DNA of 64,000 nucleotides from Macrostomum lignano. Lineage: Eukaryota. The stretch is taken from positions 186,001-250,000 of the forward strand of contig NIVC01000382.1 of assembly GCA_002269645.1 (NCBI GenBank), in the 5' to 3' direction. The notes below the pieces were generated by a model that saw nothing but the letters and a program-made list of their open reading frames with translations, searched no databases and was not told the DNA's origin. The stretch's first letter is position 1. Every line of letters starts with the position of its first letter. Positions 1 through 64,000 of the stretch are shown here, one piece after another. The translations under genes were made by a program, and so were the position numbers.

Positions 1-1640
1 TCTTTAATGTTTGACATGGTGGCTTCTAATTGTTTGACATGGTGGCTCTTAGATGTTCAAAATGGTGGCTCTTTAATGTTCGAAATGGTGGCTCTTTTAT
101 GTTTGACATGGTGGCTCTTTAATGTTCGACATGGTGGCTCTTTAATGTTGGAAATGGTGGCTCTTAAATGTTCGACATGGTGGCTCTTTAATGTTTGACA
201 TGGTGGCTCTTAAATGTTTGACATGGTGGCTCTTTAATGTTCGACATGGTGGCTCTTTAATGTTCGAAATGGTGGCTCTTAAATGTTCGACATGGTGGCT
301 CTTTAATGTTTGACATGGTGGCTTCTAATTGTTTGACATGGTGGCTCTTAGATGTTCAAAATGGTGGCTCTTTAATGTTCGAAATGGTGGCTCTTTAATG
401 TTCGAAATGGTGGCTCTTTAATGTTCGAAATGGTGGCTCTTTTATGTTTGACATGGTGGCTCTTTTATGTTCGACATGGTGGCTCTTTTATGTTTGACAT
501 GGTGGCTCTTTTATGTTTGACATGGTGGCTCTTTAATGTTTGACATGGTGGCTTCTAATTGTTTGACATGGTGGCTCTTAGATGTTCAAAATGGTGGCTC
601 TTTAATGTTCGAAATGGTGGCTCTTTTATGTTTGACATGGTGGCTCTTTAATGTTCGACATGGTGGCTCTTTAATGTTGGAAATGGTGGCTCTTAAATGT
701 TCGACATGGTGGCTCTTTAATGTTTGACATGGTGGCTCTTAAATGTTTGACATGGTGGCTCTTTAATGTTCGACATGGTGGCTCTTTAATGTTCGAAATG
801 GTGGCTCTTAAATGTTCGACATGGTGGCTCTTTAATGTTTGACATGGTGGCTTCTAATTGTTTGACATGGTGGCTCTTAGATGTTCAAAATGGTGGCTCT
901 TTAATGTTCGAAATGGTGGCTCTTTAATGTTCGAAATGGTGGCTCTTTTATGTTTGACATGGTGGCTCTTTTATGTTTACATGGTGGCTCTTTTATGTTT
1001 GACATGGTGGCTCTTTTATGTTCGACAAAGTGGCTCTTTAATGTTTGACATGGTGGCTCTTAAATGTTTGACATGGTGGCTCTTTAATGTTCGACATGGT
1101 GGCTCTTTAATGTTCGAAATGGTGGCTCTTAAATGTTCGACATGGTGGCTCTTTAATGTTTGACATGGTGGCTTCTAATTGTTTGACATGGTGGCTCTTA
1201 GATGTTCAAAATGGTGGCTCTTTAATGTTCGAAATGGTGGCTCTTTAATGTTCGAAATGGTGGCTCTTTTATGTTTGACATGGTGGCTCTTTTATGTTTG
1301 ACATGGTGGCTCTTTTATGTTTGACATGGTGGCTCTTTTATGTTTGACATGGTGGCTCTTTTATGTTTGACATGGCGGCTCTTTTATGTTTGACATGGTG
1401 GCTCTTTTATGTTTGACAGGGTGGCTCTTAAATGTTTGACATGGTGGCTCCTTAATCTTTGACATGGAACCTTCTAAATGTTTGACATGGTGGCTCTTTA
1501 ATGTTCTTCATGGTGGCTCTTCAATATTCTACATGGTGGCTCTTTAATGTTCGACATGGTGGCTCTTCTATGTTTGATATGGTTACTCTTTTATGTTCGA
1601 TATGTTGGTTCTTCTATGTTTGACATTGCGCTTCTTTGAT
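1..1640. repeat. 23-bp tandem satellite (consensus about TCTTTAATGTTTGACATGGTGGC) with higher-order repeats, degenerating rightwards
   Basis: Unit counted directly. The variant TTCTAATT recurs at 24, 323, 553, 852 and 1173 (spacings 299, 230, 299, 321). The ORFs at 7..198, 536..727 and 858..1163 are repeat artefacts. Confidence 0.97.
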
Positions 1641-2420
1641 GTTTAGCAGTTTTGTTGTGTTTTTAAGGTGTTTTAATAAATAAAATCTTTTTGCACTACT
1701 AAGATTCGAACCCAGGTTGCTACATTAGCATTCCAGTCTGTTCGCATCAGGGCTATCTCTTTTCAATTGGAGAACATGAATTGTGGCCCTTATAATTCAA
1801 TTCTTACAGCAAGTCAATTGGAGTAAAAAGTTATGACATAATCAATTTCTCAGTCAGCCAGTATCAGTCTCAATTCAAGTTAGCAATATGGTTACGCAAT
1901 TTAAATCAAGTCGTGTGTGCATTTCTTCGGCACTGTTTTCAACTTGTTGTGATGCAATCTTTATCACAATCGGAATTCAGTCAGTCAGTTTTTTCTCTAG
2001 CATTCTTACAATGCATTTCAAATCGAAAATTTGGCTTGACCTTTGCAAAAAAGCATGTTTTTCGAATATTTAATCCCTTTAACATTGAGCAATTTCTTAG
2101 CCAAGATGCATGTACCGTCCCAGGAAAATTTCTGATTGAATGGTGCAAGTTTGAAGAAAATCGGTTCAGCCAATTTTTCTGAAATCTATCGCATAGCTAC
2201 AGACATTTCATTTTTAGTATATGGGATTTTATGGGGTAGAAAATGAGTAAGACTGGAACAACAAAAGAGTCTCAGACACAAAAGAAGGCTGACTCAGCTT
2301 GAGCACAATCGCAAAGAGATGGTTTATATTTTTAAGCTCGCGCTAATTCCTGACAATACAGGAATTCCTGACAATTCCTGACATTACAGGAATTCCTGAC
2401 AATACAGAAAAGTCTACTAT

Positions 2421-3250
2421 TCAAAAACGAAGATTTCGAAACAGCGGCAAGTCATTGCTGAGAAGCTCATCATCATCCTCTTCCATTTCCGTCACGTCAG
2501 ATCGTCCTGAAGCACTTGCAACATGTGATCGTCTTGGTGAAGTTGAAGCGTCATCTTGCACACCAGAGCCTCCACTAAATGCTGGAAGTGGATCTTCTTC
2601 AAGCAGGCTTGCAAAGTTGGCGTTCTCATCACAACGGCGCTCAATAGCCGACTTGAATTTCATGATGGTATCCATGGAGTATGATGAGCAGAGTAGACCA
2701 CGATATCGCGATGCAAACTTTGCAAAGTTGGCTAGACGTTCGGTGTACTTGATGGCTATCTTGAGTTTGATAGCGATGGCGGCTAGAGCCAGACTTCTCT
2801 TTTGTTGTAGATAGATGATCAGACGTCCTTGGGCAAAGTTGGCTAGACATTTGTTGATATCTAAATCCTCAACTAGTTGAACTAAATCCTTAAACCGGGT
2901 CTGAATCTCGGAATCTTCCAAATCCTCGCTGTCATCAATCGGCCGAAGATCCTCAAGTCCATCGAACCGTGTTTTAACAACAACATCATTGCGAAGATTC
3001 TCCTCTATTTTCGCTTGTAGCCGTTAAAGGAATCGGCGAACTTCCTCATTCTTGTCGATTTCTTTCTCTTTCTTCTTAGCTTTCTTCGTCTTTTCACTAA
3101 AGGCTCGATCTAGTTTCTCAGAAGATTTCAAAAGAGCTCGGCGCTCCTCATCAGATAGTTTAGTAAGTTCTATCGTTAAAGATCTTTGGTCTCGTTTTGA
3201 TACTTCACTAAATAATTTGGCAATTTCAATAGCGTTATCAATTCTGTAGT
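2421..3250 (-). pseudogene. Unknown helical protein gene remnant of about 275 codons with one in-frame stop
   Basis: The 166-aa ORF 2421..2921 continues upstream in frame (IDNAIEIAKLFSEVSKRDQRSL...EEVRRFL*RLQAKIEENL...) through a single TAA at 3024-3026. A TATATAA lies upstream on the minus strand near 3327-3333. Family not recognised. Confidence 0.5.
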
Positions 3251-4285
3251 ATAATCCTAAATTATAGTGTGTCAGTCTAATCTTGCGAAATGATAAGACG
3301 AGTAAAACAGCTTTGCGTCTGGTTATATAGTAATGCTTTTAATTGTTAGATTCGTGCTGCAGCTTGTGAGCTTGAAAAAGGGTTTGTGTGGGTGTAGTAA
3401 CGGCATTGTGCTACCTACTCCACTCAGTCTAAAATTTCGATTCATTGTTGCAGTCTGCGCGCGGGCTTAGAGTGGTACTGTGTGTTGTATTGTTTGGTTT
3501 GTTTGCTACCTCCCTACTGAGCTCACCTGCGAAATTTTATGAGGGTATATGAAGTTCTGGGTATTTTCCAAATGGGTGCTAGTTTTGTTATAGCTGACTG
3601 AATATCTAAAGCATTTCCTAGAAATAATGGTTTTTTGAAGGCCATTTTGTATATACATAATTTACTATTGTAAAATTGTATTGAATTGACCCGTGAATCC
3701 AACTTTTCTCATGGTTTTAGAGCTGGAATCACGAAAATTGCACATTTTCAAAATTTTTGAAAATCACAAAAAATTGGTGTTTTCAGATCATTTTCACCTG
3801 TTTTAAGTCATTTTTACTTATTTTGAGTGATTTTCAAAATGAGTGAGGGCATGAGGGAGAGGGCACCCTCCTTTTTTAAAAGTATAAAGAGTCTGAAAAA
3901 GCTGTGTTCTGTGAAATATTTCACATGCCAATGCCCCCACATGCCCTCACCCTCAACACCCTCACACAAGATATATATAGATATATATAAGAAATATATA
4001 TATACTTATCACACACACCTTGCAACACTGACCTCCTGGTAGTAGTAGTATTTAGCAGCTTGCGAAAACGAAGTAAGTTGCAAGCGAGAAAAGTGAAAGT
4101 TTATTTGCTTTACGCGGTAAGTATAAATAAGCACGCGATCACATGGGGAGGTGCGCCAAAAAGGTGGAACGATTGAAGGCCAACCCCCCCCCCGACTTAG
4201 CATACTGACTGTCTGTCTGGCGGGCAGGGGGTTTCAGTGCAGATGTACTCGCAATCGCTGGCTGCATGCTGATTGGGCCGCCACA

Positions 4286-4372
4286 AGTATGATATAAGGG
4301 GCTGAGTCATCCAGCGAGCTGGCGCGCAATGCGCTCGAGCAATAAGTGTGGCGCAGCCCCTTATATCATACT
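4286..4372. promoter_or_regulatory. Perfect 19-bp inverted repeat containing TATA-like boxes, with nearby CCAAT and AP-1 motifs
   Basis: AGTATGATATAAGGGGCTG at 4286-4304 and its reverse complement at 4354-4372. GATTGG at 4271-4276 and TGAGTCA at 4303-4309. Function is inferred only. Confidence 0.5.
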
Positions 4373-4380
4373 ACTACTTC

Positions 4381-4465
4381 TATCGCTAAACGCTTTATCG
4401 CTAAACGCTCTAATCGCTAAACGCTCTAATCGCTAAACGCTCTAATCGCTAAACGCTCTATTGCT
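4381..4465. repeat. 16-bp minisatellite (ATCGCTAAACGCTCTA), about 5 copies
   Basis: Directly visible. Confidence 0.9.
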
Positions 4466-4792
4466 AATAAATAAGACTGTATAAATATATTCAATAATAC
4501 TGTATATCGTGTAAATGTGCGATTTGTTCCTTTAACTAGGCTTTCGAACCTGCGTGTGCATAGTGCCTGTACTGGCTTCTACTATGATAGTAAAATTTAA
4601 AAAAGAAAAACAAGAAAGACAGACAGAAAGTCATAATCGAACATTTTAACTGGAACATGCCACGATAATTTTAAGCTGGCCGCAGTCTGAAAAGACATAG
4701 TGCATGTATTTTCTTTCCCTCCTTTTGCATCCGGGCTTCGGACCGGCAACGACGGAGTTAAAAGATATCGCCTTGAAGAAGGTACTTTAATT

Positions 4793-5331
4793 TTAGTCAT
4801 AGAGCAGTGAGATCAGGGCACTATAAGTGTCAGTTTCACGGAAAACCAGCCCCTGACTCGACAGCTCAGAGACACCAACTGCGGGTGGTTTGCGCCGCGG
4901 CGGCACAGCTGGCGCACCCACCGGTGCAGCAGGCGCTGGCAGTGGTGTCGCAACAGCGAGAGCACTCTCTGCGGCGAGGGCTCTAGCCTCCCTGTGCTCT
5001 CGCACGGCCTTCTCTGCCTGCAGCCTCTGCTGGAAATCTATAGCCTGGTTCTGCCACCACTGGCTGTACTGCACTTACGAAAAAAAGCACGAACGCTAGT
5101 AGTCAGCATCCGACTTCCAGCAGGTGGCTGGGCTACAGCAGGCGGCCGGGCTGCAGCAGGTGGCCGGGCTGCAGCAGGAGCTGCAGGAGATGCAGCCGGT
5201 GCCGGGTCTGCAACAGGTGGCGAGGCTGCAGCTGGCACCGGCCGACTTTTCTTAAAGATGCGCTGCATCAGTGCTGAAAATGAACAGAACTTGTGATCTT
5301 TAAAGAAAAAAATGATTGAAAGCCAAGGCAA
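4793..5331 (-). pseudogene. Ala/Pro-rich and coiled-coil ORF fragments, product unknown
   Basis: Overlapping ORFs 5038..5331 and 4793..5074 in different frames, low complexity. Could be a frameshifted or spliced remnant. Confidence 0.25.
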
Positions 5332-5479
5332 ACAGCTGTTTATTATTTGCTCCTATTATTAAGAAATACTAAATAAGAAGTGTAGTCTCAATTAAAAAAG
5401 TCTCGAGTCTTTTCCTTTATTGGCTTGCCCCCTATATCCCCTTCTCCCCCTTCACTTTACCCCCATCATCATCAGATCG

Positions 5480-5815
5480 ATTGACACTATATTGACACTA
5501 TATTGACACTATAAAGTCTGCATTGGTGTCACAATTCTATTTATTGACATAATGACGTCAGCAGGCGTGTCCGACACTGCTACAAACACTCTTTACGTCT
5601 GCAAGCGTGTGTGACACTGCAATAAGCACTATGACGTCTGCAGGCCTGTCTGAATCTGCCACAGACACTATTACGTCTGCAAGCGTGTCCGACACTGCTA
5701 AAACACAATAACGTCTGCAAGCGTGTCTGACATTGCAATTGACACTATGACGTCTGCAAGCACGTCTGACACTAAAATTGACACTATTATGTCTGCAGGC
5801 TTGTCTGCAGGCTTG
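5480..5815. repeat. Degenerate tandem repeats (11-bp ATTGACACTAT, then an about 39-bp ACGTCTGCAAGCGTGTCTGACAC... unit)
   Basis: Directly visible. Confidence 0.85.
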
Positions 5816-6431
5816 GCGTGACAGCGAGTCAAAATCTAGTGGGGCAATGTGATTTTCGAAATTTATTTTTCATGTGAAAAAATTAAGTTTTCAAAATTTC
5901 TACCTCAGGCTTCACTTTGATCCTATAACTGCACCTGGTCAGGTGAAGTCAGCTCACCAATACACCTCTGAAGAGACCCAACCGCAATCTATAGAACAAT
6001 CCCAAGCCTTTGACTTTGTCAAAGTCAAAGGTTACATATTTCTTTAAATCGCCAGAACTTTCTCCCGAGGCCATCTAGTGTCTTTTGCCGCACTGCCCCA
6101 GGAGCACGCACTTTTCCAGATAGTGGTTTCCGCACTCCTCTAGCTCCTCTAGCTCCACTGCTGCATCAGACTCGAGTCCGCGGAGTCGCCGCCAAAGAGT
6201 CGCCGAAAATGAAGAGTGGAATTAATGTGTTCATCCACATGCTAAACAAATAAACAATGCTAAGAACAACAGGCTTTCATTTTTACTCTAAAACTCTACC
6301 GGCAGTTAAAAGCCATAGACCTTTATAGAGCCATATACAGTGTTTCTACCAATTCCCAGTATACATGCCCAAGTATATATGTATACATTGTATCACGCTG
6401 GCGCGCGTTAGATGCACGATTTACTGTGCGT

Positions 6432-7160
6432 CTAATGTAGGTGTCTATGGCAATTTTCTATCTGAGTAAAGGCAACAAGCGTGCGTCTAACGCGTGCGTG
6501 TAATGCACGGAAAGTGAGTAGCACCTCTGGAGATTTCCGATCGAAGTAGTCAGACAGCCTCTTCAGATCAACAGGCTCGATCGATTGGAAGTTTCGGGCG
6601 TGTCCGCCTCGGGCAATGAAGATTCTGCCCATTGACTTCAGTGTCGTATTGGAAGCATAGAATGCGTCGTCAGTTAGAATATTGATTCGCCTTGTCGACA
6701 TGAAATGCCGGTAGAGCGCAGCTCGGATACAAATCAACGTGGCTGGAGCAAAGTATTCGCCATTCCTCTTGCGAAGTGAGCCATAGAAGTATCGCAATAG
6801 ACTGTCGATCTCGCGCGGTGTAGAAGTCGCCAAATCACGCTGAACTGACGGATGGTTCTCCATGAAGCTCTGCAACTTACCGACATAATATTCGGTAGCC
6901 TTTGTCACACTTTTACTAGCAGCGGTGTCCTCGATTTCGGAAACGAGCTGTTCCAATTCAAGTAGTTCAGCTTCTTCGTCAGGTATCTTCTTGAAAAGTG
7001 CCTCCAGAAGATCCTCCTCTTCTCGATCAATTGCCGACTCCGGTAGATTATCAGGCTCGTTCAGAATGTCGTCAATCTCATTGGTGGACAAGCCGGAAAT
7101 CATTTCGTTTGGAAATTTGCTCAGATTCAGAAGTCTGACTTTAGTTGGTGGCTCAGCCAT
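6432..7160 (-). mobile_element. Crypton-like tyrosine recombinase, N-terminal/core-binding part only; catalytic domain missing
   Basis: LLRYFYGSLRKRNGEYFAPATLICIRAALYRHF...FQSIEPVDLKRLSDYFDRKSPEVL parallels the locus at 22-23.7 kb and Crypton/DUF3504-type proteins. Similarity stops near 6515. TGTCTATGG direct repeats at 6442-6450 and 7247-7255. Confidence 0.8.
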
Positions 7161-7326
7161 ATTCTCTCACAAGTGATTTTAATTTAACAGCTTCTTATTC
7201 CCTTCTTCGCAACACTCAATCAACTTGCGTGCCTTTCACGCATTTTTGTCTATGGTTAAGACAAATTAACTGAGCGTGCATCTAACGCGCCATCTAAAGT
7301 ATTAAGCCAACGTAATACAATGCAAC

Positions 7327-7414
7327 TCATACATCGATTTTGCGTGCTTAAATGGTCTATGCACGAGTGCGCACTCGTGCATAGACCATTTAAGCACAAA
7401 AAATCGATGTATGA
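7327..7414. repeat. 88-bp loopless palindrome with 2 mismatches
   Basis: The 44-bp arms 7327-7370 and 7371-7414 are reverse complements centred on GCACGAGTGC|GCACTCGTGC. Both arms contain GTCTATG/CATAGAC. Confidence 0.95.
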
Positions 7415-7429
7415 ATCCTACATTCATCG

Positions 7430-7550
7430 TCCTCACTCTACCCCTCTTCTCCTCACTCTACCCCTCACCTTCTAACTCTACCCTTCTCCTCCTCACTCTA
7501 CCCCTCTCCTCCTCACTCTACGCCCTCCTCCTCACTCTACCCCTCACTCT
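7430..7550. repeat. CT-rich minisatellite (CTCACTCTACCCCTCTCCT), with related copies at about 7840-7885
   Basis: Directly visible. Confidence 0.85.
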
Positions 7551-8399
7551 ACTGGAAGTTGAGTAGACATTCCAATGATTGCCGATAGTCACTCAATGAG
7601 ATGATATAAAAATCGTTGGGCAGCGTTTCCTCCAAATAGAATTCAGACAAACGTGGTGAGAATTCCACAGTCATTACTATGGACACTAAGTCCAGGACCG
7701 ATAGTTGCAGTCGCCACGGGCCTTCTTTCAACATTTCACGGTACGCAATAAAGCGCAGATAAAGGATTGAGAACAGAGACTGTTCGAATTTGCAGCCGCG
7801 TTGCATGCGCGTTAAACGTTGCGCGTTGCACCCTCCCCCTCTCACTCTACCCTCTCGCTCTCGCTCACTCTACTCTACTCGCCTCTTCCATTTAAATCCC
7901 ATTTCTCAATCAAAGGATCAAAATTGGAGCTTGCACTCTATTGAATTACAAATATTGCGCGCACCTTATTTGTAATTAATTGCACAGAGCAGACAAAGCG
8001 CAGTTTTTTTCGCAGGTAGATAAAAATAGAGAAAAAAGACAAAATTGTGTAATAATAGAGTGATAGAGTGGTAAATAGTGAGCGAGTGCATAAGGATAAC
8101 AGCGAAATTGACAACGGGAACACAAGTCAACAGGTTAACACTGAGCGTATGAAAACGTAAGAAAAGCAAACATTGAAAAATAGCACTCTCCGGCCAATTG
8201 AAAACAGAAAAACACCTGGACAGCTTGCAACAATTCAACAATGCTTAAAAAGAGCGTAAACTAAAATTTAAGGTTTAGATCCCGCTGTTGCTCCCGCTAT
8301 CACTTCCGCTATCGCTATCGCTTCTGCTATCGCTATCGCTATCGCTACCGCTAGTTCGGATTTAATTATTCTCGAACCCAACCTCGAAGGTGCAGCAAA

Positions 8400-10000
8400 G
8401 TGCTACACATAGTTCGCATGCACAGGATTTGCATGGGGAGAAAGTTTATTTGCCTGAACCAGAGGGGCCGAAGATCAAACCAATCTTGTTTTCGTGCGAG
8501 GTGAGCTTAGACAGAAGATCGGTGGACACTGGATCACTGGATCCTGCAGAATAAAAGAATGTTGTGAGATCAAGCTACAGCCCGGCGCAGTAGCATTACG
8601 ATAAGAGCATGAATTTGCTATAAATATATATATGCGGCACAATCTCCGACTCACCTTTTCCTGGCGACGCAGTCAGGGTTCAGGAAGTTGCTTCTGCAAC
8701 TATCTAGCAGTACTAAGGGTATTTGGCTATCTGAGTCCATATTGTAGTCACATTGCACCAGTGTCCACAATGAAGCCAATTCCGGCATGGCGCCTATGCA
8801 GACCTGCGGCAAAATTGTGGGAGATTTCACTTTCAAGTCAAAGATGCTGCAGGTAGTCGAGCGACACGGCTGAAATGTCTGCAGCACGAATACGAGTTGA
8901 CAACGCTTCAATCCGAGAGTTTGAACCAACTTGTCGGCAACAGTTTGAAACAGCTTCTAGCGAAAAAACACTGGAAGTGAAATCCTGGTATACCACGAAC
9001 TTACTTTGTAATTCGGTGGCTGGATGACCAAATTAATTTGGCAGATCTCTATTCCATTTGGAAAGGCAATGCGCAACAGAGCAGCGACAACTACTCTGTA
9101 CCTTCTGCTGCTTCTAGCATAGGCGACTCGATTGTACGTTGCTTGCTTCTTGCCGCTTTGCAATGGAAAGGAGTCTTCCTCGGAATTTTCGACTTCCGAA
9201 TCCAAGTCTTTTTGCTTGTCATTTAGGAGCTGTAAATTTTTGCAGAACCAGTCACCTGATGCTGCATGCGACCTCTGAATTCCTCTTCTAAAAGTAATAT
9301 GCGGTTGCGATCGGACATACATCACATCTCTTTTCACAGTTATGTGATACACTTCGACAGATCTTTTGCTGTTGCCAGTCTTTTACTATGCTTTGTCCAC
9401 TAAAGAATCGCTGTTAGTCAGTCATGAGGCCACGGCAGAACAGAAACTATGCGTAAAAATTCACGACCTTTTAGCCGATTTTCATTAAGATGCGCATTGA
9501 GCTTCACGATCGGTAGCAAGCTGCATTGCCTCGCTCGAAGATCTGCTGCGCATCACTGTAAAAGCGGGAGGATAAGCGAATCTTTATCCGACTCAATATC
9601 TTCCAGAGCGTTCATTTCGTCGCCTTGCATGGGCTCGTTATCACCAATATCGGAAGCCTCCATCATCAGTGCCTCGACTGGTAGCATGGCCTTCTTTGCA
9701 GCGCGATTGAACAGAAGATGAAGAATGTTATAAAGATTCGCCAGACCTTTCCCCTAAATGGTGCTTGCAACAATCCGCGCAAACAAATTAAGGTACAATG
9801 CTTCCTCTGAAGACATGCGCCGCACACTTCTTGCCAATTCCAAAGCTCAATGATAATGAATTTTGCTACAAGGCAATGACGGTGCGCTGTTGCACCTGTT
9901 TTTTTAGTTTTTTTTTCAGAAAACTGGGGGTTTGATTCGTTCACAGCCTTGATTCGTACTAAACTGTGCACCTGTTGCAAACGTACTTGCATTAACCTCA
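8400..10000 (-). pseudogene. Heavily decayed, probably spliced gene containing a P-loop Walker A motif
   Basis: The minus strand reads KIGLIFGPSGSGK* (motif at 8449-8469), just after a TTCTGCAG acceptor near 8545 and a GTGAGT donor near 8655. Upstream reading-frame fragments contain many stops. Confidence 0.35.
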
Positions 10001-10719
10001 TAATTCCACTCTGTCCATTGTCTGATTCACAGCGCGATCAGAAAATACAAGCTATTTTTCGGGCTGCCATTAACATTAAAATGACTTTTAAATGGTTGAA
10101 AAAATGTTGCTATTGGATGTTAAAATAACGTTATTAAAGATTTTTAGACGCTGATGGCCAACTTTGTGATTTTGTGTTTTTCAAGTGACCTAGCCATTTT
10201 ACATAGAAGATCCGTATCCTCCTCCGTGTCCGCATCACCGTCTTCAGAACCACTCAAACTTGCCAAAGACTCAAGAGCTGCGGCACCAGTCTGGTTTCCA
10301 GACAGCAACTTTTCGTTCTGCTTTCTGACTCGAGTGCGTGTGTGCCTTAAATGATCGAAGACTGCGTCCTCGGTCGTTATTTTCGTGCTTTCACGGAAGG
10401 CGCCATACGTTGCAGCTTCTGTTCCAGAATTATTAGATTGATAATACTATAATAATGCTCTTATACTATATAGGCACGTGAGTATGCGCAAAAGTCTTAC
10501 AATGACCACTGTATATATGCTTAAGCTCAATTGGGCTCCAGAAGTGTTTTTAAACTTTTTCAATGGTGTATTAGAACCAATGCTTTGCATAAATCCTCAT
10601 GGAATTTAATAGGCTCTGTAAAGATAGTATGATTGATTAGGCAAAATAGAATTTTGCTTTTTACTCAATATCATGGCGGCAATTCAGTAATAAATTAAAT
10701 AAATACTTAATGTGTACCG

Positions 10720-10980
10720 AAAAGTGCACTGAATGCCGCGTTTAATTTTGTATTCAAATTTATTGTGAATAATATTTATAACAAATTAATACTGTATTGG
10801 ATTAAAATTTCTCACAATAAGTTGAGTGCCACAACTCATGTATCAGCATGAATTTTAGATGTGAAAATTTTCATGGTAGACGAAGTGACCAAATTGGTAG
10901 ACGAAATGACTTTATATGAAAAATACCAGACGAAATCACCGTCAACCAATATATACTAGGCCTTGTGATATAAAAAGGCC
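10720..10980. repeat. Dispersed AT-rich repeat; a diverged inverted copy lies at about 25130-25420
   Basis: AAGTGCACTGAATGCCGCGTTTAATT...TACTAGGCCTTGT matches the reverse complement of the 25130-25420 segment with scattered substitutions. Confidence 0.85.
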
Positions 10981-11979
10981 GAGCTTTGTTTATCTTATTT
11001 TTATTTCTAAGCAATGATCATACTTTCAAAACAAACATATTGGCACCAAAACACAAATAAACCATAGAAACGCAATATTGAAGACGTTTACCATTAAGCC
11101 TTTAGGCCACAATTTAGTAATAAATAAAATAAAATAAATAATAATGTGTACTGCAATGCAAACGTAATGGCACTAAAACACATAAACAATAATGTAAAAC
11201 GTTTAACATTAGGCCTAACGGCAGCAATTCAGTAAGAATTAATTAAGTACTCGTAAAATGTGCACTGTATTGTACACGTAATGACTGCAACACAAAATCA
11301 TTTTAGCAACTCTCTCTAGCTATATCATCGATCGATTATTTCTTTTAAATATACTTTGGTTAAGTCCAAAAAAACTTGGGGTCCAAGTCCAAGACTCAAT
11401 TCCATGCTTGATTAGGACGTGGGACAGGTTCTGAATTTTTTAATTCCTAATGTCCAGATGCATAGAGATTAGTATATTTTATCGAGAATACATGTTGTTT
11501 ACTTACGTCGGTAAAAATTGTAAGGGAATGTCAACTACCACTTGAAATAGCAAATACGATGAAAAAGTATTTCAAAATGCCCTGAAATGGCATAACAGCT
11601 GCTAAACTGTTTTCCTGGCAAGCAAAAGAACAAAACATAGCAGAAAATCGGTGCAATTATTATATTCAGTCGCGCTCAAACTCGCTGCATAAGGGAATTA
11701 GACAAATGTACTTGAATCAATCAGCTTGATTGGCACAGCTATACAGGGACGCAAAATTTCGCTTAGAAAAATTACATTTCATAACTGTTGGCATTCACAT
11801 CAACCTTAATATATGATAACTTTATTAAACTTTGAATGCAGTGTAGAACGCCATTCAGATAAATATGCTTCATCATTTCAATCAGTAGTACACATTAAAT
11901 TGATCTAAGAGTGAACCAATTGGATGCAAGATGCGCACTCCCTCTCACTTGAGTTGCATTTGTCAGCGGTGACGTCAAC

Positions 11980-13213
11980 TCCTAGTTTGGGCACGGCCGG
12001 AGTGACGGAGTCGGAGACAACTGCCGGCAGTGTGGGCGGATTGGCGGAGATTGACGTTGCCGCCGGATTGGCCGGAGCCGGTCGACTCGCCGGCGCTTCG
12101 GCCGATGGGGCGGCGGCAGCGGCAGCGGCAGCGGCAGTGGCAGCGCGGTTCGAATGCAGGATAGGCCCCAGTATCGGTTTGGATAGTCCGGGTCGCGATG
12201 CGTCGGCGTAATAGAGAGGACCTGGTACGCCAAATGCCTCCCCCAGGGACTGACTAGCGAAAATGTTGTTATTTGCTTAGCTTTTTGTTCCCTGATTCTT
12301 TCGTGAGCTTTTTAGTAGCAATTTCATTTGCTTTTTTGATTTTGTTGCATCTGTTTGAGTAGGCTGGATGCTCGCCCCCGCAGTTAGCACATTTGAACTT
12401 ACTGTCTTTAGGACAGTCAGCGGAGAAATGTTCTCCTGCGCATTTGTTGCACGATTTGATGCTGCGCATTTGCTTTCATGGTGCCCCAGTCTTTGGCACT
12501 TTTTGCACTGGACTGCTTTTACTGGTGCAAGATTGATTGATTATTCGCACCTGAATTTGCTGTATCCGAGATAGACGCCATCCTGGATGCACCGCTCCAT
12601 CGCACCCTTGCACTTAGTGAAGAGGCGGATATGTGGAGTCGGTGCACCTGTTGCCCTTGAAACGATGCGCACAGCGCCATCGATCGGCAATTGTTGTTCT
12701 GAATCAGCTAGAAATTGTTTTGCTAATTCGTGTGCGTCAACGGTGATAGGTACATGCTTGACAATAAATGAGTAGGATGTCGGTGACTTAGTGGTGCACG
12801 CACCTGATCATCCCCTTGTCTAATTGGCCTTTTAGCTGCCGTTCGCCTTGTGATTTCGCAGTTATTTTTTTTGTTAGTTTTAAGATTAGCACATAGTAAT
12901 GTATTAAAGTCCTTAGGATGATTCGGCGTTAAAATCCTGAGCTATGGTAGAGGTCCTTAACTGACCTAATTCTTACTGCTGGGAAGTTTAATTTTAGGAA
13001 CCATTCAAATTTAATAGAATCTTTTCCTTCTTGTGCAATTTCGAAAATGACTGGAGCCGATTTAGAGTTGTTATTAGTTTTTGGTTGGTAGTTCATAGTT
13101 GCGGAATTTGGTAGGCTAGGTTGATTAGAGCTAGATTGATTTGTTTGGCTCTGTTGCTTAGGCTGGTTTTGCTGGCTAGTGAGGCTAGATTGGCAATCAG
13201 TGCCAATATGCAC
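11980..13213 (-). mobile_element. Non-LTR retrotransposon ORF1 (gag-like, three CCHC knuckles) pseudogene; no ORF2 seen
   Basis: QCKKCQRLGHHESKC, CNKCAGEHFSADC and CANCGGEHPAYSNRC across frameshifted segments, preceded by YLIVKHVPITVD...IRLFT. This layout is typical of I/Jockey-group ORF1. Confidence 0.8.
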
Positions 13214-13439
13214 GGGACAATAGGGTACGCAACTTTTAGTAATTATATCAGTTTTTTGTTGTCCCTGTCAGGCCTTTGTGTTTTGCACTTTCCTAACTAT
13301 ATTGAATGGTGCTTCGGCATGCTTGCCATATCGCTCATTAGGCTGCAATCTTCCCAGTTATTCCCGTAAAAATAAATAGAGGATTTTGCCAGTTTTTGTA
13401 TTGCTAATATTATTAATTGTTATAGCTGTTAATAGTATG

Positions 13440-14430
13440 AAATTTTGCATACTAGAGATGCATGCAAAATAGAGATGAGAGCGCAGAAAGGAGAGTTGAG
13501 AGATGGGAGATGATTGATAAGAAAGTAAGAGTAGAGATGAGAGAGGAGATGAGAGCAGAGAGAAGAGATTAGATAAAGGAGCAAAGAGGAGAGAGGAGAT
13601 AGGAGAGAGTCTCAGTCCGGACCTGGCAGTCAATTTTTGCAAACAGGGAAAACATGCTATGATATTTCAGAGGTTTTATGGAGGATTTTAAAGATTTTTT
13701 GACGTATACTCAAACAAGTAAAAAGCATATTTTTATAGACTTCAGTTTCATAGTCTTGATTGACTGAAATTCGATAGAGATAATATTTTTTAAATTGATG
13801 GATTGTAGCTTGAAGGAGATGATACACGCTAGATTGCAGTTTAACGGAGAGGATTTTGATGATATCTGTTTCATAGACAGGATGAAATGGCTAAATGAAA
13901 GGGAATAGAGAAAAGGAAAGAGTAGATAAAATATTAGATGAAAGAGAACATGAAAAGAGAGAATTAAAAGGGACAGATTAGAGAAAAGAAAAAAAGAGAA
14001 TAAAGGCGAGAGAAGAGATGAGGGAATTGAGAGGAGAGAGGAGAGGGGGTAAGAGAGGTGAAAGAGGAGACAGGAGGGAGTAGAGCCGAAAGACGAGAGA
14101 GAAGAGATAAATGAGTAGAGATGAGGGGAGGGAGAGGAGAGAGAAGCGAGAGGATAAGGGAGAGAGGAGAGGGTAGAAAGTAGAGAGATGAGAGAGCAGA
14201 GAGGAGATAAAGGAGAGGAGAGATAAGAGATAAAAGAGGAGAGAGGAAAAAGTAGTGAGGAGAAAGAAGAGAGTAGATATGAGAGCGCAGAAAGGAGAGA
14301 TAAGAGAGTAGAGATGAGAGATGAGAGATGAGATGAGAAATGATAGATAAACGAGCAGATGAGAGCAGAGAGGAGATAGGAGAGATTAGAGATGAGAGAG
14401 CAAAGAGGAGAGAAGGACAGACGAGAGACG
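13440..14430. repeat. Purine-rich (GA) low-complexity tract
   Basis: Nearly pure A/G on the plus strand. The ORFs 13710..14513 and 13964..14455 are artefacts. Confidence 0.9.
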
Positions 14431-14439
14431 ACCTCCGTG

Positions 14440-14620
14440 ATAATCCTAACCCCATATGACCTCTTTGAGAATCCTGACCCCATATGACCTCTTTGAGAAT
14501 CCTGACCCCACATGACCTCTACGAGAATCCTGACCCCATCTAGCCTCTATGCGAATCCTGACCCCATGTAACCTCTGTGAGTCCCGGTCCCAACCCGGCC
14601 TCTGTAAGAGGCCTGACCGC
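14440..14620. repeat. 28-bp minisatellite (GAGAATCCTGACCCCATATGACCTCTTT), about 6 copies
   Basis: Period measured from 14467 to 14495. Confidence 0.9.
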
Positions 14621-15164
14621 GGAAAACCCGTGTTTGAATCGCGTAAATTTTTAGTTTGTTTTTGTTAAGCATTTTTAAAATTGTTCAATCAGTTACTGTA
14701 TCCACTATTGACTTGAACTGTTACTGGCTTTGTCTCTACTTGTGTCTACTAGGTACAGCATTTTCTGATTAAAAAACTATTTTGGCCGTCGAGCTTGAAT
14801 TTCAATCAAGTTTAATAATTGCTCCCTTAGTTATTGTTATCAAAATATTTGACACTTCATTATACGTGTAAATTGTTGTCGCTTGTAGGCTTCTCTGCTT
14901 CTCTGCCCCTTAAGCTCTATTGTTCTGTTTGTATTTAAAAATTTTGTATTGAACAATGATTTACTTCAATTAAAAACGTTTTTAAGCAACCACTATCTAG
15001 CATTATGTTTAGTTCAACTTTTAGATAATGACAAGTAATTTTCTCACGACATTGCTTTTAATTTTAAGTAATTTTTTAACACAGTTACCTATACACATTT
15101 ACCATGTTGGTGTAAATATAAGCGTGATATTTATCGTCCTTGGTAAATTCATCTAGCATCTAAT

Positions 15165-15395
15165 GATGCTTCTATTAATTAGCAACAGATCTACTCATGG
15201 ATGTTACCACGCATCTATCAATTAGCAACAGATCTACTCATGGATCTAATCACGCATTGTTTCCATCAGTTAGCTTCTATTAATTAGCAACAGATCTACT
15301 CAGGGATCTAATCACGCATCGCTTCTATCAGTTAGCAACAGATCTGCTCAGGGATCTAATCACGCATCGCTTCTATCAGTTAGCAACAGATCTAC
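15165..15395. repeat. About 48-bp tandem repeat (TTAGCAACAGATCTACTCAGGGATCTAATCACGCATCGCTTCTATCAG)
   Basis: Period measured from 15301 to 15349. Confidence 0.85.
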
Positions 15396-16329
15396 GTTAG
15401 GTAGGTAGGCAGGTAGGATTTAGAAATATTGGTCACCAAGATGTATTTTAGCAGTAAATATATACCTGCAATTTATGTTTGCTTTATAAATATTTTTTAT
15501 TATTATATTTCAACAGTTATGCATAAACTTTGTTTAAATTAAATTATAATCAACTAAGCTTCTTAGTTTTTAAAATTTAAATTAAGCCATAAACAATAAT
15601 GGACACAATATCAATACAAGTCTTGTCAGGAATCGGAATTCGAATAATTGTTGTCTTGCCTTTTTGTCTTAATTTCTAAGCTGTCCCTTTTAGGGGGAGG
15701 CGTAGGCACAGCTAACCTTTGGTTGCACCAGTTTGAGGAGGCGTCTCAGGTAGCGGCGCACTTAAAGGAGACAGCATTGTTCTTGGTTCGGATTGCGACT
15801 CGGGCCGGCTGAATCTCGGTGATTAGCCTTTTTTGGTGTTCAAGCTCGGTGGTGAGTCGGTGTCGCGTGGAGCGCTACGCTTACTGTTACTATCTACTTC
15901 CATGAGGCCTTAATAAAACAGCGGCCTGATTATAAAACTGTAAAGCTATAAAAATAAATAAAACTTGTATACTGCTACTGGAAGTAGTTAAAAGTTGCCT
16001 AAATACAATAAATGTCCCTAGACTACGCGCTAGCTATACGGCCTGAAGCGTAGGAAGCCTGGCGCCGAGAAACAGATTGCGCGCAGCCGGTCTGGCCGAT
16101 GAAGAGCTGCTGGGCGAGGCCTGGCGCCGCGGAAGCCGCTGCCGAATCGTCGGGCCGCCGCCGCAGTGCCGCTACCGCCGAGCTACCGGGCCTGGTCGAG
16201 CCGCCGAGCCGAGCCGAGAGCCGAGTCGCCAGGAGAGCCGCCGAGCTGCCAGGAGAGCCGCCAAGTTGCCAGAAGAGCTGCCGGATCACCAGGAGAGCCA
16301 CCAGGAGAGTGCAACGACCCCAGTGAGTA

Positions 16330-16990
16330 TAGTTTGCAATATGACAGATAGTATTACGTCGCCCCACACTGTGGATGTGAAGTACTTCTGACTGTCTATA
16401 ATGCCCTCAATGCAAGTTATTGGCCAATGGCCCAGGTACAGCCCTGGAGAATGCAGCGCACACCATGAAACTTCCAGCTCCATGCTTTACGGTGCCAAGG
16501 GTGCACCTGGGATAGAATTCCGCACAAGCTCGCTCGGACGCGCACATGCCGGCGGCCATGAGAACCAGTGAGGGAAAATTTGCTCTCGTCACTTAAGATG
16601 ACCTTGGTCCAGTTCTAGGGAGTCCAACTGCCACGCAAAGTTCAAGCGCCGCTTCTGCTTTTTGTCGGAAATCAATGTTTTTTTCCTAGCAATGCGGCCA
16701 TTCAGTCCAGCAGCTACCAGATAGATGGTGGTGGACAGTCATGGGGTGCAGCTGGACACCAGAACTTCACGGTTGATACCACAGCGGAAGCCGACGGTTG
16801 GATTCGGACATTCGAACAATTAGTTGATCCAGTCGGAGGTCAGTTTTTGGTGCCCTTCCAGGTCTTGGGGCACAGCATGTGCTGCCAGTGCTGCTGAGGC
16901 GCCCGAGTGCTTGCTAGACGCACATTGTAGACTTTCACAAACAACACAGCTCAGGCGATAGGGCTTTGTCTTTCTCCATTCAAGGAGAGT
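16330..16990 (-). mobile_element. Tc1-family transposase pseudogene
   Basis: Frameshifted fragments PGRAPKTDLRLDQLIVR, EKTLISDKKQKRRLNFA, GTVKHGAGSFMV(S)WC and IEGIIDSQKY resemble Tc1 HTH and DDE-domain motifs. Confidence 0.75.
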
Positions 16991-18359
16991 TTGAGAACTT
17001 TTTATAGCACATTTTAAGCCAAAAAATAAGTGCTCTTATTAATCTGTGACTTATAAAATTCTGAAGTGAGACAAGGGACTTCAATTAAAGACACTCAATT
17101 GCGAGCAAGTACCTAATACATCATTAATTTAATTGATCGATACCATAGTTATCTATAACTGATTAGATCCCGCATTCTGTGTAGGCTATAAAATGAAAAG
17201 TTCTAATTTGTGTTCGGTGGTTCTAATTCGTTGTGCGCCACAGTACATCAAACTGAGTTGCAAAGCAGCAAAACACAAACACATATAAGAAAAATGCTTA
17301 CAAAATTTTCTTTGCAAAAGCTCGCTAATTGCGATACGAAGGCCAGCTGCGGTAGTAGGGCCACTCCCAGAATTTGCCACCGCAGATTGAAGGCCCTAAA
17401 AAATTAGTTAGGTTAAACGTTGTGGCTACATTCAGCAACATATCGTGAATGGCTTATCCTAAACCACACTGTAATACCCTCTTTCTTAAATTCACAAAAA
17501 ATATTTTACACACGCTCCGAAAATCCGCACGAATATGCGGTGGATATCTTACCGAAGCAATGTTTCGCTTTTCGCAGAACCCCATAACGTCCTCCGACTC
17601 GAAGACGCTGGTTTCTCTGCCGCTTTTTGGGTGAAGCAGCACGACGGCATGCATACCAGCTGTGTCAGCAGAATCCATCTGAAATTCCATATACTCTCGT
17701 AGAACTAAATTTCTTAAGGAGAGTAATTAACTTCTGAAGCCATACTTTAACATCTGAAAAAAACAAAGAAACATTCCTTATTTAATAAAATTGTAATCAT
17801 TTTATCATTCTTACAAGCTTCTTGGCAGCCTTTCGAAGCTTATTTTCCGTGAAATCTTTTCTACAACTTTTTCGTTAAGCAGCAGCATTTTCCAAAAAAT
17901 GCGCTCCGCATCTCCTAAGTTTGCGTAAGATGCGCGCAAACTGTCAATCTGGTCTGAAAGGCAGGAAAAGGATTGCTTTGAATTTTGACACGGTGCAAAA
18001 TAGCAGTATTTATAGTTACATATAGAGATCCATTGAAGCATCTATAGGATGGCTACTAAAAGAGAAGAAAAATTTCAGGGGTACACTGCCTGGCAAACAA
18101 CACTTTAAAAACGGCGAGAAAACGACTGATTTAAAAATAATTCTAGTAGAAAAAATGCTTCTACTATTCCTTGATCATTAAGTATCACTCACGCGTAATA
18201 CTAACACCAGGAGTGAAGTTTTGGCAACAATGCTCCTTCCAAGACATTCTGAAAGCAGAAAATTTTTAAAAATATTAAAACAGCAACAATTTTTGCCATG
18301 AAAGAAGAAACAATCCAGCATAGCGAAAAAGGAGGGTAGGAAAGATATAGGTGGTAGAG

Positions 18360-19060
18360 AAAGAGTGTGGTGGGGCAGTAAAGAGGGTAGGGCAGCAGGG
18401 AGGGTTTGACAGTAGGGAAGGTTGCAGCAGGGAGGGTAGAGCTGTATAGAGGGTAGGACAGCAGGGAGAGTGGAGCTGTATGGAGGGTAGGACAGCAGGG
18501 AGGGTGGAGCTGTATGGAGGGTAGGACAGCAGGGAGGGTGGAGCTGTATGGAGGGTAGGACAGCAGGGAGGATGGAGCTGTATGGAGGGTAGGACAGCAG
18601 GGAGGGTGGAGCTGTATGGAGGGTAGGACAGCAGGGAGGATGGAGCTGTATGGAGGGTAGGACAGCAGGGAGGGTGGAGCTGTATGGAGGGTAGGACAGC
18701 AGGGAGGGTGGAGCTGTATGGAGGGTGGGACAGCAAGGAGAGTGGAATAGAAAGGATTGACAGGGAAGGTGGAGCAGCAAGGAGGGATAGTGGGGCAACA
18801 GGGAGGTTGGAGCATCAAGATTTAGGAAAGAGGGTGGAGCAGTAGGGTAGGACAGCAGGGAGGGATGGAGGGTAGGACAATAGAAAGGGTAGAGCAGCAG
18901 GGTAGAGGAGGGATAGTAGGTAGGGTATTGCATGGAGGGTAGAACTTTATGGGGCAGGGCAGTAGGGAAGGTGGAATAAAAGGGAAGATGGAACAGTAGG
19001 GAAGGTAAATAATAGCAAGGAGTGTAGGTAGTAATAGGGTAGGTAGTACTGCATGTCCTT
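18360..19060. repeat. 34-bp minisatellite (GGAGGGTAGGACAGCAGGGAGGGTGGAGCTGTAT) with degenerate flanks
   Basis: The 34-aa translational period equals three 34-bp units. The array abuts the truncated end of the Gypsy element. Confidence 0.95.
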
Positions 19061-21823
19061 CATGCAGTATCTCAGTCACCTTTTCTCTTAACATTTGTGG
19101 AATGATTATTCGATTCCCTCGGTAGATGATACTGTCGTCTAGGCTGAGTTCGTCTGTCATTTTACGGAAGTGCGACAGCTTTACTCTTCCTTCTTCAGTC
19201 CATCCAAACTTTAGCTGCTTGAACAAAAGGCGCATCTCCTGATCCTGCTTAGAGACTTCCCGGATTTCTTTCTTGGAAATTGGCAGCTCTACTGAAGTGT
19301 ACTGAATCTTATTCACTTCAAAAGATTGTGCCTTGGCTGCTTCGCTTTCGCACCGTGAAAGTGCGTCTGCAACCGAGATCTCCTCAGATCGCAGACATTG
19401 AATGTCGTAGTCTTTGTATCCTTGCTGCTGCAACTGCCGAAATTCCTATTCCTGGGTTAAAGATGAACTTGAGAGGTTGATGATCCGTCACTAACGTGAA
19501 GCGCCGACCATAAAAGGTACTTATGCAGGCGTTTGACAGCCCACGTAATACCCAGCGTCTCTCTATCGATCTGTGCATAATTTCTCTCTGCTGACGTAAG
19601 CGTCTTTAATACGAACAGCACCGGGCCCTCAGACTGTTCCAGAACGGCACCAACACCGTGCGGGGAAGCATCACATGTCAAGCGTAATAGCCTGTCACTC
19701 GGGTTAAATGGCTTCAAGATGTTACTTCTGGCTAGCATTTGCTTCAGCTTTTCAAAAGCTTGCTTCTGACTTGCTTGCCATGACCAACGTGTCTTCTGCC
19801 TGAGTAGCTCACTCTGTGGTTCCTTTACTTCCGAGAGGTTTGGCAGAAACTTAGAATAAAACTCCATCATGCCAATAAACGATCGCAATTGAGCTGCATT
19901 TGTTGGCTCCTTGAATTGCAAAAAGACATCAAGTTTATTCGGGTTGGATCGAATTCCTTGCTGGTTAATCAGAAATTCCAGAAACTCCACCTCCAGTTGT
20001 CCAATTTTGCTTTTCTCCATTTTTCACTGTCAGACTGTGCTCTTTCAGTCTGTTCAGAACGGCCTTTAGCTGCTGATCGTGACTCTGCTATTCCTTTCCA
20101 TGCACTAGTATGTCATCCTGATAGGAATGCACATTCTTCATGCCAAACAGAATTCGATCTATAAAACTTTGAAAGATGGCAGGACTCTGCTTGATTCCGA
20201 ACGGAAGGAAGTTGTATCGGAAGAGTCCAAACGGTGTTGAAATTTTTGTCAACTTGGAAGACTCATACTGCAAATTACTGCAAATATACATATATAGACT
20301 CATACTGCAAACTGCAAATAGGCATTTGTCAAGTCCAAAGTAGAAAATATATTTGAGCCATGCAGCTCAGCGAAAATGTCATCTGCTGCCGGAGTAGTTG
20401 TGACTATCCTGTTCAGATGCTCATTCAGAGTGACTTTGTAATCGCCACAAATTCGGATTTTACCATTTGGCTTGCGGACGCACACAATCGGTGTTGCCCA
20501 GTCACTGTCGTCCACTTTGGTTATCTTGCCTTCTTTCTCCAGATTCTCGAGTTCTTCCTTCACTTGGTTCCGAATGGCAAATGGAATAGCTCGTGGTTTG
20601 AAGAAAATTGGCTTAGTGCCTTCAGCCAATGTGATTGACACTTTAGTTGATGATGATGCCACTCTCACCAGTTGCTCGGTATCTGCAGCATCGAGCCACT
20701 CAACACCAAAAACAGTGCTGCTAGATTTCACGATACACAGTGAAAGCTTTCCTCTGAATCCTCAATACACTACACTGACGTGTGAGACACCTAGCAGTCC
20801 AATATCATTACCGTTGTAATCCTTGAACCTGCGAGTTGTGGTCTCTATTGGCGTGTGCTTCTTTAGCTGATTGAATTCAGCAAGTGACATAAGTGAAACG
20901 TCAGACCCTGTGTCCAACAACATTTGAACGTGAGTACCATTTATGACCACTTGTCTTTTGAACCGTTCGCCGGCAAGGCTGAGAAAATTATCACAGTCAA
21001 CAGGTTCAGGTGTCTTACCGGTAACTGCACTGATAGTAGCACTCTTTGTCAGAGAATTTCCACCGCCACTGCACACGGCCTTCAGATGCCCAACCTTTCC
21101 GCAGAGTCCACACTTGAAGTTTTTAAACTTGCACTGTGCCTTGGAGTGGTTTGGCTTACCACAACAATAACAGACTCTTGCTTCATGCTTCTGCGCAGAT
21201 TTGCTTCTGAGCTGAGTAGGCTTCGGTGTTTACTTGCTTGATGCACTCGAAGATAAGAAATTCTTCTTCATCTGGACTTTAAAAACTTCTCCCTTTGACA
21301 TGTCTTGTTCTCCTCTGCCGACAGCCTCACATGCTGACGCTACTGTGGTGACCTTTCCCAAGTTAGGTCTTCCAGCTTCTCTGTCATCAGTTTCCTCAAG
21401 ATGTCTCTATTCTCCAATCCGAAAATGAATTGATCACGAAGTCGCTCGTTGATGTCTGTAAACTGGCATCCTTCAGCATCCAGTCTCAGTCTTCTTGCGT
21501 AAGATGCAGTGTCTTCGTCATTCTTTTGCTTTATTTGATGAAATTCATAGCGTAATGCAATCGCTAACTTATCCGGCTTGATCTGGCTCTTCAATACTCC
21601 AACCAGTTGCTCGTACGACTTGGAAGTTGGCTCATCAGGGGAAACCGCATCCGCGATTACATCAAATCCTTTCGGACCGATGGACGCCAAGAATGCGTTC
21701 CTTTTCGTATCATCCTTCCAACCTTCAAGTGAAGCGATGATCTCGAACTTTTGGAACCAGCGCTTTGGGCACTCGTCGACATTCAGTATCTCCAGTTTCC
21801 TTGCACCGATCCTCGTCGCCATT
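19060..21823 (-). mobile_element. Ty3/Gypsy LTR retrotransposon (Mag-like), gag-PR-RT-RH, truncated at the integrase zinc finger, frameshifted
   Basis: Gag 21340..21822; double CCHC knuckle CYCCGKPNHSKAQC/CGLCGKVGHLKAVC; protease LLDTGS; RT YQDD; RNase H LTCDASPHGVGAVL and NYAQIDRETL; ends at EILHEGH. Confidence 0.93.
21811..21821 (-). promoter_or_regulatory. Primer-binding site TGGCGACGAGG directly after the LTR-terminal ACA
   Basis: The minus strand reads ...CTAACA-A-TGGCGACGAGG, a common Gypsy PBS layout. The LTR's far boundary was not found. Confidence 0.65.
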
Positions 21824-22148
21824 GTTAGTCTGTCGTTGGTCTCCTGGTTGAGTCACTAAGGCAGTTGACACGTTGGTATTGTTGGTTGATGTTGTCTCAC
21901 GATTTCGCAGGCAAGACGGCCTAAGGAATCGTCAGTGTGTTGCCCGCAGATTTTGTCTATGGCATAAGCGTAAACGTTTGTAACGCAAGAATTTTTTGTA
22001 TTTTTGCGATTAAACTTGAAAAGTACAAAGTGAAACTTATAAACATGGCATTAAAAGTACAACCGATATGTCACGTATACATAGCGTGTGCAATGGCTGC
22101 TTGTGACCAGATGAGTTCCTTTAATACTCCACGTTAGTCTATAGTCCA

Positions 22149-23750
22149 CTAAATGAAGAAACTAAGTCGGACGCCATCCCTTTCCAGTACAGCGGTAGGC
22201 TTGAGGTCGTTTGGGTCGCATGATTGACTCACGGCTGGGATAGCGTTCGGTCTTTGATTGATGTTGCTAGCCTCTGAAGTCTCAATGACGACCATACGCT
22301 TTGAGGAGGTGGTCTCAGTCTCCGACACAGTTCCATGCAGAGCACTCGTAAGCGAATTTGAAATTTGCTGTTTCCTTTTCTCAGAAATCCTTTTCACATA
22401 GCGGTCAACTGCAGCATCAGTGCGATGGCCTGGTAAAGTGGGAGGGGGCAAGGTACTGAACTGTTATTTAATGGGCGCAGGTGGTACACAAGCACTTAGA
22501 TGATTAACATAACAGGAGACAAGTTACCTGTAACAGTCTTGATTTCTCTCACACTGTGCCCAGCTTCTGCCAAGTAGGTTACAACACTGGCACGAACGCA
22601 GTGGTTCGTGTAGTGTACTCCAACTGAAAACCTGCACGCCGCGAGATGTTCTTCATCATGTCATTTAGCGTGTTCTTCCCCAAGACCTGCTTGGCCGAGT
22701 ACCAGACATCAGAATCAGCACGAACCTTTATGGGCTTTGGAAAAAGTGCCTCCACACCAGGTGGGAATTTGGCGAGATACAGTTGCACTGCCTCAACTGG
22801 ACACTTTGAGCCACCAGTACTGAACATCCTCGTTTGCTTTCCGGTTGAACATTGCTGAATACTTGCCGCAGTGAAAGTCTTCTCAGGACCCGTTTGAACC
22901 ATGTCGATGCACTCTACACCTTCGTGCTCGCAGAACCGCAGTGAGAATACCTTCAGGTCCCTTATCCATTCTCGACCTCAGAAGCCAAAGTGGTAGACAA
23001 TGTTAAAAAACACTTCGTCTTGCAGTCGCTCCGGGTCCCTTCGGTTGAAGTACGCACTCAGCAGGGACAAGTCGGAATCCGTGATGGCCTTGAATCCTCG
23101 TTGGTCTCCAACGGTTCGCTCCCTCGACTGGCAACTCAAACGCAGGACGCACGAGTAGGTTTCATTGCTCAGGCGAAATTGCTCATTCCCAATGACGTCA
23201 GTCGCACGTGTCTCAATCATGTACCTGTGCACGCTGGCTCTGAAGCCCCGGATCGTATCCGGTGCATATGTCTTTGTCCCCACGGCAGGATTTCCTTTCA
23301 AACTTACATACCAGAGGCGCAAATAGCTGTCGACATAACGCAGTGGCATGCGCTCAATGTCCTCAGGCAGTTTCTTCTCGCGGAGGAACTTCTAAGTCGT
23401 TCAATGTGGTTCCGAGTAGTAGCCAATGTCGAAGGCGACTTTGAGGATGCCTCGGTGTCCTTAATGTTTTGAAGTTCTTTCGCATCCAAGTCTCGTAGCG
23501 AACACTCCGGATCAATAGCGGAATTCAGGAATTCTTCGACCTCCTCGTGGTCCAGGACCGGCAGCCCAGTGAATTGATCTACCGTTGATTCTACATGCCT
23601 GGACAGTCGAGATATAAACTGCAGCTCAGAATTAGCCAGGCCACTAATATCGCCTGTTGCTTTCTTACTGAAATTGATCATGTTACCGTCAGAATAAGCT
23701 ATACTGTCTAACAAAAGTTCTTGTACGGTTGCTTCTGTTGCCTCTAGTAT
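22149..23750 (-). mobile_element. Crypton-like intron-containing tyrosine recombinase pseudogene with a complete catalytic domain
   Basis: HFGF*GRE (catalytic Arg codon probably CGA>TGA), GPEK, NHCVRA (HxxR), TG|HR split by a 98-bp GT-AG intron (22430-22527) and DRYVK (Tyr). Lesions are a 1-bp frameshift near 23395 and a TACAC duplication near 22605. GTCTATGGC direct repeats at 21955-21963 and 23920-23928. Confidence 0.9.
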
Positions 23751-24484
23751 CCATAATTTCCATCCGTTTCAAATGAAAATTAGTGCAAATGAAAGCTGGG
23801 AATCTCTGCAACATTTTCTGTTTCACCGTATTTTTTTATTCTGGAGTGGCTCGGAACAGCTTGCCGTTTAGCACAGACAGATCGAATAAAAAAAGTGACA
23901 GAATGACATAGAGCAAGCAGTCTATGGCCAACTTGGCTGTCTAGGCCTTATTTTTTCGTCACTAAATGTCTAGAAAACCACTTAATCGATCTTTTCCTTG
24001 TTGTCTCGCTATTAATTAAGGTAAAATGCGTCCTCTCGAAGCGAAACGATTCTCCAACTAATTTCTTGGCTCACAACAGGCATGTCTCTCAGAAAGGACA
24101 AGTTAAGTCATGGAACTTTGCGAGGAACCACAGGGTTATACAGTGTGCGACAGTTTAGGCCATGAAGAAGTAAAGCAAACCCCACACACAGAGCGATCGA
24201 TCGACAGAAGGCTTCCTAGACACTGTGGAGTTTGTCAACGCGTAAAGAAAGTTGGCCATAGACTGCTTGCTCTATGTCATTCTGTCACTTTTTTTATTCG
24301 ATCTGTCTGTGCTAAACGGCAAGCTGTTCCGAGCCACTCCAGAATAAAAAAAATACGGTGAAACAGAAAATGTTGCAGAGATTCCCAGCTTTCATTTGCA
24401 CTAATTTTCATTTGAAACGGATGGAAATTATGGATACCAGAGGCAACAGAAGCAACCGTACAAGAACTTTTGTTAGACAGTATA
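23700..24484. repeat. About 235-bp near-identical inverted repeat (23700-23934 and 24249-24484) covering the Crypton 5' end
   Basis: Base-by-base reverse-complement match with about 1-2 differences. Confidence 0.93.
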
Positions 24485-27005
24485 TCAGTGCAGCTAATCT
24501 CAGCTCTAGTCCGATGCCTCCACGTCTCTCTTCACTGCAGCTGTATGAACAGGCTTTAGGGGCTTTGGACATAGACGAATTCTCAAGGCAGCGGGCACAC
24601 AACGACATTCCGTGCCCGCTGTTTTAGTCTATGGCCAATCGTGAAACTAAGAAGCCCGAGGATTCCGCTCATTCCTGCCCTCAAATCCATAGTCAGAACA
24701 ATCAGTTGGCTCTTATTTATTTCATCTCTCAAACGCTCCTCCTCCTCCTTTCTTGCTCTTTAGCTCGGCTAGTCAACGCATACACACAAGCGGTCTGTAG
24801 CAGCTTTTTGAGCCATAGACATATGGCGCAGCTTGCGGACTTTAGCCGCTGCCCACAGCCAACAATCACCATGCTAAAAGGGAAAAAACATAAACGTAAT
24901 ACACTGTGTACATGGAGAAAAGTAGCTAGCCAGTAGGAGCTGGTGAAGTAGCACCGCCGTTAGATTCTACAATGAAATTAAATATCCTACAAGCAACAAA
25001 TAAAACTGCAGGCATAAGTCATTTGAAATTGCGCGAAAAGGGATAGGCTTTTTGCATTATGATACCGTGCTACCGTATCATATATCATGATATTCCGGTC
25101 AAAACTGGCCCTTTTTTACGTGATATATACGGCCAAAAGTGTATATACGGGTGTTTTATATTACAAGGCCTAGTATGTAATTGTTGACGGTGACTTCGTC
25201 TGCTAATTTTCATGTAGAGTCATTTCGTCGGCCAATTTGTTCACTTCGTCTACCATGAATTTTTCACATCTAAAATTCATGCTGATACATATAGTATTAA
25301 GTTGCGGCACTCGGAACTCATAGTATGAGCAATTTTAATCCAATACAGTATTAATTTGTTATAAATATTATTTGCAATAAATTTGAATACATAATTAAAC
25401 GCGGCATTCAGTGCACTTTTCAGTCGAGTCATATGCACCTAGATATCAATTGTACTGATTCAAAAATTTCGGCCTTTCCTTAAGGTTACAACTATAATTT
25501 ATACAAGTGGCGTAGTAACAACCCAACTTGAAACTTTAGTCTATGTCGGTGTGTGTTATGCTCACTCGCTAACCCTGGTAGTGTTACGCTCCTTCCCGAG
25601 TTCTTGATTATGTACCTAAATTTGAACTCGCTGCTCCGGAAGTAGCTAGATAGTACCGTTGTACTACCTATCGATTTGCCTGTGAAAGCCTAAAACGTTA
25701 GCCTTAGACTCTGTAGGGTTGCTGCCACCTTGGTTTGCGGACTCGACGCGTCGGCAGAGTTGTCTATCCGTAACCTGAAATAAAATAACGAAATCGCTCG
25801 GAGCAAGGCAAATCTGAAAATGTCTCGACAGTTGATCATTCCTACGATTGCTGCTCGAACCTGCAAAACCTGAAATCGTGAAAAGAGAGAGGAGTGCTCG
25901 GAGGCAGAGAGGCAGCTCCGGACAAGCGCGGCGGCACGAATCGCGAGGTCTGGGGAAAAACGGTTCCCAGCTGCTCTGTATTTATAGCCGAGCGGACCCC
26001 CAAAAGTCACGTGAGTTTCATGCGGTGAGCGCGTGAATCTTCCTTATTTGGTCCTCCGAGTCACGCAAGAGGTGCGTGACTCAAGGCCAACCTCCAAATA
26101 AGGTAGCCCTGTCACGCCGCCGTAGCGTGACTCAAGGTCAGCTGCCAAGCACAACTAGCGTGCAGTCACGTGCTTATTCTGTGCTAAAATAGATTTGGGC
26201 GGATGAGTCATCCTGTTTACTCCCTCTAGGCAGCCTTTACACTCAGGGAAGGTGATGAGGAATCCTGCTATGCCTCAGCTGGAGTGGGAAAGTGGGAAGA
26301 CATTGAGTGTGGCTGCCCGCGCCTGCCCGGGCGATGAGTCATCGGGCAGTAAACACTCAGGCCCAGCACAGGGTAGCTCTCTCTAGGTCAGGTGGACTGA
26401 ACTGCTGTGCAGCGGAACACAGAGCTCTTAAGGAAAGCCAGTGGATCCTGCTCAAATAGCCAGTTAGCAGCCAGTCACTACAGTAGCATGAAGATTTGTA
26501 AGTGCTATGATTTGCATTGTTCACTAATGCAAAATTTATTGTGTTTGGTATGCATATTAAGTACAAAAATTGTTTCAAAGATAACTTATACAATTTCTAT
26601 TTAAACAAGTAAATTACGTATGTTTGCTTAAACTCATATTAACAGGCCGTTCACTGCAGACCGCGAAAATTCTAGGACCCGCGTTCGATTTGTCTGCTAG
26701 AAAAAGTTGTTTCGTCTGCCAGCAGACGAAAAGGCAGCAGACGAAATCACTGCAAACTGTATTTAGCTAAGGTTTATGTAATAAAAGTAAAGATAACTTA
26801 TAAGTGACAATTTGACAATTTGTTTGACATTAAAGAAACACAAATGAAATTATGATTATTAATACTAACCCAAGGACGACCAGGGGCGTAGCCTAAGGCG
26901 GATCGAGGACGTGGAGGGAGGACAAATTTTTACAGCTTTTTTGCTCCCATCTGCTTTCAATGAGATAAATTCATGTCTCCGCCCACTCCCCTCTAGCGGT
27001 AATCC

Positions 27006-30000
27006 CATGGATGAATAATATAACTGGATCGCCAGAAGCTCGATTTTTTTGGTCCTAGCCATAGACAAGCACCAGCATCACAAGAAGCTCAAAATGCCGT
27101 ACTTCACACATAGACAAATAGCCGCTGCAGAAGCTGCAAACCTTTATTTATAAGAATACTTAGTAGGATAAGTGAAAATATTCCAAATGTGAAGGCAAGC
27201 AAAGAAGAAAACGAATATGTAAAGGAATTAATACAAACAGACACGAAAGTAGGCAAGTAAGCAAACAAGCACGTAGACAGACAGCAAACAAACAAACAAT
27301 AAAAGGCGAAAACAAACAGCCAAATGAGTTGCAAGCAAACCGCGCAAGACAAATGAGAGTCAAGGAAGGACAATAAATTCAAGGCGTCACCCGCACAATG
27401 CTAATTTGAAGTCACTGACCCATGAAAATAATTTTTTTTGTTAGCATCTGACGCACAGTTGTTGTGTTCACAGCGTTAAGCCTCCGAAGTACATGCCGCA
27501 ACCTAATGCAAAGATATTTCTTATAAATCGCCTGCACTAGAAAATATTGATGGTTTTCTTCGGGTGCTCCATTGCTGCAAACGTGAGCGAAGAGTGACAA
27601 CTCGATACCCTGTTGGATGCAGATTGGAAGTATACGATCGAGTATGTCTAGAGACAGTTCGTCAGTTCTGACTCCTTTCACAGCCGACTCGCAAATGTTC
27701 GCCAGTCGGCAAAGTGATGCTGATGGTCGAAAAAGACGACCGCGATCTTTGAGAGTAGTAAGCAGGTTGGTGTGCATCTCGCAATGAAGAGATGCCTTGC
27801 AGTTTTCGCAGGACAGTCTGTTTGTAAGCCATCTGCCAATGAATCCAGCGATGTAACAGCCGACATTCTGGCTAATGAAGCTGAGTGCTAATTGCGGTGG
27901 ATCTTCGATTTCATCTTGTACGCTGGAAGAAGCAGAGGTGGAGAGTCCAGGCGGAGGTGAAATCTGTGTCGAGAGGGACCAGTGCCCGACAGATCCAGTC
28001 CTGTGCGCCAAAATCGCCCGATAAGCGTACCTGAACTGCTGAACGTTCGGATTGTTATTAAAACCACCTCTCTGACGAATCTCACCAAAGAAGTGTTCCA
28101 GCGGGTCTTGGCATAAACGGTACGTCAGGAGGTACTTAAAGCAATCAGATGGCTGATAGAAAATGTACTGAAGTAACAGCTTCAGGGCTGTGATATTGTT
28201 GCAATATCCTACAGCCCATGTTTTTCGCCGACTCTCAATCAGCGGTACGCCATTAATCGTGTAGAGGCTGCGAATGTAGTCGCGCGCCTCATCGAGAAAC
28301 GCGAATGTGGTCGAAAGGCTTGCTTGCGACTTCCAAATGGGACCTTTCCAGCCTGACGCCGACCGAGTCCTGCAAAAAACGGATGAAAATTTAAAGGCCA
28401 TGATTGCGCGTCTTTATGCTATTTTGGTTTAATATACCGGCTCACCTCGAGTTGAAGATGTCGAACAGATGGTCCATCAATGCAATAAAGAGGACCGTTT
28501 CATCACAATTTTGGAAATCCGAAACTCCAAGCTCCTTTAGGAATGTGAGAGCGTCAGCGACGGACGAACTGATTGTGCAGCCAAGCAGACCTTCATCTTG
28601 TGTCGCTGCCACAATTAAATGCATTTCTTTGTCAGCCGATTTCCGATTCGAACCCCCTCAGCTTCTTGCAGATTGTGCAATAGTTCCAGATAGTGCCAGT
28701 TGATGATGCGATCGTGAACAACGAATACTCCCACATCGGCCAGCGAATTGCGCACCAACTTTATCAAATGACTGTTGTCAATGAATGCGAATATGCGATC
28801 TGGTTGCGAACCGATTTGGAAATAAGGACTAGACGGCAGCTCAGCTCCAAGTTTCCTGTACGTCGCAAGGTTCGCAGAGCAACCGTCCGACACGAGCGCG
28901 CGTACAACGACACCCTCATCGTTCAGTGCTCTAATAGTACGCGTCAAAAGCTCCACTTGTTGAACCGGGGATGTTGCAGCGGCCAAAATGTACGCAACTG
29001 GCACTTCCCACGGGCGCTGAAGATGGCAGGCCATGACAACGATTGCCTCAGACGCAAGTTTGTGACCTAGATTTTCATGGATCCCGGAGTCACAATAGCC
29101 GACCACTCTTCCTTCGCTAGCTTCCGAACACAACTCCTTTCGAAGATGCATGCCATCAATGACTAGAGTCCAGTCGTTGCAAGCGACGCCATCGAAGATC
29201 TGTTTCGATAGGGCTCCAACCTTCTTGACTCCAGCAATGGAAATGCCTGGCCTGCCATCCACTGCTCCAATCCAAGACCGCAAGGTTGACGGCGAAGGGA
29301 GGTGCATGAATTTTCTCAACTCTCGATATGCTTTTGGAGAGCAGAAGTTGATCCTCTCGGCGAAGTCTTTGACGTGGTTATTGAAACCACCTGTGGTATT
29401 TCGTGGTCCTAAAGAAAACAGCTTGAGACCTTCAGAAGTCAACATTTGCTTTACATGTTTTAAGGTCGCTTCGGTACTTTTCCATTTTGCAACGCGTGGA
29501 CCAAAAGTCTTAATCGTGCGCTTCTTGTGCTTCAGCCGCATCAACAGGCGCTGTCGGGTGTTTGGTGGTGGGTCAACTGATGTGCGTGTGGTTGCCGCGC
29601 TGCAACTGACAGGCATCGGCATCTCAAACTCAGTCTCCAGTAGCTTCGTTTGCATAAGAGTTTGGATCGTGGAAGTCAGTGAGCTCTTGCGGTTCAAGCT
29701 TAGTCCACTTAAGCTTCGGAACTGCGCCAGTCATCAGTTGCTTGCTCCTCCCATGAGCCTGCATGTCTCGCGGTTCGAAGTGCAGCTCACAAAGGAACTT
29801 ACGAGCTCCGAATTTGAAATGTGGCTTTGCTTGCACATTGCTGTTCCACTGCGCTAGTCGATAGGGATCACTGATTAAATAAGAAAAAAGGGTGACAGGT
29901 TTCGTGCCTTGTCCACTTTTGGATAGGCATCCGATTGCAGCACAAATTCTGACGTCCTTATTCATCTCGCGAAGCCATCTTTTGCCGCCCTGCATATATT

Positions 30001-30181
30001 GCGAGCATGTGCTTGGACATAAAATAGAATACTTATAAATAAAGGTTTGCAGCTTCTGCAGCGGCTATTTGTCTATGTGTGAAAGTACGGCATTCTGAGC
30101 TTCTTGTGATGCTGGTGCTTGTCTATGGATAGGACCAAAAAAATCGAGCTTCTGGCGATCCAGCTATATTATTCATCCATG
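27006..30181 (-). mobile_element. Full-length P-superfamily DNA transposon, about 150-bp TIRs, 8-bp TSD
   Basis: TIRs begin CATGGATGAATAATATA (about 27006-27155 and 30030-30181). TSD GGTAATCC / GTTAATCC. Confidence 0.93.
27412..29995 (-). pseudogene. THAP9/P-element transposase with frameshifts and stops
   Basis: THAP C2CH domain with AVP; LPSPSTLRSW; LVIDGM and LVSDG catalytic regions; KMKVCLAAQ GTP-binding region; YLLTYRLCQDPLEHFFGEIRQRGGFNNNP. Confidence 0.92.
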
Positions 30182-31904
30182 GTTAATCCTGGCTACGCGC
30201 CTGGGGACGTCAATAGGCAGGGCAGTCACACCAACAATGAAAAGCAAGTCAATAATTAGTACTTGGAATAGACGACTTGTAAATTGTGAATACTAACTAA
30301 TGAAATAAAGTCATCAAGTCAAAAAGTGCAAAAGTCTACTGGATCTCGCGTCAATTCAGCTCGAACACCACTGGCAAGCCGAATGGGCATTTGTGCAAAG
30401 TATGCCTCATGGAAGCAACGGAAAATGCAGACATGGCGCACATGGTAGAAGCGACATTGTAGCTTCCGTTTTGTAAGCCTGGTGCTGGACTACTTGTCTT
30501 AAGAAGTGCCAGTGGGATACGAAAATGTTCAGCGTGTTATATATAGTACTAGCCGCTCTCCTGCGACTGAAGCTAAAAATACCATTCGGTGCAGAAAACC
30601 GGCGCACTGCATCAAGCGTGATGAGACGAGTTCAAGACAGAATTCTTCATTGTTCTCCCAGTAGTGCGAATTACCATTACCAGCAGAAGCAGAAGTAGAC
30701 TGCACACTAGCGGCTGGCTGCAGTCACACAAAGGCATTCAGCTGAGCAGATGCAGCAGGCTGAACACCATCGGCTGGCTGCTCGCGCACAAAGGCATCTG
30801 CTGAGCAGATGCAGCAGGCAGTGACTCTGAAGTTCAAGTCCTGCAGCCTGCAGCTATCTTCAGGACTCGTCAGTGTCAACGGACTTTGTTGCCGCTTATT
30901 CAATACCGGAGTACAATTTTGCCCTAAGAGACTTTTTCGTTTCTTTCCTTTTCTTTTGCTGGTAGGGCAACGAGGCAGCGCGCGAGGTAGTTTAACGATG
31001 TTGCCTGCAGAGCATGTGCTTGTAGCGTTCGTAGAATTTCTGAATCAATCGATATAAGCTATCAATTTTTACCTTCGCGCTTCTGCCAGTTGAAGCGGCT
31101 TTTTCCTTTTCTTCCCCACTTGTTGCTAGCTTGATCATTTCGCTTGCAAGATCCACAGGTGACCGTTTCTTTGCTGTTATCCTTGTTTCTTGGGCGATCG
31201 TTCTTGGGCCTGTTGCCAAGCAGATTCGACTCCTGCTTCTTCCAGTACCCAATTGGACGCATGCTCCTTGTAGATGTCGGCGCGATCCTGAAAATCAGAA
31301 AGGAATTTGCGTGCCATTTGCATGGACGCCGAACGATAACAGATAGTTTAGAGTTACTCTATCTCTGGGCTCTAACTGGGTCTAGGCCAGCTGTTTTGCT
31401 TGCCTCCGCATTTAAAGCTAGTAAAACTATAGTAGATATAAATGAAGTACTTACAACGATCCAATTAGTGATTGCAGAACTGAGCAAGCTCTACTGCTTG
31501 GAGTATGCCTTCAAGCGGTCGTTGAAAATCTCTTCGTTCTCGGAACTTAGAATGGCAGGTCTGTCAGCACAAGGCGCCGGACCGAACAAGTCAGGCTTGA
31601 CGCTGTGTCGAGCAACACTGGACAAATGGGAGGGCTGAATAAGTGCGCGTGATTATTGCGCGCATGTGTTTTTGGTAAGTGTGGAAATAAGCGCGCACAG
31701 GCACAAGCGCGCAAAAACCACAGCGAATTTACCGCGAAGGCAAAATTTTTACGGCTGAGATATAAGTGCGCAGGCAATTTTTACGACTTTCCAGCACAAA
31801 GTCACGAAGCTGATGGTCCGGCACAAAGTCAGGAAGCTTTTTTTGTCAATATTTATTTTTCAAAAAGTTATAATGTTCAGACTTCCAATCCAACTACAGT
31901 ATAC

Positions 31905-32385
31905 TAAATCTCTAAGATCTGTTTGTCTGTCTGAAACGCTCTAGAGAGTGCAATTCTTGACCAATTTTGATCGCGTTTTCGCCCAAAGATTTAAAATTGT
32001 CTGGAAAGAAGACAGTTAAAATCTCTTCAATCTGCTTTAATGCTAAAGGGATTAAATATTCGAAAAACTGTTTTAAATGGGCGAATTCAATTTATTTTTT
32101 ATCAACCTTCTTTAAGAATTTTTATGATCGCGTCAGAGCCAATTGAAAAGAAAACTCACTGTGAACCACTGCTAATAGAATTACTCTAAATTCAAAAAAA
32201 ATTCTGGATGCTAGCAGACAGCTCTAAATGTCTAAGATCAGTTTAACGCTCTACAGACTGCAATTATTGACCAATTTTTATCGCTTTTTCGCCACAAGAT
32301 TCGTAATTATCTGCGAAGAAGACAGTTAAAATTTCTTGTATCGGCTTCAATGTTAAAGGTATTAAATATTCGAAAATCGAGTTTT
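31905..32385. repeat. About 320-bp-period diverged tandem duplication of a Helitron/DINE-like non-autonomous repeat; related sequence near 2050-2200 in reverse
   Basis: Two copies of TAAAT.TCTAAGATC...ATTAAATATTCGAAAA with a GTCT microsatellite. Family assignment is by resemblance only. Confidence 0.5.
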
Positions 32386-33529
32386 CCCTATGCTTTTATT
32401 GGAAGGCCAAGCAAAGTTGAATTCTTGACTAGCTGAATTCCAATTCTAATTATGATTGCGCCACAACTGCGTACTGCATAAACTGACTCTGAGCTTTTTA
32501 GGTAAAGTCAGTGTGCCAAGCTTTGCGCAGGCACTCTTAATGGAGAGAGAAATCAGCCAGTGCATTTTAAAAGTATTGAAATTAAATAATGCTCAGTGGC
32601 TGCGTGTTTGCATTCTTTTGACCCTGGCTGAATGGCGGACTGCATAGACAATTGCTATTTATAGATTTCTCTTAACTTTGCATTGGCTCTGCCAGCACGA
32701 AACATGTGCACACTGGGCAACCTATCACTGCTATTGTTGTGTAATGCGAAATCTCCGGGGGGCGGCTCGTGATCCTCGAGCAGCTACGGCCTCCTAAGAC
32801 TAATACCAGAGTAGACCGAGCTGCCGGTGTCGGGCGGTGCGTACTATCGCTTCTCGTTCCTAGCCAGCAGCTCGTCCCTACGGCAGTACCCGATACAGTA
32901 TGTCCCGTACCGAACAATGAACAACACAACGAGACTCAAGAAGTTCTTACTGAGGAATGAACACGGCGGGAGCGGCGGCGAAGGACTAGCCGGTAGCGCG
33001 GATTCTCAGACGTTGCGTACCCGTAGGGGCGTCTCGGTTCTAATCGATATGGGCAGTGGAATCTCAGAGCTGAGTTGAGTTAGAAGGTAGCAGCCACAGT
33101 TGGTCCCTCACCGCCGCTACACCGCGCTAAATATATATTTGGGTTGACCGGCTAGGCCGCGGGGTATCGCCTCCCCGCGCCCACCCGACCAGCCACACAA
33201 CCAGCTTAGCACATTACAGCGAGAAAGCTGCTGATTGGCCGGCGCGTGAGAGAGGCGACCCGTACCAATCAGCAGCTGCGCAAGAGACGGAGAACTTGGC
33301 GGGGGGACGCGCTGAGAGGGGTGGCGCAGCCAGCCAAAGCCGGCTGGCTCAGACAGACTGGGGTGGGTGGTGCATAAACAACTGAGGAGGGAAAGTGCAG
33401 TGCCCCAGTGCGCCAGTCAACTGCAAGCCTGAGATCGCTAGGCAGTGAACACTACGGCACAACACTATGTATTTGACTGCAGTTCCGAAGAATATATGGC
33501 TGATTTTTGCGCCCTCCCATCAGTAGGCG

Positions 33530-33610
33530 GAATAGCCGCAGTGTAGGCACTAGGACTAGGTTTAGGCTAGGCGTAAGGTCCATGGTTCGAGTCTGCCTCC
33601 CCGGCGGATA
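33530..33610 (+). mobile_element. tRNA-derived SINE-like head (A-box and B-box)
   Basis: TAGCCGCAGTG... and GGTTCGAGTC (33584-33593); no clean cloverleaf. Confidence 0.35.
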
Positions 33611-34759
33611 ATTAAAATTAAATAAGTTAATTCATTTATACCTTGTGCCTCGACTAATCGGGATATTTTTGATTAATTAGCAAGCCACACTTAAAGAATT
33701 ATTTTTGCTATTCGGCAAAAGCTGCTAAGCAAATTTGATTTGTAAAAAACTACTTCGTGTATTACTGATCCCAAATTGCAGACGATGCTACTAAACAGCT
33801 AAACTGCTGAAGGTATTGCTAAATGCATAGCTGCGCAAAAGACTACCGATATGTATCGAAAACTGATTAGTGAGCCGTACTAAATGCTGAGCAATTTTTT
33901 AGATTATTGGAAGGATCATCGCTGAAAAGATTGAGGAGCCGGCCGAGAGGAAAACTGCAGATGCTGAGGGGAACTGCAGATTGTCGAAGGGATCATTCAT
34001 GCAGACTGCAAAAGGGAAAATTGAAAAAAAAACTGCTGATGTAGTAATGTAGTTTCTCCAGACTTATGAGTGTATAGCTGCAAACTGCTGAGGGGATAGC
34101 TATCTACAGAGTTTTAAGTGGATAATAACTGTGAAGAATTAAGTGCAAGTTGTTTAGGGGACAAGCTGTAAACTGCTGAGGCAGTTTCTCAAGACTTATG
34201 AGCGTATAGCTGCAAACTGCTGAGTGGATAACTGCGGACTAATTGAGGGGCAGACTTCTGAGGATAATAACTATCTACAGAGTTTTGAGCGGATAATAAC
34301 TTAAGGATCAATTTCAGTTTGTTGGGGGAATTACTGCGGACTGCTTAGTGAATTATTTTTGCTTGCTGAGGGGACAATTCTAGCTCTAATTCTAATGCTG
34401 AGGTTACAAATGCTTAATGTTGATAAAAGTTGTATTGACTGCAAAGTGGATAAATGCAGGCCGCTAAGAGATAACTGCAGTCTGTTTTGCGGGATTAGAT
34501 GAAGGGATTATTTCAGGTTGTTGTCGTTATAACTGCCGATTTCTGAGGCTTAACTTCAAACTGCTGAACTTACTAAACCTCCTGAAATGCTAAACTTCTT
34601 AAATAGCAAATGGTTTATTTCGACTATCTGTCAATCGGCTCAATAACCGCAGTAGGCAGGCAGTAACAGGTATAGACTGAGGGTTGGCAGTTCGAGTCTG
34701 CATTGGAGCAAAGAATTTATCTTTGTGATCTGTGACAACAATGATTGTCACAGGTCAGT

Positions 34760-35000
34760 GGTGAACCATAGCTAAACTGCTGGTGAAGCATTGCTGAACT
34801 GCTGGTAAACGATTGCTAAACTGCTGGTGAAGCATTGCTAAACTTCGGGTGAACCATTGCTAAACTACTGGTGAACCATTGCTAAAATGCTGGTGAACCA
34901 TTGCTAAACTGCTGGGGAACCATTGCTAAAATGCTGGTAAACCATTGCTAAACTGCTGGTGAACCATTACTAAACCGCTGGTAAACTAATTGCTAAAGTG
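34760..35000. repeat. 22-bp minisatellite (GCTAAACTGCTGGTGAACCATT)
   Basis: Period measured from 34771 to 34793. Confidence 0.9.
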
Positions 35001-35099
35001 GTGATGAACCATTCCATTGTTTAAGAAAGGCCACCTTTAAAAAGAAGAAAACAGCGAAAAAATAGCGAAAAAAGAATCACCATGTTAACTATAACAGAA

Positions 35100-37150
35100 G
35101 CGCTCTGTCAAACATAAAAGACTCATTGGCAATTGCTAAATGTCAAGGCTCATGATAGACATTCTTAGATGTCTGAGAAGGCTCAGGGGGAATTGCTATA
35201 ATGATGTGATTCTGGGGAGAATTGCTATGATTTCAAGGTTCATTTGGGAAATTGCTGAGATATCAAGGCTCAATAAAAATTCCTTTTTTTTATTCCCAAT
35301 AAAAATTCCTGACAGCTTTGCTGTCAAGTCTCATGGAGATAACTACAAGTACTGGAATGCTGCGACCGTTAGAGGAATTGCCGACATTGTAAGGGAAAGA
35401 GTAAGACGTAAACCATAAATGAATTGCATGGCTTGTCAAACATTTAAGACTCATTGGGGAGTTGCTAGGATGTCAAGGCTCATGGGGGGTATCTGAATTA
35501 TAATGTGGCTCAATGCTCAGGGGAAATTGTTGTGATTGCAACACATAGGGATATTTCCGAAATTTTGTGGCTCAAATAGGAGTTGCTGAGATATCAAGGC
35601 TCATTATGGAATCGCTGAGATTTCAAAGCTCACGGGGGATTCCTGTAATGCTGTAGACTGTGACTCTTGGGTATTGCTGAGATGCTAAGGTTCACAGGGG
35701 AATGGCTGAGATTTCAAAGCTCACGGGGGATCTCTGTAATGTTTTAGGCTGTGACTCTTGGGTATTGCTGAGATGCTAAGGTTCACAGAGGAATGGAATA
35801 GCTGAAATTCACGAAATTTCAAGGTCAATTGGGTATTTGTTGAAATGTTGTGGTTCATGGTGGGAATAGCTGAAATGCTGTGACTTGGCAGGGTTAAGCT
35901 TCAGGTATAAGACCCGCGTGAAAGTGCTAAAATATCAAAAGGTTAGTCTCTCAATTTTTTGGCTCATGGGAAATTGCTAAGATTTTAGAAGCTCATTGGG
36001 AAATTACTGAAATTCTTGGGCTGAGAGGGAGTTGCTGAAATGCTGCGACTCGGCTGCAGGTTAAGGGTTAGGGTTTCGGTTTAATTATAGAGCGATCATC
36101 GTGTCAATCATAAATGATTCATCAAGGAATTGCTAAGATTAAAGGCTCTTGGGGCGAATTACGAGTACTTAAATGCTTTGGCTCTTTTGAGAATTGCTGA
36201 CAGGTAAAGGCTTTCGGTGAAATTTCGATTTCAAAGCTTATGAGGAAGTTACTTAAATGCTCATGCTCAAGGCTCAGGGGGAGATTGCTACCATGCCAAG
36301 ACTCACTTATGGGTTAGGGTTAGGGGCTTAGGGTCAGTTTCGGTTCAATCATAGAATAACCGCTGTCTACCATCAATTAGACTTACTAAGATGGGAATTG
36401 CTAAGATTTCAAGGCTCATGGGGGGAATCGCTGAGTTGACAAGGCTCATGAAGAAATTGCTGAGTTATCAAGGCTCATATGGGGATTGCTGAATTGTTGG
36501 GCAGAGGGGAGTTGGGTTGTTGGGATGTCAAGGCTTACTGAGCTGGGAGAATTGTGTAGATGTCAATGATCGAGTTTAATTGCTGCGATGTCGATGCTTA
36601 CTGAGGGAATTTCTGAGATTTCAAGGCTTACTGAGGGAATTATTGAGATTTTAAGGTTTACTGGGGGAATCGCTGAGATGTCAAGGCTTATTGAGGGAAT
36701 TGCTGAGATAGCAAGTCTTACTAAGGGATTTTCTGAGATTTGAAGGCTTACTGAGGAAACTGTTGAGATGTCAATGCTTAATAAAGGAATTTCTGAGATG
36801 TCAAGGCTTACTGGGGGAATTGCTGAGATTTCAAGGCTCGAGTTTAATTGCTGCGATGTCAATGCTTAATAAGGGAATTACTGAGATTTCAAGGCTTACT
36901 GGGGGAATTGCTGAGATTTCAAGGCTTAACTGGGAGAATTGCTGAGATTTCAAGGCTTGCTGAAGAAAATGCTGAGATTTCAAGGCTTAATGGAGTAATT
37001 GCTGAGATTTCAAGGCTTATTGGGGAAATTACTGAGATGTCAAGGCTTGAGTTTAATTGCTGCGATGTAAGGGAATTTCTGAGATGTCAAGGCCTACTGA
37101 GGAAATTGTTAAGATATCAAGGCTCATGGGAGATGGCTGAATTGTTGGGG
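35100..37150. repeat. Degenerate 33-bp satellite (GGAATTGCTGAGATTTCAAGGCTTACTG...)
   Basis: 11-aa periodicity in the shadow ORFs 36563..37162; most homogeneous at 36560-37130. Confidence 0.88.
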
Positions 37151-37279
37151 GGAGGGGGTTAGATATTTGAGCGATTGTCAGATAGTCAAGTAGTACGGCT
37201 CAAGTAGCTCATTTAATTTAGATAATGAAATAGTACACACAAGTGGTGTTGATTTCTTCTAATAGAAAATACCAGCGTA

Positions 37280-39855
37280 TTTTATTAAAGGTTTGGTTCT
37301 TTGAGTTTGGCTAATAAATAGGGGTCTAAGACCGTCAGGGACGCAGCGTGGCCTTGACGCCTGGATGGGCGATGTCCTGCAGTGCTACTAGAATCTGACG
37401 GCGCATTTGCTCTGGTATGGGTTTGGTTGCGAAGTTTCGCAGGACATAGGACAATCTGATAACCCGACTTCGAATGGGCAGTAACGGTCACCGCTCGTGA
37501 GCCCCGCTTCTCGCTGTGCCTTGGCGAGCGCAGGGAAATCTGCGGGTAACGGCAATATTTGCAATCTTCCAATTGAACAGTGTTCACTGTGTGCTCACCA
37601 GGCTTGATAGTGTCTCGAGATAAGGTATCGGCGACCACGGTCTTGGCTTCCGGGATGTGAATGATGTCGATCACATATTCTTAGATGGTGGCCAACTGGC
37701 GCAGCTGACGATCGGATAGGCGCTCCTTGTTGGTGTTGAAAGCACCGACTAACGGCTTGTGGTCGCTAAAAACGGTCGTGGAGTGGTCGTGAATGATGTG
37801 TCGCCAGTTCTTGACAGCGGCGAACACGCCTAGAAGTTCATGATCAAACGCGCTGTATGCCGTTTTCGCTTTGGTAAGTTTCCGTGAATAGAACACAATG
37901 GGGACCGAATCGCCATCTTCATTCTAGTGCAAACAGGCGCCCAAGGCGAACGAGCTTGCGTCCTACGTGATGGTGAATGTGCCAGTTTGGGTCGGGAAGG
38001 CGAGTTACCATTGCTGCTAGGCTATCCTGAAGCTCTCGGAAAGCGGCATCATGTTCGGCTTACCAATGATATCGATTTCGGTGAGGATCGCAGCGGTTGC
38101 ACAATGCTTGCGTGTTTCGGAATGTGGTGCTGGTAGAAACTGAACATGCTGAGGACGCGCTGAAGGCTCTTGAAGTCTGCCGGAGGTGATGCCGGTGCCG
38201 GAGGTCGGATGGTAGTGGCTGGATTCCGTCTTTAGAGACTAAATGACCAATGATCCGAGGCTAATCTGAAAGAACTGGCATTTTGCGGGTTGAACTCGGG
38301 GACCCTCTTTGTGTAGGCATTGCAGAACGATCTGAATGTCGTTGTGATGGTCTACCCCTGACTTGCTGTGAATCAGTATATCGCCAACGTATGTGATGAC
38401 ATAGGTCAGGTCTCGGAACATCGAATCGATAAAGCATTGAAATATGTTGTCGGCGTTGCGAAACCCGAATGGCACCCGGACGTACTCAAAAGAACCGAAT
38501 ATCGTGCGGATTGCTGTTTTGGAAATGTCATCCTTGGTGACTGGTATGAAATAATAGGCCTTGTGCAAGTCTAACTTGCTAAAAACGTTGGTGCCACGAA
38601 GTTGGTGGTGAAAATCCCGGAAGTGCGGTAGTGGGTATCTGTCCGGCACCGTCGCGCTGTTCATAGCGCGGTAGTCCCCCCAGGGTCTCCACAATCCGTC
38701 GGCTTTCTTCACCATATAGAGTGGTGACGCCCAAGGGCTGCAGGACGGGCGGACGATGCCCATCGATGCAGCTTGTCAAATTCTGACTTGGCCATCTCGT
38801 ACCACCATAAACCGAAAAATCCGATCCGAGAATGGGGACTGTGTCTGCGACGATGAATTTGAAAGGGTAAATTTGTAAACCCTTTACCGAAAACAAAGCG
38901 TTGCATTTCCCGTGGGTTCGGACGTTGTGCCCGCTGACCCCGCGAAGCTGAACGTTACAGGGGGTGACGAGGTTGAACGGAACGAAACATGGAGGCAGTA
39001 AGGACTTTTCCGCACAGGAATCAACGAGGAATGAAACAGGAACTGAGTATTTGAGTGGAAACGATAGGTGGCCCGGCCGCTGCACATGATACTCGTTTGT
39101 GATCAGCGAGGCCGTGGGAGACACTTGGCGGGTGTCAACTGACCTTGGCGGAGCGATTTCGATGGCTTTTGACCCGGCCACTTGATCCAGGAACGGCAAG
39201 TTCGAGCCCTGCCTGCATAGATGTGCGAATTGCAAACGAGTGGTCGCTGCCATCTGCGAGGCTGGGCGTCGTGAGCCGGAGGGTCGGGTCACCGGGAGAA
39301 ATGCCGGGCCGGTTGCTGCTCTGCATTAGCAGCAGTGAAAAACTGATTGATCTCGGTGAATGGTGAGAGTCAGCCGGCCATTGCCCGCATGCTGTCCGCG
39401 ATCTTGGCAAAATTATCCAGCGGGCTATGCTGTGCTCATGTCCGACGAGTGCGGAGCGAATGTGGGACGGCAACGCAAAGATGAGGCGTGACTTGACAAT
39501 GACGTCGTTTACCTCAGGCCGACCTAGGTAAATTGAAGTTTTATCTCGTTGACAAGTTGGCTTGGGATCCAAAAACCAAGTTCCACGGCGGAAATGGCTT
39601 CCTCGATTAGCTGATGCCGATTAGCGCACAGGCTATCACCCACTGCCTTTAATGCGTCGTAGTCGTTGCCGTCGAGGTTGAGTTCGCACGTGATGTCCAC
39701 TGGGAGGGCTGCTAAAGCATAATAGTACTTGATGGAGCTGCTGGTGATGTTGGCGAGCGCGAATCGTGACTCCAGCTGCTTAAACCAGATCTCCGGTGAC
39801 TTCCTGTAAAAAGCAGGGGTCGAACTGCGACGCGTTTGAGCTCGTTGTGCTGAGT
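37280..39855 (-). mobile_element. Ty3/Gypsy retrotransposon (CsRn1-like), degenerate, truncated in integrase, no LTRs seen
   Basis: Gag PAFYRKSPEIWFKQLESRF; protease FLVDSCAE; RT PWASPLYMVKK...FSKLDL...YVGD (YxDD lost); RNase H YSAFDHELLGVF and FSDHKPL; VVADTLSR. Confidence 0.9.
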
Positions 39856-40045
39856 TTGAAGCTCTTCTCGTCAAGTTTCCGTCGTTTTTTTGGTATGTGA
39901 GCGTATACTGTATAACCAAAAACTCGAAAGGACGTTACATTTGACTTCGTTTCGTACCACATTTCAAACGGAGTTATCAGTTCCTTAAGCGGATGTCACA
40001 ACTGAATTTTGAACATATGCCGCTGTGTTGATAGCTTCAGCCTAA
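39856..40045 (-). mobile_element. Ty1/Copia integrase C-terminal fragment
   Basis: AEAINTAAYVQN...ITPFEMWYETKSNVTSFRVFGYTVYAHIPKKRRKLDEKS matches the Copia post-integrase-core SH3-like signature (TPxExWxGxKP..LRVFGCxAYxHIP). Confidence 0.8.
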
Positions 40046-40619
40046 TACGTACGAGTAGTACAAAAACGGTACAGTCTGGCGCACGTCCAATCAGCGAGGG
40101 GGGCAAATCAATGATGAGGAGGCCCCGGAGGCGGGGCGGGGCAGGCCGGAGGTGGGGCAGGACAGAGGCGGGGGCAGACCGAGGGAAGGGCAAGCCTAGG
40201 GGTCGATCAGCCATGGTAGGGTCAAGCAGGCCCAGAGGTGGGGAGCAGGCCAGATGAGAGGTCGAGCAGCTGAGTGTCCGGTGAGTGTCCAAGGGTGAGT
40301 TTGAGTGAGTGTCCATTGGTGAGTATCCTCTATCCACGTGTGGTGACACGCAAGACAGAGTTTCAATGTGATCAGTCTGTAGGGGTCCGATTGCTTGGAA
40401 TTTCCGAGTAGAGGTATATAGTGGGGGAAAGGCTTCTATTGGTCAAGAAAGCATTTAGAAGGGTGCTGATTTTCTCGGAATTTACGAGTATTATGGGGAT
40501 GGGATTGTATTGGTCGAGAGGTCCCTGGTGCTCCGTGCAGAATTTGGATCCAGGACCCTTTATAAACTAAGCACCCGGATACATTGCACCCATCGATTTT
40601 TTAGATAAAATACAACATA

Positions 40620-43600
40620 AAAATGCCAATAACTTGCGAATTCTGCGAGTCATCAGTAGTCGGAGGCATTGAGGAGCTCTGTGCGTTGTGACCCGCAATA
40701 CCAGCACTATTTGAGTCAGACGAAGAGGCCTCTCCAAGGATACATTTCCAATTGATCAAGGAGGCGTTTAGTGGCAGGTCTCGACTTTACAGGGCCAGTG
40801 CATGCGGATTGCGGAGACCCGAGGAATGTCTTGGAAAACACTCGCCAAGCTTTCATTGACTTGATCGCTCAGCATCAGCATGAGCCAGGAACCGCCATCA
40901 AGGTTCAGCTGCGCCTCGGTGTCCTGATGCAGCGTATCATTAATGGTAGCTGCGCCACCGAGAACACCGCCTGGTTTGCTGCCAAGGCCCACTCTCTTAT
41001 GCGGAGCGAGGAGGAGCACTATTTCTCTAGCGACATGCAGACTATCCTCAGTCGAATATAGAAGTACTTACGCAATGGCAGTGGCTGGGTAATCAGGACC
41101 ACTCGGGTGTTGATGTGTCGACCGCTATTTATTATCTACCGCAGGGAGCAGTAAAGTTTTAATTGCCAGCCTAGTTAAAGGCAAAAAAGCAGTAATTAAT
41201 TCCTACTCAAACGGGGCAGATTGCCTTAAGTATGCGTTTTGGTGTCTCTCCACATTGAAGATGGCATTTAAAAAATCCTGATCGTCAAATCGGCCTATCA
41301 GGAACCGCTAATGCTTTTGCACAGGGTTGCCGGCGAAGATGGCGATGCCTGCATGATTCGATTTCTTGATGCTCTCGAAGGTGTTGCAGTAAAGGCCTAT
41401 CACTGGAATAAGCGCTGCAGCCATCAGCAGGCCCTCCGACCTCCTGAGGAGGAAGAAAGGTTCCGAAGTGCTACACGGTGCTGCTTGTGCGAACAGTCAG
41501 TCAATGATTCTCGGCACCTCTCCATGACCATCTGAACGGCAAGCTATTCGGCGCATCCTGCCCCGAGTGTAACGAAGCGGCCGTTCTCATGCGGGACCCG
41601 CTGCCAGTCTCCTTCCACAATCTTCGCGGCTACGACATGCATTTGCTATGCAACACAGCGATTGGTCGCAAGAAGAACTGGGAGCTGTGTCATCGCCTAG
41701 ATCAAGGAGCGGTACATGACACTAGTGGCCCGCATCATGGTGGAGGAGGCTTTCGATGCTGGAGCAGACAATTGGGTACGCAAGTTAATGCGATTGCGCT
41801 TTCTCGACTCGTATCAGTTCACGGCAGGTAGCCTGGCTCAGCTGTTGAAGAACCTCGAGCGGGATTGCTGCACCCATACGCTGGCTATGCAGCAGCGCTA
41901 CCCATGAGTCTCTGAGGACATTCTCTTGCAAAAGGGTGTCTTTCCTTACTCCTATACAACCAGTGTGGAGAGGCTGCGCGATACTCAGCCGCCCCCACAA
42001 GAGGCATTCAGAAATGTTCTCACGGGAGAGGCTTACTCCAACAAGGATTACGCCACTGCTCACAGGGCCTGGAGGGAGTTCGAGTGTGAGTCCATGCGGG
42101 ACTACATGCTCGCGTATCTCGAGATGGATATTCGCCAACTCGCAGATGTCTTCGAGGCCTTTAGACACACGAGTCTAACTTTGGATGGTCTCTACCCGGT
42201 GCATTACATTACCACGCCTGGCATGTCGTTCGATGCGGCACTGAAGTTTTTCCATCTCGAGTTGGAACTCCTTTAGGACCCGGAAATGTACCACATGTTT
42301 GAAGATGGTACTCGTGGTGGCATGACTTTTGTCAACTCACACATTTCGACGGCCAACCATGCTGGTCTTGTTGACGGATTTGACCCAGAACGACCTCAGT
42401 GTCACCTTATCCCAGTCGACGCAAACAATCTTTACGGTCATGCTTTGTCCACGAAGCTGCCGCGGCATGACTTCATATTCGTAGCTTTTGACTCTGCTGA
42501 GCAGGTGGAACACTGACTTTTAGAAGAGTTCGATCCGGAAGGTGATCTTGGATACATCCTTACGGTAGATTTGATATCGATCGATCCAAAGGAGATTCAT
42601 GATCAGACGGCTGACCTCCCATTTGCTCCCGAGAAGGAGTCGCTTACCTCGGATGCCCGATTACCAGCAGCAGCTGTGGGGTGTCCTGATCGACCGGTGT
42701 GGGCAGGTGGGTCAAGAGTATAGGTCGAACAGTCTAAAGCTCTTGCTGACGTGCCATGACAAGGTGGAATACACAGCCCATGCAAAAATTCTAGTTTTAT
42801 CTGCGCCAAGACATGTGGCTGAACAAGGTCCACAAAGTCTTGAGCTTCCAGCAGGGGCACATCTTTGAGCCATATATTCCTCGGAACAGGAAGCGTCGTG
42901 TAAAGGCCAAGAATGAGTTCAAGAAGGACTACAACAAGCTGCTAAACAACTCCCTGTTTGGAAAGACCATGGAGAATGTTCGCAAGCGAGTGGACTACCG
43001 CCTGGTTAATTCAACAGGGAAATTGGAAAAGCTTGTGGCCAAGCCGACGTTCCGTGAGCAGGTAACTTTCAGCGAGGATCTAGTTCTAGTGCACATGCTT
43101 GTGCACAAGGTTGTGCTCAACAAGCCAGTGTATATCGGCCAGTGAGTTCTGGACAATAGCAAGCTCCTCATGTATGAGCTGTGGCACCGGCACCTGAAGC
43201 CTCTGGTGCAACAGAAGCCCGATGCAATGCTGCGACTGCTCGGTGGTGACACGGATTCGTTTTTTCTTCACCTCGAGAATCCAGATGCAGATGGCTGGTT
43301 TCTGCCAGAGCTGTGCGGCAAGGGTCTGCTCCTGCTGGATACGTCCAATTAGCCGAAGGACCACCCTCTGTTCTCCAACGAGCGCAAGGCCAACTGGGGT
43401 GTGTCAAGAATGAGAGTGACGGCGTGGCCAACTGCCAGGAGTCGATTTTGCTGCGTCCGAAGCTGTACTCCTTTGCATCCTCAGCTGCTGGTAAGGACAA
43501 GCGACAAGCCAAGGGCGTTCAGCGGGCTGTGGTCAAAAACGACATCTCCCATAGGGAGGACCACAGGGAGACTTTTGACATGCTTGTGGAGAAGAGGTGG

Positions 43601-43680
43601 CTGACCAGGCGCATCGCCCACTGGCGCTGCCCTTATGGAAGCATTAAGCACCCTATACTGTCTGGCTAATTTATTCATGT
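40620..43680 (+). pseudogene. polB: Polinton-type protein-primed DNA polymerase B, heavily frameshifted
   Basis: Endonuclease-VII-like HDHLNGK..CPECN; PVSFHNLRGYDMH; LRFLDSYQF; QKGVFPYSY; DANNLYG; KLLNNSLFGKTMENVRKR; GGDTDSFF; LRPKLYS; KAKGV-like QAKGVQ. Confidence 0.92.
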
Positions 43681-43689
43681 GCACTCTAT

Positions 43690-45025
43690 ATAATTCATAT
43701 CATGCATGTTCTCAAAAAAATTAGCCTGAAAGATTCCGCAATAATGCCAATCTGATACAAGCGTGCAATTGCCTCTTCAATTAATTACATTGGACAGACG
43801 CCATTGACTAAGAAGTAACCAAGGGGAAGCTTCCAGTTGCTTTTGAGTCCAACGGCTATAATTACAAGCGAAGAGGTGGCCTTTTCTTCAGTCACTGCTC
43901 CGTCGCCCTTGCCCACGTAGCCAAAGAACTTGCTTTCACAGGAATCCCATTCGATCAGCTTCTAAAGCGACATTTCATCTGCCACCACATTACAGTAGGC
44001 AAATGCTTCTGCACCAGGCGAGTTGCGTCGTCTTAAAAGCTCTTGGAAAGATAATTCGCAAAATCCGGGGAGACATTTGACATTTAATGTCCATCGGCGA
44101 AGTGTAGCAGGATGAGAAAGTTGAAAGTATTTACGGACATACTGGTACGCCTTTGCACTGTAAAGGTGCAATGTCGAGGCAAACCTCAGGAGAGAATTTC
44201 TTTGAGCGCGAATTCTTCTGGGACACCAAACTGTTAAGAAGAGAGTTGGATGCCAGAAAGTTCAGTCGCGAAGCCTCAGCTGCAGAAAGGATATTCTGTC
44301 CCTTTAGCGACGTGATCAGCTGAAGCAGTGATTTCGCCTTACTTTTTAAGCGCGAATTATTGGACCGCAGACGGCGAATTCTTCTACATTTTCTCTCCAG
44401 TTGCTCACGCGCAGGTTGCAAAGAACGGGTCATTACTTTAAAATCGTCACTTGCCTGTGTAAGCCTCCTGTACCGGCACCGGAGATTTTTCAAAGCCTTC
44501 ACTTTCTTGTTAAGTAGCTCCTTACTGACACAGTTTTGGTAGCAGTCATCAGCGGGTGCGGCCTCAGATTGAGGCTGATCCGAGGTTGCACTTTCCTCTT
44601 CAGCCAGCTGTCAGGGCGCGTTTTTCTCGGCATCTTTGATGAAGTTTGAGAAGTCGATTTGGCCAGCAGCAGCCGAAGTCATTGTCTTTCTCGTCTTCGC
44701 AGGAGTGCTACTCAAATTACTCGGGAAAATGGGAAAAATGGAGGGCACTGCTTTCGGATAGAGTCGCTTCCGTTCCAATGGCCGAAATCCTTCTACAGGT
44801 TGCACAAAACACTGGAGTAAAGTGCTCAGAGGATTTGAAATCTTTGCGGTTGAGAGCAGCTATCCATTTTTTCTTAACATCATTGTCCTTCGGGAAGGAG
44901 TGAAATGAGATTGCTGACGAACTTGAGGCCCTGTTGCTACAACCAAATGCTGTGCAGAAGTGACAGTTTCCTGGCTTATTAGCTTGCTGCATGGTAGGCT
45001 GATTGAATAATTTTTCGCTACACAT
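43690..45025 (-). pseudogene. THAP/P-element transposase 5' fragment
   Basis: THAP (CTAFGCSN...FHSFP...W...KAVPSIF); HLYSAKAYQYVR...HPATLRRW; VVADEMSL; WKLPLGYF. Truncated next to the pPolB remnant. Confidence 0.85.
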
Positions 45026-45056
45026 TCATCAGCTTTCTTAATTCATCAACCATATA

Positions 45057-46515
45057 CGAGGGGCATACTGAAAGTTTTGAGATACATCGAAACCACAAAT
45101 ATCTGAAGCAAAATTTCTGTCAAAATTTTTCGAAGTAGTTGCCGCCAGCTTGTACGCATTTCCTCATCCGGTGAAACCACTGCGTCCAGGCTCCAGCCCA
45201 CTGTTCTTCTGGCACTGCTGACACCACCCGCTCGAAGTCGAATCTTGCTGCTTCAGGGCTCTTAAACCGAGTCCTACGCAGTTGTTTCTTCACTAAGGGA
45301 AGAGAAAGAAGTCGCAGGGTGCCAGGTCAGGGGAATAAGCGGGATGCGTCACCAACTGGACTCCATTCTCGGCCAGAAATGCCAATGTTGCAGCAGCCAT
45401 GTGCGCACTGGCATTGTCGTGGTGCAGCAGCAGGCCACGAAATCCGGTGTACGCGGCCGGCGTCTGCGCCACGCATCGAACACAAGCAGCAGGCACTGGT
45501 TGATATACCAGTCGGCATTTTTTTATTAGAGGCAGGGGGGGTTGTGTGCACCCTGGCGCACTTTAAGCGACATAGGCACACAACCGGCGAGAGGCATTGC
45601 TGCCCATTCCGCCGACTCCCCTGAGCAGGCATACAAGCGCGCGGATACGTACGCAGGCACACACTCACACAGGAGTGTACAGCGGCCCTAACTTTATTTT
45701 ATCGTTAGGCATGTACACTTCACTGCGCCTTGGGGGGTTGGCTCTCAAGGCCGTTAATTGCACGAGCAGAGCCAAGCCGAGATTCCAATTCAGCCCCAAA
45801 TTAATGTGACTGCACTTGGAATCGAGCCTGGGTCGCTGGCACACCAGAGCAGCTGCGCTACCGCTGGGCTACGGCCCCCTTACCAGTCGGCATTGACTGT
45901 CCGTCTGTTTTGGAGCGCTACAGTTGCCAAGTGGCCAGCCTGGCTGAAGAAAGTCGCCACCATCCGCTTCCCGACGCTGCGGGCCCGTTTGACTTTCGTT
46001 GGGTGGCATCGTCCGGGAGGAGCCAAACTGCCGACTGCTGCTTGGTTTCCGGGTCGTACTGGTAGACCCAGGTCTCATCACCTGTCTTATCTTATCTCCT
46101 GTCTAATCTCCCAGCATCGCTTTAAGGTCCCAGAATTGAATCTTTCGAGCATAAACTCGCACCAACGCACCCTCTCCGCTTTCTGGTCTTCCGTCAGGTT
46201 GTGGGGCACCCAGCGGGCACACCGCTTGGAGGCTCCCAGCTTGTCATGCAGGATGGTCGTAACCGCTGCCGATCCAATGCCGAGAGCCTCTCTGATCTCT
46301 GCACAGGTCACTCGCCGGTCCTCGTCAATCATTCTTCGGACAGCAGCGATGTTTTCGTCCGTGACTGCGGAAGCTGGACGTCCCGTCCGAGGCTCGTCAT
46401 CAAGGCTGCTTCGGCCCCACTTACATTCGCTATACCACCGAAAAACTGTGGCACGTGAAGGGGCTTGGTCTCCAAAAGCAGCACGTAAACTTTCAACGGA
46501 TCGAAAAACTTTCAA
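45057..46515 (-). mobile_element. mariner (DD34D-type) transposon, 5'-truncated and split by a SINE
   Basis: WVPHNLT, DETWVY, HHDNASAH and YSPDLAPCDFFLFP motifs; terminus TA|CGAGGGGCATACTGAAAGT at 45055. Confidence 0.9.
45520..45880 (-). mobile_element. tRNA-derived SINE of 361 bp with a 14-bp TSD
   Basis: TSD TACCAGTCGGCATT at 45506-45519 and 45881-45894. Head GGGGCCGTAGCCCAGCGGTAG (A-box) and GGCTCGATTCC (B-box); 3' end AATAAAAAAA. Confidence 0.9.
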
Positions 46516-46797
46516 CGGGCTGGATCGAAAAAATTAAAAAAGTTGTCGCTATCAAATTCTTCTTCCATCGCGGTGTGGTTCAAGAGAAAGCTACGAAAGA
46601 AAGTAATTCGGATTTCGTCTAGCTAGTACTGTCTTAAATTTATGGAAAATTTGTCTATGGTTCCAATGTGGGGGCTTTGCCCCCACACCCCCAGTCGGGG
46701 CTTTGCTTCGACACCCCAGTCGGGGCTTTGCCGACTGGCTGCACCGCATTCGGCCCGGCTCAAGAGAAAGCTACAAAAATAAGCAATTCGGATTTCA

Positions 46798-46950
46798 TAT
46801 ATGAACACGGTAGTTTAATGCGCATTCTATGGTAGAAAGGCCTCGGCCACACTTAATGGTCCTCGGCTCGCTTCGCTCGCCTCGAGACCATCAAATGCAG
46901 CCTCGGACTTTCTAACCCTAGAATGCGCATTAAACATCCATGATTATATA
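46798..46950. repeat. Imperfect hairpin (foldback) element
   Basis: GTTTAATGCGCATTCTA near 46813 pairs with TAGAATGCGCATTAAAC near 46920. Inner TAGAAAG/CTTTCTA pair; centre CTCGGCTCGCTTCGCTCGCCTCG. Confidence 0.75.
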
Positions 46951-47589
46951 CTTGACAAGAGCGCAAACACTGAACATTTATATCCAATCATCTTAACATT
47001 TTCAAATCCGATTGTCAGCGTGGCTGACCATGCATCACTTTAGCTAAAATCCAACTCTTTATGGCCATAGACTCAACTTTTGTCTTCATTTAACAGCATA
47101 TCGCGAAAACCCATATGGTCAGCTTGGCTGACCATGGCTGTAAGTAGTCTATATCAAGTATAATAACGAGAAAACATGCATTCAAGCATGTCAAAAACTC
47201 AAAAATATCGTCAAAAATATCAAAAACATGAAAATTTATTTCACAAAAAACATGAGTTACTAAAATTACTTTTCTCACTCTGCTAAAAGGGTGAAAGTGC
47301 ATAGCTCGAAGCTGTCTGCTCAATCGCACCTTAATATTAGGGTGCTAAACTAGTAAATAACGTTCTGTTTTCGACTTTTTGAAACTTTTTCAAGTTCTTA
47401 GTGGTTAAAACTTTGAAATGGTCTCAATGTTTTGAATTTCTAGCTTCCAGATGTAGCATTGCTTTGAGTTCTTGTTTAATAAATTTTCCAAAAGATCCAG
47501 TATATTTAGCTTTACTTCTGTTGCTATTACACTACCTAACTTTTATGCATTGTGAGGCAAGACAATAACAGGTAGTCAGCAGGAGTAAA

Positions 47590-48921
47590 ACGAACAAGTC
47601 TCCTCTCAGCCTACGAGTGCCAGGCTCGAAAGCAGTCAGAGATGCACAAGCCGGGCTGACCCGGTCACTGCTGACAGACGAAGACGATAGGTTTGGTGAT
47701 GCCATTGCGATAGCAGACTCTGCAGCGACGTGCAGGTCGCTGGTTACCAGGTGTGGCAGGCAGCTTACTGGGCAAGTGAACAGCATCGGCAACAGGACGC
47801 GATGGGTGGACGCACCGTCTTTTTCCAGGCCCTGAGCTGTCTATCAGGGCAACGATCAGTTGTTCCATGAACTTCAGAAAAGTCAGTGTGCCGCCGGGTG
47901 CCGGAACAAAATCCAGGCATTGTGCGACAGCTGCAACAGGAAATGAATTCCGAGCTTCTGGTGCCAGCGGTACATCTTTCTGCTTGGGTGGTAGGGCTGC
48001 AGCGCAGAGTCAAGACGATCGACACCACCCATGAACTTTAAGTAGTCCGTCACAGTTACCGGTTTTCGAACAACCTCCATTTGTCCACCTCGTCTGTACC
48101 GTTGTCGCGCAGTGCTCTGGGCCGTACCGAAGGTGTCAAGCATGTAGACTGTCTTAATACCGCTTGCTTTTCTGTCTGTCAGCTTTACTGCCAAAACACC
48201 GCTTCGCATGTAGCAGTGGGATGGAGGCACTGCTGACATCTGCCGGAGCTCGACTGGAATGCCGCGGTCACAGCGAACGGTGCCTGTTAGTAAGGTATTG
48301 TGAGCTAGTAGAAACTCAGCCAGTCGTCGGGAGGAGAAATAACTGTCAACAAACACCCTGTAGTCAAGATTTAGCAGGTCCTTCGACAGCTCCACCCCTA
48401 TTCGCTCGCTGATGGACAGGTTGCAGTCGACGAATTCGCTGCCAAACTTGCTGTTTTCCTCAGCTGTCGAATGAACGAGGACGTTCCATAAGTAACCGGT
48501 CTTGGAGTCACAAAGACAATAGGTCTTAATTCCATTTCTAGCCCGCTTGCTGGGAATATACTGTTTGAACGCTAGTCGTCCTTTGTGCCGAACAAGCTCC
48601 TCGTACAGCGATGTCCCTGTCAGGCTGAAAATTCTGCTGACAAACTTCCTTTACTGAGTTCAAGAACGGGCGGATTTTGCGAAGCGGATCCTCATTGTCA
48701 CCAACGCGACAGTCGTAGAACCTCAGAAAAGATAAGATTTGCTGGAACCGGTTTCGAGACAGGCAGTTTTTACTCAGAACAACTGGTTGTCATAAAACTT
48801 TCCAGTGGCCCAGTAGTTTTTGATCTCTGGCTTGCGCACGATTCCCATGTAAAATATTATTGCGATGGTCTTTCTTATCTCATCATCTGTGTTGTACGGG
48901 TCGTGGGGGAGGGAAGTTGTC
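47590..48921 (-). mobile_element. piggyBac transposase pseudogene, 5' part cut off by the Polinton insertion
   Basis: EIRKTIAIIFYMGIVRKPEIKNYW; FKQYIPSKRARNGIK; VFVDSYFSS; GTVR; MGGVDRLD; C-terminal Cys-rich RRCRVC...C. Confidence 0.92.
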
Positions 48922-48999
48922 AGTAGTAGGGCGAATTATGATACTGCCGCACTAGCACTGGCGAGATAGGCGGCAATGCAAATGTATAGGGAAAAATAC

Positions 49000-50250
49000 A
49001 CTGCGGAGATATGAGCCCTATCTCTGTGCATTGGGGAGGGCTAAGCACTGCAGAGATATGAGCTCTATCTCTGTGCATTGGGGACGGCTAAGCACTGCAG
49101 AGATATGAGCTCTATCTCTGTGCATTGGGGACGGCTAAGCACTGCAGAGATATGAGCTCTATCTCTGTGCATTAGGGACGGCTAAGCACTGCAGAGATAT
49201 GAGCTCTATCTCTGTGCATTGGGGACGGCTAAGCACTGCAGAGATATGAGCTCTATCTCTGTGCATTGGGGACGGCTAAGCACTGCAGAGATATGAGCTC
49301 TATCTCTGTGCATTGGGGACGGCTAAGCACTGCAGAGATATGAGCTCTATCTCTGTGCATTGGGGACGGCTAAGCACTGCAGAGATATGAGCTCTATCTC
49401 TGTGCATTGGGGACGGCTAAGCACTGCAGAGATATGAGCTCTATCTCTGTGCATTGGGGACGGCTAAGCACTGCAGAGATATGAGCTCTATCTCTGTGCA
49501 TTGGGGACGGCTAAGCACTGCAGAGATATGAGCTCTATCTCTGTGCATTGGGGACGGCTAAGCACTGCAGAGATATGAGCTCTATCTCTGTGCATTGGGG
49601 ACGGCTAAGCACTGCAGAGATATGAGCTCTATCTCTGTGCATTGGGGACGGCTAAGCACTGCAGAGATATGAGCTCTATCTCTGTGCATTGGGGACGGCT
49701 AAGCACTGCAGAGATATGAGCTCTATCTCTGTGCATTGGGGACGGCTAAGCACTGCAGAGATATGAGCTCTATCTCTGTGCATTGGGGACGGCTAAGCAC
49801 TGCAGAGATATGAGCTCTATCTCTGTGCATTGGGGACGGCTAAGCACTGCAGAGATATGAGCTCTATCTCTGTGCATTGGGGACGGCTAAGCACTGCAGA
49901 GATATGAGCTCTATCTCTGTGCATTGGGGACGGCTAAGCACTGCAGAGATATGAGCTCTATCTCTGTGCATTGGGGACGGCTAAGCACTGCAGAGATATG
50001 AGCTCTATCTCTGTGCATTGGGGACGGCTAAGCACTGCAGAGATATGAGCTCTATCTCTGTGCATTGGGGACGGCTAAGCACTGCAGAGATATGAGCTCT
50101 ATCTCTGTGCATTGGGGACGGCTAAGCACTGCAGAGATATGAGCTCTATCTCTGTGCATTGGGGACGACTAAGCACTGCAGAGATATGAGCTCTATCTCT
50201 GTGCATTGGGGACGGCTAAGCACTGCAGAGATATGAGCTCTATCTCTGCT
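49000..50250. repeat. 47-bp near-perfect tandem array (about 26 copies) with an internal hairpin, in the putative left terminal region
   Basis: Unit GCACTGCAGAGATATGAGCTCTATCTCTGTGCATTGGGGACGGCTAA; period measured from 49045 to 49092. Only two single-base variants were noticed within the core array (near 49173 and 50167). Confidence 0.97.
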
Positions 50251-50419
50251 TAACACTGCAGTGATAGGAGGAGAGGCGGCCTATCTCTTTACACTGGAGA
50301 GATAGGAGAGGCGGCCTATCTCTTTGCACTGGGGTGGTTAACACTGCAGAGATAAGATGGGGTGGGTTAGCTTGGCTGAATGAATTTTAATCTATGTAAT
50401 TGGAAATAATGTTTGCGAA

Positions 50420-50484
50420 AGAGCCAATCACAGAGCCCGGAGTGGGATGGGTGGTTTGGGGTGGTTCGGTCGAGGGTATATAAG
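50420..50484 (+). promoter_or_regulatory. CCAAT plus TATA promoter of the left gene block
   Basis: AGCCAATC near 50422 and GTATATAAG at 50476-50484, about 105 bp before the ATG at 50589. Confidence 0.65.
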
Positions 50485-50588
50485 CCTCGAAATTGACAAG
50501 AAAGAATTCTCAATTTTTCAAATCTAAAATTTCATCCGAACTTTTCCTCAGCTTTTGACTTTTGTGAGTTTTCAATTGCTAAAGGAAA

Positions 50589-51362
50589 ATGGACATCTGT
50601 GAAGGCTATAAGGCACAAGTCCAGGAGTTTGAAGGACAAAATTTTATCGCTATTCGCAAGTTTTACCGACACGGCAGCACGGCAAGTCTGAAGCCAGGCG
50701 TCCCAGGATTCAACCTGAATCTTCACCAATGGAAGAAATTGAAGGAGGTGAAACGCTCACTTGTGATTTCTGCACGCAACAACAAGCCCAAGGTCGTGAA
50801 ACTCGGCTTCGATAAGTTTGTGGAAGTCAAAGGCGGCATCATTTGGCTCAAACGGCTGCCGGAAGATTGCTGCGAGGAGTTTTTGAGACGAAACGCCGTA
50901 CCACTGACTCCGCCGCTGTGGCAGAAGCTCTGGAAAATCGCCTCCTGGATCGACGGTCAGCTGGTGGCTCCCTTGAGGAACTCAATGCAGTACGAGCTGG
51001 AGTCTGATGAGGAAGAGGAGGAAGAGGACAAGAAGCTCAAGTTGGAGGCTGACCAGGACACGAAGCCCATAATGGAGACTGATGAGGGCGGAGAGCATGC
51101 TGATGACGAGGACGTTAGCTCGCCCACAAGGCCGCGCATTGTGACTGAGCCTATCACATCCACACCGATACCTTCGGTTGATTCTGATGCTGGACTGCTT
51201 CCGCAGCGGGACACCAACCTTGAGGAAGATCCGGTGTGGTATCAGTTCAGGGCGCATGCAGCGGCTTCGACGGTGAGCAGCAGCAGCAGGAAGCGAAAGC
51301 TGCCATTTCAACTTCGTCGGCAGGACGCGATGAGGCTGCCCAATGTTCGCTTTGATAACTGA
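50589..51362 (+). CDS. PC4/SUB1-like ssDNA-binding protein, probably with two PC4 domains and an acidic tail
   Basis: VQEFEGQNFIAIRKFY...LKPGVPGFNLNLHQWKKLKE resembles the PC4 core VREFKGKVLIDIREYW...[20 protein letters not shown]. A second, weaker repeat is LGFDKFVEV...VPLTPPLWQKL. The 257-aa ORF is intact. Confidence 0.8.
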   Translation: MDICEGYKAQVQEFEGQNFIAIRKFYRHGSTASLKPGVPGFNLNLHQWKKLKEVKRSLVISARNNKPKVVKLGFDKFVEVKGGIIWLKRLPEDCCEEFLRRNAVPLTPPLWQKLWKIASWIDGQLVAPLRNSMQYELESDEEEEEEDKKLKLEADQDTKPIMETDEGGEHADDEDVSSPTRPRIVTEPITSTPIPSVDSDAGLLPQRDTNLEEDPVWYQFRAHAAASTVSSSSRKRKLPFQLRRQDAMRLPNVRFDN

Positions 51363-51659
51363 ACAGCTAGAATGCTTTGAATGCATTGGACTAACTAAAT
51401 TACTTTTAGCTTGCACATGATTATCCAGCCTATATCTGACGGCACTATGCTGTTTTTTATCTGTTTTTTCTGAAATGCTGGTGTGCGAGTGTTTTAGTGT
51501 TCGTTTTTATGGATTGTTTGCTTTCGGAAAATACACCGACTTTTACGATGTTAGAGGTTTCAATCTGACAGTAATAAATTAGTTTGCCACTCGTTTCTCT
51601 ATCATTTAATTGGAATATAAATTTCTACTTAAGAAAAAATACTGTACAGCTAGAGCAGG

Positions 51660-52730
51660 TGGATAGGCACGTATCTTGATAACCGGCTAGTTTTTCTTGT
51701 GCCTCAAAGTTGCTGCATGAAGTGAGGCAAAGAGGTGATCGGATATCTGCAAAGAGCATTGAGCAGTGGCTCAGCGAGCAGCCAGTGCACACTCTGCACA
51801 AGCCAGCTAGGAGGCGATATCCAAGAGCCCCAATCATAGTGCGCGCAATCGATGATCAGTGGGAACTTGACTTAGTGGAAATGATTCCATTCGCAAAGCA
51901 TAATAAAGGCTACAAATATATTCTCACATGCATTGACGTGCTCTCAAAATGTGCTTGGGCCAAGGCACTGAAAAATAAAACTGCCACAGAAGTGAAGTCA
52001 GCATTCGAGAGCATACGCGCTCGTACTGAGAAGTTCAAAGCGCCAGCCACGCACAGTTCGCACAGATCAGGGGAAGGGATTTATCAACTCCACTTTCCGT
52101 CAATACTGCATTGACAGAGGGATTCTGGCTTTCCCAACTAACAGCGAGCAGAAGGCAGCTGTCATTGAGCGATGGAATCGGATTCTGAAAAGTAGAATGT
52201 GGCGCTACTTCACCTACAAGAGCACACTGCACTGGCTTGATGTGCTGCCTAAGCTGGTAAAATCTTACAACAATACTTACCACAGAAGCATCAAAATGGC
52301 ACCCACTAGTGTCTGCAAAGAGAATGAATCTGAAGTGTGGATGAACCTGTACGATGGAAAAGCAGTCGAGACTCTAGAAAAATTAAAGAAGCCTAAGTTC
52401 GCTGAAAACCAGTCAGTAAGAATTTCCAATGCTTTACGGCTATTCAAAAAGGGATACAAAGCGAGCTGGAGTGAGGAAGTGTACACCGTGGTGAGCAGAG
52501 CCCCAAAACATTATCCCTACATGTACAAGATTAAAGACATGCGGGGGCAAGAGATTCGAGGACTCTTCCATGAACACGAGCTGCAGGCTGTCCCAGACTC
52601 ACAGCGGCTGTATGTGATTGAGAAGATCCAGAAAACGGAGAAGCGGAAGGGAAAAATTCGCTATCTGGTGAAATGGGCGGGCTACGACTCGACTGGCTGG
52701 GTGGATGAAAAAGACTTAAGAAAGGTTTAG
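51660..52730 (+). pseudogene. Polinton retroviral-like DDE integrase with C-terminal chromodomain, frameshifted
   Basis: QWELDL, CIDVLSK, TDQGKGF, VIERWNR, YLVKWAGYDSTGWV. Frameshifts near 51683 and 52015 (about 10-bp insertion). Confidence 0.93.
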
Positions 52731-52749
52731 CTTTGGCACATCCCTCATC

Positions 52750-53722
52750 TTGAAGTTTATCATTATAATGCGAACTATTTTGATTAACAGTGAGCATGCT
52801 GAAGGTACTCCTTGTGACTTTAATTTTTACCTGCCTTCACCTATTTACTTGGATCGAAATGTGGACTATGAGGCAGGTCTGGCTGAAATCCATCTGCCTG
52901 CTGCATGGTTCAAAGTTGACGAGCCTTACTGCTTCACTGTCTCAGATGGAAGAGAGCATGAGGCCCTGGTTCTTCAACCCGGACGCTTTGCTAGAGTGGA
53001 GGAGCTGGTGGAGCGCCTGAATGAGCTGCTGGCCAACTCTGATTCGCTGTTCTTTGATGCAATGAGTGACAGGGAGTCTGAGATGGAGGCTGATGAGTCC
53101 GGCCTGATGGGGCGTAGTGGCAACAGGGAATTTGGTATGAAGTTCGAAATCCGCAACTCATGAACTGTGGTGCACAACAACACTGCGAGAGCAGAGCTGT
53201 TTCTTCCATCTAGTAAAATTCTGCATTGGCTGGGATTTGGAAACCAGGCTGTGAAAATCCAGCCAGGGAGCCGCGTGTCCGAGCATTGCACTGGCTGCCC
53301 GCGCACCAGCTTAATCAATGTGCACTGCAGTATCGTTGAGTCAACTAATTGCAACTGGAGCTCCTTGTTGAGAACAGTTGGAATGAAAGCCGGCATTGAA
53401 TGGGGCAACTATCAAACAAAAATATTTAAGAAAAATATTTATTTTCCCGATTCAACGAATCAGTCTTCTTCACAGCATTCGAGTTCAGCTCCGTGACATC
53501 TATGGTTGCCCACTGATTGCACAGACTCACAGCCCTGTTCTGCTTACAGTTCAAATTCAGGAGAAACCATTCAATGAACTACCAGCAGCTAATCCAGCAA
53601 TATTCGGGGGTGAGGACAGGACACGAAAAGCCTGCACTCTATGGCTGTGGGAGCTTCCCAGGGATCATGACATACCAGCCTCCGCCAGCGGCTATATCAT
53701 CATCATCAGCCTCGACGCTTAG
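52750..53722 (+). pseudogene. Polinton minor capsid (penton-like) protein with an internal stop and a frameshift
   Basis: TPCDFNFYLPSPIYLD..YEAGLAEIHLP N-terminus; INVHCSIVE; SIRVQLRDIYG C-terminus. TGA at 53161-53163; frameshift near 53400. Confidence 0.75.
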
Positions 53723-53945
53723 CAACGTCAGGCGCAAAAGAAATACTGAAGCAAGTCCGAAACGATTGAAGAAAAAGAAAGGCACCCGAAAGGCAACTGG
53801 TGGAAATCGCAGTAAGAGGTCGAGCAAGGCTAGTGGGAAAAAGCTTAAGAATAGGAAGACGAAAGCAAAGAAGAATAGAGCAGGCGGAGGAAAGCAAAAA
53901 GTCAGCAAGAAAACTGTGAAGCGCGTGCTCGACCCTCTGTCATAG
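53574..53945 (+). CDS. Small, highly basic (K/R-rich) core/DNA-condensing-like protein
   Basis: C-terminal half is very K/R-rich; lies between the capsid genes; LYGC-G fits the adenain consensus (M/L/I)xGx-G. Confidence 0.55.
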   Translation: MNYQQLIQQYSGVRTGHEKPALYGCGSFPGIMTYQPPPAAISSSSASTLSNVRRKRNTEASPKRLKKKKGTRKATGGNRSKRSSKASGKKLKNRKTKAKKNRAGGGKQKVSKKTVKRVLDPLS

Positions 53946-53947
53946 AC

Positions 53948-54850
53948 ATGGCTTACGGATTCAATCCCAGACTTGATTTATTTAAGACGCCCGTTCTACA
54001 AACCTGCATTGAAAAAGCTACTTATGTTGATATTCACCCAGTTAATTCCATTGTTGCAAACTCTCCCATTGAATTTGACTGCCACCAATCTGCCGATGAA
54101 TACACAGATCTGCTGAATTCTTTTCTTTATAGTCGCTGCCGCCTTGTGAGACTGGATGGGGGTTTGCTGAGGGAGGATGTTCGAGATGGAGATGGCATCA
54201 TCACCGAGCGCAGAGACAGTGACGTGCACCCAGAAAATTTTGTTCTGTCTACAGTCTTCTCAGATGTAATTGTGAGCATTAACCAGCGAGTGGTGTCTGG
54301 TGGAGACCAGCTCTATCCCTACCATGCGTACTTCAAAGCACTAATGAGCTCATCCGATGCCCAGCAACTATAACTTTACCCTGCTGGCTTCCTGGAGCCG
54401 AACTCGGCAGCTGAAGAGCACACGGAGAGCCACAGGGAATCCCGATGGATGGAGTATGCGGGACCGCTCTTCAGCGATGTTTTCCAGTGCCCAGTGTTTC
54501 TGCTAAGCAATCCGCACTTGCACATCAAACTGGTGCCCAGCGATGGGGCCTTTGCCATCAGAAGCCCGAATGCAAACAACGCGGCATACCGAACGGAAAT
54601 CTCTCACTGCATTCTGCATGTTCGCCGAGTCAAAGTGGTGCCCCACATCAGCCTGGCCCATGAGCAGGGGCTGACAAACCAAAATGCACTGTATCCCATC
54701 GAGCGAACTGAAATGCAGAACTTCATCCTACCCCAGGGTATTCAGTCAAAAAACATTGAAGGATTCACTCATGGAAAATTGCCGAAGTTCATCATGCTGG
54801 CCTTCGTGAGCCACCGAGCATTTAACGGTCATCATCACGCACCGAGAGCT
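53948..54850 (+). pseudogene. Polinton major capsid (double jelly-roll) protein with an internal stop and C-terminal deletion
   Basis: LDLFKTPVLQTCIE...PIEF...YTDL..SFLY; QLYPYHAYF; LHVRRVKV; ALYPI; LPKFIMLAFVSHRAFNG. TAA at 54371-54373; the expected C-terminal region is absent. Confidence 0.87.
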
Positions 54851-54877
54851 TTTGCTGGACTATTCATCTTAATTGAC

Positions 54878-55390
54878 ATGGATGCAATTCAACTACTTAA
54901 TCTCGCCAGAAAATTTTTGCCTTACCAAAAATTTCTCATAGTTACTTTACATTTGCGCTATAAAAATTCTCTGCCCTTGAATGTAAAAAGAAAATTTAGA
55001 TCATCAATTTCCTTTGAAAACAAGTTTGTTTTTGTCCTACTTCAGCACAATGGCTCATTTGGTCACTGGGTGGTGTGCTATGTTGGGCAAGGAAATCGCA
55101 TTGAGTTGTTCAACTCCCTCGGCTGGGAACCTGAAATTTTATCTTTGGTTTATAATTTGTTTCGAGAGATTAAAACAACTGGCTTTTGGCTCCGAAGCAA
55201 TATAAACAGAGTTCAATGTGCTAACTCTAATAAATGCGGAATGTTTTGCATCTATTTTGCTTATCAAAAGTTTCTGTTCGATCGGTCATTTGAGGGGATT
55301 TTGAAGCATTTGCATGCTAATGAAAAAAATCATTTGAATGATAGAATCTTACAGAGGTTTGAAGCCAACTTAAGAAAAAGATGTCCGTGA
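54878..55390 (+). CDS. Adenain-like cysteine protease, currently in frame with the MCP remnant
   Basis: GHWVVCY...ELFNSLG...RVQCANSNKCGMFC gives the H, N (usually D), Q and C catalytic layout. Probable start at MDAIQLL. Confidence 0.87.
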   Translation: MDAIQLLNLARKFLPYQKFLIVTLHLRYKNSLPLNVKRKFRSSISFENKFVFVLLQHNGSFGHWVVCYVGQGNRIELFNSLGWEPEILSLVYNLFREIKTTGFWLRSNINRVQCANSNKCGMFCIYFAYQKFLFDRSFEGILKHLHANEKNHLNDRILQRFEANLRKRCP

Positions 55391-56061
55391 TTTCTAATAT
55401 TTATGCATTAAACATGGGAGAAAAGCAAGCTTGCTACGATATCCGCCTCAGGCAGGGAAGCTGCATGATTGTCTGCGGGCCCACCAATGCAGGAAAAACA
55501 ACCTTTGTCAAACACCTGATCCAGTACAGAGACGTCATGTTTGATGTGAAGCCTGGCAGAGTTCTGTGGTACTATGGGATCTCACAGGCAGGCCATGCAG
55601 AACTGAGCAGCCTAGGTGTGCAGCTGCGCCAGGGATTTCCCACCAACATCGAGGCAGCACTTAGGCCCAATGACCTGGTTGTTTTCGATGACTTAATAGA
55701 GGAAACTTCAAACTCTGCTTCAATGCGAAATTTTTTCACAGGAATCGCACATCACTTGCCGTGCTTCTTGGTGATGCTGACTCAGAATATATTTTTCAAG
55801 GGAAAAGAGTCGCGAACAATGAGCTTGAATGTAATGTATTTAGCTATCTTGAAAAACCCCAGAGACCAGCTGCAGATTGCAGCACTGGGCAGGCAGTGCT
55901 TAACAGAGAAGCCCGGCTTTCTGCTGTCAGTGTTCAAGCACGTGACCGCGCAGTGCTGGGGAGCCTACCTGTTCCTGGGTTTTCATCCATCAACTCCCGA
56001 TGAGCTGCGAGTGCGGGCCAGAATTTTACCCAACCAGCGACCCCATCTTGTATTTGCTTAA
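55381..56061 (+). CDS. A32-like FtsK/HerA genome-packaging ATPase
   Basis: Walker A GPTNAGKT, Walker B LVVFDD, LTQNIF and KNPRD motifs; intact 226-aa ORF. Confidence 0.92.
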   Translation: MSVISNIYALNMGEKQACYDIRLRQGSCMIVCGPTNAGKTTFVKHLIQYRDVMFDVKPGRVLWYYGISQAGHAELSSLGVQLRQGFPTNIEAALRPNDLVVFDDLIEETSNSASMRNFFTGIAHHLPCFLVMLTQNIFFKGKESRTMSLNVMYLAILKNPRDQLQIAALGRQCLTEKPGFLLSVFKHVTAQCWGAYLFLGFHPSTPDELRVRARILPNQRPHLVFA

Positions 56062-56072
56062 GAAAGTGAAGC

Positions 56073-56435
56073 TTGTTTTTATCAGCTATTGTTTTCATCG
56101 CAATGGAAGTGTTTGATTCACATGCAAGTCTGTTTGCGGTTCTTGCGTCACCTAAATATACCGTGCGCTTCAAGCGGCTGTTGATAAAAAATTGTCCAAA
56201 AGAAGTGCGTTATTTTCTTGTCGAGGCCTGCCATAATCTCTTACAAAACAATCTGTCGTTTTCGCTCGATGAAAAAGCTGTTCTTGCAAAGTCAAAAGAG
56301 ATAATTCGAAAAATTACTCAGCAGAGAAGAAAGACAGACTTGTTGAAGGCTGGCTTCATCAAAATACTTCTGCTTAAGCTGGTAAAGAAGAAGAAGCAAA
56401 ATGAACAAATTTTCAGAAATGGTTCTGATTTCTAA
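56073..56435 (+). CDS. Small Polinton-associated hypothetical protein
   Basis: LLIKNCPKEVRYFLVEACHNLLQNNL..DEKAVLAKSKEIIRKI resembles small ORFs that follow the Polinton ATPase; tightly packed with its neighbours. Confidence 0.6.
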   Translation: MFLSAIVFIAMEVFDSHASLFAVLASPKYTVRFKRLLIKNCPKEVRYFLVEACHNLLQNNLSFSLDEKAVLAKSKEIIRKITQQRRKTDLLKAGFIKILLLKLVKKKKQNEQIFRNGSDF

Positions 56436-59222
56436 AGCAGAGTATGAGATGTTGATGCAGAATTTGAAGCCAAATGAAACTACCACTGAAGCTGACTTGA
56501 AGCAGGCTCAGAAGAAATGCGATGACATCTTGAATGCCGAGGATTGTCCAGAAGATGTGAAAACCGCCATGTACCAAAGTGCAATGCAAAGTTTGCTGGC
56601 CAAGCGCAAGCACGCTGGAAAAGAAGGAGCACGCAATACTGAAGCCAAGTTGATGAAAACAGAGACACCCCAGATAAGCACCTGGGAAGAGAAGATCAGC
56701 AAGTCGGTGCCACAGAAATTCAAAACCAGGGCTCGCAGTCTGTGGACGATCCTGTCCACCAATCCAGAGCTGATTCGAGTTTGTGAAAACGGGGAGGTGG
56801 AAATCACAGGCATGTCAATCCCTTCCTCAAACATACTGGACTTGATTCAGCACACAGTGAGGGATTCGCCATGTGAGCGTGAACCAGTTGGGTGAAACGA
56901 GTTCATCGATTTTCTGCAGCAGAAAAAGCCTAATGTTCCGCTTTCCGCTATTTGATGTAACCGCCCTTGTCGCCTGTCCGCTCCGTAGAGAGACGAACGC
57001 ATGACTAGAGGGGGCAATGACCGTAGGCTGCCTATGACCGGGCAACGACCTGACGGACCTCCAGCACCAGACTGTCCCGCCCACATGATTAGTAGCTTTT
57101 GGTAGCGCTTCGTGACCAGAGGGCCAAGGACCCACATGGACCCCACCTGTAGCCAAGGTGCAATAGTTGGTCACTCGGTCATGGTATGACCGAGTGGCTG
57201 CCACCACTCTATGTGACCTGGCGCACCTGGATCTTTCTACCAGACCTCTCGAGGCTAGAGCCCCGCCTGGATTGGTTACCAGGGGATTTAGGCTAACAGG
57301 GGAGACGCATGCAGCCGAGTACAGGGACTCTGCTTGGGGCATGATCGGGAACTCTGGGCTCAATCCTGGAGGATTTCTCAGCAGGGGATCCTTTGTGGCT
57401 GTGAGCGAGGCTAACTTGCGACTTTGATTACTAAGAGTAGTATGAGGCGAACATGTACTGTCTCTAGTTTAGATTGCTCAGGGCGAAGGGACGCGTCAGC
57501 ATGGGGTTGCAACCTTCCTACTGCCATTCTGTGCCAAGACTCGCTAATCCCTCCACTGCACGCACACGCGGCCCCGCAGCACGCACTCACAGGCGGGCTT
57601 TGCACGGGGAGAGGCCATTAGCTTACCCAAACTCCCTTATGCTTTGCCACCCCAGGAGAAAGGCTTAGCACGCCATGAGTTAAATGATGGTGAAAGATGG
57701 AATAATGATAAAGTTAGTTAATAGTTAATAATTAGGCCCTTAGGCGAATAATCAGGCAATTAGGCGGCTTCACTGTTGAGTAAAATACAGCAAAAGATAC
57801 GGTATCACAATTGGCTCAGCTCTCTAATCAGACAATGGAAAATAGGCAAACCCCGGATAAGCAAAGGCAATTAGAGCACAAATTAGTAACCCGATTAGCT
57901 GCACAGAGAGAGAGAGAGGCGGAGTGACCGAGGGCGGCTGTAGGCTGCAGTCAGGCAGATGGTGAAGCGGCGATGCGCTGAGGCGACGAGGCGCTGATGC
58001 AGATCAGGCGATGCTGATGATGCTGGGCGGTATCAGACCGCTGGCCGATGGGCGAGCTCGCTTGGGGAGCTAAGGATAACTTGACGGTAACAGACCGCGG
58101 ACCGGCAGGGATTCGTCTAATAGACGAATGGGTCAGAACTCAGTCTGACGGCAAGTCTAAAGAAAGACTAGGAGCCCGAAGGTGGGCAGAAGTTGAGGAT
58201 TCTCATGCCGAAATCGCCTCCTTTTATAGACCTCACAGCCGCCTCCTCAAGGTCGTTACCATGGCTCCCTCTCTCTGATTGGCTGCCGGCAGAATGACGT
58301 CAGAATGAGTCATGATGAGAAGCATGAGACCGGCATAGCAACATGAGAAATCGGGAAATTGCGCAATCCGGAGGTGGGGTGGGGGGATAATTGGCGCAGC
58401 GGGTGGTCGCGAAAGTGTTGCGCAAGCAAACATTGAGAACAATAGGGCTGGGGTCGAGAACAAAGGAATTGGAAATCGGGGATAATTAGGGAAAACTGAG
58501 AACAATGGAAAAGTAAACATTGGAGAAAAGGTGATAATTAGGTGCGAAAACGAGAACAAAAAAAAGAGAAAATCGGAGAAAAGGTGATAATTGGTGGGGG
58601 TCGAGAGAACAAAAGAATCAAAAACAAGAACAATAGAAGCGGAGGTGGGGTGGGTGTCGCATGAGAAATTTGGGGAGGAGAACAATGGCATGAGAGAAGG
58701 TTGCGCAAGAGAGGGAGATGAGTCATCGATGAGTCATCGGGGGGAAGAAGGGGTCACACGACTTGCGTCACCGTTTGGGAGTTTGGGAGGGGATGGGGAG
58801 ACGGTGAGCACACAAAATACTGTAAGTAGACACAGAGAAGGAGGGGACAGCGCAGGAAAAGAGTGCAGAGAGAGACAAAAAGAAGGGGGGAAGGGAAAGT
58901 ACAAGAAGAATAGGGTGGAGTGCAGGGGAGATAAGGTAGAGGGAAAGGTACAGAGAGGGACAGGGAGCTCCGGAAAGGCAGGTGTGGCGGCAGGGGAGAC
59001 GGAACCAAGGCAGTGAGAGGGGGGCAGCAGAGCGGGAGTCTCCAGGCCTGGGCGGAGACCTGGCTGAGTCTCGACAGCTCTGTGCAGAGGGTACACGGGA
59101 TAGGAGGCACTTTCGAAAAAGTTCCCATGCCCTATCCCGCGACCAGAGCGTGGTTACATCATATTGGTAAATCAGTTAAGAAGAAAATGGCAACCAGCAG
59201 AGGGAGTGAACTGGAGAAATAA
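56401..59222 (+). pseudogene. Polinton hypothetical protein split by a solo LTR (coding 56401-56952 and 59166-59222)
   Basis: Removing the LTR restores ...EPVG*NEFIDFLQQKKPNVPLSAI|GKSVKKKMATSRGSELEK* in frame. The TGA at 56893 is probably a mutated TGG. Confidence 0.75.
56953..59161 (-). mobile_element. Solo LTR of 2209 bp
   Basis: Termini TGATGTAACC...GGTTACATCA; 4-bp TSD TATT (56949-56952 and 59162-59165). Minus-strand TATAAAA near 58225 with CCAAT, CRE (TGACGTCA) and AP-1 (TGAGTCA) motifs upstream. Confidence 0.85.
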
Positions 59223-59240
59223 CAGGAGAGTCTAGTCAAG

Positions 59241-61411
59241 CGCGGACTCCGGGATTATAAGCAGCTGGACTGGAAGGCTAAAAATAACCCATACCACAAG
59301 GGGGCATTAGTTTCCTACACAGCTTATCTGCAGAGGGGCATGAATTGCTAATACAAATCACATAAATAGACACGTGCACAACGGAAAAGAAACACTTTGC
59401 AACAGTGGAAAAAGCAAAAACATTGCTGACAAGTCACTTAATCTGAAACCGAGGCCAATCCGCAGTTAATTATGAGTAGGAATCGGCAGACTGACTGGAG
59501 AGCTTCGCAATCTTCCGCTTCCTTCCGCGCTCCGAATCGCCAGAAACTTCCTTAGCCAGGTTCTTCATCATGCAGTTGAAGAACGCTTTAGACAATCCTG
59601 TCTTCACATCATGTCCATGGGTGCATGTTGTGAGGTGGGACAGCACAAAAACAGGCTGTCCAGTTACTTCATCCATGAAGCAAGGGTTGAAGTTGTTGCC
59701 GCACAGGCCTCTGACAAACTTGCGGTTGACTGCGGCATTATCAACGCACACTGCACAAACGGTGAAATTCAACTTTCTTAAGACACTCATCGCCTGGTGA
59801 AACCATTCCGTAAGTTTCTTCGCAGTCAATGTTGCAACGGCATGCATCGCAATCATGTCCTTGTATTGACTCGCTACAGAGCGGATCATGAAGCAGTAGA
59901 GTGTCTTTGCTGTAGCTCCATCTGCATCCAGTCCATTCAACTGACCATTGTTGTACTCAACCCGATTGGCAATGTAGATCTCATCGATCGCAAGGACGAC
60001 AACTTTCTCAACTTGTTCAAGCTTAGATGCCCGAAGTTTAAGATAGCCTTCGTTATCCAGACCTACCTTAGAACCAACTCTAGCTGTGATGGACCTCAAA
60101 GTGCGATCAGATGGCAGACAAAGTGCCTCCTGCTCCAGCATGGTCTTGTATGCAGCGGCACTGATTGAGTAAATTAAATACGCAAAAACGAGAAGCTCCT
60201 GCGAGTACCTGCGAGCAGAGGCTGGCTTCCTACTCAACTTCAATTGCTCCAAAGCAAAGCTCACCGTTCGGTTATCTGCCAGCTCTTCCACCTCTTCTAA
60301 CAGGTCTTCAGCCATATCCAGCAGATGCGAAACTTTATCGTCAGACTCGGCCGTATCCTCCTTCAAAATCTTGATTCTCGACATGATGTTAACAAGCTGG
60401 CTAAGGGTCGAGACCTTGCCATTAGTCAACAGATCGACAAACCTATTCATCTTCAGAGGCATTCTACGGAATCCACATGTGACGGTGAGGTCTTCAGCCA
60501 AGCAAATATAGCACGCAACATGAAAATTGGGCTCCATCTCGAGCATGTAAATGCACAGCTTGCCGTCACACAGAGAGAATTGAAAACCTGCTGGCTTACT
60601 CTCCTCCTGATCAAGTCTGGAGCGCACGTCGTGTAGGCTGCAATCAGCAATTGAGTCGGCTTCCTGAAAGGTGTCGATGCTGCTTTGCAGGGCACTGAGT
60701 TCCCGCTCCAGACGTTCAGAAGTCGCCGCTGTTGATCTCTGCGGCTTTTTTTCAGAGGACAGGTAGGATGGAGCGTTGGGAAAGATGGACGGCACAGCCC
60801 CTTGTTTCAAAAGGCGTCTTAGTAGTTGCTCCTTGCTCTTCTTACGTGCGACGTTTGTATCCATGGAACTTTCAACGAAGTCGTCCGGATGAAAATGTCT
60901 GGAGCAAATCCTTGAGCTTTTTGTTGGCTCAAACTCCTGCCTTGGGTTGGCTCGCTTCCACTTTTCCAGAAGGGCGGGGTCCTTCCATGGAAAACTATGG
61001 AAGCTGACTCCTGCGACAGTTCCATTTGCTCGATTTGAGCATCCGTACGCTGAGCAAGCCTTCACCATAAGTGGTCTTCACTCTCAGAGTTGATCAGACA
61101 ATTATGAGTGCTAGTTAGCAAAAACAAGGAGAGATCGTTTTTAGGACATGCTGTACAGTGCAGCGATTCTTGTAGTCCACTATAGGCCACAACCCCGGCC
61201 GAAATACGAACAGGGACGAATTGGAATGTACATTGTAGAGAGAGCTTTTTAGTGTACAACGAAAGCTTTCCTTCCCTCGTGGAACAAACACCCCGACCCC
61301 AAGCCCCCAACTGGGGGACAGAAGGGAGAAGCAGTGCCCCCCTGTGGTATAGGGTGGAAAATAAAATTATCTCTCCTTCCAGTCCAGTTGCTTATAATCC
61401 CGGGGTCCGCG
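59241..61411 (-). mobile_element. Internally deleted P-superfamily element, 37-bp TIRs, 7-bp TSD
   Basis: TIRs at 59241-59277 and 61375-61411 (35/37 identical, beginning CGCGGAC). Exact TSD AGTCAAG at 59234-59240 and 61412-61418. Confidence 0.9.
59470..61068 (-). CDS. THAP-domain P-type transposase derivative with an in-frame internal deletion (532 aa)
   Basis: THAP CSAYGCSN...FHSFP...W...ICSRHF...AVPSIF; LPSDRTLR; LAIDEIY; VCVDNAAVN; then a jump from PVFVLS to the C-terminal HLTTCTHGH...RKIAKLS. Confidence 0.88.
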   Translation of the reverse strand: MVKACSAYGCSNRANGTVAGVSFHSFPWKDPALLEKWKRANPRQEFEPTKSSRICSRHFHPDDFVESSMDTNVARKKSKEQLLRRLLKQGAVPSIFPNAPSYLSSEKKPQRSTAATSERLERELSALQSSIDTFQEADSIADCSLHDVRSRLDQEESKPAGFQFSLCDGKLCIYMLEMEPNFHVACYICLAEDLTVTCGFRRMPLKMNRFVDLLTNGKVSTLSQLVNIMSRIKILKEDTAESDDKVSHLLDMAEDLLEEVEELADNRTVSFALEQLKLSRKPASARRYSQELLVFAYLIYSISAAAYKTMLEQEALCLPSDRTLRSITARVGSKVGLDNEGYLKLRASKLEQVEKVVVLAIDEIYIANRVEYNNGQLNGLDADGATAKTLYCFMIRSVASQYKDMIAMHAVATLTAKKLTEWFHQAMSVLRKLNFTVCAVCVDNAAVNRKFVRGLCGNNFNPCFMDEVTGQPVFVLSHLTTCTHGHDVKTGLSKAFFNCMMKNLAKEVSGDSERGRKRKIAKLSSQSADSYS

Positions 61412-61462
61412 AGTCAAGGGTACGGGAGCAACACAGCCTGGCTGAAACTGCCTGCCAGAAAA

Positions 61463-61471
61463 GTATATAAG
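61463..61471 (+). promoter_or_regulatory. TATA box GTATATAAG upstream of the DEDD-like/TBP block
   Basis: Identical to the 9-mer at 50476; lies 42 bp before the ATG at 61513. Confidence 0.65.
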
Positions 61472-61512
61472 AAGGTGGACTGACTCCGAAATTTTCGAAG
61501 GAAAGCTGCATC

Positions 61513-62020
61513 ATGAACTACATTGACTTCCAAGGATTCCCGTGCAACAGCACAAGCAAAAAATTTGTTGTGAAGGAGTTGGCAGTTGTTCAAATCAGAG
61601 CGGGAAGCTACCGCATTGCTCACCATGTGTACGCACCTCCGTATCCATGGGAGAGAGTCTCACCTGACATGCGAGTTTACTACAGACGGCTATCTAAGAG
61701 TCTGCACCAGTTTAAGTGGAGTGATGGAACCCGTCCGTACATGGAACTGGCGGAAGACATTCTGAGCATTGCCAGTGGTCCGATCTGGTCAAATGGGGAA
61801 AGGAAGTCGATTTTTCTGACTGAGCTGCTTGGAAGACAGGTTTATAACCTAGAAGATTTGGGAGCACCTTCGATTGAAGATTCAGATACTGGCTGTGCAG
61901 TGAGAAATTCATTGCTGCACTACAGTCGGCTTAAGCCAAAGTTCTGCATCAACTTAAGAAGCGAGCAGTGTCCGTGGCACACGAGCAGTAAAGTTGGCAG
62001 AAGCAGATTTGGTGAAGTAG
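61513..62020 (+). CDS. DEDD/DnaQ-like exonuclease-fold protein (Polinton accessory); 3' end probably frameshifted
   Basis: YIDFQGF...FVVKELAVV...HQFKWSDG...VYNLEDLGAPSI. The track's extension to 62364 over TBP looks like read-through. Confidence 0.55.
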
Positions 62021-62032
62021 TTGACGATCGAA

Positions 62033-62605
62033 ATGAGCCCACCAGCTACAGCCCTAAGAGTGACCAATCTGGTTGGCGGAGTAGATCTGAGACTGGATGG
62101 TGGCAGGGGCGCTCAGCTGCCTCTACGGGAACTGGCTCTCAGCATGGCTCATGTGATCTACCGGCCCGTCTGGCCCCGGGTGCTCATCAAGCGGATGCGG
62201 ATTCCCAGAGTGACTCTCCTACTCTACCCTACTGGGCAACTGAGCATCTGCGGTGCCAAGACCCACACAGACGCCAAAAGGGCTGCCCGTCGCTTCGTGG
62301 CTATGCTGCATCGGAGAGTGCCGGCTCAACTGCTGCCTCATCAAACAATTTGTGTTCGAATTAAAACTATTACTGCTCATGGACAGCTCCCAGTTCATTC
62401 CGCACTTTCCTTATTAATGTTAAAATCAATTATCCCAAACGCCGAATATGAACCAGAATCCTTTTCTGCTTTAATTTTCAATTTAAACTTTTGTAAATGT
62501 CTGCTTTTTCACAGCGGCTCTTTTGTTCTCAGTGGAGCTCGGTCCTTGAATCAGTTGCATACCGATAGCATGCGTCTACTCAATGTAGTTCTTTCCATTG
62601 AATAA
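62033..62605 (+). CDS. TBP: TATA-binding-protein-like, core only, 190 aa, intact
   Basis: Two TBP repeats: TNLVGG...YRPVWPRVLIKRMRIPRVTLLLYPTGQLSICGAK and YEPESFSALIFNLNFCKCLLFHSGSFVLSGAR (compare YEPELFPGLIYR...LLIFVSGKIVLTGAK). AATAAA overlaps the stop at 62601-62606. Confidence 0.88.
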   Translation: MSPPATALRVTNLVGGVDLRLDGGRGAQLPLRELALSMAHVIYRPVWPRVLIKRMRIPRVTLLLYPTGQLSICGAKTHTDAKRAARRFVAMLHRRVPAQLLPHQTICVRIKTITAHGQLPVHSALSLLMLKSIIPNAEYEPESFSALIFNLNFCKCLLFHSGSFVLSGARSLNQLHTDSMRLLNVVLSIE

Positions 62606-63187
62606 AAATAAAAGTCAAGTCAAGCAATTTGCCGGAAATATTTCAATGATTAGTGAAAAGTGAATAAAAGGATAAACTTGATATTCTTTACATTCATTTT
62701 CCCAGGCAGACAGCTATGGAACACTTCAAAAACGTATTTAGCCCATCACCAAAAGTATCGCAAAACGCATATCAAATCCGAAAGTAAACAATACTACCAT
62801 CGTTATAACAAACGATGTGCACCGAGAGAAGAGAAATAGAAAAGTGATAGAGAAAATATGATTAAAACGCTGATTGAATTTACAGGAACAATTTATGTCA
62901 GATAAAAACCAAAAACACATTTTAAACAAGTAGTACACAAAGCAAACAAAAATGAATTAATATTGTATGAGCGCACTTGCGACAGCTTTATAAAAAGTAA
63001 AACTTAAATTGATATCAATATTTCACGCCGCAAAAACAAATTGACAGCTAAATCTAGCGCAATTAGCCAAGCATACAAATTTGTAAAAGTTACTACATGC
63101 AAGTCACTACATTTTAAAACAGAATTTGGCAATTTAAACAACTCTAAAAGCAAGAAAAAGTACTAAACAGTCTGTTAAACACCCGCA

Positions 63188-64000
63188 CTAGACCAGTCGG
63201 ATGCGCTTCAGCTGATCGTGGGATGCGGGCGTCAGCGCATAGTGTCCGTAGGGCAGGCTTCGATTACTGCTAAGCCACACTCGCTTATCCTCCCACACCG
63301 ATAGGCTTCTTTTCTCCATTACCGACGTGAAGATTTCGTGTTTCTTGGAAACAATCGCTGTCATGGCAACCATCTGCTCTTGCTTGGACTCGAACGCGTC
63401 GACATAGTTCGCATGCGAAATTTGCTGTCTTACTACTGACTGCTTCACGCCTTTGGCAGTTTTCTTGATCTTTGCACTCGAATTCTCGGCAGGGAGAAAC
63501 GAATAAAGTTTTGGACGCAAAAGAATCCACTCCTGGTAAATTCCACCAGCAGATTCATCTTTAACGCAGCCCAGCTTTCCTTTTAACTCTTCAGAGAAAT
63601 GCGGATGGTCTCGAGAATAGTTGGATGTGTCAAGTATTTTTTCCTCTCTAAGCTTCGGGATTACCTCCGATGTTAAATCATGATTCTTGAAAGCTAGAAA
63701 AAATGAGTCAGTATCACCTCCGTAAAGCATCATGTCTCTGGAACCGTCTGAATGACAGAACAGCGGTCGGAGCCTGTCATACAGTAGGCTGTACATGGCC
63801 ATCTTAGAGAGATCGAGAACTGCCTGGCCAACGAAAATGGCCTTGTCAAGCGTGAATTTATCTTTTTGAGCTGAAAAATGCTCAACGACTCATTGATAAT
63901 CGAGAATGCGGCACAGTTTGGTCGAGAGGCGCAAGTTTCTGCTTGAGTCTGGTTAGTGCAAATTCGAACATCGCATCTTTTTCGAACGTTCTCCATAGTT
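63188..64000 (-). pseudogene. polB: Protein-primed DNA polymerase B, C-terminal part, frameshift near 63820, continuing off the window
   Basis: MENVRKR, VGQAVLDLSK, YGGDTDSFF, LGCVKDE, LRPKLYS, KTAKGVK, EDKR, LPYGHY. Confidence 0.93.

What the first reader, a model, noticed from the sequence alone, without database searches (positions are those of the whole stretch)
61463..62606. Polinton/adintovirus-like element encoding its own divergent TATA-binding protein
Seen: an intact, intronless, core-only TBP-like ORF within the element, between the DEDD-like gene and the convergent pPolB, with its own AATAAA. The C-terminal repeat keeps both intercalating Phe (yeast F190 and F207 equivalents) and the TFIIB-contacting YEPE stirrup. 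The N-terminal repeat is altered (YRPVWP at the F99 region, Tyr at F116), and the second Asn (N159 equivalent) appears to be Thr. Established: TBP-like genes occur in Nucleocytoviricota; TBP is not part of the standard Polinton core gene set as I know it. Inference: together with the PC4-like gene, a mini transcription-initiation module that redirects host Pol II to viral promoters with altered TATA specificity, or a dominant-negative host-shutoff factor. Novelty needs a literature and database check.
Basis: partly seen in the sequence, partly recalled or inferred. Interest (0 to 1): 0.85.

Follow-up and report, generated by a model that had tools for sequence, protein, structure and literature searches.

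The report
Polinton TBP with matching private TATA-variant
A virus-like jumping element in a flatworm genome encodes its own altered TATA-binding protein and carries one shared TATA-like variant in front of its core genes, so it likely uses this protein to switch those genes on.

Summary
Confirmed: 62033-62605 encodes an intact 190-aa TBP-fold protein inside a Polinton bounded by terminal inverted repeats. It is not a host retrocopy: 152 matches in many subfamilies, dN/dS about 0.1-0.2, 29% identity to host TBP, and a shared clade is rejected. All four Polinton lineages examined in this genome carry a TBP-fold gene. Each has a strand-specific TATA variant before its core genes: WTAAGAA (this family and B), ATAAATA (C), TATAAG[C/T] (D). 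This resembles the herpesvirus TBP-mimic/TATT system. DNA-contact residues are changed consistently, while the acidic TFIIB stirrup is kept. Best reading (about 0.62, inferred; binding, timing and expression untested): a late-gene factor reading the element's own TATA variant with host TFIIB and Pol II. Corrections: the DEDD-like ORF overlaps the TBP by 110 codons; GTATATAAG is only one instance of the motif; the PC4 link is unsupported. Novelty is partial: Starrett 2021 labels a TBP on a MELD-virus map, and this scan noted Polinton TBP plus a motif before on other DNA. I found no paper on lineage-specific TBP/motif pairs.

The parts
62033..62605 (+). Element-encoded TBP-fold gene (190 aa, two repeats, intronless)
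61953..61960 (+). CTTAAGAA variant-TATA motif about 80 nt upstream of the TBP ATG, inside the DEDD-like ORF; candidate autoregulatory promoter
   Evidence: present within 120 nt of the ATG in 58 of 58 family A loci scored, many near-identical
61464..61473 (+).
61513..62364 (+). DEDD-like ORF (283 aa) whose last 110 codons overlap the TBP N-terminal repeat (TBP is +1 to it)
62601..62612 (+). Two AATAAA polyadenylation-like hexamers at the TBP stop
62330..62390 (+). Approximate recombination junction between the two TBP repeats; the C-half and pPolB arm differ between subfamilies
   Evidence: change-points at codons 96-119
51628..51635 (+). CTTAAGAA upstream of integrase
52715..52722 (+). CTTAAGAA upstream of the putative minor capsid gene
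53425..53432 (+). TTTAAGAA upstream of the basic 123-aa ORF
53844..53851 (+). CTTAAGAA upstream of the putative major capsid gene
55369..55376 (+). CTTAAGAA upstream of the packaging-ATPase-like gene
56057..56064 (+). CTTAAGAA upstream of the 110-aa ORF
48922..49105 (+). Left terminal inverted repeat starting AGTAGTAG; its partner lies about 5 kb beyond the window end (G000:C382:254962-255144, 98.9% over 183 nt)
50589..51362 (+). PC4-domain gene at the left end of the element
   Evidence: PF02229 E=3.8e-8
51683..56952 (+). Core block: integrase-chromo, putative minor and major capsid, adenain-like protease, ATPase, 110-aa and 230-aa ORFs; partly broken in this copy, with about 350 nt missing near the end of the putative capsid gene
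   Evidence: capsid names rest on gene order and recall (no Pfam or PDB hit)
56953..61411 (.). 4.46-kb insertion absent from sister copies, holding a THAP/P-element transposase ORF (59470-61068, -); it splits the 230-aa ORF
63188..64000 (-). 3' end of the convergent protein-primed DNA polymerase B, which continues beyond the window
   Evidence: the sister copy's ORF hits PF03175 at E=7e-14

Best explanation
The element encodes a selected TBP-fold protein that likely acts as its late-gene initiation factor, predicted to bind the WTAAGAA TATA variant found before its integrase, putative capsid, ATPase and TBP genes and to recruit host TFIIB and RNA polymerase II through its retained acidic stirrup. 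Shown: the gene, its fold, purifying selection, its presence in all four Polinton lineages examined here, and lineage-specific strand-specific motifs at TATA-like distances. Inferred: genes behind canonical TATA boxes (PC4, the 448-aa gene, family B's TBP) are read first by host TBP; the element TBP then reads the variant box, and in family A it would also boost its own gene. The conserved changes on the DNA face (N159T, V161T, V122S/T, T124C, P191S/T/N, F116Y, loss of F99) are predicted to admit the C/T at position 1-2 and the G at position 6.
For: Fold and two repeats. 152 matches at 38-100% identity. dN/dS 0.11-0.16 in the N-half and 0.21-0.23 in the C-half against the two more distant subfamilies tested (L081, L048). 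A-B identity of TBP is 37%, within the 22-56% range of the other shared genes. WTAAGAA occurs 6-10 times on the sense strand and 0-2 times antisense in 6 A blocks, and 6/0 in 4 B blocks; shuffle mean 0.8-1.7; at most 1 of 200 shuffles reach the observed count. Families C and D carry more divergent TBP-fold genes (91 and 83 genome matches) and different motifs: ATAAATA 10/0 in 2 blocks, TATAAG[CT] 5-8/0-1 in 5 blocks, with no cross-enrichment. In the best-assembled block per family, 7/8 (A), 4/6 (B), 10/10 (C) and 5/7 (D) sites lie 15-150 nt before an ORF start, against 12-21% of positions. F190 and E188 are kept in all 17 element-type rows; position 186 is acidic in all. No TFIIB match inside an element (15 matches on 7 contigs). 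Precedent: herpesvirus ORF24/BcRF1 with TATT (PMC12529657, PMC4893493, passages read).
Against: No binding, start-site or timing data. The motifs were chosen after viewing upstream regions or k-mer rankings, and the shuffle test does not correct for that; subfamilies are related, so counts are not independent. Families A and B share WTAAGAA although their TBPs differ strongly in the N-terminal repeat, so the TBP-to-motif match is not one to one. ATAAATA and TATAAG are close to canonical TATA and could be read by host TBP. A few sites lie 6-21 nt from the nearest ATG, too close for a -30 box, and some core genes (protease, 230-aa ORF) lack an exact site. F116->Y at a position where viral TBPs are mostly Phe (my mapping of L5.1 in PMC7221094) and loss of F99 could weaken DNA bending. 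Most viral TBPs come with their own TFIIB (PMC7221094); a divergent one could have been missed here. No TBP-less Polinton was available as a control.
Confidence: 0.62

Rival explanations
1. The motifs are weak TATA boxes read by host TBP/TFIID. The element TBP acts indirectly, as a decoy for TBP regulators (Mot1, NC2, TAF1) or by competing for TFIIB and damping host or early genes.
For: TATATAAG, TATAAATA and TATAAG are near-canonical. Family A keeps the basic helix 2 (K133, R137, R138, R145 equivalents) and a pI of 10.4-10.9. Only two of the four intercalating Phe are strictly kept.
Against: The main family A site is CTTAAGAA, a poor host TATA box (established knowledge). DNA-face changes are fixed, not decayed (IKTIT, YPTGQ shared by A, B and outside relatives). 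Family B has lost the basic helix 2 yet keeps the same DNA face.
Confidence: 0.17
2. WTAAGAA is a baculovirus-type (A/G/T)TAAG late initiator read by a helper virus polymerase, as virophages borrow giant-virus promoters; the TBP has a minor or separate role.
For: TTAAG and ATAAG fit the recalled baculovirus consensus; family D's TATAAG also contains ATAAG; a few sites lie close to the ATG.
Against: Family C uses ATAAATA with no TAAG bias (17/16 and 17/13 sense/antisense). Distances cluster at 30-60 nt. Every lineage examined keeps its own TBP. No helper virus was looked for or seen.
Confidence: 0.1
3. The gene is a captured host TBP carried as a passenger, its frame preserved by the overlapping DEDD-like ORF and by copy amplification.
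For: Intronless (but so are host TBP and TRF2 here); many near-identical copies; half the gene overlaps another ORF.
Against: The non-overlapped C-half has dN/dS 0.07-0.23 at near-saturated dS. In the overlap, selection follows the TBP frame, not the DEDD frame. An AU test rejects a clade with host TBP (p=0.0004, long-branch caveat). Relatives exist in outside assemblies.
Confidence: 0.04

Closest known systems
Beta/gammaherpesvirus TBP mimics (KSHV ORF24, EBV BcRF1, HCMV UL87) with TATT late promoters
   Same: A viral TBP-fold protein in a virus without its own RNA polymerase, paired with a variant TATA box before structural genes (PMC12529657, PMC4893493; passages read).
   Different: Those are large proteins that bind Pol II directly within a six-protein complex, keep four Phe and lack the TFIIB glutamates. 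This is a bare 190-aa core that keeps the glutamates and only two Phe, with a different motif, in a 15-20 kb integrating element. No homology beyond the fold was tested.
Nucleocytoviricota TBP-like proteins
   Same: Divergent two-lobe viral TBP; best BFVD match is the Heterosigma akashiwo virus TBP, TM 0.67. The family D protein's nearest Atlas clusters are mostly viral TBPs.
   Different: Most come with a viral TFIIB and have a diverged stirrup (PMC7221094, passages read). Here identity is at most 18%, no element TFIIB was found and the stirrup is host-like.
MELD/adintovirus maps of Starrett et al. 2021 (PMC8502044)
   Same: The Fig. [quoted passage not shown]
   Different: A label only: the section read names no element and gives no selection, motif or function; Macrostomum is not mentioned in the text or in the one supplement file searched. 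The figure itself is not held.
Cellular TBP and TRF2 (host copies on C70 and C350)
   Same: Fold, N69, F190, F207, E186/E188, basic pI.
   Different: 29% identity to host TBP; no N-terminal extension; fixed substitutions across the DNA face; TFIIA-side N91/E93 lost (residue roles recalled).

Membership tests
TBP family (PF00352) | Two-repeat saddle fold | tested here: met
TBP family (PF00352) | Four intercalating Phe (F99, F116, F190, F207) | tested here: not met
   F190 and F207 kept; F116->Y; F99 position is Pro after a Trp. It is a TBP-fold homolog, not a canonical TBP.
TBP family (PF00352) | Both base-reading Asn (N69, N159) | tested here: not met
   N69 kept; N159 is Thr or Ser in all 17 element-type rows
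TBP family (PF00352) | Acidic C-terminal stirrup for TFIIB (E186, E188) | tested here: met
   E-P-E in A and B, E-S-E in C, D-A-E in D; sequence only
TBP family (PF00352) | Binds and bends TATA-like DNA and binds TFIIB | not testable with these tools
   No DNA-complex tool; the complex predictor was not available
Host TBP retrocopy | Close to host TBP, neutral decay, isolated | tested here: not met
Polinton/Maverick | Terminal inverted repeats with AG termini | tested here: met
Polinton/Maverick | 6-bp target-site duplication | tested here: inconclusive
   Seen in sister copies C254, C291 and C114; not in the window copy
Polinton/Maverick | pPolB plus rve integrase | tested here: met
   PF03175 and PF00665 over cut-off in sister copy C130; homologs in the window copy
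Polinton/Maverick | Protease, packaging ATPase, major and minor capsid | tested here: inconclusive
   Adenain over cut-off; ATPase only weak P-loop/A32 hits; capsid ORFs have no Pfam or PDB hit and are named by order, size and recall
Herpesvirus vPIC (ORF24-type) | Pol II-binding N-terminal domain and five partner activators | tested here: not met
   The 190-aa ORF is core only; it may work like ORF24 but is not a member
Orthogonal viral TBP-TFIIB pair | Own TFIIB gene | tested here: inconclusive
   PF00382 genome search gave no match in an element; a divergent TFIIB could be missed

The most novel reading that the evidence does not exclude
Animal Polintons run a private late-transcription code: each lineage pairs a minimal, re-specified TBP with its own TATA variant and borrows host TFIIB and Pol II. 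Lineages living in one genome are thereby insulated from each other and from host TBP. The TBP is switched on by lineage-specific devices (overlap and self-activation in A, a canonical TATA in B, alternative splicing onto an upstream gene in C and D). This would explain how these polymerase-less integrated viruses time capsid expression, and would supply natural orthogonal TBP/TATA pairs.
Probability: 0.4. Interest if true: 0.85.

Novelty: new variant of a known kind. Interest (0 to 1): 0.68.

Why it matters
How Polintons, which have no RNA polymerase, control expression of their capsid genes is an open question. A self-encoded TBP with a matching promoter variant gives a concrete mechanism that can be tested in a laboratory flatworm with RNAi and transgenesis. 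It would parallel herpesvirus late transcription in a genome about a tenth the size. Four coexisting lineages with different TBP surfaces and motifs form a natural series for learning how TBP specificity is reprogrammed. The C and D homologs are divergent enough to be missed (one scores under the Pfam cut-off and one has no hit), so TBP may be under-annotated in Polintons generally.

Tried and rejected
Expression: no RNA holder is listed as such. Contigs of 4 runs (3 guessed RNA, 1 unknown) cover all 30 bins of a sister element evenly, intergenic parts included, so RNA cannot be told from DNA: no conclusion. TFIIB binding: the complex predictor was not available, so no model was made. The metagenome scan returned 26 loci, all generic TBPs at 23-30% identity. 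Five IMG/VR scans (TBP A1, A2, A5; capsid single and alignment) found no relative. So hosts and Polinton linkage outside this genome are not shown, and no TBP-less Polinton control was obtained. DEDD-like protein: no hit by word search, PDB or Pfam. A DEDD-TBP fusion is on record as a gene model (P0019) and appears in 3 family B loci; I treat it as an indel product because the standard arrangement is out of frame and TBP has its own ATG and motif. The upstream proteins of families C and D are not detectably alike. The full tree did not finish its careful search; quick trees only, with long-branch warnings, so the donor and the monophyly of A-D are not settled. Literature: 10 searches. Term look-ups found no TBP or TATA in PMC11161782, PMC11131425, 10.1101/2023.08.22.554363, 10.64898/2026.06.19.733378 or 10.64898/2026.10.13.758929. 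In PMC10675990 the TBP is in mirusvirus-like elements. Subscription papers, figures, Repbase and preprint supplements were not seen.

Full report
Observation. Window 62033-62605 (+) is an intact 190-aa ORF with two Pfam TBP repeats (E=1.2e-24). Its predicted model (pLDDT 74.6) matches solved TBPs at TM about 0.76-0.79. Mapped on the host TBP core (yeast numbers and residue roles recalled, spacing checked on the host sequence), it keeps N69, F190, F207 and E186-P-E188, and shows R98-F99->W-P, F116Y, V122S, T124C, N159T, V161T and P191S. Two AATAAA sit at the stop. A 99% identical protein is on record from Macrostomum lignano.

The element. It runs from 48922 to about 5 kb past the window end and is bounded by inverted repeats with AG termini. 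A sister copy has pPolB, rve integrase and adenain hits over cut-off; the capsid names rest on gene order and recall. The window copy carries a 4.46-kb insertion with a THAP/P-element transposase and a deletion in the putative capsid gene, but its TBP is intact.

Not a passenger. The genome search gave 152 matches (150 of 234 candidates scored, so a lower bound) in subfamilies from 100% down to 38% identity. The 38% group is a second family, B, with the same core order but PC4 and pPolB at swapped ends. A-B identities are integrase 56, pPolB 49, capsid 43, ATPase 39, TBP 37, PC4 29, DEDD-like 28 and protease 24%, which fits inheritance of TBP with the element. Pairwise Nei-Gojobori values between natural copies give dN/dS 0.11-0.16 for the N-half and 0.21-0.23 for the C-half against L081 and L048; several C-half dS values are saturated and undefined (21 pairs shown). 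Host TBP is 29% identical; host TBP and TRF2 are also intronless, so lack of introns says nothing. Quick trees place A+B outside the group holding host TBP, and an AU test rejects joining them (p=0.0004, 23 of 52 rows kept, LG+G4, long-branch caveat). A profile search of 1.84 billion representatives gave 8 hits at E<=1e-30: four are Macrostomum gene models, one is a plant tandem TBP and three are unnamed; further relatives came. Their hosts and context could not be seen.

Four lineages. An ATPase search showed further Polinton lineages; 10 regions were fetched. Families C and D (capsid 28-31% identical to A) hold very divergent TBP-fold frames. Pfam: C84 2e-7, C362 7.5e-7, C4 1.2e-4 just under cut-off, C1975 no hit but 40% identical to C84. 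The D model has pLDDT 92 and matches TBP at TM about 0.73 (its alignment held other TBPs, which helps that fold). These genes have 91 and 83 genome matches.

The motif. Upstream regions showed WTAAGAA before integrase, minor capsid, the basic ORF, major capsid, ATPase, the 110-aa ORF, the DEDD-like ORF and TBP in family A, and before most counterparts in B. Sense/antisense counts are 6-10/0-2 in 6 A blocks and 6/0 in 4 B blocks, against shuffle means of 0.8-1.7. Family C has ATAAATA (10/0 in 2 blocks) and family D TATAAG[CT] (5-8/0-1 in 5 blocks). No motif is enriched in another lineage's blocks. In the best block per family, 7/8, 4/6, 10/10 and 5/7 sites lie 15-150 nt before an ORF start, against 12-21% of positions; frameshifted copies score lower (down to 3/8). 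Several sites lie in coding ends: 4 of 20 Leu-Arg pairs in A use TTA-AGA, against about 0.4 expected from codon use. CTTAAGAA precedes TBP in 58 of 58 A loci, whereas 19 of 19 B loci have a canonical TATAAAAG (many near-identical copies). PC4 and the 448/444-aa gene have canonical TATA boxes. Caveats: the motifs were picked after looking, copies are related, A and B share a motif despite different N-repeats, and no TBP-less control was available.

Mechanism. By established structure, the C-terminal repeat reads the 5' half of the TATA box and the N-terminal repeat the 3' half; P191 favours T at the first position (PMC12529657, passage read). P191S/T/N, N159T and V161T would relax the 5' half, and V122S/T and T124C would make room for G at position 6; these assignments are inference. 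The stirrup glutamates that bind TFIIB (PMC7221094, passages read) are kept in all lineages, and no element TFIIB was found, so host TFIIB is the likely partner. I put this late-factor model at 0.62; rivals are a decoy with host TBP reading the motifs (0.17), a helper-virus TAAG initiator (0.10) and a passenger gene (0.04). Expression, timing and binding are untested.

Two further features. First, the DEDD-like frame stays open over 323-335 nt of TBP in 54 of 56 family A loci where both ORFs were called (a few are the same copy fetched twice), and over 389 nt in 11 of 28 B loci, the rest being broken or shortened. It has 0 stops against 3.0-5.8 expected (P 0.0004-0.04 by codon pool), while the rest of TBP has 4-9 stops in that frame. 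The tail's sequence is not conserved for its own sake; its role is unexplained. Second, TBP is a recombination junction: four elements share ATPase, DEDD-like and TBP N-half DNA at 95-99% but the C-half at 63-75% and pPolB at 58-61%. Chimeric TBPs stay open, and the N-half travels with the motif-bearing block.

Known and new. The closest working analogue is the beta/gammaherpesvirus TBP mimic with TATT promoters (PMC12529657, PMC4893493); it is not a member of that system. Giant viruses encode TBPs, mostly with their own TFIIB (PMC7221094). Starrett et al. (PMC8502044, section 3.4 read; preprint section also read) label a TBP on a MELD-virus map without analysis. Ten searches found no paper on Polinton TBP selection or TBP-motif pairing; subscription papers and figures were not seen. 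This scan's notes report Polinton TBPs with a shared TATA-like motif, and TBP-TFIIB pairs, in other genomes (16 findings, at least 3 genomes; unchecked, read after my reading was formed). What this genome adds is four coexisting lineages with distinct TBP surfaces and motifs, the overlap, the junction and the predicted spliced forms. Verdict: real, a new variant of a known kind, interest 0.68.

Noticed in passing
G000:C4:381074-381145 and C261 about 120120-120310 (family C); C84:1065770-1066126, C1975:198735-199350, C362:551250-551475 (family D); coordinates approximate: The TBP frames of families C and D have no ATG and begin at a splice-acceptor-like site. The upstream ORF has a donor-like site at a conserved codon position (GTAGG in both C subfamilies; GTGAGT, GTAAGT, GTAAGC in three D subfamilies) with spacers of different length. 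This predicts TBP made as an alternatively spliced fusion to the upstream protein. No RNA evidence.
   Followed up: partly
G000:C362:549868-551250; C1975:200050-200649: A deoxynucleoside-kinase-like P-loop domain (named from recalled motifs) follows the family D TBP, in frame in C362 and as a separate ORF in C1975.
   Followed up: no
G000:C4:378764-379543: A family C element carries a Fic/DOC gene (E=8e-14) behind the family motif.
   Followed up: no
window 40001-46498: A separate decayed pPolB-containing segment, 97-98% identical to G000:C13:148763-154859 and 67% like family B pPolB, lies left of the element.
   Followed up: no
window 49000-50250: Expanded 47-bp tandem repeats inside the left inverted repeat; repeat units differ between subfamilies.
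   Followed up: no
L118:1-9941 (G000:C530): Run contigs differ from this assembly copy by 1-2 letter indels at 12 listed places, most of them in three or four of the 4 runs, so many apparent frameshifts may be assembly errors.
   Followed up: no
G000:C70:669709-670365; C350:633341-634513: Host TBP and TRF2 are intronless and each appears on three contigs.
   Followed up: no
window 61513-62000: The DEDD-like domain has D-x-Q at the first acidic motif in family A (D-x-E in B), so it may be inactive; its nearest Atlas clusters are unnamed 167-181 aa eukaryote proteins without the tail.
   Followed up: partly
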